Source: an uncultured Spirochaetota bacterium
Lineage (GTDB): Bacteria > Spirochaetota > Spirochaetia > SZUA-6 > Fen-1364
Assembly: GCA_963820525.1 (NCBI GenBank)
Contig: CAWGAA010000001.1
Location: 2,176,001-2,240,000 of the forward strand
DNA length: 64,000 nt
Reading direction: 5' to 3'
Shown: positions 1 to 64,000 of the stretch, piece after piece
How positions within the stretch are numbered: position 1 is the first letter of the stretch
Layout: each line of letters starts with the position of its first letter
The notes under the pieces: generated by a model
Seen by the model: only the letters and a program-made list of their open reading frames with translations
Databases searched by the model: none
What the model was told of the DNA's origin: nothing
Made by a program: the position numbers and the translations under genes

Positions 1-784
1 GGGAGAGCTCGACTATCCTGATGGCCCGCACCGACTTGCCGTAACCGCGGCAACCGTCCTGGGCAAACCTCACAATGCCCTGCGGGGTCACGATAACCCT
101 TCCTCCCGGCCGCGCTATCGAGGAATCCCCCTGGACAATGGGATTTCGCGGGTGGGAAACCCACGGCCCCGGGAGGCTTTCGGCATAGTAGAGCCGAAGC
201 TCGTCGGACTTTCCGGCCTGCACGCTGCTGAACATCCACCACAGGCCGTCGTAACAGAACAGGGAGGTGTCGGCGAACTCACCCTCCAGAAGGTCGGCGA
301 CATGCCGCCAGTCCCTCGGGAAGGCCTGTGCGCTGTAGAGGCGGATTCTGCCTGCCGCGATGCTCTCAGGGACGAGGTAGTGCCGTCCCTCCGCCGAGAA
401 GACATAGGGATAGGAGAGATGGTACGGCTCGGCCAGCACTATTCCCCCATAGTTCCACCGCAAACCGTCGGGGCTCCAGGACATCCCGATCTCTCCCTTT
501 CGGGAGAGTGAGTTCAACACCTCGTAGAACATGTACCATGTGCCGGCGTACCGGACAATGAATGGATCCGCCACGAACCGCGCGGGCACGTCGCGCACGT
601 GGGTCCGGGTGATGACGGGATTGGAGGCCCGCGCATCCGGCGAAAGGCTGTTCGGCGCGTGTCCCGAATAGATTCCGATGGCATACTCCTGCATCGTATC
701 GAAGCTGAGCCGATGCCTGCGCAGGAATAGGAAGCCCGCCACCGCGACGACGGCGATGGCGAGGACGATAAGGGCGTATTTCAT
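1..784 (-). CDS. Membrane-anchored five-bladed beta-propeller protein, GINT1 N-terminal (glucosamine inositolphosphorylceramide transferase-like)/GH43-like; 3' end runs off the window
   Basis: Not in the ORF track. Translated manually from ATG at 784: MKYALIVLAIAVVAVAGFLFLRR..NPVIT..FVADPFIV..WYMFYEV..GEIG..HLSYPYVF..YLVPES..PWVSHPRNPIV..ARPGGRV..RFAQD..YG, open to position 1. Confidence 0.75.
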   Translation of the reverse strand, partial: MKYALIVLAIAVVAVAGFLFLRRHRLSFDTMQEYAIGIYSGHAPNSLSPDARASNPVITRTHVRDVPARFVADPFIVRYAGTWYMFYEVLNSLSRKGEIGMSWSPDGLRWNYGGIVLAEPYHLSYPYVFSAEGRHYLVPESIAAGRIRLYSAQAFPRDWRHVADLLEGEFADTSLFCYDGLWWMFSSVQAGKSDELRLYYAESLPGPWVSHPRNPIVQGDSSIARPGGRVIVTPQGIVRFAQDGCRGYGKSVRAIRIVELS

Positions 785-801
785 GACCTTCCCTTGCCTT
801 T

Positions 802-1953
802 TCAGGCGCTGCGTCTCTCCGCGGCCGACCGCGCTTTCTCCGCGCTCTTTTCCGAGAGCTCCCTGTACATCCGCTCGTGCGCCTGCACGAAGTTCCTGAA
901 ATGGAAACGCTCCTCGACGATCTGCCTGCCCCGCTCCCCCATCAATCGGGCTTTTACCGGGTCGCCGAGAATGGAGATGAGGGCCCCGGCGAGCTTGTTC
1001 GGCTGGAAGGGGGGAACGAGCAGGCCGGTGCGGCCGTCTTCCACCACCTCGGAGATTCCACCCACGTCGGATGCAACCACGGGAAGCCCTGAAGCCATTG
1101 CCTCGACGATCGCAACGCTGAGCCCTTCGGTGCGGGAGGGAAGGACGAAGAGGTCCATCCGGGCAAGCTCGTCGAAAACCTCTTTCCGGTAGCCCGCGAA
1201 CTCCACGGCGTCCGAGAGGCCGATCTTTCGGGCGTACCCCTGCAGACGTCCGGCAAGGGGGCCGTCTCCGACAACGAGAAGGCGCGCCCGGGGGAAGCTC
1301 TCCCGAACCCGCTTCATGGCATCCAGGAGATCAACGTGCCGCTTCTCCTCGCTCAAGCGCGCCACGACGCCGATGACGGGAGCGCCGGGATCCCTTTGCT
1401 CTCGCGATTTGCCCGTCGACTTGGCCCCGCCGAAGGCGGGATAGATGATCCGGTAGGTATCCAGGTTTCTCGCGCCCACCCAATCGCGGCGCACCGCGTC
1501 CGCCACGAACACGCGACAGTCGGCCTTATCGCTCACCCAGTTGTTGAGCGGTTTGAGGAAAGCATCCCGGAATCTTCGCAACCTGCTGGGAGCCTGATTG
1601 CTCGTCGTGAGCTCGCAGGAGATGACCGCCGGCACGCCCGCGCGCCGGGCGGCGATTCCGCCGTAGATGTTGGTGTTCAGGCAGTAGGTCTGGACGATAT
1701 CCGGCGCGAGCCTGCCGAACAGGCTCGCGAGCTTCCCGATGAGGGCGGGGTTCTGCCAGCCCTCGGTATCCAGGTAGTACATGGGTATGTCGAGGCTGTC
1801 GAACTGATCGCTGATCTCGGCGGAGCGGTGCCCGTAGATGCAGACGCTCATGGCGAACCGGCTTCTGTCGATGGTGCGCGCCAGCGTGAGAAGATTGTCG
1901 TGGATCCCGTGAAACAGCCGCACGTCCTTCCAGACGTGCAGAACCTTGATCAT
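802..1953 (-). CDS. Glycosyltransferase family 4 (GT-B)
   Basis: Motifs ARLSEEKRH, FVLPSRTEGLSVAIVEAMASGLPVVASDVGG (EX7E). Confidence 0.92.
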   Translation of the reverse strand: MIKVLHVWKDVRLFHGIHDNLLTLARTIDRSRFAMSVCIYGHRSAEISDQFDSLDIPMYYLDTEGWQNPALIGKLASLFGRLAPDIVQTYCLNTNIYGGIAARRAGVPAVISCELTTSNQAPSRLRRFRDAFLKPLNNWVSDKADCRVFVADAVRRDWVGARNLDTYRIIYPAFGGAKSTGKSREQRDPGAPVIGVVARLSEEKRHVDLLDAMKRVRESFPRARLLVVGDGPLAGRLQGYARKIGLSDAVEFAGYRKEVFDELARMDLFVLPSRTEGLSVAIVEAMASGLPVVASDVGGISEVVEDGRTGLLVPPFQPNKLAGALISILGDPVKARLMGERGRQIVEERFHFRNFVQAHERMYRELSEKSAEKARSAAERRSA

Positions 1954-1966
1954 GATCTCGCCTCCG

Positions 1967-2944
1967 TTATTTCGTGCCGAGCCAGCGCGCCGCGTCCTTC
2001 GCGCTGTAGGAGATGATGAGATCGGCCCCGGCGCGCTTGAAGGCCGTCAACGCCTCCAGGGTGATCTCCCTTTCGTCGATGCGTCCCAGGGAGGCCGCCG
2101 CCTTGATCATCGCGTACTCGCCGCTCACGTTGTACACCGCGAGGGGAACGCCGAACGTCCGCTTGGCCCGGGAAACGATGTCGAGATAGAACATGGCGGG
2201 CTTCACCATGACGATGTCGGCCCCTTCCTCGATGTCGAGTGAGATCTCGCGCATCGCCTCCTCCGCGTTGCCGTAGTCCATCTGGTGGGACTTCTTGTCG
2301 CCGAAGCTCACCGCGGATTCGGTTCCATGCTTGAAGAACGGATCGTAGAGCTTGGAGGCGAACTTGGCCGAATAGCCCATCACCGCCGTCTCTGTGAAGC
2401 CGTTCTCGTCCAGGATCGACCTGATGGCCTTCACCTGGCCGTCGAGCATGGCGGCGGGGGCCACGATGTCGGAACCGGCCCGCGCGTGCGAAAGGGCGAC
2501 CTTCCCGAGCAGCTCCACGCTCTTGTCGTTTAGCAGATAGCCGTTGGCAAGGATGCCGCAGTGCCCATGCGGCGTGTATTCGCAGAGGCAGACGTCGGTG
2601 ACAACGACGATCCCCGGCACCTTCTCCCGGATCGTCTCCACGGCCTTCTGCACGATGCCGCCGGGGTCATAGCTTTCGCTCGCCATCTCGTCGCGCTTCT
2701 CGGGAATCCCGAAGAGCAGGACCGAGGGAATGCCCAGGTCCCGGATCTCCTTCACCTCGTCGGCGAGCCGGTCGATGGACAGGTGGTAGTTTCCGGGCAT
2801 CGAGTCGATCTCCTCTTTGACGCCGTATCCGTGGACGACGAACAGGGGGGAGATGAAATCGCGGGGGGCGAGCGACGTCTCGCGGACCATCTCGCGAATC
2901 GCGGGCGTCCGCCGCAGCCTTCTCATGCGCGTGACGGGGAACAT
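1967..2944 (-). CDS. hemB: Porphobilinogen synthase (ALA dehydratase) homologue with divergent substrate-binding motifs
   Basis: Start reassigned to MFPVTRMRRLRR (AAGGAG RBS). Zn motif DVCLCEYTPHGHCG, Schiff-base lysines in YSAKF and MVKPA, YNVSGEYAMIK. Confidence 0.93.
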   Translation of the reverse strand: MFPVTRMRRLRRTPAIREMVRETSLAPRDFISPLFVVHGYGVKEEIDSMPGNYHLSIDRLADEVKEIRDLGIPSVLLFGIPEKRDEMASESYDPGGIVQKAVETIREKVPGIVVVTDVCLCEYTPHGHCGILANGYLLNDKSVELLGKVALSHARAGSDIVAPAAMLDGQVKAIRSILDENGFTETAVMGYSAKFASKLYDPFFKHGTESAVSFGDKKSHQMDYGNAEEAMREISLDIEEGADIVMVKPAMFYLDIVSRAKRTFGVPLAVYNVSGEYAMIKAAASLGRIDEREITLEALTAFKRAGADLIISYSAKDAARWLGTK

Positions 2945-2961
2945 TGTTTTTCTCCTTTTCT

Positions 2962-4572
2962 TCAGGCGCTCTTCGCGCCGGTGCGTGTGATATGGAAGGG
3001 AAGGATCTTGCCGCTTCGCGTCGGAATCGGGTAGTCCCGCTTTATGCGCAGGGTCCGCGCCTGCCCCCACATCTCGGGGCCCGACTGGGTCCACGATTCA
3101 GGGCTGACGGTGGCGGTCTTGAGGAATCGGATGAAGCTCTTTGCGATCTCCTCCTCGTCCACCTCACCGACCCGCGGGCTTACCAGGAGCTTCAGCCGTG
3201 TGAGGCCGCGCGCGTCCTCCTCTTCCAGCAGCTGGTAGTCGGTGCTCTGGCCGCCGTACTTCCGGGGAAGCTCGCGCTCCACGATCCTGATGAAATCGGT
3301 GTCGACGAACGTGACGCCTTCCCCGGTGAGCTTCTCGTAGCTCCTGATATCCGAGATGTGCGTATCGAAGCCGAGCCGGCCGAAGGGGCAGGAGCACTCC
3401 CCGCTCCACAGCTCGCCGTAATCCCCCATGCCGACGTTGAGCAGGATCTTGGGCGCCTCGTAGAGCAGGGAGGTGAAGAGGAAGGAATCCACCTCCGTGT
3501 CGCTGTGCTCCACCCGGAGGCGGTGCGGGATGATCGCCGTGGTGTCCTTGAGGATGTGACAGTGGTCGCTCGAGGGGTAGGGGCTGTCGCATCCCGCCGC
3601 GATCACCCCCGCTTCAGAGATCCCATAGATGGGCACCGCGATCGCCCCGGCGGCCTCTATCTCGGCCTTCTTCTGCTGGGTGAGCGGCTCCCCCGTTACC
3701 AGGAAGCGCGTGCCGTTGATCCTGAGGCCGTTCTCGGCCGCGGCCATGCAGACCCGCACGGCGGAGCTGGCAAAGGTGTAGATGACGCAGCTGGGGTTTT
3801 CCTCCAGCGCGCGGGAAGCCCACAGTGCGATATCGTACGCGTCGTTGAGCCCCACGAACTCGGGCCGCGCGAGGGGCACGCCGCTCAACCTGCTCATCAG
3901 GAAGATGTAGCTCACCCCCAGCCTCTTCTCCCAATTCACCTTCATGTGGCTCTTCTCCACCTGGGAGAACCACTTGCGGGGAGGGTTTCCGATGTGGGCG
4001 AAGCGCAGGGAGGAATTGATCCCCGGCGCGCCGGGGAAGACGGGAAACCAGTTGGCGATGGGAGCCGTGAGGGCGCCGTGGACATTGAGGATGAACGCGT
4101 CATAGAGAGAGCGTTGGGTGAGATAGTCGAAGTCGATGCGGACCCGGGTCCCCGCGCTGCGGGTGGCGCCGCTTCCCACCTCATAGGCCGCGGAGATGAA
4201 GGGGTTGTCGAACGCCTTCTCTTCGAGGCGGAAGCGCAGGCCGTCCCGCACGACCTCGAATTTCCCCTTGAACTCGTCCACGGTGTAGTACACCCCGTCC
4301 TTTCTCAGGGTCTCGAGGGCTCCCTCGATTCCCGCGTGCTCCACCCAATGGGAAATTTCGGTCATGCCGATCTTCTTGGCGGCGAGGAGGGGCAGGTAAG
4401 GACTTTTCGGATAGCCGAAAACTCCCTTCTCCATCAGCCTCAGGAAGTTCTCCTGGCGGCGGGCGATCCGGTCCGTGAACGCCGCCCGCGCCTGCTCCAG
4501 GGCCTGCTCCGGCGTGGTTCGATCCCTCAAATACTTCATGAGGCCGAAAACGAATCTCGAGTACTTGCGCAT
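2962..4572 (-). CDS. PaaK/GH3-like ANL-superfamily adenylate-forming ligase (divergent)
   Basis: P-loop-like GSGATRSAGT, TGEPLT, YGISEAG, GDYG, C-terminal TRSGKI; strong GGAGG RBS. Confidence 0.7.
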   Translation of the reverse strand: MRKYSRFVFGLMKYLRDRTTPEQALEQARAAFTDRIARRQENFLRLMEKGVFGYPKSPYLPLLAAKKIGMTEISHWVEHAGIEGALETLRKDGVYYTVDEFKGKFEVVRDGLRFRLEEKAFDNPFISAAYEVGSGATRSAGTRVRIDFDYLTQRSLYDAFILNVHGALTAPIANWFPVFPGAPGINSSLRFAHIGNPPRKWFSQVEKSHMKVNWEKRLGVSYIFLMSRLSGVPLARPEFVGLNDAYDIALWASRALEENPSCVIYTFASSAVRVCMAAAENGLRINGTRFLVTGEPLTQQKKAEIEAAGAIAVPIYGISEAGVIAAGCDSPYPSSDHCHILKDTTAIIPHRLRVEHSDTEVDSFLFTSLLYEAPKILLNVGMGDYGELWSGECSCPFGRLGFDTHISDIRSYEKLTGEGVTFVDTDFIRIVERELPRKYGGQSTDYQLLEEEDARGLTRLKLLVSPRVGEVDEEEIAKSFIRFLKTATVSPESWTQSGPEMWGQARTLRIKRDYPIPTRSGKILPFHITRTGAKSA

Positions 4573-4639
4573 TTTCCCTTTCCTCCAAAATCGATCCGCA
4601 GCCGCCCGCGGAAGTGCGAGAGTGCCCGGCGGGATCAGC

Positions 4640-5845
4640 CTAGGATCCGAAACGGATGGCGTTGGTGAGCTCGCGGACCTTCTCGATCGTGTTGTGCATG
4701 ATGCGGTTCACGATCGACTTGGTGAGGGACTCCACCATCCCCTTGGCCTCGTCGGGCAGGGCGCTGCCGGTGGCGAAGGATGCGAAGCCCTCCTGGCGGA
4801 CGTTCTCCGCCATGTCCTTCAGGGAAAGGATCACGGGGGCCAGGTCCGCGGCGTCGAGCTTCTTCCAGACGTCCTTCACCCTTTCGCCGATCATCCCCGC
4901 CGCCTTTTCCGCCTCCCTCTCCCGGATCGCCCTGCTCTCTTCCACCACGGCCTTCAGGTCGTCGATGTTGTAGAGGTGCACGCCCGGGATCTCTTTCACC
5001 CCCGGGTCTATCGTGCGGGGCACCGAGATGTCGATTATCATGACGGGCTTGCCGCCCAGCGAATCCGCGATGTCGCTCTTTGAAATCACGTAGCCCGGGG
5101 AGGCGATCGAGCTGATCACGATGTCGGTCTTGGGGATGTACTCCGCCGCCTCGTACAGCATGATGGGGGTCCCCTTGATGCTCTCCGCCAGGCGGACGGC
5201 GCGCTCGAAGGTGCGGTTGGCGACGAACACCTGCTTCACGCCGTTGTCCATGAGGTTTCTCACGGTGAGCTCCGCCATCTCTCCGGCGCCCAGGATCAGT
5301 GCCGTCTTTTCCGCGATCTCTCCCAGCGCCCGCTTCGAGAGGGCGACGGCGGCGTAGCTCACCGAGACGTTGGCGCGCCCGATATCGGTGGAAGAGCGGA
5401 CCTTCTTCACGAGGGCGAATGCCTGGGGGAAGAGGCGCTTGAAAACGGGCCCGACGACTCCTGCTTCCAGCGCGATCCGGTAGGCGTCCTTCACCTGCCC
5501 GAACACCTGGGGCTCCCCCACGATCATCGAATCGATGCCCGCCGCCACCTTGCAGAGGTGCTCCACCGCTTCCTCGTTGGTATGGACGTAGAGCGTATCG
5601 TCAATGCACTCCTTCACGCCGTGGAAATCGCAGAGAAAGGAGGCGAGGGCCGAGGGTTCCGCCCCGTCCAGGACGGCGTACAGCTCGACCCTGTTGCAGG
5701 TGGACAGGATCACGCACTCCGCCACCCCCTGCTGCTCCCTGAGGGCGGAGAGCGCCCGGGGGAGCGCCTCATCCTCGAAGGCGAACCTCTCGCGCAGGTC
5801 CACCGCCGCAGTTTTGCTATTCATTCCCAGTACGGATACGATCAT
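4640..5845 (-). CDS. hemA: Glutamyl-tRNA reductase
   Basis: Start reassigned to MIVSVLGMNSKTA. Catalytic STCNRVE, GIDSMIVGEPQVFGQVK, NADPH motif GAGEMA, VANRT, DISVPR, YNIDDL. Confidence 0.93.
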   Translation of the reverse strand: MIVSVLGMNSKTAAVDLRERFAFEDEALPRALSALREQQGVAECVILSTCNRVELYAVLDGAEPSALASFLCDFHGVKECIDDTLYVHTNEEAVEHLCKVAAGIDSMIVGEPQVFGQVKDAYRIALEAGVVGPVFKRLFPQAFALVKKVRSSTDIGRANVSVSYAAVALSKRALGEIAEKTALILGAGEMAELTVRNLMDNGVKQVFVANRTFERAVRLAESIKGTPIMLYEAAEYIPKTDIVISSIASPGYVISKSDIADSLGGKPVMIIDISVPRTIDPGVKEIPGVHLYNIDDLKAVVEESRAIREREAEKAAGMIGERVKDVWKKLDAADLAPVILSLKDMAENVRQEGFASFATGSALPDEAKGMVESLTKSIVNRIMHNTIEKVRELTNAIRFGS

Positions 5846-8060
5846 GCAGTGCCTCTCTTCGCTCGCCGCTGTCATCGGAGCCGGCCATGGCCAATTCCCT
5901 CCAGAAGCGCGCGACGTCGCGCGGGAGGGCGTTCCAGTACAGCCCCGTGTACCTTTCACGAAGGTAGAAAAGAAAATCCCGGTACCACGTGTGCGGATAT
6001 TCGTCGATTTGCCGTCTCTCCCCGTTCAACAGCATGTAATCGGGGTGGGTATTGAGCAGAGCCATTCCCCCTTTTTCGGCAACCCAGTCCAGCTTCTCCC
6101 GCCAGACCCTGGCATCGTGGTGTTGAAGCACCACGAAGAGCGTGCTGTCCTGCGGCAGGGTGTAGGGCAGCTCGACGTATCCCGAGCTGCCGTTCGCCAC
6201 CCACAGGGGGAAGATCGTTCCGATCCCGTCGGGCTGGGGCTCGAAGGGGTCCGTGTCGAACGTGGAGGCGTCATACTCGATCGCCAGGTCCTTCAGCCAC
6301 TCGAGATTGTGCTGCATGGCGGCGGAGCGGAACCCGACGGCGCCCCACTCCCGGAGATACGCGTTGATCCGCGCGGCCCGGGAGGTGAAAATCCGGCGTG
6401 ACTGGTACAGCTTCCCATCATGCGACAGGTCGTGCACGCCGATCTCGAAGCCCTGAGCCGTCAGCTCGGTGCGCACCCGGGGATCGTCTTCATAGCGTTC
6501 GGGAACGAAGTTGAAGGATGAAACGAATCCGAGCTCCTTCTCCATGGCCGCGACATGCGCGCAGCGCTCCACGCCCCGAAGACCCTCCACGTCGTGCGTG
6601 AGAACGAGCGCGAACTTCTTGCCGTCCGGCCACCCCTTCCAGTGGAGCGGCCGGGATTGGGATCGAGGGTCGATGGGCCACACGATGTCGACATTGCGCG
6701 CGACCCGGCGGGCAAACATGCGGCGAACCGCGATCTGCGCGCTTCGGGGGATGAGGGGCTTCATAAAATAGTAGAATCGGCGCGCCAGCTTCCGCCCGCT
6801 GGATGTGGCGCCTGATTCCCGCTTTTCCAGAAGCCAGTTGTACGCCGTGAGCAGGTTCTCCGACACGATCTCCCAGGCCAGCTCGCGCTCCACCCTGGCA
6901 CATCCCCGCTCACCCATGGTTGAGCGGCACGCGGGATCGTCCATGAGCCTGGCCACGGCCTCCGCGTACTCTTCGACATCATTGGGCTTCACATACAGGG
7001 CGGCATCCCGCGCCGTGAAGCGCGTCTCCTTCAGGTCGAAGCTGACGATCGGCTTGGAGTACATCATGTACTCCATGACCTTGATCCAGGTGGAATGATC
7101 GTTGAGGGGGTTCGAGGGGTTCGGGTCCAGACAGATATCGGCCGCGGCGAGATAGTGAAGGAGCTCCTGCCGTGGAATGAGGCCGGTGAAACGCACCGAC
7201 TCCTCGAGGCGGAGGTCCTTGACCAGCCCCTTCATGTCCTCCAGCACGTCCCCCTGGCCAATGGCGATGCACTGGAAATCCTCCCTGCCCAGCCCGTAGC
7301 GGAGGTGGTGCAGAGCGTGGAGCATGTAGTCCAGCCCGTCCTGCGGGCCCATGGTGCCGATGTACACAAGGAGCTTCCTGCCGCCCATCTGCGGGCCGGG
7401 CTCGCGGGAATCGCGCTGGAACTCGAATCGGGCAGGGCCGTTTCGAACGATGAAGATCTTCTCGGGGCCGATCCCCCCGCGTTCCATCTCGATGGCCCGG
7501 TAGCTCTCGTTGGTGGCGATCACGAGATCCGAGTGGCGGATGACGAGCGCTTCGATGCCATGGAGAATCCTGTAGATGAAGTTGCGGCGCACCCGGTAGC
7601 GGGAGAGGTAGAGCTCGGGCTCCAGATCGTGATGATCGAATATCACCTTCTTGCCCAGGAGCCTATAGCCGAGGGAGAGGAGGCACAGGATGTTGGGGGG
7701 ATTCGATGAATGGATGACCTGGAACCCGTCGCGCACGGCCACCATGGGGAAGATGAACAGGCACACCAGGGCGAAATAGAAGTACTCCACGATGTAGCCG
7801 AACGCGGAGAGGGCCCGATAGAAGAGCACCCCCAGCCGGGAGGTGCTTCGCGTGCTCTTCTTGAACAGGTTGATCATGGGCATTGTATAGACGGTGATGC
7901 CCCGAACGACTTCCCTTCCCAGGTTCCCGTGGGGGCTCAAGGCAAGGACGCTCACCTTGTACCCGTTGTCGGCGAGCTTGAACGCCTCCTTGCTCACCCG
8001 CGGGTCCGCGAGGAACGGCTTGTCCACGAACATCAGGACTTTTCGCGAACTCTTTTTCAT
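5817..8060 (-). CDS. GT4 glycosyltransferase fused to a C-terminal polysaccharide deacetylase-like (NodB/CE4-like) domain
   Basis: N-terminal DPRVSKEA, FDHHDLEPE, IKVMEYM (GT4); C-terminal VLTHDVE, EIGVHDLSHDG, GFRS, YDAS, ELPYTLPQD, NTHPDY. Confidence 0.85.
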   Translation of the reverse strand: MKKSSRKVLMFVDKPFLADPRVSKEAFKLADNGYKVSVLALSPHGNLGREVVRGITVYTMPMINLFKKSTRSTSRLGVLFYRALSAFGYIVEYFYFALVCLFIFPMVAVRDGFQVIHSSNPPNILCLLSLGYRLLGKKVIFDHHDLEPELYLSRYRVRRNFIYRILHGIEALVIRHSDLVIATNESYRAIEMERGGIGPEKIFIVRNGPARFEFQRDSREPGPQMGGRKLLVYIGTMGPQDGLDYMLHALHHLRYGLGREDFQCIAIGQGDVLEDMKGLVKDLRLEESVRFTGLIPRQELLHYLAAADICLDPNPSNPLNDHSTWIKVMEYMMYSKPIVSFDLKETRFTARDAALYVKPNDVEEYAEAVARLMDDPACRSTMGERGCARVERELAWEIVSENLLTAYNWLLEKRESGATSSGRKLARRFYYFMKPLIPRSAQIAVRRMFARRVARNVDIVWPIDPRSQSRPLHWKGWPDGKKFALVLTHDVEGLRGVERCAHVAAMEKELGFVSSFNFVPERYEDDPRVRTELTAQGFEIGVHDLSHDGKLYQSRRIFTSRAARINAYLREWGAVGFRSAAMQHNLEWLKDLAIEYDASTFDTDPFEPQPDGIGTIFPLWVANGSSGYVELPYTLPQDSTLFVVLQHHDARVWREKLDWVAEKGGMALLNTHPDYMLLNGERRQIDEYPHTWYRDFLFYLRERYTGLYWNALPRDVARFWRELAMAGSDDSGERREALHDRIRTGNE

Positions 8061-8067
8061 GTCACCA

Positions 8068-9375
8068 TCACCAGCAGATTCCGTCGTAGCGGGTCGGCAT
8101 GACCTGCTCGAACCGCGGCGCGCTCACGAGGTCCACCACGCGCACATGGCCGTTGACGCCGGCGAGCACCTCCTCGGGATTTTTCGTCTTGCTCCCCAGA
8201 ACGATCACCTCGGACTCCTTCAGCGTCTCCGCCAGAGATTCGCGCAGGAGCTGCGAAATGTGGGGGATCACCTTCTCGATATAGCGTTTGTTGGACCCAT
8301 GGAGGCGGGAATAGGAGACCTCCTCGTCGAAGACGGAAACCTCGTACCCCTTGCCCAAGAGCTTTTCGATCAAGTCGACCATGGGGCTCTCCCGCAGGTC
8401 GTCGGTCCCCGCCTTGAAGGAAAGCCCGATGATCCCCACCTTCTTCTTGCGGGTCTTCTTGATGAGCTCGAAGGCCCTCTCCACCTGCAGGTGGTTGCTG
8501 GGCAGGACGGCCGACAGCAGGGGGGTCTCAACGTCGAGCTCCCGCGCCTTGTGCACGATTGCCCGCAGGTCCTTGGGAAGGCACGAGCCGCCGAAGGCGA
8601 AGCCGGGCTTCAGGTACGTGGGGGAAATGTTGAGCTTCCTGTCCTGGCAGACCAGATCCATGACCTCGCGGCTGTCGACGCCGGCCGCCTTGCAGAGCGT
8701 GCCGACCTCATTGGCGAAGGTCACCTTCAGGGCGTGGAACGCGTTGGAGACGAACTTCACCGTCTCGGCGCTTTTCAGCCCCGCGCGGAGCACCGGGGCC
8801 TTGACGGCGCGGTAGAGGCGCGCCACGACGTCCCCGCTCTTTCCGTCGAGCTGGCCGATGACGGTGAAGGGAGGATCGTAGAAATCCACCACGGAGGTCC
8901 CTTCCCTGAGGAACTCGGGGTTCATGCAAACGCCGAAATCGACTCCCCGCCGCTTTCCCGAGTGCTTTTCCAGGAGGGGGATCAGCACGCCTTCCACGGT
9001 GCCGGGGAGCACCGTGCTCCTCACGTTCACCACGTGGTAATGGCGGCTTGTCGCGAGGAACTCTCCCAGCTGCTGTATCACTTTCTTGACGAACGTCAGG
9101 TTCTGGCTTCCGTTGTCGTTGCTGGGCGTGCCGACGCAGATCAGGGAGACGTCCGCCTCCACGATCGAGTTCCTGCTCGCCGTGAGCCTGCCGGAAGAGA
9201 CCGCTTCCTTCAGCTTCTCCTCGAGGCCCGGCTCCCGGATGGGGCTCTTGCCGGCGTTGATCATGTCGACCTTCAGAGGGTCCACGTCGTAGCCGTGGAC
9301 CGTGTGTCCGTCGCACGCCAGGCACGCCGCCGAAACACAGCCGACGTACCCCAGCCCGAAAATATTGACCTTCAT
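8068..9375 (-). CDS. UDP-glucose/GDP-mannose 6-dehydrogenase (AlgD-like)
   Basis: Start MKVNIFGLGYVG; ICVGTPS, NPEFLREG, FGGSCLPKD, GLSFKAGTDDLRESP, C-terminal GICW. Confidence 0.92.
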   Translation of the reverse strand: MKVNIFGLGYVGCVSAACLACDGHTVHGYDVDPLKVDMINAGKSPIREPGLEEKLKEAVSSGRLTASRNSIVEADVSLICVGTPSNDNGSQNLTFVKKVIQQLGEFLATSRHYHVVNVRSTVLPGTVEGVLIPLLEKHSGKRRGVDFGVCMNPEFLREGTSVVDFYDPPFTVIGQLDGKSGDVVARLYRAVKAPVLRAGLKSAETVKFVSNAFHALKVTFANEVGTLCKAAGVDSREVMDLVCQDRKLNISPTYLKPGFAFGGSCLPKDLRAIVHKARELDVETPLLSAVLPSNHLQVERAFELIKKTRKKKVGIIGLSFKAGTDDLRESPMVDLIEKLLGKGYEVSVFDEEVSYSRLHGSNKRYIEKVIPHISQLLRESLAETLKESEVIVLGSKTKNPEEVLAGVNGHVRVVDLVSAPRFEQVMPTRYDGICW

Positions 9376-9377
9376 CT

Positions 9378-10553
9378 TCACTCCTCCCCAAACCGTGAAA
9401 TGAGAATGTCCGCGATCCTGACAGCCGCCTTCCCGTCCCAATAGGGCGGGGCCGGGGGGGCTTCGACCATCCCCCGGGCCAGCTGGGAGATCGCGGCCGC
9501 GACGATCGGCTCCCTGCCGGTCCCCGCGATCACGTTCGTGCCGCGGCTCACCGTCACGGGGCGCTCCGTGGAATCCCGCAGCGTTACGCACGGGACCCTC
9601 AATACCGTCGTCTCTTCCTGGATCCCGCCGGAATCCGTGAGAACCACCCGCGCGGCCGACATGAGCTTCAGGAAATCCAGGTAGCCCAGCGGCTCGATGG
9701 CATGAATTCCCTCGAGGCATTCCGCGCCGCCGGAGGAGAGATCTCCCCAGCCGAGGAGCCGCTGCAGGCCGAAGGCTTCGATGCGGGCCCGCGTGCGGGG
9801 GTGTATGGGAAACACGATGGGAAGCTCCCGCGCCACCTGGGCCAGGGCTTCGAGGATCCCGCACAGCGCCTCCGCGTCATCCACCGACTCCGCGCGGTGG
9901 AGCGTGAGAACCCCGTAGGGGCAGGGCGCCGAGCCGTTTCGGGCGAGCCCGAGTTGGTGGAGGATCCGCGAGCCCTGCGCCTTCTGCCGATGCGCCAGGA
10001 GCGTGTCGATCATGACGTTTCCCACGAAGTGGATCTTCTCCTCGGCGACGCCCTCACGCCGGAGATTTTCACCGGCGCTCTCCTCCGTGGTGAAGAGGCA
10101 GTCGGAGATGGCGTCGGTGAGGATCCTGTTGATCTCCTCCGGCATCCTGCGGTCGAAGCTTCGAAGTCCCGCCTCGACGTGAACGACGGAGATGCCCATC
10201 TTCACGGCGACAAGCGCGCAGGCAATGGTCGAGTTGACGTCGCCCACCACCAGGACGTGCGTGGGACGCTCCGAAAGGCAAACCTCCTCGAAGCGCTTCA
10301 TGATCTCGGCCGTCTGCGCCGCATGAGAGCCGGAGCCGACGTCGAGGTTGACGTCGGGCTCGGGAAGGCCGAGCTGCTCGAAGAACAGCTCGCTCATCCG
10401 CCTGTCGTAATGCTGGCCCGTGTGAACCAGGATCTGCTCGATTCCTTGTCGGCCCAGCTTCCGCTCCTGTTCTGAAGCCGCGTGCAGGGCCTCCATGATG
10501 GGCCCGATCTTCATGAAGTTCGGCCGCGCGCCCACGACGTTCACGATCTTCAT
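9378..10553 (-). CDS. wecB: UDP-N-acetylglucosamine 2-epimerase (non-hydrolysing; WecB/WbpI family)
   Basis: Start MKIVNVVGARPNFMK; HTGQHYD, HVEAGLRS, PEEINR, TDSGGIQEE, TERP. Confidence 0.93.
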   Translation of the reverse strand: MKIVNVVGARPNFMKIGPIMEALHAASEQERKLGRQGIEQILVHTGQHYDRRMSELFFEQLGLPEPDVNLDVGSGSHAAQTAEIMKRFEEVCLSERPTHVLVVGDVNSTIACALVAVKMGISVVHVEAGLRSFDRRMPEEINRILTDAISDCLFTTEESAGENLRREGVAEEKIHFVGNVMIDTLLAHRQKAQGSRILHQLGLARNGSAPCPYGVLTLHRAESVDDAEALCGILEALAQVARELPIVFPIHPRTRARIEAFGLQRLLGWGDLSSGGAECLEGIHAIEPLGYLDFLKLMSAARVVLTDSGGIQEETTVLRVPCVTLRDSTERPVTVSRGTNVIAGTGREPIVAAAISQLARGMVEAPPAPPYWDGKAAVRIADILISRFGEE

Positions 10554-12475
10554 CTGACGGCGGCCCCCACCGGCCGGCTCGATGCGCCGACCCGGTGCCC
10601 CCGGATGAAGGCATCGTGCCAGAGCTCGAAGGTGAGCAGGGCAAAGAGGATCCGCTTGTTGTCCTCCTGCAGGGCCGCGTGCGAATCGAGCATCTCGTTG
10701 ACCGTGGCGATGTTGAAATAGGTCCGGCATGCCGAATCCGCGGCATTGAGGCGCTCCCGCAGGCTGTCTTTCAGATCGCCGTGAAACCATTCGTCCAGAG
10801 GGGTTCGAAAACCGATCTTTTCGCGCCCGATCACTTCCGGGGGGACCCAGCGGGGGGATACGGCCTTCTTCAACGCGTATTTCTGGGTCAGGCCGCGGAT
10901 CTTGAGCTTCTGGGGGATGCTTTCCACGAACTCCATGAGCTCCAGGTCGAGGAAGGGAACGCGCGCTTCCAGGGATACGGCCATGGACATCTTGTCCCCG
11001 TAGAGAAGGAGGTTGTCCGCAAGCGATGTACGCGCGTCCACGTAGAGCATCCTGTTCAGCGCATCGCAAGGCCCGGCCTCCCTATACCAGGAACCGATGC
11101 ATTCCCGCATCGCCCTGTCATCCGAAGGGCGAAGCCCATCCCGGAAAATCCTGTCCTTGAGCCGTGCGTCGATGACGCCGTACACCTTGATGAGCCTCTC
11201 CAGGGGGTCCATCGTCCCCAGGGATCGGACGGCCCGTTTGAGCTTCTCGTTGCGGGGCAGCCGTTCAGCCAGGGGCGTGATGAGGTGCGTGCGAAGCAGG
11301 GAAGGGATGGCGCGGTAATAGGGTCCGTATCTCTCTCCCATGTGGCGGGAGTAACCGGCGAAGGGCTCGTCCGCCCCCTGGCCGGTGAGAACCACCTTCA
11401 CGCTTTCACGCGCGAGAGCGCACACGCTGTAGTAGGCAAGCGTGGATCCCGTGGCCACGGGCTCTTCCAGGTACTCGATGGAAAGCGGCAGGAAGTCCGC
11501 GTAGGTGGCCGACGAAACCCTCACCTCGTGGTGATTGCTCCCGATTCTCCGGGAAGCCTCCCGGGCGTATTCGAGCTCGTTCCATTTGAAATCGTCCTCG
11601 AAGCCGACGGTGAACGTCTCTATCGGCCCGCCCGACGCCTCGGTCATGATGGCCGCGACGGTGCTGGAGTCCACCCCGCCGCTGAGCATTGCGCCGATGG
11701 GAACATCGGAGACCATCTGGCGCTTCACGGAAGCGGAGACGAGCTCTGAAAGCCTTTCGACGACGTCGCGCTCAGACCAGCGGGAAAGCGGCTCCGGCGC
11801 CGGGCGGGAGAACCGCACCGTCTTCACCCCGGAAGGCGAGCATACCAGCGCATGGCCGGGGAGAAGCTTCTTGATTCCGGAAAACACTGTGCGCGGCGAC
11901 GGCACGTAGCCCAGCGACACGTACTGGTCAAGCGCTTCGCGGTCCACCGCCGGAGTAACATCGGGGCTGCAGAGGATGGTCCTGAGCTCCGAGCCGAAGA
12001 GGAGCGTCGCGCCGTCGTCGCGGTAGTACAGGGGCTTTACGCCGAAGGGATCGCGGGCCAGCACGAGGGTATGGAGGCGCTGGTCCCAGATGGCCAGCCC
12101 GAACATGCCGTTCAGGCGGGCAAGCCCCTCAAGCCCCCACTGCTCGTACGCGTGGATGATCGTCTCGGTGTCCGACGCGGTGGCGAAGGCGTGCCCATGC
12201 GAGGCGAGCTCCCGCCGCAGGTCCTGGAAGTTGTAGATCTCGCCGTTGAAAACCAGCCAGATCCTGCCGTCTTCATTGCACATGGGCTGATGCCCGCCGG
12301 CGAGGTCGATGATGGACAGCCGTCTCACCCCCAGGCCGATCCCTTCGGAGTCGTCCGCGTACAGTCCCTCGTCGTCCGGTCCTCTATGGGCGATGGAGCG
12401 CGTCATCCGCGCCAACAGGTCCCGATCAAAGGGGTGCCGCTCGCGGTAATGGAACCCTCCCGTTACGCCGCACAT
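10550..12475 (-). CDS. asnB: Asparagine synthase (glutamine-hydrolysing) family amidotransferase
   Basis: N-terminal MCG, HRGPD, RRLSIID, FNGEIYNF, LSGGVDSS, VLTGQGADE, EARVPFLD. Confidence 0.93.
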   Translation of the reverse strand: MCGVTGGFHYRERHPFDRDLLARMTRSIAHRGPDDEGLYADDSEGIGLGVRRLSIIDLAGGHQPMCNEDGRIWLVFNGEIYNFQDLRRELASHGHAFATASDTETIIHAYEQWGLEGLARLNGMFGLAIWDQRLHTLVLARDPFGVKPLYYRDDGATLLFGSELRTILCSPDVTPAVDREALDQYVSLGYVPSPRTVFSGIKKLLPGHALVCSPSGVKTVRFSRPAPEPLSRWSERDVVERLSELVSASVKRQMVSDVPIGAMLSGGVDSSTVAAIMTEASGGPIETFTVGFEDDFKWNELEYAREASRRIGSNHHEVRVSSATYADFLPLSIEYLEEPVATGSTLAYYSVCALARESVKVVLTGQGADEPFAGYSRHMGERYGPYYRAIPSLLRTHLITPLAERLPRNEKLKRAVRSLGTMDPLERLIKVYGVIDARLKDRIFRDGLRPSDDRAMRECIGSWYREAGPCDALNRMLYVDARTSLADNLLLYGDKMSMAVSLEARVPFLDLELMEFVESIPQKLKIRGLTQKYALKKAVSPRWVPPEVIGREKIGFRTPLDEWFHGDLKDSLRERLNAADSACRTYFNIATVNEMLDSHAALQEDNKRILFALLTFELWHDAFIRGHRVGASSRPVGAAVR

Positions 12476-12479
12476 GGGC

Positions 12480-13718
12480 TTACCTCCCCGCCGCCGCCAT
12501 GGGATGGGGCTGAACGCGCTCGCCGGCTTCTCTGAGCAGCCACAGGGTCAGGCTCCTGAAGGTCTGCGACTGCGCCCAGCGGTGGTATGGCACCTTGTTC
12601 CAGCCCACGACCATTTTCCTGGTCAGGAAAGAACCGTCCGGCTTCTGCCAGCGCGAAAGAAGATCGTCGCCAACCGCCTCAATGATCTCGCGGCACCGTG
12701 GGTAGCGGTCTTCCAGCAGGAAGCAGAGGTTGAGGCACTCCGCGTAGTCGTAGAGCTCCCGCGTATGGAGCGTCATGCGGGGAGCAACCGCGAAGGGAAT
12801 GGGAAGAGAGCTCCTGTCCAGCAGGTGCGAGGTGTAGAACGCGAAACCCTTGTCGATGGCCTGCGAGCAGGAAGAGCCGCCGGTCAGCCGCTCGATCTTC
12901 GCCAGGCTCTTCAGAACGAAGCAGGTATGGAAGTTGTCGACGAAGGTCTCCGAGCCGTCCGCCGCGTAGCACCAGGAGCCGTCGGGATTCTGGCTTGCGA
13001 CGACGAAATCGACGTACTTCCGGGCGGCCGCGACGTAGTCTTCGCGGCTGAAGCGGTACCCCGCATCGGTGAGGAGAAACGCCCTGTAGGCAGTGGCGTT
13101 GACCACGTGGGAGTGGTCCTCATCGCGGGTGGTGTAGGAGCTTGCAATGCCGAGGGGGGGCAGGGGATTGTCGTGAAGGTCGCGGAAGGCGTGATCCGCT
13201 ATGGAGCGCATGATCCGAAGCTTTTCCTCGTCCCCGTCCAGCTCGTAGCCGGCGGCGAACGCCTCGTAGACGTACGGTGTCGTGGTGATGAGCGGGGTCT
13301 GGGCGGGGACGGTCCCCTTGGTCCCGACCCAATCGAAGGGATATCCCCAGCAGTAATTCCGTTCGCCGGGGCAGCGCATCCTCTTCAGCGCTTCCAGGTA
13401 GATCACACCGCGCTGGCGGTACACCTCCGCCCCCGTGGCTCGATACAGGTTGAAGAAACCCATCGCGTAATGCGCGTCGGCTATGGGAAAGCGGGATTTG
13501 CCGCGGAACAGCGCCCGGGTTGCCGGCAGGAACGAATCCAGAAGGACGAAAGGGGCAACCGCCGCGATCCCCCAGCGGTGCGCGTAGTACAGCGCCTTCG
13601 CCCTGCCGCCTCCGGAAGAAGCCCACAGATCGTACTGGTCCTGGGAAACCTCCCCGAACGAGTCGAGCCAGAGGATGAACCGGCTGATGGAGGAACGAAG
13701 CGAATCATGCGTATCCAT
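12480..13718 (-). CDS. Conserved polysaccharide-locus protein with predicted (alpha/alpha)6 toroid fold
   Basis: CWGYPFDW, QNPDGSWCY, VDNFHT and QKPDGSF repeats resembling prenyltransferase/squalene-cyclase-type repeats; overlaps the upstream gene. Confidence 0.6.
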   Translation of the reverse strand: MDTHDSLRSSISRFILWLDSFGEVSQDQYDLWASSGGGRAKALYYAHRWGIAAVAPFVLLDSFLPATRALFRGKSRFPIADAHYAMGFFNLYRATGAEVYRQRGVIYLEALKRMRCPGERNYCWGYPFDWVGTKGTVPAQTPLITTTPYVYEAFAAGYELDGDEEKLRIMRSIADHAFRDLHDNPLPPLGIASSYTTRDEDHSHVVNATAYRAFLLTDAGYRFSREDYVAAARKYVDFVVASQNPDGSWCYAADGSETFVDNFHTCFVLKSLAKIERLTGGSSCSQAIDKGFAFYTSHLLDRSSLPIPFAVAPRMTLHTRELYDYAECLNLCFLLEDRYPRCREIIEAVGDDLLSRWQKPDGSFLTRKMVVGWNKVPYHRWAQSQTFRSLTLWLLREAGERVQPHPMAAAGR

Positions 13719-14652
13719 GCTCTTTTTCTCCTATTGCGATGTGAAAGAATTTCTCGCGCGCCCGGGACATGGTCAGAAACTCGACGTCGGCGCGCGCGCG
13801 AAGCGCCCCGATCCGGCGGGCCAGGAGCCGCGCCGCCCCCTCATCGACGCGAGCCGCCTCGTTTGCGCCGCTACGCGGATCGAGAAGCTCGTCGATGTGG
13901 AAGAAGTACGTGAGAAAGGCGGGCGCCGCCATGAAGGCCGCCTTGGAAAGGGTTGCCGCGTGGAGCGCCGAGTACACGGCGCCATTGCCTTCCAGGACGC
14001 TCGCGTAGATGGGGAACTCGATGATGCGCGAGCCTCCCCGCTTCTCGACATCCTCGGGATCCGGAAAATAGGGCGCCAGGGGCGGGCCGAACAGCCTGCC
14101 GGCTACCGAGCCGAGCCGAGCCATTGCGTGTTTCCTGCGCGCGCCCCCTCCGGAGGCGGAGACCCTGTTCGCCGCGCCCCACAGCGTGGAGGAGTCGGAG
14201 GTGAAGCCGAGCTCTTCGAGGATCGCGGGAAGCCCTCCGACATGGAGAAGGGCGCCGCTCCTGAAGCTCGCCGGCCGCGCGCCGCATTCGGCCAGCTTGT
14301 CGGCCCCGTCGGAGATCTGGGCGCGGACCCATTCCCTGTCTTTGGTCTCGTAGCCAAGCCTTCCATCCGCCCCGGTCCTCCGCCAGTGAACGTGAAGCCC
14401 GATTTCGTCGCGGGGGCGCGCGGCGAGCCGCGCCACGACCTCGGGAAACAATCGGGGGAGGTCCCTCTCCCGCTCGCGGCTCGCTTCCACGAACCAGGAG
14501 CAGGGGATTCCCTGCTGCTGGAGAAACTGTTCTAGAAGGGGCGTTGCCTTGAGCACGCCGCCGTAATCCCTTGCCGTGCCGTTTCCGTGGTCCCAGGGGC
14601 CGTGGTTCGGCTCCCAATCCACGGAAAATATGACAAAGAGCTTCTCATGCAT
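13705..14652 (-). CDS. Polysaccharide deacetylase-like protein (WalW-like)
   Basis: Start MHEKLFVIFSVDWE (TGATG overlap); SWFVE, EIGLHVH, SFRSG, SDSS, YFFHIDE. Confidence 0.7.
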   Translation of the reverse strand: MHEKLFVIFSVDWEPNHGPWDHGNGTARDYGGVLKATPLLEQFLQQQGIPCSWFVEASRERERDLPRLFPEVVARLAARPRDEIGLHVHWRRTGADGRLGYETKDREWVRAQISDGADKLAECGARPASFRSGALLHVGGLPAILEELGFTSDSSTLWGAANRVSASGGGARRKHAMARLGSVAGRLFGPPLAPYFPDPEDVEKRGGSRIIEFPIYASVLEGNGAVYSALHAATLSKAAFMAAPAFLTYFFHIDELLDPRSGANEAARVDEGAARLLARRIGALRARADVEFLTMSRAREKFFHIAIGEKEHGYA

Positions 14653-15818
14653 CAGCAGGCCCCCACCGCGACCCGACTTTCCATGAATTCCACCACCTTT
14701 TTCGTGTTCGACTCCCACGTCCAGCGGGAAACCCTTTCCAGCAGCCCCGCCGCCAGCCTCCGTCGAAGCGCGGGGTCGCGGGCCAGCCGCTCGATCGAGC
14801 CCGCCATCTCCTCCACCGAGCCGGGAGCGAAGAGCAGACCCGACCTGCCGTCCTCGATGATCTCCTCGATGGGAGAAAATCGCGGGGCGACGACCGCCTT
14901 TCCCATCGCCGCATATTCGAAGAGCTTGGTCGGCGAGCCGTACCATGTGGCGTTGGCAATGACGCAGACGTCCATCGCCGCGATAGAGCGGGGCACATCG
15001 CTGTAGGGCACCTTCCCCGTGGCGACAAGCCCGGGGGGCAGTCCCACGGACCCGTCCGCAGCCGAGGCGGAGAGCTCGCCCACCAGAAGGCCTTTCACTC
15101 CAGGGTCTCCGGAAGTCAGGCGGGAGAGAGCCGCGAGGAAAAGGTCCACCCGGTGCCACGCGGCCATGCTGCCCACGAATCCGACAACCGTGGCGTTTCC
15201 CAACCCGAGCTCCTCCCGCACCGCGGCGCCGTCCACCGAGGGGGAAAACATCGCCTCGTCCGCCGTCGGGTAGAGAACCAGAAGCTTTCCATCATCGAAG
15301 CCACGCCGGGCGTAATGGCGCCTCAGGGCTTCGGAGCCGAGGATCACCAGGTCCGCTCGACGGATGAGGGAGTCCTCCTGCACTACGGCATAGGGCTTCA
15401 GGATCGAAAAGTGCATGCTCACCGATTCCCTCAAGGGATCGTTGACCTCCAGCACGTGGGGAATGCCGAGAGATCGCGCAAGACGCTGCCCGCCGGAGTG
15501 GAAGGCATTGGCACGCTCGTAGAGGAAATCGGGCTTCCCCTCGGCGACGAGGCCGGCTGCCTCCCCTCGGAAGCGCCTGTCGTGGACTATCTCATAGAGG
15601 TCCCGCGCGAGCTTCGCCACGCCGGGCGGCACGCGCCGCCGCATGGTCCGATACGCCTCCTTGGCCTCCGCGGCGCCCGGCTTCTCGCTCGCCAGAAAGC
15701 GGATCACGCGGTGACCCGCGGCCTCGAAGCCCTTGATGGTCTTCGTCATGTGCGTGGCATACCCTGCGGCGTCGGTGATGCGGTTTCGCGGGTTGGAGTT
15801 GAGGTACAGGAGCGTCAT
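14652..15818 (-). CDS. Glycosyltransferase family 4
   Basis: Start MTLLYLNS (ATGA overlap); LYER, VLEVN, GFVGSMAAWH, GSPTKLFEYAAMGK. Confidence 0.9.
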   Translation of the reverse strand: MTLLYLNSNPRNRITDAAGYATHMTKTIKGFEAAGHRVIRFLASEKPGAAEAKEAYRTMRRRVPPGVAKLARDLYEIVHDRRFRGEAAGLVAEGKPDFLYERANAFHSGGQRLARSLGIPHVLEVNDPLRESVSMHFSILKPYAVVQEDSLIRRADLVILGSEALRRHYARRGFDDGKLLVLYPTADEAMFSPSVDGAAVREELGLGNATVVGFVGSMAAWHRVDLFLAALSRLTSGDPGVKGLLVGELSASAADGSVGLPPGLVATGKVPYSDVPRSIAAMDVCVIANATWYGSPTKLFEYAAMGKAVVAPRFSPIEEIIEDGRSGLLFAPGSVEEMAGSIERLARDPALRRRLAAGLLERVSRWTWESNTKKVVEFMESRVAVGAC

Positions 15819-17860
15819 CGGGGCACCCCCCCGGGCTCCCCGACGGGCGATTCGGCGCAGATGAATCGGGTGCCGAGCGCGCAGGGGAGCCCACCCCGCC
15901 GCGAGATCACCAGCTTTCGGGTTTCGCGCTTGCGCCCATAGCGCTCCGAGACCCAGCCCTCCGTCACTGCCAGCTTCCAATCGCCGAGGTCGGCAAAGGA
16001 GATGAAAAGAACCGCCCCCGCGCGGGAGAGCTTCACCAATGAGGGGCCGAGACTGTCGAGCCGGCAGTCGGGATGAACGGTGAGAAAGATCTCGAAAAGA
16101 TGCTCTCCCTCTCCGGCAAAGGAATCCTCCACGGCGAGGGTGTTGGAGCCCTTGTCCAAGAGGAACTCCCTCTTGTGCACGACCGGCCGCGGGAGGCGCC
16201 GGTAGCCGTAGTGCTCAGCGGCGAGGCGGTCTGCGGTGGGTGAGCTTTTCCAGAGCGTCACGAGCGGGCGCGCGTCGTTTTCCATGGCGAAGAGAATCGA
16301 CTCGGAGAACCGGTTTATCTCCACGCCGTCCACGCGGGCCGTGTTGTGGAACGCGGTGGAGCGGAAGAGGTTCCTCCACCGCGGCGAGCCGGAGTAGATG
16401 AAGGTTCCGCTGTCTGACAGGAAGGCCGTATTCTTCCAGAAAAGCTCGAAGCTCAATGCGTCGCTGTGGGCGTGCCCGGCGTGGCGGCCGTTCATCCCGC
16501 CGTTGGCGCAGACGACGAAGACCTTCACGTCCTGGCCGCTGTGAAGGGCGTAGTACCCCGCATCGGGGAATGCCCGTGAAGAGCTGCCGGGGGGGGCGTG
16601 CGGCAGGGCGAGTGCCCGGTTCAGCCCGGCAGAGCCGAAGAGCCACACGAGGTCTTCCCCCGTCGCGAGGGCGGAGTGAGGAAGCTCCTTCCTGCCGCAG
16701 AACAGCGCAGCAGGGGCCAGGAGGTGCCTGTGATCGCGGTAGTCGGTCGGCCCCAGGGGCGTGACGCGCCCGTCATCCGCGTCGCGCGCAAGCGAGCCGG
16801 TTCCATCGGGGCGCAGATACCCTTCGAGGAACGCGGTCATTGCGTCCAGCGCGGCGACCATCCGCTTTGGGAGCGGGATTCCATTGGAGCTGCACAGAAC
16901 GCCGCAGCCCAGGAGCATCTCGAGCACCAGCCGGTGGTAGGCCGGGGCAAGCTCCCAGTGCGCCCCGTCGGGGAGCACCTGGACTTCCAGCTCGCTTTCC
17001 AGCTCCGAGAGCGCGAAGGAAAGCCATGCCTCGGGCTCGCGGCCGTCGAGCATCACCCCGAGGTAGACGAGGCCGACCAGGTCCGCCATGTAATGGTTGC
17101 CGTTCATGCGCTGGAGCCTGCCGTCCACGACCCTTCTGTCGAACTCGAGGTTGCCGCGGATGAATCGCCCATGATCGAGAAGGGAGGCGGCCAGCGCGCG
17201 CTTTCTGTCCTCGTCGAACAGGGGCGAATCTCTGAAGAAGAAATACGCCCAGAGCAGGTTGATCGCGCGGATGGCCACCTCCATGGGACAATGCCAGTTC
17301 ACGCCATAAAGGAAGGGATTCTTTTCCAGCCAATCGGAGAGCTGGTCGAGAAACTCACGGGTGTAGCGCTCGCTTCCCGTGAACAGGTACCCCTTCCCCA
17401 GCGAGATGAAGTGGTAGAAGCGCGAGAGCTCCCAGGGGACCTTGATGTCGGAACCGTCCGAAAGGTCGATCTCGGGGATGTCCTCGAAGTAGTGCCGGGG
17501 CCACGCCTTCCCGCTCTTGAAGTCCCTGTGCCAGTCGATCGTGTCGCCCAGGAAGACCTCCCCGGAGCCCAGGAGGTCGAACACATGGGCAACGGCTTTG
17601 TCGGCCTCCTCGACGGCGCGGTTCGGCGAATCGTTCCAGCGGTCGAGGAAGAGGGAAAGGAAATGCGCCCGATTGTCCCGCATGTCGCGGGCGCAGAAGA
17701 ACTCGCGGTCTTCCCTGATGCGCGCGGAGGCGGGGCGGGCCTGCGGGCGCAGCCGCATCCTCTGGGCGGCGGAAGCCCACCTGCGCTCAAGGCGCGAAAA
17801 CGCCACAGCGGCGAGCACCGGTAGCGGCGTCTGGAGAACCCGGGCGATGATCTTTTTCAT
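15815..17860 (-). CDS. Heparinase II/III family protein
   Basis: Start MKKIIARV; DIKVPWELSR, MEVAIR, NHYMAD, GHAHSDALSFEL, DSGTFIY, RSTAFHNT. Confidence 0.88.
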   Translation of the reverse strand: MKKIIARVLQTPLPVLAAVAFSRLERRWASAAQRMRLRPQARPASARIREDREFFCARDMRDNRAHFLSLFLDRWNDSPNRAVEEADKAVAHVFDLLGSGEVFLGDTIDWHRDFKSGKAWPRHYFEDIPEIDLSDGSDIKVPWELSRFYHFISLGKGYLFTGSERYTREFLDQLSDWLEKNPFLYGVNWHCPMEVAIRAINLLWAYFFFRDSPLFDEDRKRALAASLLDHGRFIRGNLEFDRRVVDGRLQRMNGNHYMADLVGLVYLGVMLDGREPEAWLSFALSELESELEVQVLPDGAHWELAPAYHRLVLEMLLGCGVLCSSNGIPLPKRMVAALDAMTAFLEGYLRPDGTGSLARDADDGRVTPLGPTDYRDHRHLLAPAALFCGRKELPHSALATGEDLVWLFGSAGLNRALALPHAPPGSSSRAFPDAGYYALHSGQDVKVFVVCANGGMNGRHAGHAHSDALSFELFWKNTAFLSDSGTFIYSGSPRWRNLFRSTAFHNTARVDGVEINRFSESILFAMENDARPLVTLWKSSPTADRLAAEHYGYRRLPRPVVHKREFLLDKGSNTLAVEDSFAGEGEHLFEIFLTVHPDCRLDSLGPSLVKLSRAGAVLFISFADLGDWKLAVTEGWVSERYGRKRETRKLVISRRGGLPCALGTRFICAESPVGEPGGVPR

Positions 17861-19455
17861 GGGGTGAGACGCTTCACGATCCTTTCGAAATTGTGCCGCC
17901 ACGTGAACGCTTCCATGACGGTCCTTCGGGCCGTGCGGCCCATTTCCTTCCGCCCGGCCGGATCGCGGATCAGCGAGAGGATGCCGCGGGCGAGGTCGCG
18001 GGGATCGCGCTGCTCGACGAGCACGGCGTTCAGCCCGTGCTCTAGTATCTCGGCAAGCTGGCCGACGCGCGAGGCGACGATGCCCTTTCCCATGGCCATG
18101 TACTCGAAGATCTTGGTCGGAGAGCCGAAGAAGCGGGATCCATCGGCCATGTCCTCGTGGGGCGAGACGAGGATATCGCAGGCGGCCAGGTAACGGGGGG
18201 CCTCCTCATGGCGTACGACGCCTCCGAAGGTGACGGAGTCCAGGACCCCGTCCTCCGACAGGATGCTCACCATCTTGTCCTTCAGATCTCCGTCCCCGAT
18301 GATGAGAAACCGCGCAAGCGGCTCCTCCTTGAGCACGTGCTTCACGGCGGATGCCAGGGTCAGCACGCCGTGCCATTGCCCGAATATCCCGATGAAGCCG
18401 ACGATCGGGGCGTTCTTGGGAAATGAGGCCTTTATGCGCGCCGGCTCGACGGCATCGGAGAAGCGGGCCGGGTTAACGCCGTTGGGGTTCACCACGATGC
18501 GCTCGCGCTTCACCCCCGCGCGAACCAGGCGGGAGGCAAGCTCCGCGGATACCACGGCGATGAGGTCGGCCCCGTCCAGGTTGATTCGATCCACGAGGTT
18601 CTCGATGAAAGAGCCGCGAGCCCTGCGCCGGGAAAGCCCTGCCCAGCGGGCGGAGCTGTTGTACTCCAGAACGAACGGCACCCCGGCCAGCCGCGCGAGC
18701 AGCACCCCGCTGAAGTTGTTCTGCGAGGCGCGCTGATAGAGGAACGCCGGCCGGGCGGCGCGGATCGCGGGCAGCGCCCGCAGGGCAAAGCGCAGATTGT
18801 ACTCCACCTGCGAAACGACCTGGGGGAAGTCGAAGAGCCGATGCGACGGCTGGATCACGGAGACGCGGGCCGACAACCTGTAGGCGTCCAGCCCGTCGGG
18901 CGCGAAAGCGCCGACCCGCCAGCCCGATTCGGCGGCGGCGCCGATGAACTCACGGGTATGCGTCACGGATCCCCCGGCGGAGAGCCCGAACCAGAAATCC
19001 GTCTTGAGATAGCACATCGACTTCAGGGCCCCCGGCGCAATGCCTCGACGCCGGGGATGCCGGGTGAGAACGAAGAGGATGCCCGCCACCAGCCCGAATG
19101 TCATGAATGCAAGGCCGGCCTGGAGAGCCGAAACCATGAAACGGGGAACGTCCTTGAGCAGGAACAGCGACGGCGAGAGGCGCCTGCGCCTTCCCGTCGG
19201 GTCCGTGAAACGAACCTCCCGCGCCCCGGAAAGCGCTCCGACGAGCTTCAACAGGAAGAGGTTGTGCTGGTGCTCGATGTCCCTGCAGTACAGGCTCAGG
19301 CTGTCGAGCCGCCTGCGACGCATTCCGGAGAGCGTTCGAAGGATCTTCCCCGCGGAAAGCTCCCCGCGGTCCAGGACTTCAACCTGCTCCAGGCCTCCGC
19401 CCAGCCTTCGAAGCTCCGCCGGCGGCGCCGAGCATACATTGAGTATCGCTTGCAT
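17857..19455 (-). CDS. Glycosyltransferase family 4 with an N-terminal extension and a TM segment
   Basis: GGSVTH, LYQR, VLEYN, NPNGV, GFIGIFGQWHG, FFGSPTKIFEYMAMGK. Start uncertain (19455 or 19518). Confidence 0.85.
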   Translation of the reverse strand: MQAILNVCSAPPAELRRLGGGLEQVEVLDRGELSAGKILRTLSGMRRRRLDSLSLYCRDIEHQHNLFLLKLVGALSGAREVRFTDPTGRRRRLSPSLFLLKDVPRFMVSALQAGLAFMTFGLVAGILFVLTRHPRRRGIAPGALKSMCYLKTDFWFGLSAGGSVTHTREFIGAAAESGWRVGAFAPDGLDAYRLSARVSVIQPSHRLFDFPQVVSQVEYNLRFALRALPAIRAARPAFLYQRASQNNFSGVLLARLAGVPFVLEYNSSARWAGLSRRRARGSFIENLVDRINLDGADLIAVVSAELASRLVRAGVKRERIVVNPNGVNPARFSDAVEPARIKASFPKNAPIVGFIGIFGQWHGVLTLASAVKHVLKEEPLARFLIIGDGDLKDKMVSILSEDGVLDSVTFGGVVRHEEAPRYLAACDILVSPHEDMADGSRFFGSPTKIFEYMAMGKGIVASRVGQLAEILEHGLNAVLVEQRDPRDLARGILSLIRDPAGRKEMGRTARRTVMEAFTWRHNFERIVKRLTP

Positions 19456-19520
19456 ATGTTTGTCGTTCCTTGGAGGCCCGTCAGGATCGGGCCTTTGCGA
19501 TCGGTTTGTTTTTTTCAAGA

Positions 19521-19560
19521 TTTTCCGCGGGGGCAGGCGAACGCCGGCTCCCGTGGAAAA
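19521..19560 (-). repeat. Inverted repeat/stem-loop just downstream of the beta-helix gene (mRNA-stabilising hairpin or weak terminator)
   Basis: TTTTCC...GGAAAA arms enclosing a GGCG-TT-CGCC inner hairpin; no U-tract on the minus strand. Confidence 0.45.
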
Positions 19561-19567
19561 GGGATAT

Positions 19568-21139
19568 CTATTTCACTCTCAGGCCCGTGGGCGGCGCAGG
19601 CGGCTTTATGACCGTTCCGGATTGCTCATAGGCGCCCAGCGAGTACAGCGAGCGGGCGCGGCCCGCGATGTCTACATTGAATGGGGCCCCGAGGTTGTCG
19701 CCCTGGGCAACCTGCGCGGGGGTGAGGGTCGACAGGGAGAAGGCGCTCGTGGCGGGGTGCCAGCTCTCGTCGAACCCCGTGGGAAGAACGGACATCAATG
19801 CGAGCGCCACCCCGCCGCTGAATTGAGGGTCCATGACGACATTGTTTGAGGCGACGTTGCCCGAAGAGATCGCGGCGAAACCGGAGGCCCCTTCGAGCCA
19901 GCTCACCGGGTACCAGTGCGACGGCGAGGAGGAGCTGTCGCGATAGTAGACAAGGGTGGCGAGGTTCGCGCCGTCGCGGTAGATGACGTTTCGCGAGATC
20001 GTGTTGTTGGCGCCGATGCCGATGTTGAATGCCACCGTTGGAGCATTGGAGTTGATGATGTTGCCGTAGTAGAAGATGTTGTCTCTGATGTCGTTTCCCG
20101 CGGGGATGTTGGTCCCCGCCGTGCCGTCATCCTCGATCGTGAAGGCGGAGCCCTCGTAGCCGCCCGACTCCCCGCCCATGTAGCCGGAGTGATACACGGT
20201 GTTGAAGTAGATCTTGTTGTTGTTTCCGTTGAGGATGCCGATGCCGCTGGAGCAGTCGAAGATGAGGTTGTTGAACAGGAGGTTTCCATCTGCCTGGATG
20301 CTCGAGGAACCGTCGAATTTCATGCCGAAAGACGGGCGGAACGGGCTCTCGTAGGTCATCCACTTGTATCCGGCCTGGGTGATGATGTTTCCCGTGATGG
20401 TATTGTTGGCCGATGAGACGACCATGCCGTGGTCGTTGGTCTGATAGATGTAGTTGTTTCGGACCATGCAGTTGCCCTGGTAGTACAACTCGATGGCCTT
20501 TTCCTCCGTGTGGTATATCGTGTTCCTTTCTATATCGATATACGCGGCCTTCGCAGAGCCGGTCACTTCTATTCCATACCCGCTGGCGCCCGAAGCGCCA
20601 TAGATCTCGTGGATCAGGTTGCCGATGATCTCGTCATAGGTGGAGGCGCCGTCGATGAAGACCCCGGCCGAGTTGGATTCATTTCTCATGTTTCGGATCT
20701 CGAAGCCTTCGATGTGGATGTAGCTCACGCCGTAGATGTGGAAACCCTTCCCGTATCCCGCCACTCCGCCGGTCCCGCTGGTCGTGGCTCCGCCGTCCAC
20801 GACGGCCCGCCCCGTTCCCCAGCCGGAGAGATGCCCGGAGAGCACCTTGATCAGGTTCCCGGACTGTCCGCCGCTGTAATAGTTTGTATCGAGCTGGATC
20901 GAGTTGTTCTGGAGGACGGAGCCGCCCTTTACAATGACGATGTCGCCGGCCGCTATCTTGACCCAGCCGCTGCCGGTAATGCCGAGCGTGCCCGGAACGT
21001 GCTGCCAGGCCGCGTCCGTGGAACGCCCATTGTTGGAATCGCTTCCTGCCGCGGGGTCCACATAGTACGTGGCCGCGAGGGCGGAAGCGGCGGACAGTAT
21101 GACAAGCATGATGGGAAGCGCGATTCTCCGTAAGATCAT
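19568..21139 (-). CDS. Secreted right-handed parallel beta-helix protein (pectin lyase-like fold)
   Basis: Start MILRRIALP with signal peptide (ASALA/ATYYVD); GSDSNNG, Asn-ladder repeats (NNYIY, GNII, FNNLIF, YFNTVY, RDNIFY), GAYE, C-terminal PPAPPTGLRVK. Confidence 0.85.
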   Translation of the reverse strand: MILRRIALPIMLVILSAASALAATYYVDPAAGSDSNNGRSTDAAWQHVPGTLGITGSGWVKIAAGDIVIVKGGSVLQNNSIQLDTNYYSGGQSGNLIKVLSGHLSGWGTGRAVVDGGATTSGTGGVAGYGKGFHIYGVSYIHIEGFEIRNMRNESNSAGVFIDGASTYDEIIGNLIHEIYGASGASGYGIEVTGSAKAAYIDIERNTIYHTEEKAIELYYQGNCMVRNNYIYQTNDHGMVVSSANNTITGNIITQAGYKWMTYESPFRPSFGMKFDGSSSIQADGNLLFNNLIFDCSSGIGILNGNNNKIYFNTVYHSGYMGGESGGYEGSAFTIEDDGTAGTNIPAGNDIRDNIFYYGNIINSNAPTVAFNIGIGANNTISRNVIYRDGANLATLVYYRDSSSSPSHWYPVSWLEGASGFAAISSGNVASNNVVMDPQFSGGVALALMSVLPTGFDESWHPATSAFSLSTLTPAQVAQGDNLGAPFNVDIAGRARSLYSLGAYEQSGTVIKPPAPPTGLRVK

Positions 21140-21176
21140 GGCACACCCCTTTCGCGGAAAGCCGTGAAAGAATTTA

Positions 21177-21192
21177 AGCATGAGATGTGCCA
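21177..21192 (-). promoter_or_regulatory. Sigma54 (-24/-12) promoter for the beta-helix gene
   Basis: Minus strand TGGCAC-ATCTC-ATGCT, one mismatch to TGGCAC-N5-TTGCW, about 38 nt upstream of the ATG. Confidence 0.75.
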
Positions 21193-21346
21193 AGATCCAA
21201 TCAGCGCCATCTTTCGAATATCCATTGTCCACTATTTCCTTTTATTGTTGAAAAATAAAGCGCCCTGCAAAAAATGTCTCGAGCCTGCCCGCTTCGCCTG
21301 GGCTTCTGCACCCTCGCTCGCCGATTACATCCCTGTACTCGTTATG

Positions 21347-21362
21347 TGTAAGCGCGATTACA
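21347..21362. promoter_or_regulatory. Putative enhancer-binding-protein upstream activating sequence (TGT-N10-ACA palindrome)
   Basis: TGTAAGCGCGATTACA about 155 nt upstream of the -24 box; a second CGATTACA half-site near 21322; AT-rich spacer in between. Confidence 0.55.
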
Positions 21363-21396
21363 CGGACGTAACTCAGGGGCGGTGCAGCGGCCCGCC

Positions 21397-22851
21397 CTAG
21401 GGCCGATACTCCTGCTCGGCGTGGGCCCGGTCCTGGAGGGCCTGCACGAATCCGGACAGGATCCCGAACAGGAAGAAGAGCAGCTTGTTGATGTAGGCGA
21501 GGTTTCGGGTGAAGTCCAGCCCGAAGTCCACGACGAGGTATGCCAGGGTGAAACAGATCGCCGCATTGGCGAAGGCGACATGTATGCGGTTGGTGTCGTA
21601 CTTCCTCACCTGGAAGGCGTAGCGGAAGACCGTCACGAACAAAGCGATGAAGAAGAGGAATCCGATGATCCCCGTCTCCGAGAGGGCGGCCAGATACGCG
21701 TCATGCGGGGTGGGAACGCTGATCACGTTCTTGTAGAAGCTCACGTACCTGTCGAGGTCGCGCTCGTAGGCCTCCGCGTAGGCCCCGTATCCGACCCCGA
21801 TCAGCGGATGGTCCGCGAACATGACGAGCGCCGAGTGGTAGGTTGCCAGGCGAGCGTAGATGGTTTCCATCTTGTCGATCCTGTTCGTGAACAGCTTGCT
21901 GTCGCGGTTGAGCAGAAGCGGTGCCAGGGGGGCGATGAGCAGGATGACCAGGATCAACGCAATCACAACCGGCACGCTCTTCTTGATGTTGAGGCCCAGC
22001 ATCGCCAGGAAGGCAACCGCGAGGGCAATCCACACTCCCCGGGTCAGCGTGTTGAGCACGGCCCAGATCCCCAGGATCATGGCGCCCACCCTCATCCTGC
22101 GCCAGCCCTTGCCGTCCTGGAAGGTGCCCCCGACGCTCGCCGCGACGAGGATGAGGGTGTTCATCACGCCTCCCAGCTCCTCGGCATAGGCAAAGGGGCC
22201 GTTGACCCTCCCCTCGGCGAACTTGTCGTCCCCATTATCGACGATCAGGAGGTCCCGGTGGGTGAACCGCTCGCCCAGGGCGAGCAGCCCGAGAATGACG
22301 ATGTCGATGAGAAAGATGTGGTACACGGTGTGCAGGAACCACTCGTCGTGGGCATAGCGCTTGGCCATGAGGTACAGAACGTAGGGGATGAGCAGCGAAT
22401 CGATGAGGACGCGGATAGGGGTCTTCTTCATGAAGCAGAATGCGATGGATACGGCTCCCACGATGATCAGGAACAGGATCTTCCTGTCCAGCACATTGGT
22501 GATCCATTTGCGGCCCTTCGTCCAGGGATTGGAGAGCTCCGCCAGGAGGGCCAGGCCGGCGAGGAGCCTGTCGAAGGTCATGTCGGGCAGGGGGCCGAGC
22601 TTGGTGCCGAACCTGTTGGAGATGATGGGCCCCACGAGCAGGAAAACGAGGATCAGCCGCTTGGCGTCGATGGATTTTCGCAGGGTGGCAAACAAGAGGA
22701 TGGTCCACACTACGAGGTGGGTGAGCTTGAAGTCCACCCAGCTTCCGGCGAAGCACACGATGGCGGAGAAGACCGACAGGGCGATGAAGCGTCGGGAAGC
22801 CGCAAGGCCGGCGTTCCGCTCGCCAAGATCATAGGTGGCGACATCGCTCAC
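21397..22851 (-). CDS. O-antigen ligase/polymerase family (Wzy/WaaL-like)
   Basis: Multi-TM; RVNGPF, TLTRGVW, HPLIGVGYG, PHDAYL, ETGIIG. Confidence 0.88.
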   Translation of the reverse strand: MSDVATYDLGERNAGLAASRRFIALSVFSAIVCFAGSWVDFKLTHLVVWTILLFATLRKSIDAKRLILVFLLVGPIISNRFGTKLGPLPDMTFDRLLAGLALLAELSNPWTKGRKWITNVLDRKILFLIIVGAVSIAFCFMKKTPIRVLIDSLLIPYVLYLMAKRYAHDEWFLHTVYHIFLIDIVILGLLALGERFTHRDLLIVDNGDDKFAEGRVNGPFAYAEELGGVMNTLILVAASVGGTFQDGKGWRRMRVGAMILGIWAVLNTLTRGVWIALAVAFLAMLGLNIKKSVPVVIALILVILLIAPLAPLLLNRDSKLFTNRIDKMETIYARLATYHSALVMFADHPLIGVGYGAYAEAYERDLDRYVSFYKNVISVPTPHDAYLAALSETGIIGFLFFIALFVTVFRYAFQVRKYDTNRIHVAFANAAICFTLAYLVVDFGLDFTRNLAYINKLLFFLFGILSGFVQALQDRAHAEQEYRP

Positions 22852-24143
22852 GCGCGGCCCTCCGAGCGCCCCGGTCCCATGGCGCTGATCCGCTTCAACG
22901 TCTTTCTATAGTAATAGAGGTGCAGGCAGAGGTTGAGACCGAGGGCGACCAGGGTGGCATAGGAGGCGCCGAGGGCCTTGTACCGCGGGATGAGAAGGAC
23001 GTTCAGCGAGAGGTTCACCACGGCCATGACGAAGGCGGTGTTCCGCAGATAGGAGCCCATGCCCCGGGCGCCCATGAACATGTTGAAGGGCTGGGCAATG
23101 CCGGAGAAGACTGCGGTGAGGGCGAGGGGAAGGATCAGGGGGATCACCTGATCGTACGCATGGCCGAAGAGGAGGTGCACGATGAACTTTCGAAGCGCGA
23201 TGAGCCCGACGGCGCATGCGGAAAGCCACAGGAGGTTCACCTGGATCACCGCGGCCGGAATCCTGTCGTTCTTGGCGAAGTCCTTGAACAGCGTGGTGGA
23301 GAGCGAGCGGGAGAACGTCGCCATCGGGAAGGTGAGGAGGTTGCCCAGGTTGTAGAACCCCACCGAAGCGGGGTCCGCGAAGGCGGAGATGAGCATGCTG
23401 TCCGTCTTGGCGCTGGCCGTGTTGGCGATATTGCCGAGGTAGGCGTTCCATCCGTACACCTTCACGTCCATCATGAGCCTGCGGGCCGCGCGGCCGATTC
23501 CGCTGAAAAGCGGCCTGGCCGTGAAGAGCAGGACGGCCGCGGCCGCGAGATTGGAGACGAGATTGATCGCCAGGGCCGCAGCAAAGCCATAAGTGCCGGC
23601 CAGGAGGAAGGCCACGATGAGAAGGAGATTGAGCCCCTTTGCGCCCACGCGGAAAATCGCCAGGGAGCCGATCCTGTTGTCTCCCCTGCACACGGCCTCG
23701 ACGAGCATCTGCAGCCCCATGAGGCCGAAAAGCACGCTGAACAACCTCAAGGCGGAACCGGTGTCGGACTTGAACACGGGAGCCATGAGGAAGCTCAGAC
23801 CGAACACGATGCCGCCCGCCAGCAGGGAAAGGAGGGCGCCGATCGCGATCAGCGCGCCGATCAGCTCGCGGCGCTCACGCTGCCGATACTCGTCGGCAGC
23901 CAGAACCCGGGCGCCGGATGAATAGAAGCCGAAGTCTATGAACAGCACCACGTAGTCCGCCACGGCCAGGGCAAAGGAAAAGCGGCCGTAGGAGGTCGGG
24001 TCAAGGCTCCGCGTATTGAGCACGTTGGTGAGGATCCCCCCTACGAGAAAGACGACCTGAGACAAGTAAAGGGAGGCGACCTGACGGATGGACCGCGAGC
24101 CTATGGCGCCGCGGATCGCCTTGACGCCAAAGCTGAAGCTCAT
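22848..24143 (-). CDS. wzx: Oligosaccharide flippase (Wzx family)
   Basis: Start MSFSFGV (ATGA overlap); many TM segments, LDPTSYG, DFG, VGFY, NVLLIPRY..GAS. Confidence 0.85.
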   Translation of the reverse strand: MSFSFGVKAIRGAIGSRSIRQVASLYLSQVVFLVGGILTNVLNTRSLDPTSYGRFSFALAVADYVVLFIDFGFYSSGARVLAADEYRQRERRELIGALIAIGALLSLLAGGIVFGLSFLMAPVFKSDTGSALRLFSVLFGLMGLQMLVEAVCRGDNRIGSLAIFRVGAKGLNLLLIVAFLLAGTYGFAAALAINLVSNLAAAAVLLFTARPLFSGIGRAARRLMMDVKVYGWNAYLGNIANTASAKTDSMLISAFADPASVGFYNLGNLLTFPMATFSRSLSTTLFKDFAKNDRIPAAVIQVNLLWLSACAVGLIALRKFIVHLLFGHAYDQVIPLILPLALTAVFSGIAQPFNMFMGARGMGSYLRNTAFVMAVVNLSLNVLLIPRYKALGASYATLVALGLNLCLHLYYYRKTLKRISAMGPGRSEGRA

Positions 24144-25243
24144 CCGGCCGGCCTCCCCCGCCCCGCCGGGGAGCGGATGAATGAAACAAGGAGGATGAGG
24201 AGGAGGATGGGCTCTTGGAGAAGGGAAAGGATCAAGCGCCCCGCCTGCCGCACACCGTAGGTTCCAAGCCGCCATGCCCAGGCGTTTCTGAACAGAAGGG
24301 CATAGGAGACGCTTGTTTCCAGTATCCAGGGGATGAAGGCGCTCCTGCTGCGCGCCAGCTCGCTCTTGAGCCGGCGGATCCTCTCCAGGCTCTTTTCGCG
24401 GGCGCGGCCCCCGAGGAGCTCCACGGCATCCCGCCGGTACGCGCTCACCGGAATCTCCTGGAAGCCGATGATGCCCGACGGCCCGACGGTGACCGAGAGG
24501 AGGAAACCATAGCGCCGGTCGCGAAGGGCGTGCGAGCTCGATCCCGGCATCTCATCCACGGAAAAGAAGAAATTGCCCAACGAGTAGCAGATCAGGGCGC
24601 CATCGTAGAGCTCGATCCCCTGGGAAACGTGGGGATGCTGTCCGATGACGAGATTCGCCCCGGCGTGAACGAGCGCCCGGGCCAAATGCCGCTGCCAGGG
24701 AGACGGCCGGCCGACGTACTCGTAGCCCCAATGGAGGGAGACGACGAGCAGGTCCACGCGGGAAGCGAGCCGCCTCACGTCCCGAAGGGCCGTGCGCTTC
24801 CTCAGGGAAGCGAGGGTGGAGGGGAAGCCGTAGTCGGCATATCCGAGGAATCCGATCCTCATCCCCTTGGCTTCGAGGATCACGGGTAGGCCGCCTTTTC
24901 CGTTTCGAAGCCCAAGGGGCTTCATGTCGCGCGCCTCGAGCTCTCTGATCGTCGAAAGGCATCCCTGCAAGCCCAGGTCGAACACATGGTTGTTGGAGAT
25001 ATTCACGACCTGAAAGCCATACTGGCGAAGATAGGAGGCGGCGTGGGGATCGGTCCACAGCACGTTCTTCTTCCGCGCTTCCGCCGACACGGGGCTCCCT
25101 TCTGCGATGCAGCCTTCCAGGTTTATGAAACGCACATCGGCAGCTTCCAGGAGCTTCCGCGCGGGGGCGAAGGGATCCGCCTCCGGCCTTCCCGCGGGAG
25201 GGAGGGCGTCGCCGGCAAACATCAATGTGAGGGTCTCAGCCAT
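24140..25243 (-). CDS. CapA/PGA_cap family metallophosphatase-like protein
   Basis: Start MAETLTLMFAGD; NLEG, SNNHVFDLG, SLHWG, GQHPHV, YSLGNF. Confidence 0.88.
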   Translation of the reverse strand: MAETLTLMFAGDALPPAGRPEADPFAPARKLLEAADVRFINLEGCIAEGSPVSAEARKKNVLWTDPHAASYLRQYGFQVVNISNNHVFDLGLQGCLSTIRELEARDMKPLGLRNGKGGLPVILEAKGMRIGFLGYADYGFPSTLASLRKRTALRDVRRLASRVDLLVVSLHWGYEYVGRPSPWQRHLARALVHAGANLVIGQHPHVSQGIELYDGALICYSLGNFFFSVDEMPGSSSHALRDRRYGFLLSVTVGPSGIIGFQEIPVSAYRRDAVELLGGRAREKSLERIRRLKSELARSRSAFIPWILETSVSYALLFRNAWAWRLGTYGVRQAGRLILSLLQEPILLLILLVSFIRSPAGRGRPAG

Positions 25244-26630
25244 GATTGATGTGCAGTTTCTGGTCCAGGAACGAGTGCTTCCCCCTGGCTCCGCGGGGAA
25301 TTTCACGAACATGGACGATTTCAACGTCGATGTCATCCCCCAGCTTCGCACCCAGGGCGTGGAGGAACTCCCGCTCGTCTTCCTGGGTATAGCTCGTCTT
25401 GGCAACGATCTTCAGGCGCACCCTTCCGGGCTCATCCTGGTAGAAGCGGAACTGGCCGATGTGGTCGAAGAGGTGCGAATGGATCGAAGCGACGCGGGTG
25501 AGCGGGACCTGCCTGCCCGTCCTGGTCACCAGCTGCTCCAGGGCGCGGCCGTCCAGCCGATCCAGGAGCGGGAAGGCGCGGCCGCACTTTTCGCATCCCG
25601 CCGGGCCTTTTACGGCATTGTCCGCCGTGCGGTAGCGGATGAAGGGGGTGGCGAAGCTCCAGAACGAGGTGCCGACGATCTCGCCGGTCTCGCCTTCCGC
25701 CACCTCGGCGCCGTCGGCTCCCACCAGCTCGGCGTACCCGTAGAACGGCACCACGTGGTACTTCTCGGATCCGAGGCACTGCACGGCGAGAACCACCTGT
25801 TCCGTCTGGCCGTAGAAGGAAAAGAGCCGCGCCCGGGGGAAGGCCTGGCGAATCCTTTCCTTCTGCCAGTCCAGGACATTCTCCGAGCCAAGTATGATGC
25901 TTCGAAAATCGAGCCTGCCCGCGTCCCCGTGCTCGATCACGAGATCCGAAAGGATAAGCGCCGAGGAGGGATATGCCCGGAGGTGCAGCGGTGAAAAACG
26001 CGTGACAAGGTCGCGGTAGCTCTGGTAGCTTTCGGAGTCGAGGAAATAGCTGGAAAGGAACAGGCTCCTCGACAGGCGGTCGAGCTTCCAGAACCGCTCT
26101 CGTGTTCCGTTGAATCCCCCCCGCAGCACCGCCACGAGATCTCTGTTCCTCCACCCCTGCTCTTCCATCGCCAGGTGAAGGAAGGCATCCTCCTTGGCGT
26201 CGTTGAGGGCGGTATGGAAGAAACCGAAGGGAATCCCGGTGGAGCCGCTGGTGCTCTCGTAGTGCATCGCCCGAGCGGGGATTGCCCGCGATACGAAATC
26301 CCTTTCGTTGTCGCGCAGAAGCTCCTTTGTCGTGAAGGGCAGGATCGCGAGGTCTTCCGGGCGGCGCACGTCCGCCGGCTTCACCCCGGCATCGTCCCAC
26401 AAGAGGCGGTAGCCGGGAACGCTCCGGTAGGCGAAGTCCAGAAGCTTGCCGAGCCTCTCCTGCTTCCAGCCGGCGATCCGCTCGCCGTCCCACCACTGGG
26501 CCGCTTTGAACTTCCGTTTGATCCGCCTGTATCTCATGCCCGCCCTGAAAGAGGGCGGCAGACGCCCGAAGAGGTCCCGGGCAAGGGATTTGGCCCTCGT
26601 GACGAGGCGCGGGGGGGAGTTTTCATCCAT
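25236..26630 (-). CDS. Phenylacetate-CoA ligase family protein (CapK-like)
   Basis: LPFTTKE, TSGSTG, AYPS, GSE, YGQTE, PFIRYRTAD, RGK. Confidence 0.88.
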   Translation of the reverse strand: MDENSPPRLVTRAKSLARDLFGRLPPSFRAGMRYRRIKRKFKAAQWWDGERIAGWKQERLGKLLDFAYRSVPGYRLLWDDAGVKPADVRRPEDLAILPFTTKELLRDNERDFVSRAIPARAMHYESTSGSTGIPFGFFHTALNDAKEDAFLHLAMEEQGWRNRDLVAVLRGGFNGTRERFWKLDRLSRSLFLSSYFLDSESYQSYRDLVTRFSPLHLRAYPSSALILSDLVIEHGDAGRLDFRSIILGSENVLDWQKERIRQAFPRARLFSFYGQTEQVVLAVQCLGSEKYHVVPFYGYAELVGADGAEVAEGETGEIVGTSFWSFATPFIRYRTADNAVKGPAGCEKCGRAFPLLDRLDGRALEQLVTRTGRQVPLTRVASIHSHLFDHIGQFRFYQDEPGRVRLKIVAKTSYTQEDEREFLHALGAKLGDDIDVEIVHVREIPRGARGKHSFLDQKLHINHG

Positions 26631-26636
26631 TGACGA

Positions 26637-29354
26637 TCACCTTTGCTGATTCTCCAGATCGAGGATGAGCAGATGCCGTTCGCGGTCCTTCTCGCTCACG
26701 GTCATCCTCACCGTGAGCCTACCCGGCGCCACACGGGAGGCGCGCCACTTCGTCCGGCCGTCCGCGACGATGCGCGCCTCCCGGATGCGCAGGCGGTCGA
26801 ACGCCGGAACGACGAGAGAGACGGTGAGCCTCCGGGGCCTCTCCCGTATCAGGGCGCCCGCGAGGAAGCGCACGGCGAACGCCCTGCGGCAGGTCCCGGG
26901 AGAGGCGGTTTTGGAGAGGTCGGTTTCGCTCAGGAGGCCGATCGACTCGGGAGAATTGTAGTCCAGCCACGACGCGAGGGCTTCGCTCGCGCCGGCCGCG
27001 GCAAGCTTCGGCGCGCGCCGCGCAAGGGTCCGGAAATGTCTTTCCACCCTGCGCCATGCTCTCCCGCCCTCCGCGTCACCGATGCCCCCGATCGTGACCA
27101 CGTGCTCCATCTCCGTGATGATATGGCGGCCGCTCTTCACCCTCCCCTTGTTGAGGAGCGCGCGGTACGCCGTAAGCACGTGGCGCGGAGGATCCCGCGG
27201 CGAAACGGGATGCTTGCCCTGGGGCATGATGAGGGGAAGCATCTCCACGATCCCGCGTTCGCTCAAATCACGGGCACGCGCGTCAACGTCTCCGCCCCGG
27301 CTGAAATACACGGCGCGGTCCACCGGCGCCCCGAAGCCGAAAAGCCGGTCGTGGACGCTCCTTCCGCCCGTTGCGCTGGAGTCGGCCAGTATTCCGCTCT
27401 CGGCCAGGGCGAGGACCGATTTCTCCCTCTCCGCCAGGCTCTTGCCGAAGTCCCATTGGCCCGCCCGGAAGAGGATGGGAGACCAGTCGAAGCGGGCCGA
27501 CACCACCGCCTCCTCCAGGCTGCGCTTCGCCCACATGAGGCTCCCGCGGCGGCTGTCGATATCCCGTGCGGAACCGAGCCGGGGGACGACGTTGGCCCAC
27601 GAGTTCACCTGCCAGCCGGGGAAGTAGCGGTTCTTCTTCTGCAGATCGAAAACGACTGTGCGCGGATCGTGATTCATGGAGTAGCAGAAGAAGTACGAAT
27701 CGGGAACGGCGGAGAGGTGGAGGTGGAGCTGGATGTCATGGCCCCGCGCGAGGGACCCCGAATAGTGCCGGGCAAGCTCATCGGAGAGGGCCGCCCAGCT
27801 CGGGCTGGAGCGCGCCGCCCACTTCACCATTCCAAGCGCGGTGCCGACGTCCAGCATGTGCGTCCACGCGAACCCGAAACGCTCCGCGATCCGCTCGGCC
27901 CTCTCGCTCTTCGCGATGAGATCCAGGCGGGCCTCCTCCACGCGGAAGCGTCCATTTTCTCCGGCGCCCATGCGCTCCCTTCTGATCGCGACTTCCTGGT
28001 CCTCGGTGAGAACGAGGAAGACCCGGCCTTCCTCGGGGTCCTCGACATGGAAGAGGACCGCCGCATCCGCCCAGAGCCCCTCCCCAACCGCCACCAGGTT
28101 GACGGCCCACGGATTCCCCAGGTTCACCGAGCTGGCTCTTCGGGCCGTCACCTGGAAGGAGCACGATTTGGTCTCTCCCGCTCGAATCTTTCCCAAAAAG
28201 ATCCTCGAGGCTTCGGCTTCGATTCCCCCGCCGTACGGCTCGAGCACCGCGAGAACGACATTGCCGGCATCCGTCTCCGATTGCACTTTCACCGTCACCC
28301 TGCGCTTGCCACCGACGGCGAGGGTGAACGATTCGGTGTCGGTACGCACCATTATGAGAGGGCTTTTTACAAGCGCCCGGCGCGTCCCGGTCCTCCGCCA
28401 TGAAAGAAGCTCCTCGCGCAGGGCGAACGCCGCGGAATCGGCGCCGTTGTAATCGACGGCGCGGCTGAGGCTCCTCACCGCCGCGCGCAGCGAGCCGCGC
28501 CGGGCGTACAGGACTCCTTTTACGTGCCACGCCTCCGGGAAGCTGGGCTGGATGAGAATGGCCTTGTCGCAGCACCCGATGGCCTCGCCGATCCTGCCCA
28601 AATCATTCAAGACCAGCGCCTTCTGGAGACGAAACGCGGCAAATGCCGGGCGCTGCTTGACGGCTTCTTCGATGTCGGACAGCGCCTCCGCCGGGCGGCC
28701 GGCGAGCCGGAGGGCCTTGGCGCGCAGGGAAAGAAAGCGCCCGTCCGGGCAGGAGGGCGGGCTCGCTTCGGAGAGAGTCGCAAGCGCCTCCTCTCCTCTC
28801 CCCTGGGAAACGGCGATCTCCGAAAGCAGCATCGCCTCCTCAAGGCCCCGCGTGGACCCGGGTGCCTTGAGGCATGCAACGGCGCGGGAGGTCTGTCCCA
28901 TCGCCAAATAGGTTTCGACAAGCAGGAGCGAGTGTCGGCCGCGTGATTTCTTCTCCCTCCGCCGTATCAGGGCAACCAGCTTCTCCCGCTGCCTGTTGGT
29001 TTCCGCCACGCGGGCCATTGCCTCGTAGGCGGCGCCGCGATCCGTCAGAAACATGCATGCAAGGCAATGGAGGCGCCAGGCGAAAACCCTGCGCGCGCGG
29101 TTCTCTCTCACAACAGCCGCCGAATAGAAGAGCTTTCCCGCAAGGTCGAGCCCTCCCACGGCCGGTGAACAGAGGACCGGGGCGAGGCCCGCGAGCCAGC
29201 CATACGGGCCCAGGAGAAGCTCAGCCGCGACTCCAACGACAGCGCCGGCGAGGATGCTTTCCGCGAAACGAATGGCGCTGACGCTGAGTCCGCGCATGCC
29301 GAAGCTTCGAAAAGCCACTTTCGCGAAAGGCGGGATAAAAGCTTCGACGGGCAC
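26637..29354 (-). CDS. Membrane-anchored TPR-repeat protein with a C-terminal deacetylase-like domain
   Basis: Probable GTG start at 29354. N-terminal TM; TPR-like repeats (AEALSDIEEAV, EAIGCCDKAI, EAWHVKG); C-terminal LTEDQE, WTHMLD, GHDIQLHLH, FRAGQW, ADSS. Confidence 0.7.
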   Translation of the reverse strand: MPVEAFIPPFAKVAFRSFGMRGLSVSAIRFAESILAGAVVGVAAELLLGPYGWLAGLAPVLCSPAVGGLDLAGKLFYSAAVVRENRARRVFAWRLHCLACMFLTDRGAAYEAMARVAETNRQREKLVALIRRREKKSRGRHSLLLVETYLAMGQTSRAVACLKAPGSTRGLEEAMLLSEIAVSQGRGEEALATLSEASPPSCPDGRFLSLRAKALRLAGRPAEALSDIEEAVKQRPAFAAFRLQKALVLNDLGRIGEAIGCCDKAILIQPSFPEAWHVKGVLYARRGSLRAAVRSLSRAVDYNGADSAAFALREELLSWRRTGTRRALVKSPLIMVRTDTESFTLAVGGKRRVTVKVQSETDAGNVVLAVLEPYGGGIEAEASRIFLGKIRAGETKSCSFQVTARRASSVNLGNPWAVNLVAVGEGLWADAAVLFHVEDPEEGRVFLVLTEDQEVAIRRERMGAGENGRFRVEEARLDLIAKSERAERIAERFGFAWTHMLDVGTALGMVKWAARSSPSWAALSDELARHYSGSLARGHDIQLHLHLSAVPDSYFFCYSMNHDPRTVVFDLQKKNRYFPGWQVNSWANVVPRLGSARDIDSRRGSLMWAKRSLEEAVVSARFDWSPILFRAGQWDFGKSLAEREKSVLALAESGILADSSATGGRSVHDRLFGFGAPVDRAVYFSRGGDVDARARDLSERGIVEMLPLIMPQGKHPVSPRDPPRHVLTAYRALLNKGRVKSGRHIITEMEHVVTIGGIGDAEGGRAWRRVERHFRTLARRAPKLAAAGASEALASWLDYNSPESIGLLSETDLSKTASPGTCRRAFAVRFLAGALIRERPRRLTVSLVVPAFDRLRIREARIVADGRTKWRASRVAPGRLTVRMTVSEKDRERHLLILDLENQQR

Positions 29355-29356
29355 GA

Positions 29357-30502
29357 TTAGACGGCCGCCTGAACGGCCTTCCGCCGATCGCCACCCGCGG
29401 AGCCGAGGCGAGCCCGGCTTGCCGCGAGCGCCTGACGGTAGGTCTCCATGAGGTCCTCCGCGGCCTGAGAGGCCCTGCAGTGCCCCTGGACCCATTCGTG
29501 GTTGAACCGCGCCATCTCCGCTGTCCTCGCCTTGTCCGAAAGAAGGCTCTCAAGCAGGTCCGCCAGCTCTTCGGGGCTTCCGCCGTCGGCCGCATATCCC
29601 ATCGTCGCATCGGCGAAAAAGTCCTTGATCCCGCCCACGGGCCGCGTCACAACGGCGTGTCCGAAGCCCATTGCCTCCAAAAGCGATAAGGGCATCCCCT
29701 CGCTCACGGAAGGGAAACAGTAGATCGCGTGCGATTCCAGAACCTCTCTTTTGCGCTCGCCCCGCACGTAGCCAAGCATGCGCACCCTGCCGGAAAGCTC
29801 CCCGCGCGATGCGATCCGCTGCCTCACCGCCTCGGCCGCCGATCCGTCCCCCGCGATGTCCAGTCTCGCGTCGAAGCCTCTCTTCACGAGGATGCTCATC
29901 GCATCGAGGGTCTCGAAGATCCCCTTGCCCTCCTCCAGGCGCGACAGAAAGAGGATGGGAAGCGGGGGGCTCTCGAGGATGCGCCGGACCTTGCCTTCGA
30001 TTGAAAACCCGTCGAACATCTCGTCGCTTACCGCCGTCCTGGCGAGGCGAATCGGCGCCTTCACCCCCCACTGCCGGAGCTTTTCGGCGAACGCGGAGGC
30101 GAGAACGAGAATCGCGTCCGCCCTGCCGTAGGTGCTTCTGAAGAACCCCATCAGATGCGCATCGACGGTGCGCTCGAACGGCGCCCACCAGCCGTGGAAG
30201 AACACCACCACGGCGAGCTTCCGCCGCAGGGCCTGGCGGATGAAAAGGCCATCCCGCAGAAAGCTCTTCGGGTCCAGCGAGGGGTTGACGGCAAGCAGAT
30301 CCGCCGGCTCCCGCCTCAGGCGCACAGCGAGCTTGAGCTGATCCGAGATCGGGTGAAACGGCCCTAGAGACCTGTGCGTCCCCCCCATCTCCATTGGCGA
30401 AACCGTCACATCGTCGTCCGCCAGGTAGGGAAGAACGCCGCGATAGAGCCCCGCCACGCCTCCCGGATCGCCCAGGGCGGGAACCGTGAGAATTACCTTC
30501 AT
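29357..30502 (-). CDS. Glycosyltransferase family 4
   Basis: Start [41 protein letters not shown]. Confidence 0.9.
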   Translation of the reverse strand: MKVILTVPALGDPGGVAGLYRGVLPYLADDDVTVSPMEMGGTHRSLGPFHPISDQLKLAVRLRREPADLLAVNPSLDPKSFLRDGLFIRQALRRKLAVVVFFHGWWAPFERTVDAHLMGFFRSTYGRADAILVLASAFAEKLRQWGVKAPIRLARTAVSDEMFDGFSIEGKVRRILESPPLPILFLSRLEEGKGIFETLDAMSILVKRGFDARLDIAGDGSAAEAVRQRIASRGELSGRVRMLGYVRGERKREVLESHAIYCFPSVSEGMPLSLLEAMGFGHAVVTRPVGGIKDFFADATMGYAADGGSPEELADLLESLLSDKARTAEMARFNHEWVQGHCRASQAAEDLMETYRQALAASRARLGSAGGDRRKAVQAAV

Positions 30503-31617
30503 ACCGCGAGGGGCACGCGGAGCGTTTCCGCGAGATTCGAGCAGATGGACTCCATGGCATCCTCCCCGAGCTCCGGGTACAGGGGCAGGGAGAGGAACTC
30601 GTCGGCGCACTGCTCCGAAACGGGGAAGCTTCCCCGCGGGTAGCGCGGGTCTGAAAAGACCTTCTGGAGGTGCAGGGGCACCGGGTAGTGTATTCCACAG
30701 GAGATTCCCCGGTCGTGGAGGGCGGAGAGGATGCGGTCCCTCTCCTTGACCCGCACGGCATAGAGGTGCCACACGTGCGCGGCATAGGGTGCTTCCCACG
30801 GGGTGATGACACCATCGACAGGGGCGAGGCGCCGGGAGTAGAGGGCCGCCTTTCCCCTTCGCAGGCCGTTCCATCGACCCAGATGCCGGAGCTTCACGCT
30901 CAAGACGGCGGCCTGAATTCCATCCATGCGCGAGTTCCAGCCCAGCATGTCGTGGAAGTATTTGCGCGACTGTCCGTGGTCGCGCATCATGCGGATCTTC
31001 TCCGCCAGCTCCCGGGAGTTTGTGGTGACGGCTCCGGCCTCGCCGTACGCCCCGAGGTTCTTGCCGGGATAGAAGCTGAAGGCCGCGGCGTCGCCCAGCG
31101 AGCCCGCCTTCCTGCCCCGGCACGCGGCGCCATGCGCCTGGCAGGCATCCTCGATCAGGGCGAGCCCATACGCGCCCGCGATGTCCGCGATGCGGTCCAT
31201 GTCGGCCATCTGGCCGAAGAGGTGCACGGGAATGATCGCCCTGGTCCGGGGCGTGACCGCGGCTCCGATCCGGGAAGGATCCATCGTGTAGGTTTGTTCG
31301 TCGATGTCGACAAAAACGGGGGTTGCACCGGCTAAGAGGATAGCTTCCGCGGTGGCGGCGAAGGTGGCGGGGACGGTGATCACCTCGTCCCCCGCACCGA
31401 TGCCCAGGGCGCGCAGGATCAACAGGAGCGCATCCGTCCCGCTTCCCACGCCGATCGCGTATCCGCAGCCGCAGAAGCGGGCAAACTCGTCTTCGAAGCG
31501 CTCCACGAACGGTCCGCCGGAAAACGTCGAGGATTCCAGGACGCGTTCCATGGCCTCATGGATCTCTTCCCTGATGGAAGCGTATTGAGCCTTCAGGTCC
31601 ACGAAAGGGGTTCTCAT
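30499..31617 (-). CDS. DegT/DnrJ/EryC1/StrS aminotransferase (WbpE/WlbC-like)
   Basis: [45 protein letters not shown]. Confidence 0.95.
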
Positions 31618-32108
31618 GCACTCTCCTTCTGCGGGCGCTGCCCGCCGGTCTTCCGCAGCACGCGCGCCGGGTTTCCCGCCACGATGGCTCCGTCCGGAAC
31701 GTCCTTTGTCACGACGCTCCCGGCCCCGACGAGGCTCCCCTCGCCAATCGTCACTCCCGCAAGGATCGTCGCGCTGGAGCCGATGGCTGCTCCCTTTTTC
31801 ACGAGCGTGGGCACGCAGACCCAGTCGGCCTTGCCCGCCAGCTCCCCCTGGCCGTTCGTGGCCCGGGGAAACAGGTCATTGATGAAGGTTACGTTGTGAC
31901 CCACGAAGACGCCGTCCTCGATTGTCACCCCTTCGCAGATGAAGGTGTGGCTGGAGATCTTGCAGTTCCTGCCAATTGTTGCGCCCTTCTGCACCTCCAC
32001 GAAGGGTCCGATGCGGGTATTGTCCCCGACGGAGCAGCCGTAGAGGTTCACGAACTCGTGCAGGACGACGTTTTCCCCCAGCACCACATCGTCGGCTATC
32101 ATCTTCAT
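31614..32108 (-). CDS. Hexapeptide-repeat N-acetyltransferase (WbpD/WlbB-like)
   Basis: Start [52 protein letters not shown]. Confidence 0.92.
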
Positions 32109-33154
32109 GCCGGCTGCCTTTCCGTTCGGATCCTGGCGGGGGACCCGCCAAGGGGAACGCTCGCGCCGCCGAGCGCCAGCGAGCGATTGGCCGCCTCGAG
32201 AATCCGCGTCACCTTCAGCCCCTCCGATCCGCTCGTGTCGGGACGGGCGCCGCTCGCGATGCAATCGAGGAAATGCTGGCATTCGACCTTCAGCGGCTCC
32301 ACCAGCTTGAGAAAAGGAGAGACGACGTCCCCGTAATGGTAGGAGTATTGAAACTCGGCGAACGTATCGTAATGGGGGGGCGCCTCGACGGATTTCTCGT
32401 AGATCTTGATCTTCTCCAGAGGCTCCAGATCGTCGTAGACGACCATTCTCTTGGAGCCCACGATCGTGATCTCCCGCACCTTGCGGGGGTCGATCCAGCT
32501 CACATGGACGCTGGCAAAGCTTCCGTTGACGAACCCGAGAGAGAGGTTGGCGATGTCCTCTATCCCCGGGGTGATGTGCGCCTTTCCCTGGCAATTCACG
32601 CTGACCGGGTCCTGGCCCAGGAGATAGAGAATGATGGATATGTCGTGGGGGGCCAGATCCCACACGACGTTGATATCCCTCTGGAAGAGGCCCAGATTGA
32701 GGCGGCGCGCCGAGATATGCATCACCTCTCCCAGATATCCGGAGTCGATGACTTCCTTGATCTTGCGCACGGGGGAGGAATAGATGAAGGTATGCCCGAC
32801 CATGAGTGTGAGGGAGCGCTTCTCGGCGAGCTGGATCAGTCCCAGCGCCTCATCGCTTGAGACGGCAAGCGGCTTTTCAACGAAGACGTGCTTCCCCGCT
32901 TCCAGCGCCTGGCCGGCGAGGGGGAAATGGGTCCGCACCGGCGTGACGATGAAGACCGCCTCGATGTTCTGGTCCGAAAGCACGTCGGAGAACTCCGCCG
33001 TGCCCTTGAGCCCGGGGTAGAGCGCGAGTATCGAGGAGAGACGCGCCGGATCCTTGTCGCAGATCAGCTTGACCCGGCATTCGGGAAGGGAGACGAGGTT
33101 GCGGATCAGGTTGGGGCCCCAGTACCCGCAGCCGACAACGGCGACGTCATACAT
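32105..33154 (-). CDS. Gfo/Idh/MocA oxidoreductase (WbpB/WlbA-like)
   Basis: [27 protein letters not shown]. Confidence 0.92.
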
Positions 33155-34358
33155 GGCTCAACCTCCCCTCGCCATAGCGGTCCTTGTAGGCAGCGTCTTT
33201 CGCCGCGCCGGCCTTCGCCTCGCGCCTGCGGCCGACGAGCGCCTCCGCGACGAGCCCGAAAAGCGTCGGCACCGTGCGCAGAAGGATTTTCATGTCGAGG
33301 GAGAACGACATCCTCTTTGCGTAGGAGATGTCCAACCTGATCATCTTCTCGAAGCTCAAGCGGTTCTTTCCGCTCACCTGCCACAGCCCCGTCATTCCGG
33401 GGAGTATGTCGAAGCGGTGAGCGTGCCAGCACAGGTATTCCTTCGCCTCATAGGGAATGCAGGGCCGCGGGCCCACGAGGCTCATCTCTCCCCGAAGCAC
33501 GTTGATGAGCTGGGGCAGCTCGTCGAGGGAGGCCTTGCGGAGAAGCCCTCCACCGGGAATCACGCGCGGGTCCCTGCCTTCATCGAGCTTGCGCATGGGC
33601 TCTCCGCCCCTGATCAGGCTCTTCAGGTACTCGCGGTGGGCCGAATCGTCGCTTTTCTCGTGCATCGTGCGGAACTTGAGGAACTGGAAGATCCTTCCGC
33701 CGCGCCCCACGCGCGCCTGCCTGAAGAACACCCTTCCCGGGGAGACGCATTTGATAGAGACGGCGATCAGCGCGAACAGGGGGGAGAGTACAATCAGCCC
33801 GAAAATCGAGCCGGCGACATCGATCCATCTCTTCCACAGGGGAATCTCTTCGGGAAGCAGGCTGAAGAAAAGGCCGATGGCCGAATCGGCGCCGGCATCT
33901 CCCGCCTCCGCGTCCTTGCCGCTTTTGGCGGCCTGTTCTTCCCATGAAGAGGTGACGCTGCGGTCCCAGTCGTCGGGGTAGAGAATAATGGCATGGGGAA
34001 TCAAGGGGAGATCGGCAGTCACGGCTTCCCGCGCGTGCCGAGCGAAGGTCCTTGCTCCCTCACCGTTCGTCGAGGGAAGAAGAACGGCGAGCTTGCCCGG
34101 CTCCAGCCAGCCGATCACATCGACGCTTCGCATCGCGGGGTGAATGCGGCGCAAGACCTCGCGACAATAAGAGACTTTGTCCTTGACCGGATCGAAGTCC
34201 CAAACGACCAGGGCGAAACCGTCACCGTTCCTGGCCACGCGCGCCCTTTCGTGACGGATGATCGAGCGGAAAGTCGTCGGAGAGCAGGCACCAAAGCCCC
34301 CGTCCAGACACGCCAGCCCTTCCGTCATGAACCGCGAAAAACTATTACGAGCGTTCAC
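33147..34358 (-). CDS. Priming (polyprenyl-phosphate) sugar transferase with an N-terminal degenerate GGDEF-like domain
   Basis: GTG start at 34358 after GGAGGAGG; C-terminal KRWID, KFRTM, DPRV, LDELPQLINVLRGEMSLVGPRP, PGMTGLWQVSG. Confidence 0.9.
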   Translation of the reverse strand: MNARNSFSRFMTEGLACLDGGFGACSPTTFRSIIRHERARVARNGDGFALVVWDFDPVKDKVSYCREVLRRIHPAMRSVDVIGWLEPGKLAVLLPSTNGEGARTFARHAREAVTADLPLIPHAIILYPDDWDRSVTSSWEEQAAKSGKDAEAGDAGADSAIGLFFSLLPEEIPLWKRWIDVAGSIFGLIVLSPLFALIAVSIKCVSPGRVFFRQARVGRGGRIFQFLKFRTMHEKSDDSAHREYLKSLIRGGEPMRKLDEGRDPRVIPGGGLLRKASLDELPQLINVLRGEMSLVGPRPCIPYEAKEYLCWHAHRFDILPGMTGLWQVSGKNRLSFEKMIRLDISYAKRMSFSLDMKILLRTVPTLFGLVAEALVGRRREAKAGAAKDAAYKDRYGEGRLSHV

Positions 34359-34439
34359 ATTCCTCCTCCCTGCCTGCACGGCATCGCCGGGGCGCGCCTC
34401 CCCAAACGGAGAGCTCGCCCGGCTCCGCAAACGATAGAA

Positions 34440-34640
34440 AAACTGCGGCGCGGAGTGTCGCCGAAACGGACTCCTCCGCGACTCTTTTGTAGCTCGCCGC
34501 CGCCAGCGGGTTACAGTATTCCGTCCCCCTTCGGCGACAGACCGGGCAGACTCGCGCGCTTGAAAGAAACGCTTCCAAGATCATGGGCGGGAGGTTTCGA
34601 AGCAGCCCCGCCGGACATCGTCATCAGGCGCGCGGTGAAA
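34440..34640 (-). promoter_or_regulatory. Structured 5' leader of the polysaccharide operon (attenuator-like)
   Basis: TGTCGCCGAA/ACGGA...TCCGT/TTCGGCGACA long stem, an overlapping CGCGGAG...CTCCGCG hairpin before a short U-run, and a CGCGCGC...GCGCGCG stem enclosing GGCGGG...CCCGCC. Confidence 0.45.
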
Positions 34641-34827
34641 CGGCCCCGTACGATACCGAGCCTTTTTTTTCTCCCGAAAGATCGCTTATTTTCCTTCACT
34701 CCAAGCCAATCCTTCATGCAAAGAAACATATATATTCGCTCTTTGAAGTTAGAATACAGAAAAAAAATGATTTTCAGGTGAGATCGGGTATGAAGAAGAC
34801 GGCAGATGCTACGACTTTTTTCCTAGA

Positions 34828-35517
34828 TCAGAGATTCTTCTCCGCCCACAGGGCCGCCTGGAGGCGGTTCGGGACGTTCAGCTTCTTGAACACGTTGTAG
34901 ATATGGGTTTTCACCGTATGCGTGCTGATGTAGAGCTTCTTCGCGATTTCCTCGTTGCTCGCCCCGACGCTGATCAGCGTCAAGACCTGCGCTTCCCTCT
35001 GGGTGAGCGCCGTGCGGACCCGCGTCGCGTGGTCTCCGCCGGCCCTCTTCTGCAAGGCCATCTGCGTGAGCAGGTCTCGGGAGATCCAGACTTCCCCATG
35101 AAGGAGGGCATCGAGACCCTTGATGAAAAGCCGCAGGCCGTCCTGTCGATAGAAGAAGCCGCGCACGCCCTTCATGAATGCCCGCTTCTCCATGCCGTGG
35201 TCGGTCTTGATGTTGAAGAGCGCCAGCACGACGCCGAAAGACGCCCACTCCGCCGACACGCCGAGCTCCGAAAGGATCTTCTCGTAGTCTGATTCCAGGT
35301 AATCGATGAGCAGGACCTTTCGCAGCTCCTTGGATTTCATCTCCTGCGGCAAAGAAGTGATGTCCTTGACAAGCACGCACCTCTCGCACACCTCCTTCTC
35401 CAGAACAAACGCAAGGGATTCGTTGAGAAGGCAATCAGGGCCCACAATGGCAACGAGGGACTGCGGCGCTATCTGTGCAATTCCGTCCCTTTGTGAGTCG
35501 CGCGTGACGTCGTCCAT
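34828..35517 (-). CDS. LuxR-family transcriptional regulator (CsgD/VpsT-like)
   Basis: Receiver-like N-terminus, GEVWISR, HTH LTQREAQVL..GASNEEIA..ISTHTVKTHIYNVFKKLNVPNRLQA. Confidence 0.92.
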   Translation of the reverse strand: MDDVTRDSQRDGIAQIAPQSLVAIVGPDCLLNESLAFVLEKEVCERCVLVKDITSLPQEMKSKELRKVLLIDYLESDYEKILSELGVSAEWASFGVVLALFNIKTDHGMEKRAFMKGVRGFFYRQDGLRLFIKGLDALLHGEVWISRDLLTQMALQKRAGGDHATRVRTALTQREAQVLTLISVGASNEEIAKKLYISTHTVKTHIYNVFKKLNVPNRLQAALWAEKNL

Positions 35518-35594
35518 TCGTGGATCCGGAAGATGCTCGACGGGTCGTATATTTGAATTGACGCCGCTCTCCTTTACTGGATACTAATATACTT

Positions 35595-36626
35595 ATGAAT
35601 GATTTGGACTATCAACAAAGATTGCCCCCTCCCGAAAGCACTTTTCTGCAGAACGTGCTGCGCTATATCGCCGTTTTCATCAAGTACAAGGCGCTCATCA
35701 TCGCAGTCACTGCGGCGGTGGCAGCCGTCGCCATCGCGGTCTCGGCGGCGAGCCTGGTCCTCCCACCGGGGAAGAATCCCCTGCCCAATGTGTACACGGC
35801 GGAGGCGACGGTCCTGGTCCAGTCCAACCCGTCCAACGACATCACGTCCAACATCCTGTCCTCGCTCACCGGCAGGAGCGGAGAAAGTGCCGCACCGATA
35901 GGGTTCGAATACTCGGCGCTGGTTCTCCAGATGCTCCAGAGCCGCGTCATCCTCGACCAGGTTGCCCTGGACCTCGATTTCGCCAACCGCTATAAGCTGG
36001 GCCAAGGGGACAGGGCCAAATTCAAGGCCCGGGATATGATCGAGGGCAAGTCCCATTTCACCTATGCGAAGAGCTCCGGAACGATTACAATCTCCTACCG
36101 GGATACGGATCCCGTCTTTGCCAGCCAGGTGGTGAACCGGATGGTGCTCCTGCTCAACGACTGGTTCGATCGGATGTACGGCGCCTCGACGCAGAAGCAG
36201 AAGGATACCCTCCAGCAGAAGATGACGGAAGTCAAAGACCAGATCACGAGCCTCCAGGATCAGATCAAGACGCTGCAAAAGGAGTACGGCTTCCTCACCA
36301 TCCAGGAGCTGGGCCCCTCCCAGGCCGACGTGGCGCAGCAGTTCGCCAACCTCAAACAGGAGCTCGACGTCCAGGAAGGGATCTACAACACGCTCTCCCA
36401 CCAGTACGAGCTTGCCCGGCTGTCGATCGATCCGACGCCTTCCTTCCAGGTGCTGGAGATGGCCGAGGTGCCGGGACTGAAGTCCGGCCCCAACAGGACC
36501 TCCATCATCATCATGAGCACGCTGATCGCCTTCTGCGCCAGCCTCGTGCTCTCCCTGATCATCAACGGAGTATCGAAAGTCCGTAAAGATCCGCAGTTAC
36601 GAAGGATTCTGAAGGAAAACAGGTGA
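35595..36626 (+). CDS. Polysaccharide chain-length determinant/co-polymerase (Wzz/GumC-like, no kinase domain)
   Basis: Two TM segments flanking a coiled coil; YTAEAT, LQSRVILDQV, FQVLEMAEVP..KSGPNR. Confidence 0.85.
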   Translation: MNDLDYQQRLPPPESTFLQNVLRYIAVFIKYKALIIAVTAAVAAVAIAVSAASLVLPPGKNPLPNVYTAEATVLVQSNPSNDITSNILSSLTGRSGESAAPIGFEYSALVLQMLQSRVILDQVALDLDFANRYKLGQGDRAKFKARDMIEGKSHFTYAKSSGTITISYRDTDPVFASQVVNRMVLLLNDWFDRMYGASTQKQKDTLQQKMTEVKDQITSLQDQIKTLQKEYGFLTIQELGPSQADVAQQFANLKQELDVQEGIYNTLSHQYELARLSIDPTPSFQVLEMAEVPGLKSGPNRTSIIIMSTLIAFCASLVLSLIINGVSKVRKDPQLRRILKENR

Positions 36627-37024
36627 AAGCCATTCGGGGGGTCGCTGCGCTGCTTGCGCTCGTGCTCTGCGGCTGCGCGATGTCACTGATGTCCCCGGCG
36701 GTCGGCATCCCCGTGACGGCAGACTCCATCTCCCTGTCCTGGGACCCCCCCGCGGGAGGGCTTCCCGGCATGCTGGGGGTTTCCTCCTACAGGATCTATT
36801 ACCGGCCGCATGACACCCTCGCCTATACGATGATCGCAGAAGTTCCCGCGTCGAGCGGCACCTCCTATCAGCTGTCTCATGCGGCAATCGGGGACGGGCA
36901 GTTCGATTTCGCCGTGGCGGCGATCAATGGCATCGGCCTGTCGTCCGACCTGCACGAATCGGTGGATTGGAATGCCGCTCCGATGGGAGGATGGTATATA
37001 ATCTGGATCAATTCGCGCCGCTGA
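36623..37024 (+). CDS. Fibronectin type III domain lipoprotein
   Basis: Lipobox-like LCGC; SISLSWDPP, SSYRIYY, FAVAAING.GLSS. Confidence 0.72.
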   Translation: MKAIRGVAALLALVLCGCAMSLMSPAVGIPVTADSISLSWDPPAGGLPGMLGVSSYRIYYRPHDTLAYTMIAEVPASSGTSYQLSHAAIGDGQFDFAVAAINGIGLSSDLHESVDWNAAPMGGWYIIWINSRR

Positions 37025-37073
37025 CGGGTCCTCTCAGAGGAAAACCCTCATGCGATCGGAGGAGGAAAAAGTC

Positions 37074-37796
37074 ATGAATCAAGCGACCATGGCATTGCTT
37101 GCTGGCGGCGTTGCCGCACTGCTCTCCCTGGCGGCGCCCCGCCTGACGCAGGCAATGGCCGCCGACAATCCCCTGCAGGCCCCCGATTCTTTCGCGCCCG
37201 CCGCCGAGCCTGCCGAACCCGCCGCGCCCACGCAGCCCGCCATGCCCGTCGCCGCGCCCCCCGCACTGGACACCCAGCCGGCCAAAGCGGCAGACCCTCC
37301 GGCGAAGGCGGCCGGCCGACCCCTGGATCTGGGAATAATCTTCAACATCAACAACCCGCTGCAGAACCTGGAAAGCTACCAGGGGGGTCTCGGCATAAAG
37401 GCGATGTTCGGCGAGCAGGCGGTGCGCACCCTCGTCAACATCAGCTTCGACAGCACCGCTGGCTCCTTTGCCGTCAACCTGGGGGCCGCCTATGAGTACC
37501 ATCTCTTCCCCGAGCCTGTCTCTCCCTACCTCGGGCTCGCCGCAAAGGCGGGATACATGCGGCAGGATTCCAATGTCGCCGTCGTGCCGATTTCGGCCGG
37601 CGCCGTGCTTGGGGCCGAGATCTTCATCCTCGACTTTCTCTCCGTCTTCGCCGAATACGAGGTATCCTTTTCCGCTTCATGGCTCACCGACCTCACCTCT
37701 TCCGTGACCACCACAAACTACTGGCTCAGCACGGGGCTGGGCAACGACGGGAAGATCGGCATCGTGCTCTACTTCCAGCGCGCCCGAAAGGGCTGA
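37074..37796 (+). CDS. Putative outer-membrane beta-barrel protein with a Pro/Ala-rich linker
   Basis: GGAGGAGG RBS; signal peptide; amphipathic strands (SPYLG, GAEIF, SVFAEY, GIVLYF). Confidence 0.6.
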   Translation: MNQATMALLAGGVAALLSLAAPRLTQAMAADNPLQAPDSFAPAAEPAEPAAPTQPAMPVAAPPALDTQPAKAADPPAKAAGRPLDLGIIFNINNPLQNLESYQGGLGIKAMFGEQAVRTLVNISFDSTAGSFAVNLGAAYEYHLFPEPVSPYLGLAAKAGYMRQDSNVAVVPISAGAVLGAEIFILDFLSVFAEYEVSFSASWLTDLTSSVTTTNYWLSTGLGNDGKIGIVLYFQRARKG

Positions 37797-37854
37797 AGGC
37801 GAGGGGCAACTTTTCTTTGTTGCCCTCCGCCGCGGCGGAACGTATTTTACCCCT

Positions 37855-39495
37855 ATGAATTCGGATGACGCATCGCTTGCCCCCTGGGGCGAAAGCTTCC
37901 CCCTCCCCACGGCCGACGATGATCGGGCCGAGATGGATCGTCTGCGCAAGCTCGTGGATGAAAACAGGGAGGCGGGCCGCCAGATCGTCGTCGTGGTAGG
38001 GCTCGGCTTCGTCGGTTCGGTCATGGCCGCCGTTGTCGCGGATGCGATGGATGGCAGGGGACGCCCCGCAAAGTTCGTGATCGGCCTCGACCGCCGCCTG
38101 CCCGCAACCTTCTGGAAAATTCCCGTGCTCAATCGAGGCGACTCTCCGGTAAGCGCAGACGATCCCGAAGTGGCTCCCCTCATCAGGCGATGCGCGGTGG
38201 AGAAGAAAACCCTCACCGCCACCTGGGCTCTCGACGCGCTCTCTCTGGCGGACGTCGTCGTGGTGGACATCCAGTGCGACTACGTCAAGGAAACACTGGG
38301 AAACGTGCGCAAGGGCACCGTCGACATGCTGGCCCTCGAGGATGTGTTCGAGAAGATCGGCGCCAAGGTGGATCCGGGCACCCTCGTTCTCATCGAGACA
38401 ACGGTTGCCCCGGGCACCACCGAACAGGTCGCCCTGCCCATCATCAAGAAGGCTTTCGAAAAGAGAGGGATCGCCGAGGAGCCCCTGCTGGCCCACAGCT
38501 ACGAGCGGGTGATGCCGGGCAAGGATTACGTGGCCTCGGTTCGCGACTACTGGCGGGTGTGCAGCGGCGTCAACGCAAAGGCGAGCGACGGCGTGACCCG
38601 GTTCCTCAAGAGCGTGTTGAACACCGAGAAATATCCCCTCACGGTCCTGGACCGCCCCATCGAGAGCGAGACCGCCAAGATCATCGAGAACAGCTACCGG
38701 GCAACGATCCTCGCCTTCATGGACGAATGGTCCATGTTCGCCGAGCGCAACGGCATCGACATGAAACGGGTAATCGAGGCCATCAGGATGCGGCCGACGC
38801 ACTCCAATATCCTTTTCCCCGGCCCGGGGATCGGGGGCTACTGCCTGCCGAAGGACGGCGGGCTCGGCATCTGGTCGTACAGGCACATCCTGGGCTGGGA
38901 GGACGATATCTTCCGCGTGACCCCCCTGGCGATAGATATCAACGACGGCAGGGCGCTGCACGTCCCGCAGATGGTCCGCGACGCGCTTCGAAACATGGGG
39001 GAATCGATCTCCTCGGCCGACGTGCTCGTGCTGGGAGTCTCCTACAGGGAAGACGTGGGAGACACCCGTTACAGCGGCTCTGAGCTCATCGTGAGACGCC
39101 TCTCGGAGATGGGAGCCGCGCTGCGCGTCCATGACCCATACGTGGAGCGCTGGCCCGAGCTCGAGTACCAGGACAGCTACCCCGCGGGCGACCACTCGAA
39201 GGCGCGTTTCTTCGACAGGCAGTCGCGGCTTTCCGAGCTGCGCCTGGAGAAGGACATGTGGGCGGCCATGAAGGGCGTCAAGGCGATCGTGATGGCGGTG
39301 CGCCATTCACAGTATCTGGAAATGGATCCGGACGAGGTGCTCAAGGCGGTCGGGAAGCCCTTCGCCATGATAGACTGCTTTCTCGTCCTGGACGACAAGA
39401 AGATCAGGCGCTACCTCGAGCTGGGTTGCGAAGTGAAAGGCCTCGGGAGGGGACATATAAAAAGGATCAAGGAGAGCATCCGAAAGGGATGTTGA
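37855..39495 (+). CDS. Nucleotide-sugar dehydrogenase (UDP-GlcNAc/UDP-glucose/GDP-mannose dehydrogenase family)
   Basis: GLGFVG, ETTVAPGTT, ERVMPG, AKIIENSYR, GIGGYCLPKD, GVSYREDVGDTR. Confidence 0.9.
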   Translation: MNSDDASLAPWGESFPLPTADDDRAEMDRLRKLVDENREAGRQIVVVVGLGFVGSVMAAVVADAMDGRGRPAKFVIGLDRRLPATFWKIPVLNRGDSPVSADDPEVAPLIRRCAVEKKTLTATWALDALSLADVVVVDIQCDYVKETLGNVRKGTVDMLALEDVFEKIGAKVDPGTLVLIETTVAPGTTEQVALPIIKKAFEKRGIAEEPLLAHSYERVMPGKDYVASVRDYWRVCSGVNAKASDGVTRFLKSVLNTEKYPLTVLDRPIESETAKIIENSYRATILAFMDEWSMFAERNGIDMKRVIEAIRMRPTHSNILFPGPGIGGYCLPKDGGLGIWSYRHILGWEDDIFRVTPLAIDINDGRALHVPQMVRDALRNMGESISSADVLVLGVSYREDVGDTRYSGSELIVRRLSEMGAALRVHDPYVERWPELEYQDSYPAGDHSKARFFDRQSRLSELRLEKDMWAAMKGVKAIVMAVRHSQYLEMDPDEVLKAVGKPFAMIDCFLVLDDKKIRRYLELGCEVKGLGRGHIKRIKESIRKGC

Positions 39496-39546
39496 AAAAC
39501 AAAGGGACCCCTAGGGCGTCGTGGAATCCCTCCACGTGGTGGTAAC

Positions 39547-41316
39547 ATGAGAGTCAAATGTCTCGTTTTTCTGGCCCTGGTCGCGCTCATCCCCGCTGGT
39601 TTTGCCCAGCAGACGGGGCAGGCGCCGACGCCGTCCACCGTCGGCCAATCGTCGCCGGGCGCTGCCAGCATCCCGCTCGCCATTTCAACTCCGGACTACC
39701 CCGTCACGCCGGGAGACACCTTTACCCTGAGCTACTACCAGGCAGGAGTGCTTTCCAACGTCTCCATCCTCGTTCAAAGCGATTACGGCATCGACTTGGG
39801 TTTCTTCGGGAAGGTGAACGCGCTGGGAAAGACTTTCGCGCAGTTGAAGCCCATCGTCAGCCAGATGGTTTCAAACATCTATCCCCGCGGAGCGCCGTCC
39901 CTGTCCATCTCTTCACTCGGCGCTTTTCTCGTATTGGTCAAGGGCGAGGTCCCCCAGACCCGCTATGTCCAGGCATGGGGCCTGTCGCGCTTAAGCGAAA
40001 TCGTGGCTCAGGCGGCCGGGCCCTTTTCATCGCTCCGCGACGTTCAGGTCGTCTTGAAAGACGGCACCTCCATCCAGTACGACCTCTACAAGGCGAAACG
40101 GCTGGGCGCGGAAGATCAGGACCCCTACGTGAAGCCGGGGGAATCAATCGTGCTTTCACGGGCGGCCCTCACTGTCCAGATGAAAGGCGAGGTGAAGGTT
40201 CCCGGCGCATACCAGCTCCTGCCGGGAGAGGATCTGGCGACGTTGATAAAAGACTACGGCCGGGGGCTCACCAGCGACGGCGAGGGCTCCCGCGTTGCTA
40301 TAGACCGGTACTCGCAGGCGACGGTGAAAACGCTCTTCGTGGACGTGACGCAGACCTCCGACGATCCCATAGCCCTTCAAGACGGTGACGTTGTCCGCGT
40401 GCCTTCGATCACCGCGGGTCTCCCGGTCGTGTACTTCGAGGGCGCCGTCATCCCCGCCGCAATCACGACTCCATCAGCCGGCGCCGCACCGCAGGCTCCC
40501 GCTTCCCCGCCGGCAGCGGGCCCCTCGCCGGCCCCGGGGCAGGCCGCACTCGGGGAGCTTTCCGGCTACAGCAGGGTAACGTACGCCTTCAGGAAGGGGG
40601 AGACGCTCTATGACGCCGTTCTCGCCGTGCGCTCCTCCATATCGCCCCTTGCCAACCTGCGCGCGGCCAGCATCATGACGGTGGGCACACAGCCCAGGGG
40701 GGTGGACCTGGAAAGGCTCCTCTCCGTGGACGACTCGACTCGTGCCATCCCGCTGGAGCCCTTCGAGCGGATCATGATCCCCTTCACCGGCTTTTTCGTC
40801 TTCATCTCAGGCTCGGTGACAAATCCAGGGAGCTACCCGTACTCCCCCAATCAGAACTATCGCTATTACCTCGCCCTGGTAGGCGCACCCGAGCCCGAGA
40901 ACCCGCAGGGAAGCATCATCATCACCAACGCGGAGGGAAACCCCCGCGGCTTCACGGATCTCATCCAACCCGGAGACACGATCACGGTGGCACCTTCCCA
41001 GGTCACGGTCTGGGGGGCAGTCGTCGCGCCGGGCAACTTCACCTTCGCTCCCGGTCATGACGCTTCCTATTACATCGGCCTCGCGGGCGGCATTGATTCG
41101 AACAAGAACACCAACGGCGCCTACGCGGTGACCGACTCCCGGGGCAAGGCGCGCGATCTCAAGGACCAGCTGCGCCCCGGTGACAGGATCCACATGCTGG
41201 AGAACAGCTTCGTGTACAACTTCAACCTCTACTTCCCCGTGATCGGCTCCACGGTGGCGCTCGTGGCGGCGGTCGCCGGCATCACGCAGGTCATCATCGG
41301 GCTTCTGCCCAAGTAA
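39547..41316 (+). CDS. Polysaccharide export protein with multiple SLBB domains (Wza/KpsD-like)
   Basis: Signal peptide; YPVTPGD, VKGEV, GEVKVPGAY, ISGSVTNPGSY, WGAVVAPG, YYIGLAGG; C-terminal helix. Confidence 0.85.
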   Translation: MRVKCLVFLALVALIPAGFAQQTGQAPTPSTVGQSSPGAASIPLAISTPDYPVTPGDTFTLSYYQAGVLSNVSILVQSDYGIDLGFFGKVNALGKTFAQLKPIVSQMVSNIYPRGAPSLSISSLGAFLVLVKGEVPQTRYVQAWGLSRLSEIVAQAAGPFSSLRDVQVVLKDGTSIQYDLYKAKRLGAEDQDPYVKPGESIVLSRAALTVQMKGEVKVPGAYQLLPGEDLATLIKDYGRGLTSDGEGSRVAIDRYSQATVKTLFVDVTQTSDDPIALQDGDVVRVPSITAGLPVVYFEGAVIPAAITTPSAGAAPQAPASPPAAGPSPAPGQAALGELSGYSRVTYAFRKGETLYDAVLAVRSSISPLANLRAASIMTVGTQPRGVDLERLLSVDDSTRAIPLEPFERIMIPFTGFFVFISGSVTNPGSYPYSPNQNYRYYLALVGAPEPENPQGSIIITNAEGNPRGFTDLIQPGDTITVAPSQVTVWGAVVAPGNFTFAPGHDASYYIGLAGGIDSNKNTNGAYAVTDSRGKARDLKDQLRPGDRIHMLENSFVYNFNLYFPVIGSTVALVAAVAGITQVIIGLLPK

Positions 41317-41319
41317 GGA

Positions 41320-43203
41320 TCACCGACCCTCCGGTATTATACGGACCGAATGGATGGGAAACCCGCCGTCGTGGCGGTACTGGAGGATCTGGGCTTCGGG
41401 AAGGCGCGTAAAGGTACCGTCGCTGACGTGCACCCCGTAACCGCCGGGGTAGTGAAGGCGCGGCACGAAAATTTCGGTGGGAGCGCTCACCGCCGGATCG
41501 TGGCGGAACTCGAACTCGAAGACCCTCCGGCGCATGTCGAACCGCATCCGAAGCGCCTCCCCGGCCACGGCGCGCGGATACGGGCGCACTGCAGCGCGGA
41601 GCGCCCTTCCGCCGGAATTGATATCGGAGGGGTCGGTCCTCTGATCCGGGCTGAAGAGGGAGAGGTCCTCTCCGTTCCAGCCGTCGCCGCGGGCGTTTGT
41701 GTTCGTCGCTGTATAGTTGAAGAGCACGGCGGAGAGGAGGTTCTCCTCGACCGCGTGAAAGCTCCTGTCGAGGGCCCGCTCCTGGGCGCTGAAGTCCCCT
41801 GTCCTGTACGCCCTTCCTCCGTCCAGGTCGAAGGGCACCCCGAACTCGCCGAGCAGGGTTGGGGCGCCGCCTAGCCGCTCGGCGGCCAGGCTGCAAAGCC
41901 CGGCGAGCTGGACGCCGAACGACCTTTGCACGCGGCGGCGGCCGACGACGAGCCTCTGGGTCCGGGAGTCCGCTCCCAGGAACGGCGAAAAGTGCTTCCT
42001 CATGAGGGTGAAGCCGTCGTACCAGTGCGGGGCGAACGCGATCCCGGGCTCGTCCTCCGCCGTCCACCGGGGAGGGGCGCGGCCTGACTCGGCTTCCAAG
42101 AAGATCGCGGCCCGAGGATCAGCGGCGCGCAGTGCGCGAGCGAAGCGGTTGGCGAAGGGCCGATAGTAGTCCTGCGTGAAGTCAACGGGTCTGCCGTTGA
42201 CCAGCGCGAAGCAATCGGGACGAAGCGCCACGGGCCTCCCTTTGGCATCGAGATCCCACACACCGTTCATCCGCCACGGGCAGTCGCTGCCGCTTTTCCA
42301 TGCGCGCTTCCCCGCGGGATTGAGCAGGCGATCGCCCGCCCGCGTAAAGCCGGCAAGCCCGATCCGCCATACGGGAACCGCTTGAGGAATCCCGGAGGCG
42401 AGCGCCATGCCCTGGAGCGGAGAGGGGCATTCTCCCAACAAGAGCGGCCCACCCGCCGCGGTGAGATCGCGCCATCCGATGTAGCCGGCAAGCGGCTCGT
42501 TCATCGTGTCATAGCCGACCACATTGGGCTGGGCCTTGAGAGCCTCCGCGATCTTCGCTATGGAGTCGATGTAATGGCGTTGAAGGAACTCCTGCGCCGG
42601 CTCTCCGTACAGCTTAGTCGCTGGAGCGAAATCGTTTCCCCCGAAAAATAAGGTGAACATGGTCGCCGCGGCCAGCTTGTACCCGTTGGTGGGCCAGATC
42701 ATCCGAGGAAGCGTCCCGTCGTGAGCCTGGGGAAGGATCGCGGCCCCAGTTTCCTCCAGGGCGGACATGTCCAATCCCACAGCCTCGAGGGTCCACCCCG
42801 GCGCGCCGTCCCCTCCCGTGAAGCGGCTCCACACATCCTGGTGAGGGTCAACCAGGACGCTGATTCCATGACCCTCCGCCCTCTCGACGATCGCCCTGAG
42901 GTACTCGAGGTATTCCCTGTCGTAGATGCCGGGGCCCCCGTGTTCCACGGCTTCCCAGCTCGTCATGAGGCGGATCAAGGTGAAGCCCCATTCGCGGAGG
43001 CGCCTGAAGTGCTCATCGGCATGCTCGAGGGGAAAAGGCCTGCCCACAAAGGATGCGAGCCGGTGCTCAAGGGAACCGGCTCCAGCGTGTGGAGAGCCTT
43101 CCGGGGACGCTGGCAGCTTGCAGGCCCCATCCACTCCGATCCCCCGCAGCATGAGGGTGCGGCCGCTCTCGTCCGTGAAGCGGGTCCTATCGAGGAGAAT
43201 CAT
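41320..43203 (-). CDS. Glycoside hydrolase family 5 (endoglycoceramidase/steryl-beta-glucosidase-like)
   Basis: FVGRPFPL, WEAVEH.GPG.YD, DPHQDVWSR, catalytic NEP and GEFG, RPYP. Confidence 0.9.
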   Translation of the reverse strand: MILLDRTRFTDESGRTLMLRGIGVDGACKLPASPEGSPHAGAGSLEHRLASFVGRPFPLEHADEHFRRLREWGFTLIRLMTSWEAVEHGGPGIYDREYLEYLRAIVERAEGHGISVLVDPHQDVWSRFTGGDGAPGWTLEAVGLDMSALEETGAAILPQAHDGTLPRMIWPTNGYKLAAATMFTLFFGGNDFAPATKLYGEPAQEFLQRHYIDSIAKIAEALKAQPNVVGYDTMNEPLAGYIGWRDLTAAGGPLLLGECPSPLQGMALASGIPQAVPVWRIGLAGFTRAGDRLLNPAGKRAWKSGSDCPWRMNGVWDLDAKGRPVALRPDCFALVNGRPVDFTQDYYRPFANRFARALRAADPRAAIFLEAESGRAPPRWTAEDEPGIAFAPHWYDGFTLMRKHFSPFLGADSRTQRLVVGRRRVQRSFGVQLAGLCSLAAERLGGAPTLLGEFGVPFDLDGGRAYRTGDFSAQERALDRSFHAVEENLLSAVLFNYTATNTNARGDGWNGEDLSLFSPDQRTDPSDINSGGRALRAAVRPYPRAVAGEALRMRFDMRRRVFEFEFRHDPAVSAPTEIFVPRLHYPGGYGVHVSDGTFTRLPEAQILQYRHDGGFPIHSVRIIPEGR

Positions 43204-43351
43204 CGAGGACGATTCTGGGAGAAACCTTCCACTCTTTCAAGAGCGGACGGTTCCAGGGGCGGCCATAGGTACGGACCCCCTTTCTCCATCGGGGTGGTCG
43301 CTCTTTCCGCTCCCTACCCTGGAAATAGTACATTCCCATATGGAAGATTTT

Positions 43352-44329
43352 ATGAGCGGCGACATCCACGGCATCCACCACATCACGGCAATCGGGGGAG
43401 ACCCCAAGACCAACATCGGCTTCTATGCCGGCGTTCTCGGACTGCGCCTGGTCAAGAAAACCGTCAACTACGACGATCCCGAAACCTACCATCTCTACTA
43501 TGGAGACGAGAGGGGCGCGCCCGGAACGATTGTGAGCTTCTTTCCCTGGACCTCTCAGGCCCCGAAAGGGCGAGCGGGCCCAGGGCAGGTTGTATCGATC
43601 GCATTCGCGGCTCCGCGAGGATCCCTGGAGTACTGGCTTTCCAGGCTCCGTCAGGCCGGCTTCCATCCCGAAGGTCCTTCCAGCCTGTTCGAAGAATCGT
43701 ACATCGGCTTCTCCGATCCCGATGGGCTCTCCCTCCAGATCGTGGCCTCTGAAGACCCTCGCCGGACTTCCACTTTCGCCAGTGCCATGCCGCCAGAATA
43801 CGCCATTCGGGGGATCCACCACGCCGGGATCTGCGTGTCGGATCCCCGGCCGACCGTCGATTTCCTGACCTCGGTGCTGGGCTTGCGGCTGAAAAACGAG
43901 TCTCGAGAGCGGATGCGTTTTGCGGCGGAAGGAGAGAGCCCGGGAACAATGGCTGATGTCCTCCCCCGTCCCGGCGATCCGCGCGGCCTCATGGGAGTGG
44001 GTACCGTCCACCATATTGCATGGAGGACCGCGGACCAGGAAGCGCAGAGAACGGTTCGAGAGCGGCTATTGGGCTCCAGGATTAAGGCCACCCCCGTGAT
44101 CGACCGCACCTACTTTCATTCCGTGTATTACCATGAACCGGGGGAAAACCTCTTCGAGATCGCCACGGACCCGCCGGGTTTCACCGTAGACGAGCCGCTG
44201 GAGGATCTGGGCTCCGAGTTGAAGCTTCCCCGCTGGCTGGAGCCGAGGCGGGCTGCCATAGAGAAGGCCCTTCCACCCCTGGCATCCGGTGGAGGACCCG
44301 ACGAGGGATCTCTCAGGCGGGCGGGATGA
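43352..44329 (+). CDS. Ring-cleaving dioxygenase (VOC family, MhqO-like)
   Basis: GIHHITA, LRLVKKTVN.DDP..YHLYY, GTVHHIAW, DRTYFHSVY, FEIATDPPGF. Confidence 0.92.
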   Translation: MSGDIHGIHHITAIGGDPKTNIGFYAGVLGLRLVKKTVNYDDPETYHLYYGDERGAPGTIVSFFPWTSQAPKGRAGPGQVVSIAFAAPRGSLEYWLSRLRQAGFHPEGPSSLFEESYIGFSDPDGLSLQIVASEDPRRTSTFASAMPPEYAIRGIHHAGICVSDPRPTVDFLTSVLGLRLKNESRERMRFAAEGESPGTMADVLPRPGDPRGLMGVGTVHHIAWRTADQEAQRTVRERLLGSRIKATPVIDRTYFHSVYYHEPGENLFEIATDPPGFTVDEPLEDLGSELKLPRWLEPRRAAIEKALPPLASGGGPDEGSLRRAG

Positions 44330-44964
44330 GCGCCGTGAAGAACCTCCATCTCGGGCAAAGCGTGTCGTTCGCCGGGGAGGAGCTGGGCAAGGCGCGCGCG
44401 GCCGCCATCCTCCTTCACGGCCGGGGGGCTACAGCCGAGGACATTCTGACACTCGCCTATGAGCTGGATCACCCCGGCCTCGCCTTCCTGGTGCCTCAAG
44501 CGGCTGACAGGACATGGTATCCGTTCAATCTCCTCGAGCCTCTTGAAAAAAACTGGGAGGGAATCCGCTCGGGGTTCGAGGTGATCGAATCGCTTCTCCG
44601 CCTGCTCTCGGCAAAAGGGATAGAGCCCAAGAGAGTGCTTATCGCGGGCTTCTCCCAGGGTGCGTGCCTTGCCCTGGAGTTCGCGGCGTCCCATGCCCGC
44701 CGCTACGGGGGGGTGGCGGGGCTGAGCGGTGGGCTCATCGGCCCCGAGGGGACGCCCAGGGACTACTCCCTGGAGGGCACCCCGATCTTTCTGGGATGCA
44801 GCGACACGGACCCCTACATACCCAAGGAGCGGGTCCTGGAAACCGCCCGCGCCATGGAGCGGCTCGGGGGAGCCGTCACTCAACGCCTCTATCCCGGCGG
44901 CGAGCACGCCGTGAACGCCGACGAGGTAGCCTTCCTTCAGGAGCTGATCCGGCTTCAAATGTAG
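44326..44964 (+). CDS. Phospholipase/carboxylesterase (alpha/beta hydrolase, MhqD-like)
   Basis: LLHGRG, WYP, GFSQG nucleophile motif, DPYIP, EH. Confidence 0.9.
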   Translation: MSAVKNLHLGQSVSFAGEELGKARAAAILLHGRGATAEDILTLAYELDHPGLAFLVPQAADRTWYPFNLLEPLEKNWEGIRSGFEVIESLLRLLSAKGIEPKRVLIAGFSQGACLALEFAASHARRYGGVAGLSGGLIGPEGTPRDYSLEGTPIFLGCSDTDPYIPKERVLETARAMERLGGAVTQRLYPGGEHAVNADEVAFLQELIRLQM

Positions 44965-45074
44965 TCCCGCCTGCCCGCCACGCCCTGGATCCGTTCGCCG
45001 CCCAACATGCGTTTGACGTTCTGGACAGCCCTGCGGGTGCCTTCCATCGCCGCCTCGGGCGTCATGCCCGAGTT
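44955..45074 (-). pseudogene. 3' remnant resembling the C-terminus of a D-2-hydroxyacid/phosphoglycerate dehydrogenase
   Basis: Manual translation NSGMTPEAAMEGTRRAVQNVKRMLGGERIQGVAGRRDYI*; an in-frame TAG lies just upstream; GC-rich codon pattern. Confidence 0.5.
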
Positions 45075-45343
45075 AAAGAACTACGTCAGCTGAGCTGAGC
45101 CCAGGGATAAGCTCCTCAGAGGCCAAGCGCTCATCAATCGCTATACGAGTGTATGGTGATAATCTAATATAGAGATATTAGAGATAATAGATTTAAAATA
45201 AAAATGGCAAAAGCGGTCCAACAAACACTCCCATGCGGTTTTCGGAGGGCGTTGCTTCAAAATGATATAATGGAGATAATTGTGCTATTGGCTAATCGTT
45301 AGGCACGAAATCTTCTTAATAAACATTTGCAGAATACTTCGAT

Positions 45344-45372
45344 TTGACTCGACTCAGCGCCAAAACGATAAT
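45344..45372 (+). promoter_or_regulatory. Upstream sigma70-type promoter (P2) of the porin-like gene
   Basis: TTGACT-17 nt-GATAAT. Confidence 0.55.
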
Positions 45373-45456
45373 ATTATGTTGCGGGACGATAACGTTCGTC
45401 GATAAATCTACAATACAACAATTTACATCAATATTTAAAAAGCAAAAAAAAAAACC

Positions 45457-45485
45457 TTGACAGTAAAAATTATGATTGCTATAAT
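45457..45485 (+). promoter_or_regulatory. Consensus sigma70 promoter with extended -10 and A-tract UP element
   Basis: TTGACA-17 nt-TATAAT, with TG at the extended -10 position and a poly-A tract just upstream. Confidence 0.9.
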
Positions 45486-45571
45486 GCCAAGCACTTAATA
45501 CTAGAATAGGGGTGATGACCTAAGGCCGTTGGCTTTGCATCCCCCCCGAAAAATCATTAAGGAGGGACTGA

Positions 45572-46690
45572 ATGAAGAAAGCTCTAGTTTTAGGAGTGAT
45601 TCTCCTAGCCGTTAGCTCTCTGGCCTTCGCCGATACCGGCATGGGGATGTGGGGCCGCACGGCATTCGACCTTGCAAAGGGTGAATCGGGTACCGGCGCA
45701 TCGACAGACATCACCCAGGATTTTGGCGTCTCTTTCTGGCCTGGTCAGCCTCGTGAGAACGTGAACTTGTGGTTCAGCAGCGATAAGGCTGCTTTCAACT
45801 TCACGGCTTATTTCTGGGGAGCGAAGTTGGACGATGGCCAGGGATTTGGCGTATACAACGGCTTGGTGAACGCCTATGGAACCCTGAAGCTGGTCCCCGA
45901 TATGTTCACCCTGTTGATCGGCAAGTTCACCGGTGATGGTTGGGACAATTTCAGGAAGACATCTCCGCACCCCATTCATGATGTGAACAACGGAAACGTC
46001 GGCCGCATCAACGGATGGGCAATCATCGGCGACGTGCAGCCCAAGGATACCGGGATCGAAGTCGCCCTTGCGTGGTTGACCGCTGGCCCCGGGACAATTC
46101 CCAACACACTGGCTGGCAACGCGCGGAACGTCGTTGCTGCCGCTTCCTACACCATGCCCAACACCGTGAAGATCAGCGCTGGATCGACCACAGCCAATCT
46201 TGATGACGAAACAGTCGCCTCGGGTGCTACGCACGAAAATCAGTTGGACAGGAACGTGTTTGGCCGTGTTGAGCTGCTCATGGTCCCCAATCTCACCCTC
46301 TGGGTTGATGCGAAGTACTGGGGCTTTGATGCCAAGCCGACCAGCCAGACGAATATCCAGGCTGAGCTTGCTGCTGCATACAGCATGGATGCCCTCACTG
46401 TCGTGCTTGCTGCCACGTTCGGCAACGGCGAAGTTTTTGGAATCACAAAATCTGAATCAGCATATGCAGTTTATCCTGAGGTGTACTATAACCTCGGAGT
46501 TGCGACGATCGGGCTCTATGCTAAGGTAGGCGGAAGCACAATCACGGACAGCGGGATTGGCTATGCCTTTGAGCCCTACGTGAAACTGAACGACTTCAAC
46601 CTGAGGCTCAGCTTCTACTACACGGGCAGCACTGCAACTGGCGCGATCTCCACTTTTGAGGTCCCGATCCTCATCGACTTCAGCTTCTAA
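45572..46690 (+). CDS. Putative major outer-membrane/porin-like beta-barrel protein
   Basis: AAGGAGG RBS; signal peptide ending SLAFA; alternating aromatic beta-strands; C-terminal Phe (IDFSF); own promoter and terminator. Confidence 0.75.
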   Translation: MKKALVLGVILLAVSSLAFADTGMGMWGRTAFDLAKGESGTGASTDITQDFGVSFWPGQPRENVNLWFSSDKAAFNFTAYFWGAKLDDGQGFGVYNGLVNAYGTLKLVPDMFTLLIGKFTGDGWDNFRKTSPHPIHDVNNGNVGRINGWAIIGDVQPKDTGIEVALAWLTAGPGTIPNTLAGNARNVVAAASYTMPNTVKISAGSTTANLDDETVASGATHENQLDRNVFGRVELLMVPNLTLWVDAKYWGFDAKPTSQTNIQAELAAAYSMDALTVVLAATFGNGEVFGITKSESAYAVYPEVYYNLGVATIGLYAKVGGSTITDSGIGYAFEPYVKLNDFNLRLSFYYTGSTATGAISTFEVPILIDFSF

Positions 46691-46710
46691 TTCCTGAAAG
46701 AAGATCGCAG

Positions 46711-46740
46711 AAAGCGCGCTCATCCGAGCGCGCTTTTTTT
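46711..46740 (+). terminator. Intrinsic (Rho-independent) terminator
   Basis: AAAGCGCGCTC-ATCC-GAGCGCGCTTT followed by a T-run. Confidence 0.92.
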
Positions 46741-46858
46741 ATTTTCCCCCCTTTTCAATCGCGTGCCTTGTGCTTGAATTTTCCTGCCCGAGAGTGCAAT
46801 AGTGTTAGGGGCTCGGTTTTAAATTCCATGGCATAATATTAGCAGGGAGGAGCAGCCC

Positions 46859-47542
46859 ATGACGAACGCGAAATCTTTGAGTCTTTTCATTGTCACAGCA
46901 CTTTTCTTGACCGGGTGTTTATCGCCCAGACTCGGTTATCCGGTAAAAACAGTGGAAGTTCCCACGCCGGTCACTCTCTTTTCGACAATAGCGGCAAAGC
47001 CTGAAATCTATAAGATGAATATGGATTTCCTGTCGCGGGAAGCATGGGGTATCTTATACGACAAGAAGTTCCAAGAAATATTGGACAAGGTATCGGTCCA
47101 GAAGCTCCAATACCAGGTGAACGAAATATTCCAGGACAGGGCGGAAAAGGCGAGTGACCTGTTCGCCCTCAGCTCGCGTGAAGTCTTGAACACGGACATT
47201 CAATTCTCCAAGACCAAGGAAGATCCTCCCGAGTATTCGGGTTTCGATTTCAGCGCGAGCAGGGAATCCATCCCAACGAAATACATATTGGCTCTCACGA
47301 TAGACGACTGGGGATACAGCCCCTCGAGGAAGATAGAGCTTAATGGACCTTTCATGGTTATCACAATCCAGCTCATCGACAAAGAGACGAACGCAAGCCT
47401 CTGGAGATACAGCTTGCGACATCAGGAGAACATTTCACAGGATGCATATGAGCTGACGCAAGCGAGCTATTTCGAAGAGGCTTACCAAAAGATGATTACG
47501 AATGCAGTGAGCCGATATTTCCAGTGGCTCAACAGCAAATAG
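46859..47542 (+). CDS. Hypothetical lipoprotein
   Basis: GGAGGAG RBS; lipobox FLTGC; visibly lower GC than the flanks. Confidence 0.75.
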   Translation: MTNAKSLSLFIVTALFLTGCLSPRLGYPVKTVEVPTPVTLFSTIAAKPEIYKMNMDFLSREAWGILYDKKFQEILDKVSVQKLQYQVNEIFQDRAEKASDLFALSSREVLNTDIQFSKTKEDPPEYSGFDFSASRESIPTKYILALTIDDWGYSPSRKIELNGPFMVITIQLIDKETNASLWRYSLRHQENISQDAYELTQASYFEEAYQKMITNAVSRYFQWLNSK

Positions 47543-47574
47543 ACTGCCTCGGGCCGCGACGCGCTCGTCCGATA

Positions 47575-48612
47575 TCAGCCCGGCGCGGCCTTTCTCCTGA
47601 CCAGCTCTTTCGTCGAGAGAAGCCCGCAGGCCGCGGCGATATCGAGCCCGCGGGACTGTCTGATCGTGGCAAGGACCTCCTTCTCCCTCAAGAGCCTTTC
47701 AAATCTCTCAATCGACTCGCGCGGGCTCGGTGCAAAAGGGGCGCCTGGAATGGGGTGGAAGGGGATCAAGTTGACCCGGCAGCGGATCCCGTTCAGGATG
47801 CGGACCAGCTCCGTCGCATGCCTTGGGCTGTCGTTGACGCCGTCGAACATGATGTATTCGAAGGAGATGCGCCGCTGGCCGCGAACGGCCCGGTCGCGTA
47901 GGATCGCCAGCACCTCCTTCATGGGGTAGACGTGCTCCACCGGCATGAGCGCCCTGCGCTCCTCATCGAAGGGCGAATGGAGGCTCACGGCGAGGTGGCA
48001 CCTGCTCGCGTCCAGAAATCTTTCAATGGCGGGGATGAGGCCAACCGTTGAGACGGTGATGCGGGTGGGGCTCATCCCGTATCCGTAAGGCGAACAGAGG
48101 ATCTCAAGACTTGCCAGGACATTATCGAGGTTGTCCAGCGGCTCGCCCATCCCCATGTACACAATGTTCGTTACCCTTTCCCGCTCGGGAAGGCTCCTGA
48201 ACTGGTTGAGGATCTCTCCCGCGGGGAGGTTTCCCTGGAAACCCTGTTTCCCCGTCATGCAGAAGAGGCAGCCCATCTTGCAGCCCACCTGGACCGAGAG
48301 ACACAGGGTTGCCCTCTTCTCCTCCGGAATGAATGCAGCCTCGACAAAGCCCCTCTCCCCGGAGGGAAAGAGGTATTTCAGAGTGCCGTCGGTAGACCGG
48401 GCAAACTGTAGATGGGAGCGCACTTCAAGGGAATAGCGATCCTCAAGGCGGTCCCTCGCGGCCTTGGGCAGGTTTCTCATCTCCTGGAAGCTCTGCGCAT
48501 GCTTCTTGTATATCCAGTCGGCAAGCTGACGAGCGCCAAAGGCGGGGAGCCCGGCATCCGAGGCGACGCGCTGAAGCTCGCCGAGAGTCTTTCCATACAG
48601 GGGCTCTTTCAT
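47575..48612 (-). CDS. rlmN: 23S rRNA (adenine(2503)-C2)-methyltransferase, radical SAM
   Basis: CLSVQVGCKMGCLFCMTG, MGMGEPLDN, VSLH, IAAACGLL. Confidence 0.95.
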   Translation of the reverse strand: MKEPLYGKTLGELQRVASDAGLPAFGARQLADWIYKKHAQSFQEMRNLPKAARDRLEDRYSLEVRSHLQFARSTDGTLKYLFPSGERGFVEAAFIPEEKRATLCLSVQVGCKMGCLFCMTGKQGFQGNLPAGEILNQFRSLPERERVTNIVYMGMGEPLDNLDNVLASLEILCSPYGYGMSPTRITVSTVGLIPAIERFLDASRCHLAVSLHSPFDEERRALMPVEHVYPMKEVLAILRDRAVRGQRRISFEYIMFDGVNDSPRHATELVRILNGIRCRVNLIPFHPIPGAPFAPSPRESIERFERLLREKEVLATIRQSRGLDIAAACGLLSTKELVRRKAAPG

Positions 48613-48621
48613 ACGTGAGAC

Positions 48622-49278
48622 CTAAAAGTATATCTCCGCGCTGATATTGGCAAAGGGTACGCCCCGGTCTATGAGGAGGTCCCTTACATCCACCACCATC
48701 TCCGCGCTTCCGCAGAGAAGGTAGCGCGAGCCGGCATCCAGCGGACATTTCCTGAGGTACGAGGTGAGCCGGCCGTGAAAAACCTCCCCATCATCCTCAG
48801 CGCTCGAGCAGGGAATATAGCGCGCGCCGAGCATCGAGGTGAAGAGCCCCCGGAAAAACAGCCCGGAGAGAAGCCGGCTCCCATGGATCAAAGTCTTACC
48901 TTTCGACATGCCCGAGCGCGCCATCGATGCAAAGGGCGCAACCCCCGTGCCCGTGGCGATCCATATCGACGGGCCATCTTCGTCGTGGAAATTGCCGAAG
49001 GGGGCCGAAACGGAGATGGAGTCGCCCGCCTTCACGGCGGAGAGCCGAGGGGTGAGAAGCCCGCCGGAGACAACATCGAACAGCACCTCCCAATCCGGAT
49101 CTCCCCGGCCGCTCGCAATGCTGTAGCTCCGCGGCCCAGTGGCGGGATCCAGGCTGAGTGAAAGACACTGACCGGGGATGAAGTCAGATGCACGCTCAAG
49201 GGAAAAAAGGAAAGCGCCCGGGGCCATCCGCTGCAATCCCCGCACCCTGGTTCTGTGAAAGGAACCCGTTTCCGTCAT
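48622..49278 (-). CDS. Ferredoxin-NADP reductase-like FAD-binding oxidoreductase
   Basis: Start MTETGSF; RSYSIAS, GLLT, IATGTGVAPF, LLCGS, EIYF. Confidence 0.88.
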   Translation of the reverse strand: MTETGSFHRTRVRGLQRMAPGAFLFSLERASDFIPGQCLSLSLDPATGPRSYSIASGRGDPDWEVLFDVVSGGLLTPRLSAVKAGDSISVSAPFGNFHDEDGPSIWIATGTGVAPFASMARSGMSKGKTLIHGSRLLSGLFFRGLFTSMLGARYIPCSSAEDDGEVFHGRLTSYLRKCPLDAGSRYLLCGSAEMVVDVRDLLIDRGVPFANISAEIYF

Positions 49279-49428
49279 GTCGCTTTCAGGCGCGCCAACA
49301 TTGCGCAAAATCCCTCTGGGTATTTTATCTGCAAGGAGGCACCGTGAAAACGGCAAGGCATAACCGGCCGTCGCCTTGACCCTGCGAGTATGCCCTCCGT
49401 ATTTTTATCCTTGACAAGAGCTAGCGAT

Positions 49429-50271
49429 ATGGGGCTCGCCACTTCAGTCCAACTCCTCCAAGCGGCCGTCTCCGAGCGATGCATCATCGCAGCCTTTCCG
49501 ATGTTCAGCGCCGAGGCGGCGGAAGCGATCGTTCGCGCTGCGGACGACGCCGGCGCTCCGGTGATCCTCTCCGTGGATGAGCTCGACCTGGAGCGCATGG
49601 GGGCGGAGGAGGCGGTCTGCCTGGCGCGGATCAAGGCCGAGAGGGCCCGCGTTCCGGTAGTCCTCCACCTGGATCACGGGACGAGCCTGAAGAGCGTGGT
49701 CCGCTGCCTGAGGGCGGGGTTCACTTCCATCATGATCGACCCTTCCAACTACCCTGAGGAAGAGGGCCTTTCCTTCGTTCGCGGCGTTGTGGAAATCTGT
49801 CATGAGGCGGGAATCGGCGTCGAGAGCATGGTTGGAACGCCCCAGCCGGTCGTCGATCCGCAAGGGAAAGCGGGGAGCGAACAGCAGCTTGCCGATCCTC
49901 AGAAGGCCCAGGCTTTTATCGAAAAGACGGGCGTCGATTCCCTCGCGATCTGCGAAGGAAGCGAGCACGGCGGTCTCCTCGTCGACCGTCAAGCCCGCAT
50001 CGACATGACCCGGCTGAAGGAGATCGCCCGGGTCGTCTCGATCCCTCTGGTGATCTCCGAAGCGAGCGGCGTGGGTGACGATCAGCTTCGCGAGCTTCGA
50101 CGAACGCGCGTGGGAAAGCTCACTATCGGCTCGGCCCTGCGCATGACCTGCAAGCTGGCAATGCTCGAGGCGCTCAAGGAGAGCCTCCTCGACGTGCGCG
50201 AGGCCGGTATTCGCGCGGAGAAGGCTATGTACCGGATCGTCCGCGACTCGATCAAGAAACTGACTCTGTGA
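49429..50271 (+). CDS. Class II fructose/tagatose-bisphosphate aldolase homologue with a degenerate metal site
   Basis: VVLHLDHG, GFTSIMID, TGVDSLA, GSEHG; the usual LHGGSG reads ISEASG. Confidence 0.82.
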   Translation: MGLATSVQLLQAAVSERCIIAAFPMFSAEAAEAIVRAADDAGAPVILSVDELDLERMGAEEAVCLARIKAERARVPVVLHLDHGTSLKSVVRCLRAGFTSIMIDPSNYPEEEGLSFVRGVVEICHEAGIGVESMVGTPQPVVDPQGKAGSEQQLADPQKAQAFIEKTGVDSLAICEGSEHGGLLVDRQARIDMTRLKEIARVVSIPLVISEASGVGDDQLRELRRTRVGKLTIGSALRMTCKLAMLEALKESLLDVREAGIRAEKAMYRIVRDSIKKLTL

Positions 50272-50281
50272 GCATTCAGCC

Positions 50282-51766
50282 ATGAGCTTCATGGGGCTGG
50301 ATATCGGCCCGGAGGAGTGCACGGCTCTCGTCGCCTCGCGCTCCGGAGACGTTCTCTCCCGGCGCCGCGATGCCTATTCCGCGGAGAGCAGGGCGGCGGG
50401 ATGGGTCGAGCTCGACTGCGAGGCCGTGTGGGAGAAGGCGCGCGCCGTGATGCGCCATGCCGCGCGCGAGGCCGCCGCACAGGGTGATCCCGTGGAGTGC
50501 CTGGCCCCCTCCGCGTTCGGTGAGGCTGTCATCCCCCTGGATTCCAGCGGAAGCCCCCTCTCCTTCTCCCCCCTTGCCGCCGACAAGCGCGGGCTGGAGG
50601 ACATTCGAGCATTCACGGAAAGAGTTGAAGCGGAGCGGATCTTCCGCATCACCGGCGCGTACCCCGGCCCCGCGGCGGGCCTCGCGAAGCTTTTATACTG
50701 GAGGAGGGCTGAAAGCCTGCTCTTCGACGCGGCTCATTCTTTCGCCTGCTGGGAGGACTTCATCATCCGCCGGCTCTCCGGCAGAAGCGTCATCGACCCA
50801 TCCCTCGCTTCCCGCACCCTGCTGTTCGACATCCGCGAGGGCGCGTGGTCGGCCGAGATCCTTGCCGCTTCCGGCATCGGGGAGGAAAGGCTCTCCGCCG
50901 TGGCGGCATCGGGAAGCGCGGTGGCGGAAATAGACGCGCCAACGGCTCGCAGTGAAAATCTGGAGGAGCTGAAAGGGTGCATTGTGGCGACGGGAGGATG
51001 GGACCAGGCGTGCGCCGCCCTCGGCTCCGGCGTTCTCGCGGAAGGCGAGGCCCTCGACAACACGGCGGCCACGGAGTGCCTTGCGGCCCCCGTGCGCAGG
51101 CTCGCCAATGAAAGCGCGCTGCAGGATGGACACTTTCAGGTGATCCCGCATGTCGCCGGCGGGTGCGTCCTGGTTTCCAGCGGCACCCTCGCCGCCGGCT
51201 CGCTGCTGGAATGGTTCGGCCGGCTCTGCACGCAACCTTCCGGCACGGAGCTTTCCGCGCTGATAGAGAGCCTTCCCCCCGGCCCATCGGGGATCATTGC
51301 AATCCCCCATTTCTCCGGCGCGGGAACGCCGCTTTACGATGAACAAGCGCGGGGTATCCTTTGGGGTCTGACGCTTGACACCACGCGCGAGGAGGTCCTG
51401 AAGGCACTGATGGAGGGGCTGTGTTTCGAGCTCAAGCGCAACATCGAGTACCTCCGCTACTGCGGCATCCCCCTGGAGATCCTTTCCGTCACCGGCGGCG
51501 CCTCCCGATCCGACTTCTGGGTCAGCCTGAAAGCAACCGTCACGGGCTGCCGCTGCCAGGTTCCCCAGATAACCGATGCCGCCGCCTTTGGCGCGGCACT
51601 CCTGGCGGGGGTGGCATGCGGCAAGCTCTCGGGGGCGGATTCCCTGCGCGAGCTTGCCACGCGGGGGATGCGCGTGACTGACCCCGAGCCCGAGCTCGCC
51701 GAGCTGTACGAAGCGGCCTATGGGCGATACTGGAGAGTCGAGGAGGCATTCTCCGGCGCACACTAG
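50282..51766 (+). CDS. FGGY-family carbohydrate kinase (xylulokinase-like), divergent
   Basis: GLDIG, DKR, SLASRTLLFD, GGWDQ, PHFSG, EGLCF, TGGASRS. Confidence 0.85.
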   Translation: MSFMGLDIGPEECTALVASRSGDVLSRRRDAYSAESRAAGWVELDCEAVWEKARAVMRHAAREAAAQGDPVECLAPSAFGEAVIPLDSSGSPLSFSPLAADKRGLEDIRAFTERVEAERIFRITGAYPGPAAGLAKLLYWRRAESLLFDAAHSFACWEDFIIRRLSGRSVIDPSLASRTLLFDIREGAWSAEILAASGIGEERLSAVAASGSAVAEIDAPTARSENLEELKGCIVATGGWDQACAALGSGVLAEGEALDNTAATECLAAPVRRLANESALQDGHFQVIPHVAGGCVLVSSGTLAAGSLLEWFGRLCTQPSGTELSALIESLPPGPSGIIAIPHFSGAGTPLYDEQARGILWGLTLDTTREEVLKALMEGLCFELKRNIEYLRYCGIPLEILSVTGGASRSDFWVSLKATVTGCRCQVPQITDAAAFGAALLAGVACGKLSGADSLRELATRGMRVTDPEPELAELYEAAYGRYWRVEEAFSGAH

Positions 51767-51850
51767 ATCGAAGCGCGGCCGGAGACGGGGCGACGCGAGC
51801 TCATTCACACGAGGCCCGCTTGCGTGTATCCTCTCCCGCAGGGGGATTCA

Positions 51851-52300
51851 ATGAACACGCAAGCCGACGTTCAGGGCTTTCTGGCTGAAAAGACTTGGGC
51901 AATGGCGGGGATCTCCAGGAACGCGCAGGCATTCAGCTCTTCGGTCTTCAAGGACCTCACGTCGAAGGGCTTCCGAATCCTGGCTGTGAATCCGGGCGCG
52001 GACAGCATCGGCAGCGTCCCGTGCTACCCCAGCCTGAGCGCGCTGCCCGAAAAAGTAGGCGGAGTGCTGCTCTTCACCCCGCCGTCGGAAACCGAAAAAG
52101 TGGTGCGCGAGGCGGCTGCCCTGGGAATCCGCAAGCTCTGGATCCAGCAGGGGGCGGAAAGCGAAGCCGCCCTCCGCTTCTGCAGGGAGAACGGCCTCGC
52201 GGCAGTCTCGGGGCAATGCATCCTTATGTTCGCCCCTCCGCTGGGATTTCATGGGGTTCATCGCTGGTTCTGGAAGCTCTTCGGAAAGATCCCCGCGTGA
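51851..52300 (+). CDS. CoA-binding domain protein (YccU-like)
   Basis: AGISR, AVNP, CYPSLSALP, LWIQQG, QCILM. Confidence 0.85.
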   Translation: MNTQADVQGFLAEKTWAMAGISRNAQAFSSSVFKDLTSKGFRILAVNPGADSIGSVPCYPSLSALPEKVGGVLLFTPPSETEKVVREAAALGIRKLWIQQGAESEAALRFCRENGLAAVSGQCILMFAPPLGFHGVHRWFWKLFGKIPA

Positions 52301-52380
52301 GGCAGCCGCCGGCACGCGCCGCTACGGGCGCCCCCGGTCGGGGAGCGGTGGGGCAGCCCCTTGGATGCGCGCCCCCGCCG

Positions 52381-53016
52381 TCAGGGAGATGAGGCGGATG
52401 CTGCCTGCTCGATTGCCTTCAACAGCACCCTGCTGGATGCCGTGGCTCCGCTCACGACGTCCACCGCGCTCGATTGAGCGGCCTTGACCTCCTCGAAGAT
52501 CCTGGAAGCCAACGACTCATCGATGTTCTTTCCGCTCATCAGCTTCAGGCCCTCGATCCGGCATCCCGCCGCAGTCAGCTCCACCGTCGCCTCGATTTCA
52601 CCTTCCCCGTAGGTTGCGCTTCGCGTCCCGTCGGCGAGCGCGGAGAGGGTTACGCCGCCTGCCGGCGTCTTTTCGATGATGGATCCGAAACCGGCTTGCG
52701 CGCCCACGAACCGCACCCCGAACACCACGGCAATCACTCCCAATACAAGAGCCGTGGCCACAAGAGCGAAGGGCGGCTGGAAGCGTGCGCTCGCAGCGCT
52801 TCGGGATACCAGGCGGTTTCTGATCGTGCAGGTGATGCCGGCCAGGAGGCCGCAGAGCGCGCTCGCCGCCGGAGCGAAGCTGCACACGGACCGGTAGCCC
52901 AGAACGTTCGGCTTCGACGCCGAGGGGTTGGGAATCAATGTGATGACGGCAAGCAGGGTGAACGCCAGCGACAGGCCCAGAAGGGCGTAGTAGGGCTTCG
53001 ATTGAGCGGATAGCAC
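52381..53016 (-). CDS. Membrane protein with a C-terminal FMN-binding (flavinylation) domain
   Basis: GTG start after GGGAGAG; three TM segments; VDVVSGATASS motif. Confidence 0.78.
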   Translation of the reverse strand: MLSAQSKPYYALLGLSLAFTLLAVITLIPNPSASKPNVLGYRSVCSFAPAASALCGLLAGITCTIRNRLVSRSAASARFQPPFALVATALVLGVIAVVFGVRFVGAQAGFGSIIEKTPAGGVTLSALADGTRSATYGEGEIEATVELTAAGCRIEGLKLMSGKNIDESLASRIFEEVKAAQSSAVDVVSGATASSRVLLKAIEQAASASSP

Positions 53017-53033
53017 TTCAGTCTCTCCCAGCC

Positions 53034-54833
53034 TCAGGATGTCGGGAAGCGGATCCAGCTCATGAAGCCGACCCTGGCGAACACGATGATCTGCGACGTG
53101 AGGTCCCCCAGCATCCACGCGTAGGCGTCGCCCGTCAAGGCCAGGCCGAAACGGATCTCCTTGACGGTAGCGCGTCCGAACTCCAGCCCGAGGCCGAGCT
53201 GGGCGTCGCCCGTATAGACGAGGGGAAGCCCCAGTGAGCCGCCCAGCCCCGCGAAAACGACGGGGTGAACGCTTGAATCCTTGGACCCGAACCCGACCAT
53301 GAACCGGATCATGTATTGAGCCGCGTAGGAAGAGCCCACGAAGGAGCCCGTCATCGTATCGATGGCGCCGATGCTCCATACGGACAAGAGCTGGGAAAAG
53401 GTCGTTGAAAAGCCATCATAGCTCGCCGTGGAACCCAGCTCGAGTCCGCCGCTCCAGCCTTCCATCAAGAGCGATATTTCGCTGAAGAAACTCCCAGCGC
53501 CCGCACCGGCGTCGAGGCCGAGGAATCCTCCCGACCCCGGCGGCGCTGAGGAGCCGCCCGACCCCGCCGTCGTGGTCCGCTCCTTGTTCGGCAAGAGCGC
53601 ATCCGCCTTCAGGACGCCGGCCAGGTCCGCCTTGCTGAACCTCCAGTGGCCGCCCTCCCATTTCCAATCCGACAGGAAGGTCTTGGTCCCCACCTTGAAC
53701 TGAAGCTGCGCGGTGCGGCCCAGCGGACCGTCGGCCGGGGGCATGGCGATCTTCTCAAGCGCGACATCGGGAGTCGAATAGCTTCTGCTCATGCCGATCG
53801 CCATCTTCTCCCAGGAGGCCTGGCGGAGGATCTCGATGGGAAGCCCCCCCCGCATCCGCTCGTGCCAGACCCGGCTCTCCTTTTCGCCTAAGGTCCTTTC
53901 GACCACGAGGAGATCTCCCCATCCCATGCTTGCGGCCCCACTGTAGGAAATGAAACGGAAATTCGAGACCGAATCTCCCGAGCTGCCGTTGAGCGCCGAT
54001 GCGAAGTCATTGGCCGACGGCTCCAGGAGCAGATCGATTGCAGCCGCTGAGAGCGTGGAGGCGGCGTTCGCCTTTTCCAGGAGGGCGGCGACGTTGACGG
54101 CTGGAATCGCGAAAAAAGTGCTCTGCCTGCCGGCCATGGACCATGAGTTAATACCAACCACCGTATAGCTGTAGCCGGATGGGGTCTGGGAGCGCACCAG
54201 GAGTGGGCCGCCCGAGTTTCCCGGGTCGATGGGAGCAGAGTGCTGGATGAACCAGGTGGCGTCCGTGCTCGCCAGCTCCGGCACGGAGACCTTGTTGTTC
54301 GTTATCGAGCCCTTTCCAAGCTGCCAGGCGGGCCTGTCCAGGAGCCCGGGATACCCTGCGGACCAGACCTCAAGGCCGTCCTCCAGCGTCGTGCTGGAGA
54401 GGATGAACGAATAGGGGGGAGGGGTCGCCCCGGCGGGAAAAGCGATGAAGGCGAGGTCCGTGGAATCGTCCATGTAGACAATGGGACATCCCTTGAACTC
54501 GAGGCTTGTTCCGTCTGATTTCTGGAACTCCACATCGGCCTGGCTCGCCATGGCCACGACGTGGCGATTCGTCACGATCCAGGACTTCCGCTGGCTGTCC
54601 ATGAGGAGAAACCCGCTCCCGTACCCGCCTTCGGCATAGGAGTCGAAGAAATCCGCGAGCTCCTTCTCATTCTCTTTTTGCAAATCCTGGGCCAGCTTCT
54701 TGAAAGAGGCTTTTATATCGGTGTCGAGCATCGGGCGGACGATGCAGACCTGATCGCGAATGTCCGCCCACAGCGAGCCGGAGGCGACGACAAGAATGAT
54801 GTAAAGAACCGTGGCAGCTTTCTTTCTCAGCAT
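53034..54833 (-). CDS. Secreted trypsin-like (S1C) serine protease with an uncharacterised C-terminal region
   Basis: Signal peptide; GSGF, TNRHVV (His), DLA (Asp), IDPGNSGGPL (Ser). Confidence 0.85.
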   Translation of the reverse strand: MLRKKAATVLYIILVVASGSLWADIRDQVCIVRPMLDTDIKASFKKLAQDLQKENEKELADFFDSYAEGGYGSGFLLMDSQRKSWIVTNRHVVAMASQADVEFQKSDGTSLEFKGCPIVYMDDSTDLAFIAFPAGATPPPYSFILSSTTLEDGLEVWSAGYPGLLDRPAWQLGKGSITNNKVSVPELASTDATWFIQHSAPIDPGNSGGPLLVRSQTPSGYSYTVVGINSWSMAGRQSTFFAIPAVNVAALLEKANAASTLSAAAIDLLLEPSANDFASALNGSSGDSVSNFRFISYSGAASMGWGDLLVVERTLGEKESRVWHERMRGGLPIEILRQASWEKMAIGMSRSYSTPDVALEKIAMPPADGPLGRTAQLQFKVGTKTFLSDWKWEGGHWRFSKADLAGVLKADALLPNKERTTTAGSGGSSAPPGSGGFLGLDAGAGAGSFFSEISLLMEGWSGGLELGSTASYDGFSTTFSQLLSVWSIGAIDTMTGSFVGSSYAAQYMIRFMVGFGSKDSSVHPVVFAGLGGSLGLPLVYTGDAQLGLGLEFGRATVKEIRFGLALTGDAYAWMLGDLTSQIIVFARVGFMSWIRFPTS

Positions 54834-54928
54834 GGCGATTCCTTTTCCTATAACGATGATATATGATTTCGATGCACTTTCTATTATATCACCGAATGTG
54901 CCGAGAAAAAGGCACCCAGGGGGAACCA

Positions 54929-55321
54929 GTGGAAGAGATTGCGATACGCACGAGCGAGAAGGGGTGGCTCAGCCGTCTCGCAAGAGCCTACAGGGAAAGG
55001 ACCCCCATCCTCCTGATCGACGACGCACAGGTCGGGATCGATCCGAAAAGCGATTCCCTCATCTCAATGGGCATCAAATCCGGGCTGTCCACCGCGGATT
55101 GGATCGCGGTGGGCGTCTCCCTGGGGATCAGCGCCGCCGGAGTGCTGATGGTGGTTCTCGCCTTCCTCGATCCCGAGCCCACGAGCAAGCTGGGGCTCCT
55201 GGTCGGCGGCGGGGCCGTATGCGTTCTCACCGGGGGGCTCACCGCGGTGCGCATCCTCACGAAGCTTCGCCCGCCCAGCATCGATGTGAGCGCGGGCGGG
55301 ATCCGCATGAGATGGGAGTGA
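54929..55321 (+). CDS. Small hypothetical membrane protein
   Basis: GTG start after AGGGGG; two hydrophobic helices around DPEPTSK. Confidence 0.65.
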   Translation: MEEIAIRTSEKGWLSRLARAYRERTPILLIDDAQVGIDPKSDSLISMGIKSGLSTADWIAVGVSLGISAAGVLMVVLAFLDPEPTSKLGLLVGGGAVCVLTGGLTAVRILTKLRPPSIDVSAGGIRMRWE

Positions 55322-55392
55322 CTCGCCGCGCGCCCATGCCTTGCCTTATGGGGGGACTTGGGTTTTACTGGATCGAAAAAGGAGGAAGATGA

Positions 55393-56181
55393 ATGTCGGA
55401 TTTCCCGTCCGAAGAGACCAGGGACCTCCCGCGGTTTGAATCAATGAACGTCGGCATGATCCTGGACAAGGCGATCAATGTCTACACGAAGAATTTCTGG
55501 CTCCTGATCGGGATCATGGCCATCCCCGCGGCCCTCTCCCTCCTTTTGGGTCGGGTTTTCCTCTCCTCCGGGAGGCTCGACTCCGCTTCCGGGCTTCTCT
55601 CCCTGCCGCTGTACATCGTTTTGGTCATCGTGGCGGACGGCATCGGAGGAGCCGCGGTAACAGCCGTTCTCAGCGGCCTCTATCTGGGCAGGGAGACCTC
55701 TTTTGCCGGAGCGTATGCAGCGGCACTCAAAAAGGCTGGCGCTATCACGATCGCTAAGCTGCTCTCGGTTCTGTTCTGCATGCTGGGCATTTTCGTCATT
55801 GTCCCGGGAATCATCCTCGCGCTCTCCTACACTCTGGTATCACCCGTGGTGATGCTGGAGAGCATTCCCGCCTCCCGGAGCCTGAAACGCTCCCGAGAGC
55901 TCATGAAGGGCTTCCGCTGGAAGACCTTTGGCATGGCGCTGATCTATCTTCTCATCAGCGGGCTTATCTTGCTCGTCGGGACAATGGCCGCCAGGCTCCT
56001 GGTGCTGCTCACCGAGATCGACGCCTTCCAATACATGCTCCCCTCGCTTCTCACTGCGGCCCTCAACTTGTTCATCGCGCCGCTGCCGCCCATCATCGCC
56101 ACCCTCATCTACTACAATCAGCGCATCGGAAAGGAGAACTTCGATCTGGTGCTCCTGGCGGAGGCCATGACGGGAAAATGA
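55393..56181 (+). CDS. Integral membrane protein of the MoxR-associated operon
   Basis: GGAGG RBS; M.VG.ILD, PVVMLE, SLKRSREL..G.RW, YYNQRIGKE.FDL. Confidence 0.75.
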   Translation: MSDFPSEETRDLPRFESMNVGMILDKAINVYTKNFWLLIGIMAIPAALSLLLGRVFLSSGRLDSASGLLSLPLYIVLVIVADGIGGAAVTAVLSGLYLGRETSFAGAYAAALKKAGAITIAKLLSVLFCMLGIFVIVPGIILALSYTLVSPVVMLESIPASRSLKRSRELMKGFRWKTFGMALIYLLISGLILLVGTMAARLLVLLTEIDAFQYMLPSLLTAALNLFIAPLPPIIATLIYYNQRIGKENFDLVLLAEAMTGK

Positions 56182-56804
56182 CCACGGCAAGCGCAGCACC
56201 CACGGCCCCTGAGATCCAGAAAGTCACCGAGGAGATCCTGCGCCGCCCCGAGTTCCATGCGGCGGCAGCGGCGAGACCGGCCTCCCCCGGCTGGCTGGAC
56301 CGCCTCTTTTCCTGGCTGTCCGTGCATAAAATTTTCGGCTCGATACCTCTGGACACCTTCATTACCTGGGCCCTTCTCGCCCTTGCCGCCGCCGCGCTCA
56401 TCTATTACCTCCTTCGGCTCCTCCTGGCCGAACCGCGAAACCTCCGGGGAGCCCGCGCAGCCGAAGTCAGCTCCATCGCCCCGAAAGAGCCCTTGCCGGC
56501 GGACCCGGCGAGCCTTCTGGCCGATGCCGAGCATGCCCTGGCCGCGGGAGACACGCGCGCGGCGGTGCAGGCCCTCTACAGGGCGGCAGTTGCAGCGCTC
56601 GTCGCCAAGGGCCTCCTCGTCATCGAGCGCTGGAAGACCAACCTCGCCTACCTGAGGGAATGCCCCAGGACCTTCGAGCGCTACGAAGAGTTCCGTGAGT
56701 TGTCCGGTGCATACGATGAAATCGTTTACGCCCACAAGCCGCCGGACCAGGGGAAAATGGCCGGCCTCCTGGTCGAGGCAAGGAGGCTCTGCGAAAGCGT
56801 ATGA
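56178..56804 (+). CDS. DUF4129 domain protein
   Basis: EILRRPEF, TM, AVQALY, KTN..Y, YDEIVY; ATGA overlap. Confidence 0.75.
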   Translation: MTTASAAPTAPEIQKVTEEILRRPEFHAAAAARPASPGWLDRLFSWLSVHKIFGSIPLDTFITWALLALAAAALIYYLLRLLLAEPRNLRGARAAEVSSIAPKEPLPADPASLLADAEHALAAGDTRAAVQALYRAAVAALVAKGLLVIERWKTNLAYLRECPRTFERYEEFRELSGAYDEIVYAHKPPDQGKMAGLLVEARRLCESV

Positions 56805-57967
56805 AGGGCGGCAGGAAGCACAACCTCATCCTCATCAGCCTTACTCTCTTCCTGCTCTTTCTCGTATTCATCCTAGCCCGGCCGCCGAAGGAGACGCGGC
56901 CCGCCGAAAGCGAGCCGCAGGCGCGCGCTACCACCTTCTCCGCGGAGGGCGGCGGCGCCAAAGCGGTCTACCTCGTCATGAAGAGGTTCCTCCCTTCGGT
57001 GGAGCGCTGGGTGAGGCCCCTGGAGCTCCTCAAGCCTCCGCAGGATTCCAACCCGACGAGCCTGCTCGTCATGGAACCGGAAAAGGCCATGACGAAGGCG
57101 GAGGCGGACGCTCTCGACATATGGGTGAAGAGCGGAGGGCAGCTGATCATCGCCATGAACGGGCCCTGGACCACGAGCGGCGAAGAATCGCAAAGCGAGG
57201 GCGACTACCTGGCGGGACATGGATTCATCTTCTCGAGAATACACACGGCGGACACGGCATCCCTGGTGGAGGCGCGCGGGACTCTGGGGACGATCCTCAT
57301 GCACGGCGCGTCGCTCGTGAAGGGCGGATATCACGTCATTCTCAAGACCGCCCGGGGAATCGCAGCCGGGGAAAGAAAAATCGGCAAGGGGAAGATCATC
57401 CTCATAGCGGACGGAAGCGCCTGGTCGAACGACATGCTCTCCCGCAGCTCCAACGCCGCCTGGCTCGTGCTGACTGCCCTGGCATGGGACAACGGAAGGC
57501 TCCTTGTGGACGAATACCATCAGGGCTTTGTCGGGGGCAGCCGCGGCACCCTCTCCCTCATCCTCTCGTTCCTGGGTTCCTTCTGGGGTGCAGCCTTCAT
57601 CCAGCTGGCGGCGGCGGGAGCCCTGTTTCTCGCTATGAGGGCGCGGCGATTCGGACCCCTGATCGATCTTCCCCCAAGCCGGGCGCGGGGCCCTCTGGCG
57701 CGGGTCAATGGGATCGGCGCCCTCCTGGAAGCCGCCGGCGCCCGAAGCTTCGCGGCGCAGGCGGTGTGGCAGCTCACGCTCCTGCGCCTGGCGCGGCATC
57801 GGCGCGGTGCCGTCGGCTCCGAGGAGCCCGACGACGCTGCCTGTTCCGCCCTTGTTCAACGCGGGGTCCAGGGGGGCCGTCTCAGCGAGAGCGAGTTCCT
57901 CCAGGTGGCCCGAAGATCCGCAGAGCTTTCCAAGGAGCATGGACATGAAGGACATGGACATCAGTAA
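56801..57967 (+). CDS. DUF4350 domain protein
   Basis: TM; G.KAVY, WVKSGG.LII, GKG.II, WSN, VDEYHQG, RRFGP. Confidence 0.75.
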   Translation: MKGGRKHNLILISLTLFLLFLVFILARPPKETRPAESEPQARATTFSAEGGGAKAVYLVMKRFLPSVERWVRPLELLKPPQDSNPTSLLVMEPEKAMTKAEADALDIWVKSGGQLIIAMNGPWTTSGEESQSEGDYLAGHGFIFSRIHTADTASLVEARGTLGTILMHGASLVKGGYHVILKTARGIAAGERKIGKGKIILIADGSAWSNDMLSRSSNAAWLVLTALAWDNGRLLVDEYHQGFVGGSRGTLSLILSFLGSFWGAAFIQLAAAGALFLAMRARRFGPLIDLPPSRARGPLARVNGIGALLEAAGARSFAAQAVWQLTLLRLARHRRGAVGSEEPDDAACSALVQRGVQGGRLSESEFLQVARRSAELSKEHGHEGHGHQ

Positions 57968-58910
57968 GGCAACGGCCGTTGTGACGGCCATCCGGGAAGA
58001 AATGGCCAGGGTCGTCATCGGCCAGGAGGGCGTGATAGAGGAGCTGCTCACCGCATTCGTCGCCGGCGGCCACGTCCTCCTGGAGGGGGTTCCCGGACTG
58101 GCGAAGACTCTCGCCGTCCGCTGCCTGGCTTCCGCCATCGATTGCGCATATTCCCGGATCCAGTTCACGCCGGATCTCATGCCGGCCGACATCACGGGAG
58201 TGAACGTCTTCGACAACCGCACCATGGAGTTCTCCTTCAGGAAGGGGCCCCTGTTCGCGGACGTGGTCCTTGCAGACGAGATCAACCGCGCCCCCGCAAA
58301 GACCCAGGCGGCCCTCCTGGAGGCAATGCAGGAGAAGCAGGTGACCGTTGACGGCGCCGATCACGGCATGTCGGAGCTGTTCACGGTCGTGGCCACGCAG
58401 AACCCGATCGAGTATGAAGGAACCTATCCGCTTCCCGAGGCCGAGCTCGACCGGTTCCTGATGAAGATCCTCGTCGGCTATCCCTCGAAGGACGCGGAAG
58501 TGGCGATCGTGGCGGCCATGAATGCCCTCGGTGAAAAAGCGCACGCGCCCCACCGGACCATCTCCACGTGCGCACGCGCCAGGGATATCGAGGCGATCCG
58601 CCGGCTCGTCCACGGGGTCGAGGTGGACCAGAGCGTGATGCGCTATATCGTTGAGATCGTGCAGCAGTCCCGCGGGCTTGCGAGCCTGGCCCTCGGGGCG
58701 AGCCCGAGGGCGGCGGTGATGATGCTCCAGGCCGCAAAGGCCCTTGCCCTTCTCCATGGAAACCAGTTCGTGAGGCCCGATGAGGTCCAGGCCGTCGCCT
58801 TCCCCGTGCTCCGCCACCGCCTGACGCTCACCCCCGAGGCGCAGATCGAGGGCCTGACCCCTGATGGGTGCATCGCCGAGCTCCTCAAAGCGGTGCCCGT
58901 CCCCCGATGA
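57945..58910 (+). CDS. moxR: MoxR family AAA+ ATPase
   Basis: GHVLLEGVPGLAKT, RIQFTPDLMPAD, ADEINRAPAKTQAALLEAM, ATQNPIE, GASPR; start chosen by the AAGGAG RBS. Confidence 0.95.
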   Translation: MKDMDISKATAVVTAIREEMARVVIGQEGVIEELLTAFVAGGHVLLEGVPGLAKTLAVRCLASAIDCAYSRIQFTPDLMPADITGVNVFDNRTMEFSFRKGPLFADVVLADEINRAPAKTQAALLEAMQEKQVTVDGADHGMSELFTVVATQNPIEYEGTYPLPEAELDRFLMKILVGYPSKDAEVAIVAAMNALGEKAHAPHRTISTCARARDIEAIRRLVHGVEVDQSVMRYIVEIVQQSRGLASLALGASPRAAVMMLQAAKALALLHGNQFVRPDEVQAVAFPVLRHRLTLTPEAQIEGLTPDGCIAELLKAVPVPR

Positions 58911-60223
58911 GCGTCCTGCCCGCTCCGCGATTGGCGATTCTTGTCGCCGCAGCCTCTCCCCTGTGGCTGCTCGTGGCCCTTGATCCGCGAGCCCTGCCCG
59001 TCCCCGTGGCGTGCCTCGCCGCCATCCTCCTCGCGGCGGCGGTGAGCTTCCTCCGCACGCCCGGCCCCGGGCGCCTGTCCATCCGGCGCACTCTTCCCGT
59101 CCGCTTCTCCATGAAGGCGGAGCACGAGATCCTGCTCTCCGTCATGAACCGCTCCCGCAGGCGCATCGCCGTGGAGCTTCGCGATGACGTGCCGCAAACC
59201 CTTGAGGTCGTTTCCCCCATCCCGCCCTTCATTCTGGAGGCCGGCGGCACGACGGTTCTCCCCTACAGGGTCAAACCGCTTCAGCGGGGAGCCGTCCTGT
59301 TCCACAAGGTATTTCTCCGCGTGAGCCAGGGCGGCGATCTGGTCCGGCGCCAGTTCGCCTTGGAGGTGGAGTCTCGGGGCAAGGTGTATCCCTGCTTCGT
59401 CGGGGTGGACCAGTACAACCTCCTCGCGGTGAAGGACAGGAGGGAAGAGTCGGTGAGATCTCCGCGCTCCTCCAAAGGGCAGGGAACGGATTTCGACAGC
59501 CTCCGGTCCTACAGTCCCGGGGACGACCCGCGGAGAATCGATTGGAAGATCTCGGCGAAGCGCGGCTTCCTGGTCAGCAGGAACCTCCAGGTGGAGAGGG
59601 GACAGCAGATCGCCGTCCTCATCGACGCCGGACGCTTCATGGCGGAGCCCCTGGGAGAGCGGACACGCTTCGAGCACGCCGTGGACGCGGCGGTGATGCT
59701 CGCCGCGGTCGCGCAGAAGCGGGGAGACTCGGTTTCCCTGGCGTGCTTTTCAAACCGAATCGAATCGTTTCTCCCGCCGGTCAAAGGCCAGCGCGTCGTC
59801 CCGCGGGTCCTGGAAGCCCTTGCCGACGTGAAGCCCCGGGCAGTCGAATCGGACTACTGGCATGCTTTCGCCAACATCCTCTCCCGCCTGCGGAAGCGCA
59901 GCCTCATCGTTCTGTTGAGCGAGGTCCTGGACCGTGCCGGAAGCTCGGGGCTCGTGAACAACCTGGCGCGTTCCGCCGGCAAGCACCTGATCCTCGTCGT
60001 CGTGCTGGTTGACGAGGCGCTGAGGCAGGCGGCGGAAGAGATGCCGGCCGACCTCCGCCAGGGGTACCGCAAGGCCGCGGCGAGCCATGTCGCGCTGGAG
60101 AGGGCCATGGCCTTGGATGACATGCGCGCCAAAGGGATCCTCGTGCTCGAGACGGAGCCGCGGCATCTCAGCATCCGGCTCATCGAGAGATACCTGGATA
60201 TCAGAAAAACGAACCTTCTCTGA
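58907..60223 (+). CDS. DUF58 (vWA-like) domain protein
   Basis: GTDFDSLRSY.PGDD.RRIDWK.SA, IDAGRFM; ATGA overlap with moxR. Confidence 0.9.
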   Translation: MSVLPAPRLAILVAAASPLWLLVALDPRALPVPVACLAAILLAAAVSFLRTPGPGRLSIRRTLPVRFSMKAEHEILLSVMNRSRRRIAVELRDDVPQTLEVVSPIPPFILEAGGTTVLPYRVKPLQRGAVLFHKVFLRVSQGGDLVRRQFALEVESRGKVYPCFVGVDQYNLLAVKDRREESVRSPRSSKGQGTDFDSLRSYSPGDDPRRIDWKISAKRGFLVSRNLQVERGQQIAVLIDAGRFMAEPLGERTRFEHAVDAAVMLAAVAQKRGDSVSLACFSNRIESFLPPVKGQRVVPRVLEALADVKPRAVESDYWHAFANILSRLRKRSLIVLLSEVLDRAGSSGLVNNLARSAGKHLILVVVLVDEALRQAAEEMPADLRQGYRKAAASHVALERAMALDDMRAKGILVLETEPRHLSIRLIERYLDIRKTNLL

Positions 60224-60233
60224 GGGACGGGGT

Positions 60234-62036
60234 ATGGAAGAAAGGGTCCGCATCGCCACAGCGGAAAGCGTGGAGCTGGATTTCGAGCTTGCCGGCCCCG
60301 GCTCGCGTTTTCTCGCGCTCCTGGTGGACACGCTGATTTCAGCCGCGATGATCCTCCTCGCCATCATCGCGATACTCGTGACCGTTTCCGCCGCGTGGGG
60401 GAAGATCCCCGATGCCGTGGCATCGATCGGCGCCAGCCTCTCCATCATCTCCTCCTTCCTGATCCGCTGGGGATACTTCCTGTTCTTCGAGACCCGCTTG
60501 AGCGGCCAGACGCCGGGAAAGAGGCTGCTCGGGCTCCGAGTCATTCGGGATGACGGGCTTCCCATAGGGCTTCGGCGCTCCCTGATCAGAAACCTCCTGC
60601 GCGTGGTGGATATGCTTCCCCCTCCCCTGTACCTGGTGGGCGGAATCAGCGTCCTCGCCACGCGCCGGGGCCAGCGGCTGGGAGACATCGCCGCCGGGAC
60701 CATCGTCATCCGCGAGCGGTTCCGCAAGGCCAGGAAAGAGGGCGCCGGAAGCGGCCGTGCCGCCGGCTGGGTTGCCAAGCTGGAACAGGGGCTCTCCCAG
60801 TATGCCGTGGTGGTTCCCAGCGGCACAATCGATATCCGGCGGATCGCCCTGATCGAGGAATACTTCAAGCGGCTGCCCGCGCTCGGCCCCGAGGGGAGGT
60901 TCGATCTCTCCTGGCGCATCGCGCAGCCCCTGCTGGGCCTCTTCGACGCGAAGGCGGAGGAATGGGAAGGGGCGCCGGACAGGCTGCCCCGCTGCGAGTC
61001 GCTTCTGCGCGATATCCTCAACCGGGCGGGCGGCGCCGCAGGCGACCACGAACAGAAGGAGTCAGGCGGAGGCAACGCGGAAAAGAAAGCCCGAACATGG
61101 GCCACCTTCAGGCAGCGAACGGAGAAGCTCCTGGGCTCGCGCAAGCGGGAACTGCGCCGCCTGTCCGCCTCGGACATGAAGAGCCTCCTGGTAGACTACC
61201 GCCGCATCACCACGGACCTGGCGCGGGCGCAATCGATGGGAGCCGACCGCGACACTCTCGCGACGCTGGGCAGGATGGCGACCGGCGGGCACTCCGTGAT
61301 CTATGGATTCCTCCCGGGATCACGGCGCCGGCGCCTGCGTGACTGGCCGTCCGCCTTTGCCCGCGAGGTTCGCCGGGGCCTGTGGGCCGTGCTCCTCTCC
61401 GCGGCGCTTTTCTTCCTCCCGGCGGTCATCAGCGCCGTCGCGGTCCGCTGGGATCCCCATCTCGCCTACGATCTTGTCGGGCCCGAGTTCTACGATTTCG
61501 AGCCGGCGGACCCCGAATCGCTTCATCGCATACCCCAGCTCATGCGGCCCGTGGCCGCTTCCGCGATCATGACCAGCAACCTCCAGGTGGCGCTCCTCGC
61601 CTTCGCTTTCGGGCTGACGGCGGGGGCGGGCACGGCGTACCTCCTCGTCTCAAATGGGATCAACCTGGGGGCCGTTGCCGCCTGGTTCGGCGTGAATGGA
61701 AACGCGCGCGCCCTCTGGGGATGGATCATGCCCCACGGCGCGACGGAGATCATGGCGATCATCATTGCCGGGGCGGCGGGCTTCCTCATCGCCGGCGGGC
61801 TGCTCGCCCCGGGCCGTCTGAAGCGGTCCGCGGCGTTGAAGCTGGCCGCCGGGAGGGCCCTCGTCCTCGAGCTCGGCTGCATGGCGATGCTCGTGGTGGC
61901 GGGACTCATCGAGGGCTTCGTCTCGCCCAGCCTCATCCCGTACGCTCTTCGCCTGGCCATCATGGCGGTGAGCGTGGCTGGGTGGATCGCGTACTTTGCC
62001 GCGGCGGGAACGAGAGCCCCCCCGTTACAGCTTTGA
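60234..62036 (+). CDS. RDD domain fused to a stage II sporulation protein M (DUF95) domain
   Basis: N-terminal LAGPGSRFLALLVD, GQTPGKR, QRLGDIAAGT; C-terminal YR..TDLA, NLQVA, NGINLG, PHGATE, AGLIEGFVS. Confidence 0.88.
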   Translation: MEERVRIATAESVELDFELAGPGSRFLALLVDTLISAAMILLAIIAILVTVSAAWGKIPDAVASIGASLSIISSFLIRWGYFLFFETRLSGQTPGKRLLGLRVIRDDGLPIGLRRSLIRNLLRVVDMLPPPLYLVGGISVLATRRGQRLGDIAAGTIVIRERFRKARKEGAGSGRAAGWVAKLEQGLSQYAVVVPSGTIDIRRIALIEEYFKRLPALGPEGRFDLSWRIAQPLLGLFDAKAEEWEGAPDRLPRCESLLRDILNRAGGAAGDHEQKESGGGNAEKKARTWATFRQRTEKLLGSRKRELRRLSASDMKSLLVDYRRITTDLARAQSMGADRDTLATLGRMATGGHSVIYGFLPGSRRRRLRDWPSAFAREVRRGLWAVLLSAALFFLPAVISAVAVRWDPHLAYDLVGPEFYDFEPADPESLHRIPQLMRPVAASAIMTSNLQVALLAFAFGLTAGAGTAYLLVSNGINLGAVAAWFGVNGNARALWGWIMPHGATEIMAIIIAGAAGFLIAGGLLAPGRLKRSAALKLAAGRALVLELGCMAMLVVAGLIEGFVSPSLIPYALRLAIMAVSVAGWIAYFAAAGTRAPPLQL

Positions 62037-63161
62037 GGCGCCTGGCTCGCCGAGCTCCGACAGGCGGCCAAGGCCGAAGAGCTCCGTCTCCTCCTCCCGC
62101 GCGTCCGTGAAGGTCCGCTTGATATCGAAGATTTCATCGGAGACGGAGAAAAAGGCGTCGCTCACCTCAGGGTGGAAGTGGCGCTCCCTGCCTTCCCGGA
62201 TGATGGCGAAGGCCCTTTCAGAGGGGAACGGCTCCTTGTACGGTCGTTTCGACGTGAGGGCGTCGAACACGTCCGCGATGGCCGTGATATAGCCCGCCAG
62301 CGGGACCGCGGTCTTGGACAGGCCCCGGGGATACCCGTTTCCGTCCCACCGTTCGTGGTGGGTAAGGGCGATCACCTCGCCGAGCTTCAGGAAGCCCTCG
62401 GTGGATCCATGGAGGATCTGGGCGCCGATGGTTGTGTGCATCCGCATGATGTCCATCTCGTGAGGATCCAGCCTCGCCGGTTTCAGCAGGATGCGGTCGG
62501 GGATTCCGATCTTGCCCACGTCGTGCATGGGCGCGGCGTAGAGGATGGCATCCACGGTGCGCTCGCTCAAGCCCAGTTTCCGCGCAACGGCCGCGCAGTA
62601 GTGGCTCATCCGCTTGAGATGAACTCCCGTGTCCTCGTCGCGGAACTCGGCCGCCCGGGCAAGGCGGTAGACCATCTCCAGGGAATAGCCGCGCAGCCGC
62701 GCGTGGGTTTCCTGGAGCTGGCGGGTGCGCCGCTCCACCTCGGCCTCCAGCTCCTTCTGGTAGCGCCTGCGCTGCTCATTGTACGCCTTCACTTTCAGGA
62801 GCGAGCCGATGCGGGCCTGGAGCTCCACCCGCTCGAAAGGCTTTGTGAGGAAATCGTCTGCGCCGGCCTGAAAGGCATGCACCTTGTCGTCGAGGTCCCG
62901 CAGGCCGGTGATCATGATCACGGGAATGATCCGCGTCTCCTCCGAGGCCTTCAGCACGCGCGTGGCTTCCAGTCCCCCCATGCGCGGCATCAGGGCATCC
63001 ATCAGGACGAGATCGGGAGGGGAGATCCTCACTTTCTCCAGGGCTTCCACCCCGTCGGCGGCGAGAAGCACATCATATCCCAGAGGCGCGAGGAGCGCCT
63101 TCATCAGCCTTCTGTTGGGCTCCTCGTCGTCCACAACCAGGACGGTCGCTTTATTCGCCAT
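62025..63161 (-). CDS. Response regulator with an HD-GYP c-di-GMP phosphodiesterase domain (RpfG-like)
   Basis: Start MANKATVLVVDD; DLVLMD, KPF; APMHDVGKIG, HHERWDGNGYP, ADVFDAL, RPYK. Confidence 0.93.
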   Translation of the reverse strand: MANKATVLVVDDEEPNRRLMKALLAPLGYDVLLAADGVEALEKVRISPPDLVLMDALMPRMGGLEATRVLKASEETRIIPVIMITGLRDLDDKVHAFQAGADDFLTKPFERVELQARIGSLLKVKAYNEQRRRYQKELEAEVERRTRQLQETHARLRGYSLEMVYRLARAAEFRDEDTGVHLKRMSHYCAAVARKLGLSERTVDAILYAAPMHDVGKIGIPDRILLKPARLDPHEMDIMRMHTTIGAQILHGSTEGFLKLGEVIALTHHERWDGNGYPRGLSKTAVPLAGYITAIADVFDALTSKRPYKEPFPSERAFAIIREGRERHFHPEVSDAFFSVSDEIFDIKRTFTDAREEETELFGLGRLSELGEPGASKL

Positions 63162-63476
63162 TCCACCCCCCGTTGGAAAGGTCAGTCGAAACCGCAACAA
63201 GCCATCCCATGAGCGACAATGAGACCGCCGTCAGCAACCTGCCGGTATCGGGGCCTTTGGGGGATGGCAGGGGGTTCGTCCGCGTCCCATTATAGGAAAG
63301 CCCGGGGTGTAAAATCAAGGTGCCGGCGGCGCTGCTGGACAGGTGACATCCCCTCACGGCCCGCGGCCGATGTTGACAGAAAGGCAAAAGCGCTATAAAC
63401 GATACGCAGCGCGCGGCGGGAAACCGTGGACGCCCGCAGGCGTCGCAGAGACGATGACGAGGATGGAGGGTCGGTA

Positions 63477-63650
63477 ATGCCGCTTCAGAAGGAGTTTCTC
63501 AAGGACCAGCCCGGCGACACCACGCCGGAAAGCAGGAACAAGCAGCTCTCTTCAGCGCTCGTTTCCGGCCCCTTCGCTCAGAAGAGAATCATGCTGATCG
63601 AAAAGGTTGAAGAGGGAGAACCGGGCTGGACGATATACTTCCACGGCTGA
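63477..63650 (+). CDS. Small hypothetical protein (57 aa)
   Basis: GGAGGG RBS before the ATG; upstream TTGACA box at 63373; protein-like composition. Confidence 0.55.
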   Translation: MPLQKEFLKDQPGDTTPESRNKQLSSALVSGPFAQKRIMLIEKVEEGEPGWTIYFHG

Positions 63651-63682
63651 TCCCGCCGCGCCATCGGACGGCGATTCTAACA

Positions 63683-64000
63683 TCATCTATCTAGATAGTG
63701 ATCGCGTTTCCCGGGATTCCCACCGCATGATTCGCGCACGATCAGCTCGGTGGGAAGGTACACCCGTGCCGGATCGGGGTGCTCGCCGCATACAAGCTTG
63801 ATGAGCATTTCTCCCGCTACACGCCCGAAGTCGCGCGCGGGAACGCGGACGGTGGTGAGCGCCGGGCTCATGAAACGCGCCGAGGGAATGTCGTCGATGC
63901 TCGCAAGAGCGACATCCTCGGGGATTCGAAGCCCGCGCTCCCTCAATGCCGCAACCGCGCCGATCGCAACCGTATCGTTGCCGGCGAAGATCGCGGTCGG
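63683..64000 (-). CDS. LacI-family transcriptional regulator, C-terminal part (5' end outside the window)
   Basis: PTAIFAGNDTVAIG, GLRIPEDVA, DDI, PALTTV, LIVRES. Confidence 0.9.
   Translation of the reverse strand, partial: PTAIFAGNDTVAIGAVAALRERGLRIPEDVALASIDDIPSARFMSPALTTVRVPARDFGRVAGEMLIKLVCGEHPDPARVYLPTELIVRESCGGNPGKRDHYLDR

Follow-up and report, generated by a model that had tools for sequence, protein, structure and literature searches.

A cross-phylum module of a HemB paralogue, a PaaK-fold ligase and a short UbiD-like protein: a candidate monopyrrole-acid pathway in a spirochaete polysaccharide operon

The window analyzed here, a 64,000-nucleotide stretch of the genome of an uncultured Spirochaetota bacterium (G000), carries a hemA-ligase-hemB cassette within a polysaccharide operon. 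On balance, we favor a model in which this cassette belongs to a self-supplied module, unrelated to tetrapyrroles, that would carry 5-aminolevulinate (ALA) to a monopyrrole, with the resulting acid ligated, here probably to polysaccharide. HemA and HemL would convert glutamyl-tRNA to ALA, which a HemB paralogue (HemB2) would condense to a porphobilinogen-type monopyrrole. UbiX would give prenylated flavin to a short UbiD-like enzyme, which would add a carboxyl to the pyrrole ring or remove one from it. The ligase (X) would then activate the carboxylate of a pyrrole acid with ATP and transfer it to an acceptor, in G000 most likely an amino sugar of the surrounding operon's polysaccharide, the amine of which would be freed by a NodB-like deacetylase domain on a neighboring GT4. 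We found no published description of this system. The occurrence of the HemB clade with X and the short UbiD across phyla, including in genomes without hemC, points to an undescribed use of pyrroles, which in G000 would apparently be the decoration of a surface polysaccharide.

Locus organization

As a first-pass annotation of the window had it, hemA, the ligase and hemB lie between a GT4-deacetylase fusion and a second GT4; all are on the minus strand. Three further genes of the operon lie in the adjoining interval L093 (G000:C1:2158001-2176000; the window position is the L093 position minus 18000).

L093 14822-16117, minus strand: hemL (TIGR00713, 610.6 bits, cut-off 527.3)
L093 ~16089-16700, minus strand: UbiX (NF004685, 241 bits, cut-off 188)
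L093 16715-17764, minus strand: short UbiD-like (de)carboxylase, 349 aa (PF01977 and PF20695)
1..784, crossing the left window edge, minus strand: GINT1_N-like beta-propeller protein, 318 aa in total (PF24793, E 1.3e-49)
802..1953, minus strand: GT4 glycosyltransferase, GT4a (PF00534/PF13692, E ~1e-40)
1967..2944 (ORF 1967-3094), minus strand: HemB2, porphobilinogen synthase (PBGS) paralogue of the X-linked clade (PF00490 ALAD, E 5e-137; NF006762, 463 bits, cut-off 297)
2962..4572, minus strand: X, 536 aa, PaaK-family adenylate-forming ligase of an unnamed family (PDB profile and fold matches)
4640..5845 (ORF 4640-5959), minus strand: HemA, glutamyl-tRNA reductase (TIGR01035 hemA, 383 bits, cut-off 209.55)
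5817..8060, minus strand: GT4 fused to a NodB-like deacetylase, 747 aa (Pfam GT4 at residues 28-403; deacetylase domain at ~5817-6800)
8068..12475, minus strand, same operon: UDP-sugar dehydrogenase-like (TIGR03026, 386 bits), WecB 2-epimerase (TIGR00236, 310 bits) and AsnB-like amidotransferase (TIGR03108, 553 bits, below the cut-off of 816.9)
12480..34430, minus strand: remainder of the Wzx-type polysaccharide cluster, with two unknown ORFs, GT4s, a heparinase II/III-like gene, a beta-helix protein, a PGA_cap-like gene, a TPR protein and a GFO oxidoreductase (Pfam scans)
22848-24275, minus strand: Wzx flippase (Pfam scans)
33147-34430, minus strand: initiating sugar transferase (Pfam scans)

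The close spacing described earlier is borne out: the hemA ATG (5845) gives a 29-nt overlap with the upstream gene, which stops at 5817, and hemB is flanked by gaps of 17 nt (X stop 2962 to hemB ATG 2944, containing AAAGGAG) and 13 nt (hemB stop 1967 to GT4 ATG 1953). The hemA-X gap is 67 nt. To the left of the window the operon runs on, on the same strand, with the short UbiD-like gene, UbiX and hemL. The remark that the window holds no hemL is thus literally true but misleading, as the gene lies 1.9 kb past the left edge. None of these three genes just outside the window figured in the first-pass annotation.

Heme-type genes outside a tetrapyrrole pathway

G000, which is 96.67% complete, has a single hemA, a single hemB and a single true hemL, every one of them in this operon; the separate canonical hem operon that had been suggested as a check is not there. 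Genome searches of G000 found no hemC (two models), hemD, ferrochelatase or cobA, and no hemE above cut-off (best 53 bits versus 302.95). Of 34 relatives of G000, 22 carry hemB together with hemC and 12 carry neither; compared with them, G000 alone has hemB without hemC.

Sole copies of hemA, hemB and hemL beside a missing hemC and hemD could be read as ordinary heme or tetrapyrrole synthesis, with these three as housekeeping genes and X and/or the short UbiD replacing hemC and hemD. We judge this very improbable. The later genes hemE, ferrochelatase and cobA are missing as well, the fold of X is that of a ligase, and pyrrole polymerization has no relation to UbiD chemistry. The reading is also contradicted by a two-copy pattern in other genomes: a normal hemC is present in 44 of 50 X-bearing genomes, all 44 of which have two or more hemB matches, and the second hemB adjoins hemC in the cases checked. 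The other six have exactly one hemB each, the X-linked copy, with a single hemA in five and none in one, most genomes in the survey being metagenome bins without completeness figures.

In a phylogenetic tree, 72 X-linked HemBs, the window's included, stand apart from 20 second, non-X-linked copies of the same genomes (support 100/100), several of which were checked and adjoin hemC. Sole copies of hemA and hemB, grouping with housekeeping clades and lack of conservation had been named as signs against a dedicated cassette; the first is found, but the window's HemB does not group with housekeeping HemBs and the arrangement is conserved. The evidence supports a role for the cassette other than housekeeping heme synthesis.

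HemB2 matches the solved PBGS 1w1z with 354 bits and conserves the Zn Cys motif and both lysine motifs. Some 12 positions consistently differ from canonical copies, with fixed changes of PSDMMDG to PAAMLDG, PF-RDA to PFFKxGT and GDRxxYQ to GDKxxHQ. By motif-based mapping, we take the fixed changes to lie at or adjoining Arg209 and Arg221 of human ALAD. Both arginines are listed among the active-site residues of the human enzyme (PMC9631992). The Arg to Lys change in the GDR motif is also present in 1w1z, a genuine PBGS, so the active-site differences of HemB2 need not imply a new substrate.

Conservation of the module

Where a foreign locus extends 1100 nt or more past X, hemB is the next gene in 73 of 74 cases, far more than chance would give; where it extends 5 kb or more, a short UbiD homologue lies downstream in 61 of 65. 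The exceptions are L035, with hemB on a separate contig, L043 and L047, where the sole UbiD is 30-32% identical and on the opposite strand, and L068, with no UbiD. The loci carry the labels Acidobacteriota, Fibrobacterota, Spirochaetota, Verrucomicrobiota, Aminicenantes and others. The universal core of the module is X, HemB2 and the short UbiD only.

This composition bears on the analogy with moenomycin drawn in the first-pass annotation, in which ligase-activated ALA would be cyclized to 2-amino-3-hydroxycyclopent-2-enone (the C5N unit) and then put on the glycan. ALA supply genes do adjoin an adenylate-forming ligase within a glycan locus. The analogy is nevertheless unfit, and a C5N product most improbable, because the strictly linked partner of X is a PBGS whose catalytic motifs are intact, with a UbiD/UbiX pair after it, while ALA synthase and amide synthetase were not seen in the locus scans and ALA here would come by the C5 route.

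The ligase X

X has no Pfam or NCBIfam match, with Pfam searched to E 10. Its profile matches, at E 2.5e-4, PDB chain 9s3l_A, which bears the name phenylacetate-CoA ligase; the AlphaFold model of X (pLDDT 75.2) matches PaaK-family ligases (4r1m, 2y27 and 2y4o; E ~1e-12). The assignment of X as a divergent adenylate-forming ligase holds, with a predicted PaaK ligase fold. Ligase-like motifs are kept, including PxxTxSGKILPF, and the P-loop region, SGATRSAGT, deviates from the usual ligase motif. X is 63-80% identical to the best 119 database clusters and 59-71% identical across 80 loci with differing phylum labels. The ~530-aa proteins among which it falls form a large family without a name, with 2232 representative clusters at E<=1e-3.

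Of the 56 paralogous-ligase loci with sufficient flanking sequence, 21 have a solute-binding protein as the next gene (9 NMT1-like, 9 TctC and 3 TAXI-TRAP), and one paralogue carries a fused solute-binding domain. Glycosyltransferase, Wzx and UDP-sugar dehydrogenase genes are nearby in some paralogue loci, each family in a few. The solute-binding neighbors suggest that the X family couples a ligase with a supplier of small organic acids; by analogy, HemB2 would occupy the supplier position next to X.

The opposite polarity is conceivable, with X adenylating a uronic acid residue in the glycan, or in its nucleotide sugar, and coupling it to the pyrrole aminomethyl or the ALA amine, to give a uronamide rather than an N-acyl sugar. 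Porphobilinogen has a free amine, and bacterial glycans are known in which uronic acids carry amide-linked amino compounds. Given the UDP-sugar dehydrogenase-like enzymes and WecB of the operon, uronic acids are expected in the polymer. We nonetheless hold this polarity to be quite unlikely: it leaves the linked deacetylase without a role, X-HemB2-UbiD occurs in Acidobacteriaceae without sugar genes, and the pairing of X paralogues with TctC and TAXI-TRAP proteins, which bind carboxylates, suggests that the partner being activated is a small acid.

The short UbiD and UbiX

The short UbiD (~350 aa) reaches 202.7 of the 244.85 bits that TIGR00148 requires, aligns to only positions 1-315 of the 438 in that model, and matches E. 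coli UbiD, HmfF and PA0254 at E ~1e-37. In place of the C-terminal oligomerization domain it has a conserved 40-residue tail, DFHGS..R..VQN..LK..FR.FQ..GR. In solved UbiDs the missing domain closes the active site. The short UbiD may have a different working mode, or none at all. It and UbiX are each the sole member of their family in G000, so UbiX has no other UbiD to serve.

One solved UbiD enzyme catalyzes both pyrrole-2-carboxylate decarboxylation and pyrrole carboxylation, the latter requiring 0.5-1 M bicarbonate (PMC7976604). Because the porphobilinogen ring bears no carboxyl, a decarboxylase would be without an obvious substrate. The UbiD-like gene is a conserved core member and alters the expected chemistry.

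Connection to glycans

The C-terminal 327 aa of the GT4 fusion have no Pfam match; their predicted model (pLDDT 80.8) matches NodB-type polysaccharide deacetylases (3rxz, E 1.7e-10, TM 0.60/0.67), so that it is the fold that bears out the deacetylase annotated earlier. Among the 80 loci, the cassette is accompanied by GT4a homologues in 22, the NodB-like domain in 19 and GINT1_N in 16, and such glycan-type companions occur in several phyla. The suggested co-occurrence of ligase and hem genes in exopolysaccharide loci holds for X and hemB, but the setting varies: 30 or more Acidobacteriaceae loci have the core triad without adjacent glycan genes, and glycan decoration is therefore only a candidate general role. 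In five of five such genomes a GT4-NodB-like fusion lies elsewhere, 20 kb to megabases off. In locus L072 the triad is preceded by iscS-hscB-hscA-fdx.

These loci, and the restriction of the universal core to three genes, would suit a free small molecule (a cofactor, pigment, signal or mycothiol/bacillithiol-like glycoside) instead of polymer decoration, the polysaccharide-operon location in G000 being secondary. The conservation of X across the 80 loci is likewise consistent with a fixed small-molecule substrate, as are sub-threshold matches of GT4a to BshA and MshA and a hexapeptide acyltransferase after UbiX in 12 loci. We regard this as a plausible but unlikely alternative, since in G000, Fibrobacterota, Spirochaetota and Verrucomicrobiota the cassette is embedded in operons with a flippase, an initiating transferase, an export protein and several GTs, and GT2, GT4 and Wzx genes also surround paralogous ligases. 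The locus is still best read as attaching a monopyrrole-acid unit to a glycan.

Comparison with known systems

X has a fold in common with PaaK1/PaaK2 (2y27/2y4o), BT_0428 (4r1m), NatL2 (6siw), AjiA1 (6wuq) and ClxA (9s45) (Foldseek E ~1e-12 to 1e-7), and shares the GEP, YGxSE, GD and C-terminal SGK motifs of PaaK-family ligases, several of which activate aromatic acids. A Cys/His cluster in ClxA aligns with one in X. X differs from these structures in its additional helical N-terminus, in a length greater by ~100 residues, in an identity of only ~14% and in the unusual P-loop region. HemB2 scores above curated cut-offs for porphobilinogen synthase (HemB/ALAD) and keeps its metal and lysine motifs, but differs from the enzyme of tetrapyrrole synthesis in forming its own clade and in being paired with X instead of hemC.

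A known UbiD family member acts on pyrrole-2-carboxylate (PMC7976604). With HudA/PA0254 and other prFMN-dependent UbiDs the short UbiD shares PF01977 and a UbiX encoded alongside, and it differs in its length, altered C-terminus and sub-cut-off TIGR00148 score.

Anaerobic benzene and naphthalene activation likewise employs a UbiD-like carboxylase, UbiX and a CoA ligase. The common logic would be carboxylation of an aromatic ring followed by an ATP-dependent ligase that traps the acid; those pathways serve hydrocarbon catabolism and rely on full-length multi-subunit carboxylases, whereas the cassette is proposed to be biosynthetic and to make its own pyrrole. The C5N pathway of moenomycin, asukamycin and ECO-02301 has in common with the proposed function of the cassette the diversion of ALA from heme, an adenylate-forming ligase and attachment to a larger molecule, but it relies on ALA synthase plus an amide synthetase, lacks PBGS and UbiD, and yields a cyclopentenone rather than a pyrrole. 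Mycothiol and bacillithiol assembly proceeds through a GT4, a deacetylase, an ATP-dependent ligase and an acetyltransferase, and Fibrobacterota and Spirochaetota loci link these enzyme types to the cassette in the same order; in contrast, the cassette's ligase family is unrelated, there is no cysteine chemistry, and the cluster here is of the Wzx-type polymer kind.

Organization of the cassette

The genes hemA, X and hemB lie exactly where the first-pass annotation had put them, all on the minus strand, as judged from ORFs, family matches and reading of the DNA. Here X denotes the predicted ligase and HemB2 the HemB copy linked to it.

Features of the cassette and its surroundings, in window coordinates; L093 is the 18 kb directly left of the window (G000:C1:2158001-2176000, G000 being the source genome)
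802-1953, minus, start ATG 1953: GT4, flanking hemB
ORF 1967-3094, minus, start ATG 2944: hemB; PF00490 E 5e-137, 456.7 bits; NF006762 463 bits (cut-off 297)
2962-4572, minus: X, 536 aa, without Pfam or NCBIfam match
ORF 4640-5959, minus, start ATG 5845: hemA, glutamyl-tRNA reductase; TIGR01035 383 bits (cut-off 209.55)
Stop at 5817, minus: GT4 fusion, 747 aa, N-terminal half GT4
In L093, same strand as X: short UbiD-family protein, 349 aa; PF01977 190 bits, and PF20695
In L093 beside the short UbiD, same strand as X: UbiX flavin prenyltransferase; NF004685 241 bits (cut-off 188)
In L093, same strand as X, closing the operon: hemL; TIGR00713 610.6 bits (cut-off 527.3)
33147-34430, minus: initiating sugar transferase, start of the polysaccharide cluster
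Between this transferase and the flippase, minus: GFO oxidoreductase, GT4s and PGA_cap-like gene of the polysaccharide cluster
22848-24275, minus: flippase (Wzx) of the polysaccharide cluster
From the flippase toward the cassette, minus: beta-helix protein, heparinase II/III-like protein, AsnB-like amidotransferase, WecB and UDP-sugar dehydrogenase-like gene
39547-41316, plus: Wza-like export gene, on the strand opposite to the cluster

hemA begins at ATG 5845 and shares 29 nt with the upstream gene, which stops at 5817; 17 nt separate the stop of X from the start of hemB, with AAAGGAG ahead of ATG 2944, and 13 nt lie between hemB and the start of the GT4 gene (ATG 1953). Leftward on the same strand, past this GT4 and a GINT1_N-like gene, the 18 kb of L093 hold the short UbiD, UbiX and hemL. 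The earlier statement that the window contains no hemL is literally true, but it hides the hemL that closes the same operon just outside (TIGR00713 match in L093). Upstream of the cassette, a full Wzx-type polysaccharide cluster lies on the same strand within the window.

The heparinase II/III-like protein (15815-17902, minus) is encoded inside this biosynthetic operon and a GH5 glycosidase nearby (41320-43203, minus); both may trim or process the polymer. Two further minus-strand ORFs of the polysaccharide operon (12480-13718, 412 aa, and 13705-15159, 484 aa) have no Pfam or NCBIfam match, and weak homologues of the 412-aa ORF (21-27% identity) lie upstream of the cassette in nine Fibrobacterota loci. 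Antisense to X, and exceeding it in length, is a 574-aa ORF (2944-4668, plus), most likely spurious and due to the 63% G+C content. Convergent with hemL are genes for an ATP-grasp-like protein (425 aa) and an FAD/NAD(P) oxidoreductase (491 aa) resembling Lys/Orn N-monooxygenases (L093 12359-14790, plus; G000:C1:2170359-2172790). Four Acidobacteriaceae loci (L050, L051, L053 and L061) have homologues of the two (48-56% and 39-44% identity, respectively) 3-7 kb upstream of X; the pair may serve as additional tailoring enzymes in this pathway. The datasets listed for the window stretch are DNA metagenomes from wetland, sediment and soil, with no RNA set among them.

X is predicted to be a PaaK-type adenylate-forming enzyme

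X has no Pfam match at E 10 and no NCBIfam match at 1e-3, so that PF00501 and the PaaK/CapK models are silent. An alignment of 21 X orthologues (A1; mean column identity 74%) contains the invariant blocks VTGEPL, YGISEAG, GMGDYG, SYEKLTGEGVTFVD and PxxTxSGKILPF, in addition to conserved Cys and His residues. The core motifs of such ligases are a P-loop, YGxTE, GD and a C-terminal catalytic Lys. The lysine of SGK, K522, is invariant in the 21 sequences, and the P-loop region, SGATRSAGT, is off the usual ligase motif. Searched against the PDB, the A1 profile gives one match below E 0.001, 9s3l_A (E 2.5e-4), deposited as a phenylacetate-CoA ligase; the match spans the invariant blocks and the Cys/His cluster. 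The language-model neighbours of X beyond its own unnamed clusters belong to GH3, AMP-binding or CapK_C families (scores 0.93-0.94). The AlphaFold model (pLDDT 75.2, pTM 0.74) adopts a two-domain ANL fold with 242 PDB matches at E<=1e-3 (best E 7e-13; TM up to 0.51/0.61), at the top of which are the PaaK-family ligases BT_0428, PaaK1, PaaK2, ClxA, NatL2, AjiA1 and 2-hydroxyisobutyryl-CoA ligase. Considered together, the profile match, the language-model neighbours and the fold matches identify X as a predicted PaaK-type enzyme of an unnamed family, with adenylation its probable activity.

Among 1.84 billion representatives, the X orthologues form one cluster (881 bits), below which a paralogue family of ∼530 aa extends from 564 bits down (2232 clusters at E<=1e-3, 787 at E<=1e-30). 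The best 119 other database clusters are 63-80% identical to X over its full length, all of them without a Pfam domain and, where named at all, annotated as hypothetical. CHISP_0391 of Chitinispirillum alkaliphilum, a candidate cultured carrier, is among the best 120 matches, and isolates of Acidobacteriaceae may have the cassette too.

The X-hemB-UbiD core is conserved across phyla

A scan of one genome per species with A1 as query gave 106 relatives, of which 80 loci were kept, all 59-71% identical to X; X alone as query gave no confirmed relative. The genomes are mostly metagenome bins. By record title they are mostly Acidobacteriota (mainly Terriglobia), with Fibrobacterota/Chitinispirillia, Spirochaetota, Verrucomicrobia and Aminicenantes also represented and single bins labelled Dormiibacterota, Dongiaceae and Actinomycetes.

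The first-pass annotation had raised the question whether ligase homologues stand beside hemA and hemB inside exopolysaccharide loci. The pairing with hemB is nearly universal: in tblastn with the window proteins, hemB directly follows X on the same strand in 73 of the 74 loci with at least 1100 nt after X (median offset 45 nt), the exception being L035, where the one hemB of the genome is on a different contig. Association with hemA is looser (39/80 loci: 16 upstream of X, as in the window, and 23 after hemB), and the sugar operon accompanies some cassettes only. A short UbiD homologue (at least 40% identity, same strand) lies downstream of X in 61 of the 65 loci where 5 kb or more follow X, the four others being L035, L043, L047 and L068. 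Less constant companions, among the 80 loci, are GT4 (22), the C-terminal domain of the GT4 fusion (19), GINT1_N (16), UbiX (12) and hemL (9).

Two layouts emerge from Pfam scans of three neighborhoods. Two of the three, one labelled Spirochaetota and one Fibrobacteres, have the cassette inside a sugar operon, which runs through DUF354, WecB, a stand-alone homologue of the fusion C-terminal domain, hemA, (hemL), X and hemB, and continues with GT4, (an FAD amine-oxidase-like gene), the short UbiD, GINT1_N, UbiX and a hexapeptide acyltransferase. The third, on an Acidobacteriaceae chromosome (L072), has only X, hemB and UbiD, with no sugar operon beside them, directly after iscS, hscB, hscA and ferredoxin. 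All of these genes, including the hscB-like DnaJ-domain protein and the 2Fe-2S ferredoxin, are on the same strand (L072 3667-13813); human ALAD is described in PMC7725820 as able to carry an Fe-S cluster. Homologues of the fusion C-terminal domain occur elsewhere in all five minimal-layout Acidobacteriaceae genomes, 20 kb to megabases from the cassette. Four lie in open frames of 760-812 aa and that of G020 in a 489-aa frame; the copy in G014 is interrupted by a stop.

The source genome lacks tetrapyrrole synthesis

The source assembly comprises 5.05 Mb in four contigs and is 96.67% complete. A genome-wide search returned one hemA, one hemB and one hemL above cut-off, all three in this operon; the separate canonical hem operon considered in the first-pass annotation is absent. 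Equally genome-wide, there was no match for hemC (TIGR00212 or PF01379), hemD (PF02602), ferrochelatase/hemH (PF00762) or uroporphyrin-III methyltransferase/cobA (TIGR01469), and the best hemE match scored 53 bits against a cut-off of 302.95. Control genomes gave matches each time. The source genome is therefore without tetrapyrrole synthesis. In 34 relatives from the same family or order, either both hemB and hemC are present (22) or neither is (12), without exception; the source genome alone has hemB without hemC. The short UbiD and UbiX are likewise the sole members of their families in the genome.

Of 60 relatives of the source genome, one carries X (63% identity, with three in-frame stops) and another a 40% paralogue, so the cassette is patchy within its own lineage. 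The sole carrier in the family (L068 295-3826; genome listed as G039 and G071) has two TGA and one TAG in frame in X, hemA and hemB each in two pieces and no short UbiD after them; it is either a decaying copy or the product of assembly errors.

HemB2 is a second, separate HemB

We searched 50 of the 80 carrier genomes for hemC and hemB. In the 44 that have hemC there are at least two hemB matches each, and where coordinates were compared one hemB lies within a few kb of hemC and hemA (e.g., G037:C1 and G008:C12). The six carriers without hemC have exactly one hemB each, which is the X-linked copy in three coordinate-checked genomes (G001, G012 and G049) and lies on another contig in G019; hemA is single in five of the six and missing from one. 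These bins come without completeness figures, so each absence alone is weak; the full agreement of the three gene counts is not. The two-copy pattern and the gene content contradict a heme pathway in which X or the short UbiD replaces hemC and hemD, a proposal that would account for hemA, hemL and hemB in a genome without hemC. We rejected X and the short UbiD as such substitutes given the normal hemC in 44/50 carriers.

A maximum-likelihood tree (IQ-TREE, LG+C20+F+G4; 92 rows, 360 columns) was built from 72 X-linked HemBs, including that of the window, and 20 sequences picked from the second copies of the same genomes, several of them seen beside hemC. X-linked matches with fewer than 300 aligned residues were left out, as were the canonical copies not fetched (20 of ∼44 were). 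A branch of length 0.8 separates all 72 X-linked from the 20 non-X-linked HemBs with support 100/100 and is present in all 200 bootstrap trees. A grouping with housekeeping HemBs, which the first-pass annotation had considered, is not what the tree gives: the window copy falls with the X-linked HemBs, apart from the 20 second copies.

Across the X-linked set, HemB2 keeps the porphobilinogen synthase (PBGS) motifs, namely the zinc motif DVCxCEYTxxGHCG and both lysine motifs, SAKF and MVKPA. About 12 fixed positions in the alignment separate it from the canonical copies, among them the changes PSDMMDG to PAAMLDG, PF-RDA to PFFKxGT (one extra residue) and GDRxxYQ to GDKxxHQ. Arg209 and Arg221 of human ALAD presumably fall on two of the changed motifs. 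In PMC9631992 both arginines are listed among the substrate-contacting residues of human ALAD; A-side and P-side 5-aminolevulinate (ALA) are as defined in PMC7725820. The changes suggest an altered substrate. Since a true PBGS, 1w1z, has the GDK variant too, we do not take this replacement of Arg by Lys in GDR to prove that the substrate is new. A role for HemB2 as a self-resistance copy against an ALA-like PBGS inhibitor was rejected as well, being pointless in genomes without any tetrapyrrole pathway.

In three Fibrobacterota-labelled genomes (G007, G017 and G040; loci L021, L033 and L069) the hemC match covers model positions 1-217 only, within an open frame of 661-756 aa, and the canonical HemBs neighboring hemC are very long-branched. 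The housekeeping hem cluster of these genomes seems to be unusual, either fused or divergent.

The short UbiD and the NodB-like domain

Against TIGR00148 the short UbiD scores 202.7 bits, below the cut-off of 244.85, and matches model positions 1-315 of 438. Its alignments to E. coli UbiD, HmfF and PA0254, a decarboxylase of pyrrole-2-carboxylate, have E ∼1e-37. Residues N145, R150, H168, E209, D253 and D258 are invariant or nearly so in 11 homologues and align to conserved positions of E. coli UbiD and HmfF; they are the putative metal/prFMN ligands and acidic/Arg catalytic residues. In the same 11 homologues the protein ends in a conserved 40-residue tail and is without the C-terminal oligomerization domain, which in PA0254 is reported to close the active site (PMC7976604). 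The same source describes PA0254 as decarboxylating pyrrole-2-carboxylate and as carboxylating pyrrole at 0.5-1 M bicarbonate.

The C-terminal 327 aa of the GT4 fusion (5817-8060, minus) match no Pfam family, PF01522 included. Their language-model neighbors are of NodB type, and THDVE, HDLxHDG and HPDY, which to our eye resemble NodB motifs, are invariant in 10 homologues. The model of this domain (pLDDT 80.8) has a NodB fold (3rxz, E 1.7e-10; also 1z7a, 3s6o and PdaC), so the GT4-deacetylase fusion of the first-pass annotation is upheld by the match to 3rxz, with no support from Pfam.

Paralogues of X are paired with probable suppliers of small acids

Sixteen sampled ∼530-aa paralogues (444-538 aa) have no Pfam match; a 17th, of 857 aa (P0230), is a ligase fused to an NMT1/THI5-like solute-binding domain. 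We collected 80 metagenome loci with a six-row paralogue alignment and clustered their ORFs. The next gene on the same strand encodes a solute-binding protein in 21 of the 56 loci where the ligase is followed by 1.1 kb or more (9 NMT1-like, 9 TctC and 3 TAXI-TRAP), and hemB in four of the 56; the remainder are mixed or unclustered. One locus, L169, holds three tandem pairs of ligase and NMT1-like binding protein. GT2, GT4, Wzx, UDP-sugar dehydrogenase and methyltransferase families each occur in a few of the 80 loci. In one relative of the source genome, the genes after a paralogue are those for a solute-binding protein of this kind, an ABC ATPase and permease, GT4, a sulfotransferase and two more GT4s.

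Carboxylates are the ligands of TctC and TRAP binding proteins, and in the X family the ligase thus appears to be paired with a source of a small organic acid, while glycan genes are often close by. HemB2 occupies the position of the binding protein in the X cassette. To judge from the L169 pairs and the P0230 fusion, the binding proteins may hand substrate to the ligases rather than serve uptake.

A model for the pathway

The mechanism that we consider most likely runs as follows. HemA and HemL would supply ALA, and for this reason would be carried by the cassette where the C5 heme pathway is absent and often omitted where housekeeping copies exist. HemB2 would form a porphobilinogen-type pyrrole, the short UbiD with UbiX would alter the carboxylation state of the ring, and X would adenylate a carboxylate of the product and then transfer it. 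In the source genome the acceptor would be a de-N-acetylated amino sugar of the polymer, because the linked deacetylase and GT4 point to it. The model is weak in three places. Porphobilinogen carries no carboxyl on its ring, the short UbiD has an incomplete structure, and no sugar genes adjoin the cassette in the Acidobacteriaceae layout. An amide of opposite polarity and a free small molecule as product are rival outcomes.

In a rather improbable variant, the reaction of HemB2 would not be plain porphobilinogen synthesis but a Knorr-type hetero-condensation of one ALA with a different keto acid (e.g., 2-oxoglutarate on zinc), giving a ring-carboxylated pyrrole tricarboxylate that the short UbiD decarboxylates and X ligates to cell-surface sugars. 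The ring carboxyl so formed would be a natural substrate for a UbiD enzyme, and the idea is compatible with HemB2 because its fixed changes cluster in segments that presumably include active-site residues of human ALAD (residues listed in PMC9631992). If true, it would add to ALA metabolism a new monopyrrole branch, one that is widespread among Fibrobacterota and soil Acidobacteriota.

Discussion

PBGS is regarded as a single-purpose enzyme, the second step of all tetrapyrrole synthesis, and we know of no non-tetrapyrrole pathway built on it. In the open-access literature that we searched, nothing describes a hemB paralogue together with a PaaK-like ligase and UbiD. Porphobilinogen-derived non-tetrapyrroles or such a second hemB, hemA/B/L in exopolysaccharide loci, and pyrrole-acyl (pyrrole-2-carboxyl) glycans were likewise absent from it. 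Here, in five or more phyla, a distinct HemB clade is retained together with an unnamed ligase and a short UbiD of unusual type, also in genomes without tetrapyrrole synthesis. A second fate of ALA and porphobilinogen, outside tetrapyrroles, thereby becomes open to direct test, and a large family of ∼530-aa ligases (2232 representative clusters) that databases leave nameless gains its first functional lead. On our model, abundant bacteria of soil and sediment would carry a new substituent on their surface polysaccharides or make a new small metabolite. For such genomes, the annotation "heme synthesis present" on the strength of hemA, hemL and hemB is wrong.

Among known systems, the first-pass annotation had likened the cassette to moenomycin, in which ALA is diverted to a C5N unit. 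That chemistry would also send ALA to a glycan, but it is contradicted by the two-copy pattern and the gene content: Pfam scans of the locus found neither an ALA synthase-like cyclase nor an amide synthetase, and the linked enzymes are instead PBGS and the UbiD/UbiX pair. A known parallel to the proposed logic, in which a ring is carboxylated and then trapped with ATP, is the anaerobic activation of arenes.

Follow-up and report, generated by a model that had tools for sequence, protein, structure and literature searches.

To our knowledge, the only known role of porphobilinogen synthase (PBGS) is in tetrapyrrole synthesis, of which it catalyses the second or third step. The described systems closest to the locus analysed here are the mycothiol and bacillithiol pathways, in which a GT4 glycosyltransferase transfers GlcNAc, whose amine is freed by a deacetylase and then acylated by an ATP-dependent ligase, and the C5N pathway, in which an acyl-CoA ligase activates ALA for non-tetrapyrrole products. 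The cassette around the PBGS paralog HemB' shares three enzyme types with the first two pathways: a GT4 enzyme, a predicted CE4-fold deacetylase fused to a GT4 domain in either order, and a putative adenylate-forming ligase directly downstream. With the C5N pathway it would share the use of ALA outside tetrapyrrole synthesis. However, it has no enzyme orthologous to those of any of these systems, its ALA would be made by the C5 route and not by ALA synthase, and its PBGS paralog and UbiD-like protein have no counterpart in them. We consider that HemB' is probably a specialised PBGS paralog in a self-contained, ALA-based pathway that does not end in tetrapyrroles, and that this pathway would yield a pyrrole-bearing glycan substituent.

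The window, that is, the whole stretch of 64,000 nucleotides that was analysed, carries most of a minus-strand operon with the order GT4-deacetylase fusion, glutamyl-tRNA reductase (GluTR, HemA), protein X, HemB', GT4, GINT1_N-like protein, UbiD-like protein, UbiX and GSAM (HemL). The fusion protein (5817..8060, minus strand, 747 aa) has an N-terminal GT4 domain and a C-terminal part of about 300 aa (domain at 5820-6803) resembling CE4/NodB-fold deacetylases. The structure model of this C-terminal domain (pLDDT 84.6) has a predicted CE4 fold, with 3rxz as the top Foldseek match (E 2.7e-10) and ArnD, WbmS, chitin deacetylases and NDST1 among the further matches. Homologs of the fusion carry both domains in the opposite order to the window protein. 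GluTR, identified by Pfam and NCBIfam and the sole copy in the genome, is listed at 4640..5959 (minus strand); translation probably begins with the Met near 5845, because the Pfam match opens only at residue 44 of the open reading frame that starts at 5959. Protein X (2962..4572, minus strand, 536 aa) ends with a stop codon 17 nt ahead of the start of HemB' (1967..2944, minus strand, 325 aa). A GT4 glycosyltransferase (802..1953, minus strand; Pfam and NCBIfam) lies immediately downstream of HemB' and scores below threshold against the BshA model (115 bits, cut-off 274). It is followed by a GINT1_N-like protein of 318 aa (1..784, minus strand; Pfam), which starts at 784 and runs past the left end of the window. 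The remaining genes are on the same strand in the adjoining region, L009 (G000:C1:2158001-2176000): the UbiD-like protein, recognised by its UbiD domains, at 16715-17764, UbiX at about 16089-16690 and HemL at 14822-16117 of that region. A true hemL is about 2 kb before the window. The operon sits within a Wzx/Wzy polysaccharide locus, which also encodes GFO/IDH/MocA, DegT and UDP-sugar dehydrogenase enzymes, makers of keto and amino sugars.

At E <= 0.001, neither Pfam nor NCBIfam has a family that matches protein X. A weak profile match was found to ClxA, a 'phenylacetate-CoA ligase' (PDB 9s3l, E 1.7e-4), and the closest Atlas cluster carries the automatic name Coenzyme F390 synthetase. The structure model of X (pLDDT 83.3, pTM 0.87) has BT_0428, PaaK1/2, NatL2, AjiA1 and ClxA as best Foldseek matches (E 6.6e-14 to 1.6e-9); matches to 4r1m, 2y27 and 2y4o have probability 1.00, E 6.6e-14 to 2.9e-12 and query TM-scores of 0.39-0.51. 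X is predicted on this model to have the two-domain, adenylate-forming ANL fold of the PaaK type, which it shares with those relatives. X differs from the solved structures of the PaaK family, with which it shares 13-16% identity, by about 100 additional helical residues at its N-terminus and by a conserved cluster of Cys and His residues (C328, C338, H339, C395). An S-G-K motif near the C-terminus, which we take to be equivalent to the A10 lysine of ANL enzymes, is invariant in the alignment of 981 X relatives. The idea that X replaces HemC/HemD in a novel tetrapyrrole route was ruled out, as the genome has no SUMT or hemE and the predicted fold of X is adenylate-forming.

The protein three genes downstream of HemB' (349 aa) matches UbiD (PF01977, 190 bits) and UbiD_N (PF20695, 46.6 bits). 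It covers positions 1-315 of the 438 positions of TIGR00148 with 202.7 bits, below the cut-off of 244.85, and has no C-terminal domain; in an alignment to E. coli UbiD, the His of the 'sHRG' stretch is Pro. The UbiX of the operon reaches 243 bits, above its cut-off of 188. PMC7976604 describes HudA/PA0254 as a prFMN-dependent pyrrole-2-carboxylate decarboxylase, that is, a UbiD enzyme acting on a pyrrole acid. The UbiD-like protein matches UbiD enzymes of solved structure, PA0254 among them (E 1e-36), and a genuine UbiX stands alongside; however, it shows no specific similarity to HudA beyond that to other UbiD enzymes, and with about 350 aa it is the shorter form in which the C-terminal domain is absent.

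HemB' belongs to the PBGS family over its entire length. Pfam ALAD (PF00490) covers it end to end (profile positions 2-317 of 317, 457.4 bits, cut-off 24.6), and the NCBIfam porphobilinogen synthase model PRK09283 (NF006762) gives 463.4 bits against a cut-off of 297. It is of the same family and length as the canonical enzymes of E. coli (HemB), Chlorobium (1w1z), Pyrobaculum (5lzl) and Pseudomonas (1b4k), and its alignment with 1w1z (E 6e-105) spans the complete sequence. HemB' has in common with canonical PBGS both Schiff-base lysines (E. coli K195/K247), the Zn cysteine triad, the Ser/Tyr pair and the lid Gln: Lys194, Lys248, Cys119, Cys121, Cys129, Ser274, Tyr313 and Gln221 are all retained. 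The cysteines lie in a Zn-type metal site of the form DxCxCxYx3GHCG (DVCLCEYTPHGHCG, residues 117-130), and Ser274 and Tyr313 are presumably the residues for the P-side carboxylate. Since all catalytic residues are retained, Schiff-base chemistry is plausible for HemB', as far as residue conservation can indicate.

Most of the differences lie in the active-site lid. A sequence-only reading of this stretch had pointed to the string APAAMLDG, a variant lid motif (containing LYDPFFK) and GDKKSHQ, and all three are found in the 325-residue translation of 1967-2944, at residues 162-169, 199-210 (LYDPFFKHGTES) and 215-221, respectively. In the alignment to E. coli HemB, A164 of HemB' corresponds to S165, D201 to G202, K205 to R205, K217 to R216 and H220 to Y219, while Q221 corresponds to an unchanged Q220; F203 is an extra Phe, a one-residue insertion. 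In E. coli numbering, the lid thus differs from the canonical one by F200L, G202D, the added Phe, R205K, A208T, R216K and Y219H, and further changes are S165A and A269V. The lid arginine pair (human R209/R221, E. coli R205/R216) is therefore absent from HemB', with Lys at both sites and the insertion before the first, so that the positive charge of the lid is preserved. The serine of the APS motif lines the PBGS active site, and in HemB' this residue (E. coli S165) is Ala. Whether the first lid arginine had been replaced by Phe, or by Lys with a one-residue insertion, had been left as alternatives; the second is correct, because the HMMER alignment to Chlorobium 1w1z has the same insertion, with Lys beneath the lid Arg, as was found on aligning HemB' with the canonical copies, E. 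coli HemB among them. PMC535902 places the lid in the Km-determining (A-side) substrate site, and PMC9631992 lists human R209 and R221 among residues contacting ALA and porphobilinogen. Ordinary ALA binding and porphobilinogen formation are possible for HemB', given that the lid arginines become lysines and that Gln221 is kept.

These substitutions are strongly conserved, beyond what chance would give. Among 191 distinct relatives that carry the variant, A164 is found in 188, D201 in 178, K205 in 182, K217 in all 191 and H220 in 188. The canonical reference set (14 sequences: E. coli K-12 HemB from NC_000913 and 13 copies from other genomes) has Ser in 14/14, Gly in 13/14, Arg in 14/14, Arg in 14/14 and Tyr in 14/14 at the same positions. 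K194 and K248 are invariant in both groups (191/191 and 14/14), C119, C121 and C129 occur in all 191 relatives, and no catalytic residue varies among the 191, bearing out the earlier claim that the catalytic lysines and Zn cysteines are kept. Lys at the second lid site is in itself nothing unusual: two PBGS of solved structure, from Chlorobium (GDKSTYQ) and from Pseudomonas (GNKATYQ), have it too. Ten positions discriminate HemB' from canonical copies, eight of them at residues 199-220, the active-site lid. The 89 copies adjacent to X carry the variant motifs, and the 13 copies away from X carry the canonical ones (APSDMMDGRV, GP-FRE/DA, GDRR/K.YQM). In a quick IQ-TREE tree, the two groups, which were set by motif and coincide with position beside X, are split by a branch with SH-aLRT 100. 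These sequence comparisons support the view that HemB' forms a separate, strongly conserved PBGS paralog clade and is not an ordinary housekeeping PBGS.

The association of HemB' with X is nearly fixed. A search for related loci from the single X sequence returned none, but the alignment of X relatives retrieved 80 loci, in Acidobacteriota, Fibrobacterota, Spirochaetota, Verrucomicrobiota and other phyla, with Acidobacteriota and Fibrobacterota making up the majority. HemB' is present in 76 of the 80 and stands directly after X in 75; in the remaining X loci, it is frameshifted in one, three are cut off by the edge of a contig, and in one HemB' is missing. Other genes co-occurring in the 80 loci encode UbiD-like proteins (70), GluTR (42), CE4-like domains (22), GT4 enzymes (21), GINT1_N (15), UbiX (12) and HemL (9). 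Only a minority of loci have UbiX, HemL or the deacetylase next to the X-HemB' pair, which is a point against the pathway proposed below. Unlike canonical PBGS, HemB' has no linkage to hemC or hemD; it is fixed beside a PaaK-like ligase.

The host genome (96.67% complete, 4 contigs) encodes a single ALAD and a single GluTR, both in the HemB' operon. Its only hemA, hemL and hemB thus share one operon with X, the UbiD-like protein and UbiX, the glycosyltransferases and the predicted CE4-fold deacetylase. No further genes of heme or vitamin B12 synthesis were found in this genome: hemC (PF01379), hemD (PF02602) and SUMT (TIGR01469) gave no match, and for hemE the best hit of the URO-D family had 54 bits against a hemE cut-off of 303. 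Eight URO-D-family hits (best 141.7 bits) were considered as hemE and rejected, the best being MtaA/CmuA-like. Of 25 other genomes with X, 21 carry a second, canonical ALAD together with hemC. In the other four, which have HemB' as their only ALAD and, as hemC-negative genomes, are MAGs of unstated completeness, hemC is absent from all and hemD and SUMT are absent from three. HemB' thus persists in the host and three further genomes that lack hemC, hemD and SUMT, and would not there act with HemC/HemD. Canonical hemA, hemB and hemC often adjoin one another, so a single missing contig could remove all three together. In one genome, G022, HemB' is the sole detected ALAD, yet hemD and SUMT are present; either this MAG is incomplete or HemB' can supply porphobilinogen there. 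Canonical HemB has been kept in all 21 genomes that have hemC, which fits an inability of HemB' to substitute for it. GluTR shows a similar duplication: in 18 of the 25 genomes at least two genes encode GluTR, one of them adjacent to hemC and another adjacent to HemB', and three Acidobacteriaceae genomes with the X-HemB' pair have a single one.

The sequence-only reading had proposed that the Schiff-base chemistry is retained with another A-side substrate, giving a product other than porphobilinogen. This is partly supported, by the non-housekeeping clade, the concentration of changes in the A-side lid and the intact Schiff-base machinery. The main evidence presented here, the gene context and the missing remainder of the tetrapyrrole pathway, lies outside that reading. 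An A-side partner not derived from ALA, such as another amino-ketone or a keto-sugar condensed to a heterocycle other than porphobilinogen, is the strongest form of that proposal. It would account for the eight of ten clade-specific positions in the A-side lid, including the insertion and the change of Gly202 to Asp, together with the change of S165 to Ala, and for the retention of canonical HemB throughout; the keto- and amino-sugar enzymes of the locus could provide such a partner. However, the suppliers conserved with the X-HemB' pair are GluTR and GSAM, with no other conserved source of an amino-ketone, and both positive charges of the lid and Gln221 are kept. We therefore regard a different partner as unlikely, although it is the strongest of the alternatives.

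Theoretically, HemB' could also be a back-up PBGS isozyme, serving under metal limitation or in escape from feedback or an inhibitor, and feeding the normal pathway with free porphobilinogen. A genome with two ALAD genes is indeed the common case, and zinc-related hemB paralogs are reportedly known. However, the Cys3 Zn motif of HemB' is the same as in the canonical copies, which argues against a metal-switch paralog; a Zn-sparing paralog was ruled out on the same ground, the Cys triad being kept. HemB', GluTR and GSAM persist in genomes without hemC, hemD and SUMT, and a back-up enzyme would have no need of a fixed place in glycan loci, beside a UbiD-like protein and a PaaK-like ligase. A back-up role is improbable. 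The weakest alternative, an ordinary housekeeping PBGS with lineage-specific drift in the lid and feeding tetrapyrrole synthesis, would agree with the full-length ALAD match above the NCBIfam cut-off, the retained catalytic residues, the status of HemB' as sole ALAD of the host and the hemD and SUMT of G022, but it is very improbable given the absence of hemC, hemD, SUMT and hemE from the host genome, the canonical HemB kept alongside HemB' in 21 of 25 genomes, and variant residues that can hardly be drift because they are 93-100% conserved across several phyla and split off, with support 100, from the canonical copies that these genomes also carry.

We return to the reading of HemB' as a specialised paralog in an ALA-based pathway of glycan modification. 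From gene content and residue conservation, which are observed, we infer each step of the following route. GluTR and GSAM would supply ALA, and HemB', with its unchanged P-side site, two Schiff-base lysines and Zn, would condense it to a porphobilinogen-type monopyrrole. The remodelled lid may treat the A-side carboxylate (the acetate arm) differently: either the A-side ALA carboxyl is already derivatised, or HemB' hands on the acetate arm of its product in place of releasing it. X, whose PaaK-type relatives adenylate aryl-acetic and aryl-carboxylic acids, would activate a carboxyl of the pyrrole (or of ALA) with ATP and couple it, probably through an amide bond, to an amino sugar that the GT4 enzyme and the predicted CE4-fold deacetylase would expose. 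The short UbiD-like enzyme may add or remove a ring carboxyl, using prFMN from UbiX. The end product would be a cell-surface glycan with a pyrrole-bearing substituent. Counting against this route, besides the scarcity of UbiX, HemL and the deacetylase, are the truncated UbiD-like protein with its Pro in the 'sHRG' stretch, the single GluTR of three Acidobacteriaceae genomes, the retained lid charge and Gln221, the Lys at the second lid site of true PBGS, the gene content of G022 and the unstated completeness of the hemC-negative MAGs. In its widest form, which we put forward only tentatively, there may exist a widespread and undescribed C5/ALA branch, in which a dedicated GluTR, GSAM and PBGS paralog make a monopyrrole (porphobilinogen or a close analogue), UbiD-like and UbiX proteins (de)carboxylate it, and a new ligase of the PaaK type joins it to deacetylated amino sugars of surface glycans.

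In the openly accessible full-text literature, no account turned up of PaaK-like or UbiD genes accompanying a PBGS paralog, nor of ALA-derived pyrrole substituents on glycans. Annotation pipelines name the HemB' gene 'porphobilinogen synthase', so metabolic reconstructions would, wrongly, assign the beginning of a heme pathway to heme-auxotrophic genomes such as that of the host. If the proposed pathway is correct, the HemB' lid would be the first case in the PBGS family of a changed A-side specificity or of product hand-off. The PBGS family would then have a second biological role, and lineages abundant in soil and gut, since most of the 80 loci are from Acidobacteriota and Fibrobacterota, would carry an undescribed pyrrole-containing component on their cell surface.

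The window encodes a variant of porphobilinogen synthase (PBGS, ALAD family) within a gene cassette. This protein, HemB' (1967-2944, minus strand, 325 aa), covers the whole Pfam ALAD profile (457 bits) and scores 463 bits against the NCBIfam porphobilinogen synthase model, above its cut-off of 297. The sequence-only reading had described altered motifs beside retained catalytic residues, and its observation is confirmed: the translation contains APAAMLDG at residues 162-169, LYDPFFKHGTES at 199-210 and GDKKSHQ at 215-221, together with the Zn-type cysteine motif and both lysines. Aligned with E. coli K-12 HemB (NC_000913) and 13 canonical copies, HemB' differs, in E. coli numbering, by S165A, F200L, G202D, one inserted Phe, R205K, A208T, R216K, Y219H and A269V. 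HMMER alignment to the Chlorobium structure puts the one-residue insertion at the same spot. The solved enzymes of Chlorobium and Pseudomonas likewise have Lys at the second lid site, so this substitution is, by itself, an ordinary change.

HemB' represents a conserved paralog of PBGS in which the lid is rewritten and the catalytic residues are intact. The variant motifs are present in nearly all of its best 119 database relatives (65-77% identity), which come from MAGs labelled Chitinispirillales, Latescibacterota, Aminicenantes and Sumerlaeota. When database relatives and genome-derived copies were pooled (191 distinct variant and 14 canonical sequences), C119, C129, K194, K248, S274, Y313 and Q221 were constant in both groups; C121 was constant in the variant group and present in 12 of the 14 canonical sequences. 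Of the ten positions that separate the groups (at least 90% in one versus at least 85% in the other), eight belong to the active-site lid (residues 199-220). A quick IQ-TREE tree parts 13 canonical from 89 variant copies along a branch with SH-aLRT 100, the groups being set by motif, with the same split as adjacency to X (see below) or not. Within the same genomes, Pfam ALAD scores are higher for canonical copies (462-508 bits, five split copies excluded) than for variant ones (424-457 bits).

The split canonical copies are from five Acidobacteriaceae genomes (G003, G004, G006, G007 and G012). Each matches Pfam ALAD as two pieces, broken at about profile position 132/133, inside a single open frame of 374-404 aa, which points to an insertion within the barrel. 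The canonical ALAD of two other genomes, G013 and G016 (loci L099 and L100), reads CDTCLDEYTSHGHCG, in which Asp takes the place of the metal motif's second Cys; judged from sequence, their metal site is mixed Cys/Asp.

HemB' occurs in genomes without the remaining tetrapyrrole pathway. In the window's genome (5.05 Mb, 4 contigs, 96.67% complete), the sole ALAD and the sole GluTR (HemA) both belong to the HemB' operon. Searches that detect hemC, hemD and SUMT in 10-13 of 14 control genomes found none of them there, and no hemE was found among its eight URO-D-family ORFs. These ORFs, on contigs C1 and C3 (L010-L017), were rejected as hemE on their MtaA/CmuA-like best match; the top two resemble methyltransferases of the MtaA/CmuA type, scoring below the cut-offs of those models too. 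A second ALAD is present in 21 of 25 other genomes carrying X; hemC occurs in exactly the same 21, none of which has dropped canonical HemB. In the other four (G002, G019, G022 and G025) HemB' is the only ALAD and hemC is missing; hemD and SUMT are missing too from G002, G019 and G025. G022, also without hemC, has both hemD and SUMT; its gap is probably due to an incomplete assembly, the alternative being that HemB' can supply porphobilinogen in this genome. At least two GluTR genes are present in 18 of the 25 genomes, typically one adjoining hemC and one adjoining HemB'. Three Acidobacteriaceae genomes with X and HemB' have a single GluTR, adjoining hemC.

X (2962-4572, minus strand) is a 536-aa ORF directly upstream of HemB' on the same strand. 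It matched no family in Pfam or NCBIfam, and the best 119 of its 981 database relatives (63-81% identity) are all "hypothetical" or unnamed. Its predicted structure (pLDDT 83, pTM 0.87, from a 30-sequence alignment) ranks BT_0428, PaaK1/PaaK2, NatL2, AjiA1, ClxA, 2-hydroxyisobutyryl-CoA ligase and McbA highest in Foldseek; the single weak match in a PDB profile search is ClxA (E 1.7e-4), and the closest protein Atlas cluster carries the automatic name "Coenzyme F390 synthetase". On these grounds X is predicted to be an adenylate-forming enzyme of a divergent PaaK type. Within the window's phylum, distant X-like paralogs with X-profile scores of about 505-561 bits form tandem pairs with NMT1/THI5-like or TAXI solute-binding proteins at L128 (G159:C25:38001-57000), L129 (G105:C1:3168001-3187000) and L130 (G145:C53:11001-29000), three loci at which HemB' is absent. 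Three such pairs are consecutive in G159 and two in G105, and ABC or TRAP transporter genes adjoin the pairs. This arrangement fits a family activating small carboxylic acids.

HemB' is obligately linked to X, a protein of predicted PaaK fold, and frequently to UbiD-like, GluTR and glycan genes. Scanning a single genome from each species located X at 106 sites. The 80 retained loci are mostly from Acidobacteriota, the remainder being from Fibrobacterota/Chitinispirillia, Spirochaetota, Verrucomicrobiota, Aminicenantes, Dormibacterota and one Dongiaceae-labelled MAG. In 76 of these 80 loci HemB' is present, immediately 3' of X in 75. L092 is a frameshifted X locus, and L019, L072 and L086 are cut off by a contig edge. 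Only L054 has space for HemB' yet no copy, tblastn finding none within 8.5 kb downstream. Its gene order (10001-20186, a Chitinispirillia MAG) is HemA-HemL-X. In L092 (1-4100, a Spirochaetota MAG) HemA, X and HemB' are each split over two or three frames, a sign of decay or else of a faulty assembly; they are the copies nearest to those of the window (57-77% identity per piece). A short UbiD-like protein accompanies X in 70 of the 80 loci, GluTR in 42, a CE4-like domain in 22, GT4 in 21, a GINT1_N-like protein in 15, UbiX in 12 and HemL in 9; rarer neighbours are Wzx, Wzy, GT2, FemAB-like, hexapeptide acyltransferase, FAD oxidoreductase and B12-radical-SAM proteins.

In the window's genome the operon runs on the minus strand from a 747-aa GT4-CE4 fusion (8060-5817) through GluTR (5959-4640), X and HemB' to a GT4 (1953-802) and a GINT1_N-like protein (784 onward, leaving the window). 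Next, just beyond the window in L009, come the UbiD-like protein, UbiX and HemL, the last being genuine (611 bits, cut-off 527). As listed, the GluTR ORF extends 143 nt into the 3' end of the upstream glycosyltransferase gene; since its Pfam match begins at residue 44, translation probably starts from the Met near 5845. The C-terminal domain of the glycosyltransferase (about 300 residues) is predicted to have a CE4/NodB deacetylase fold (pLDDT 84.6; best match 3rxz, E 2.7e-10, with ArnD, WbmS and NDST1 also matched); in related loci it stands alone or is fused to GT4 in both domain orders. The UbiD-like protein has the N-terminal and prFMN-binding domains, lacks the C-terminal one and scores below the TIGR00148 cut-off; the adjoining UbiX is a clear family member. 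A Wzx/Wzy polysaccharide locus spans 1-41 kb of the window. Its large gene set at 8068-41316 (minus strand) encodes a Bac_transf initiating sugar transferase, a GFO/IDH/MocA oxidoreductase, a DegT aminotransferase, two UDP-sugar dehydrogenases, UDP-GlcNAc 2-epimerase, an AsnB-like amidotransferase, heparinase II/III-like and beta-helix proteins, Wzy, Wzx and Poly_export/SLBB. This set resembles the route to 2,3-diamino uronic acids; no hexapeptide N-acetyltransferase was found among the scanned ORFs of the locus.

Full-text searches of papers outside subscription journals found no description of the HemB' cassette. X is scarce in the window's phylum (5 of 151 sampled genomes including this one, one of the other four being close), which suggests that the cassette was horizontally acquired by a lineage otherwise without the pathway.

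The cassette may convert Glu-tRNA via aminolevulinate (ALA) to a porphobilinogen-type pyrrole, which the UbiD-like/UbiX pair would (de)carboxylate and X would activate for joining to an amino sugar freed by GT4 and the deacetylase. The lid belongs to the site at which the Km-determining substrate binds (PMC535902), human R209 and R221 are among the ALA- and porphobilinogen-contacting residues in a docking study (PMC9631992), and the A-side molecule supplies the acetate arm and free amino group, the P-side molecule the propionate arm and ring nitrogen (PMC7725820). From the lid role, these contacts and the origin of the acetate arm, we infer that the HemB' changes bear on the holding of the A-side carboxylate or of the product's acetate arm. 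The proposal that the condensation chemistry is kept, with a different A-side substrate and a product other than porphobilinogen, is partly supported. Two models fit. In the less favoured one, X would first derivatise the ALA carboxyl and HemB' would take the derivative at its A side, which would explain the lid changes and the apparent failure of HemB' to replace HemB. Somewhat more likely, two ALA would give porphobilinogen, whose aryl-acetate-like arm X would then adenylate, a sequence that suits PaaK chemistry.
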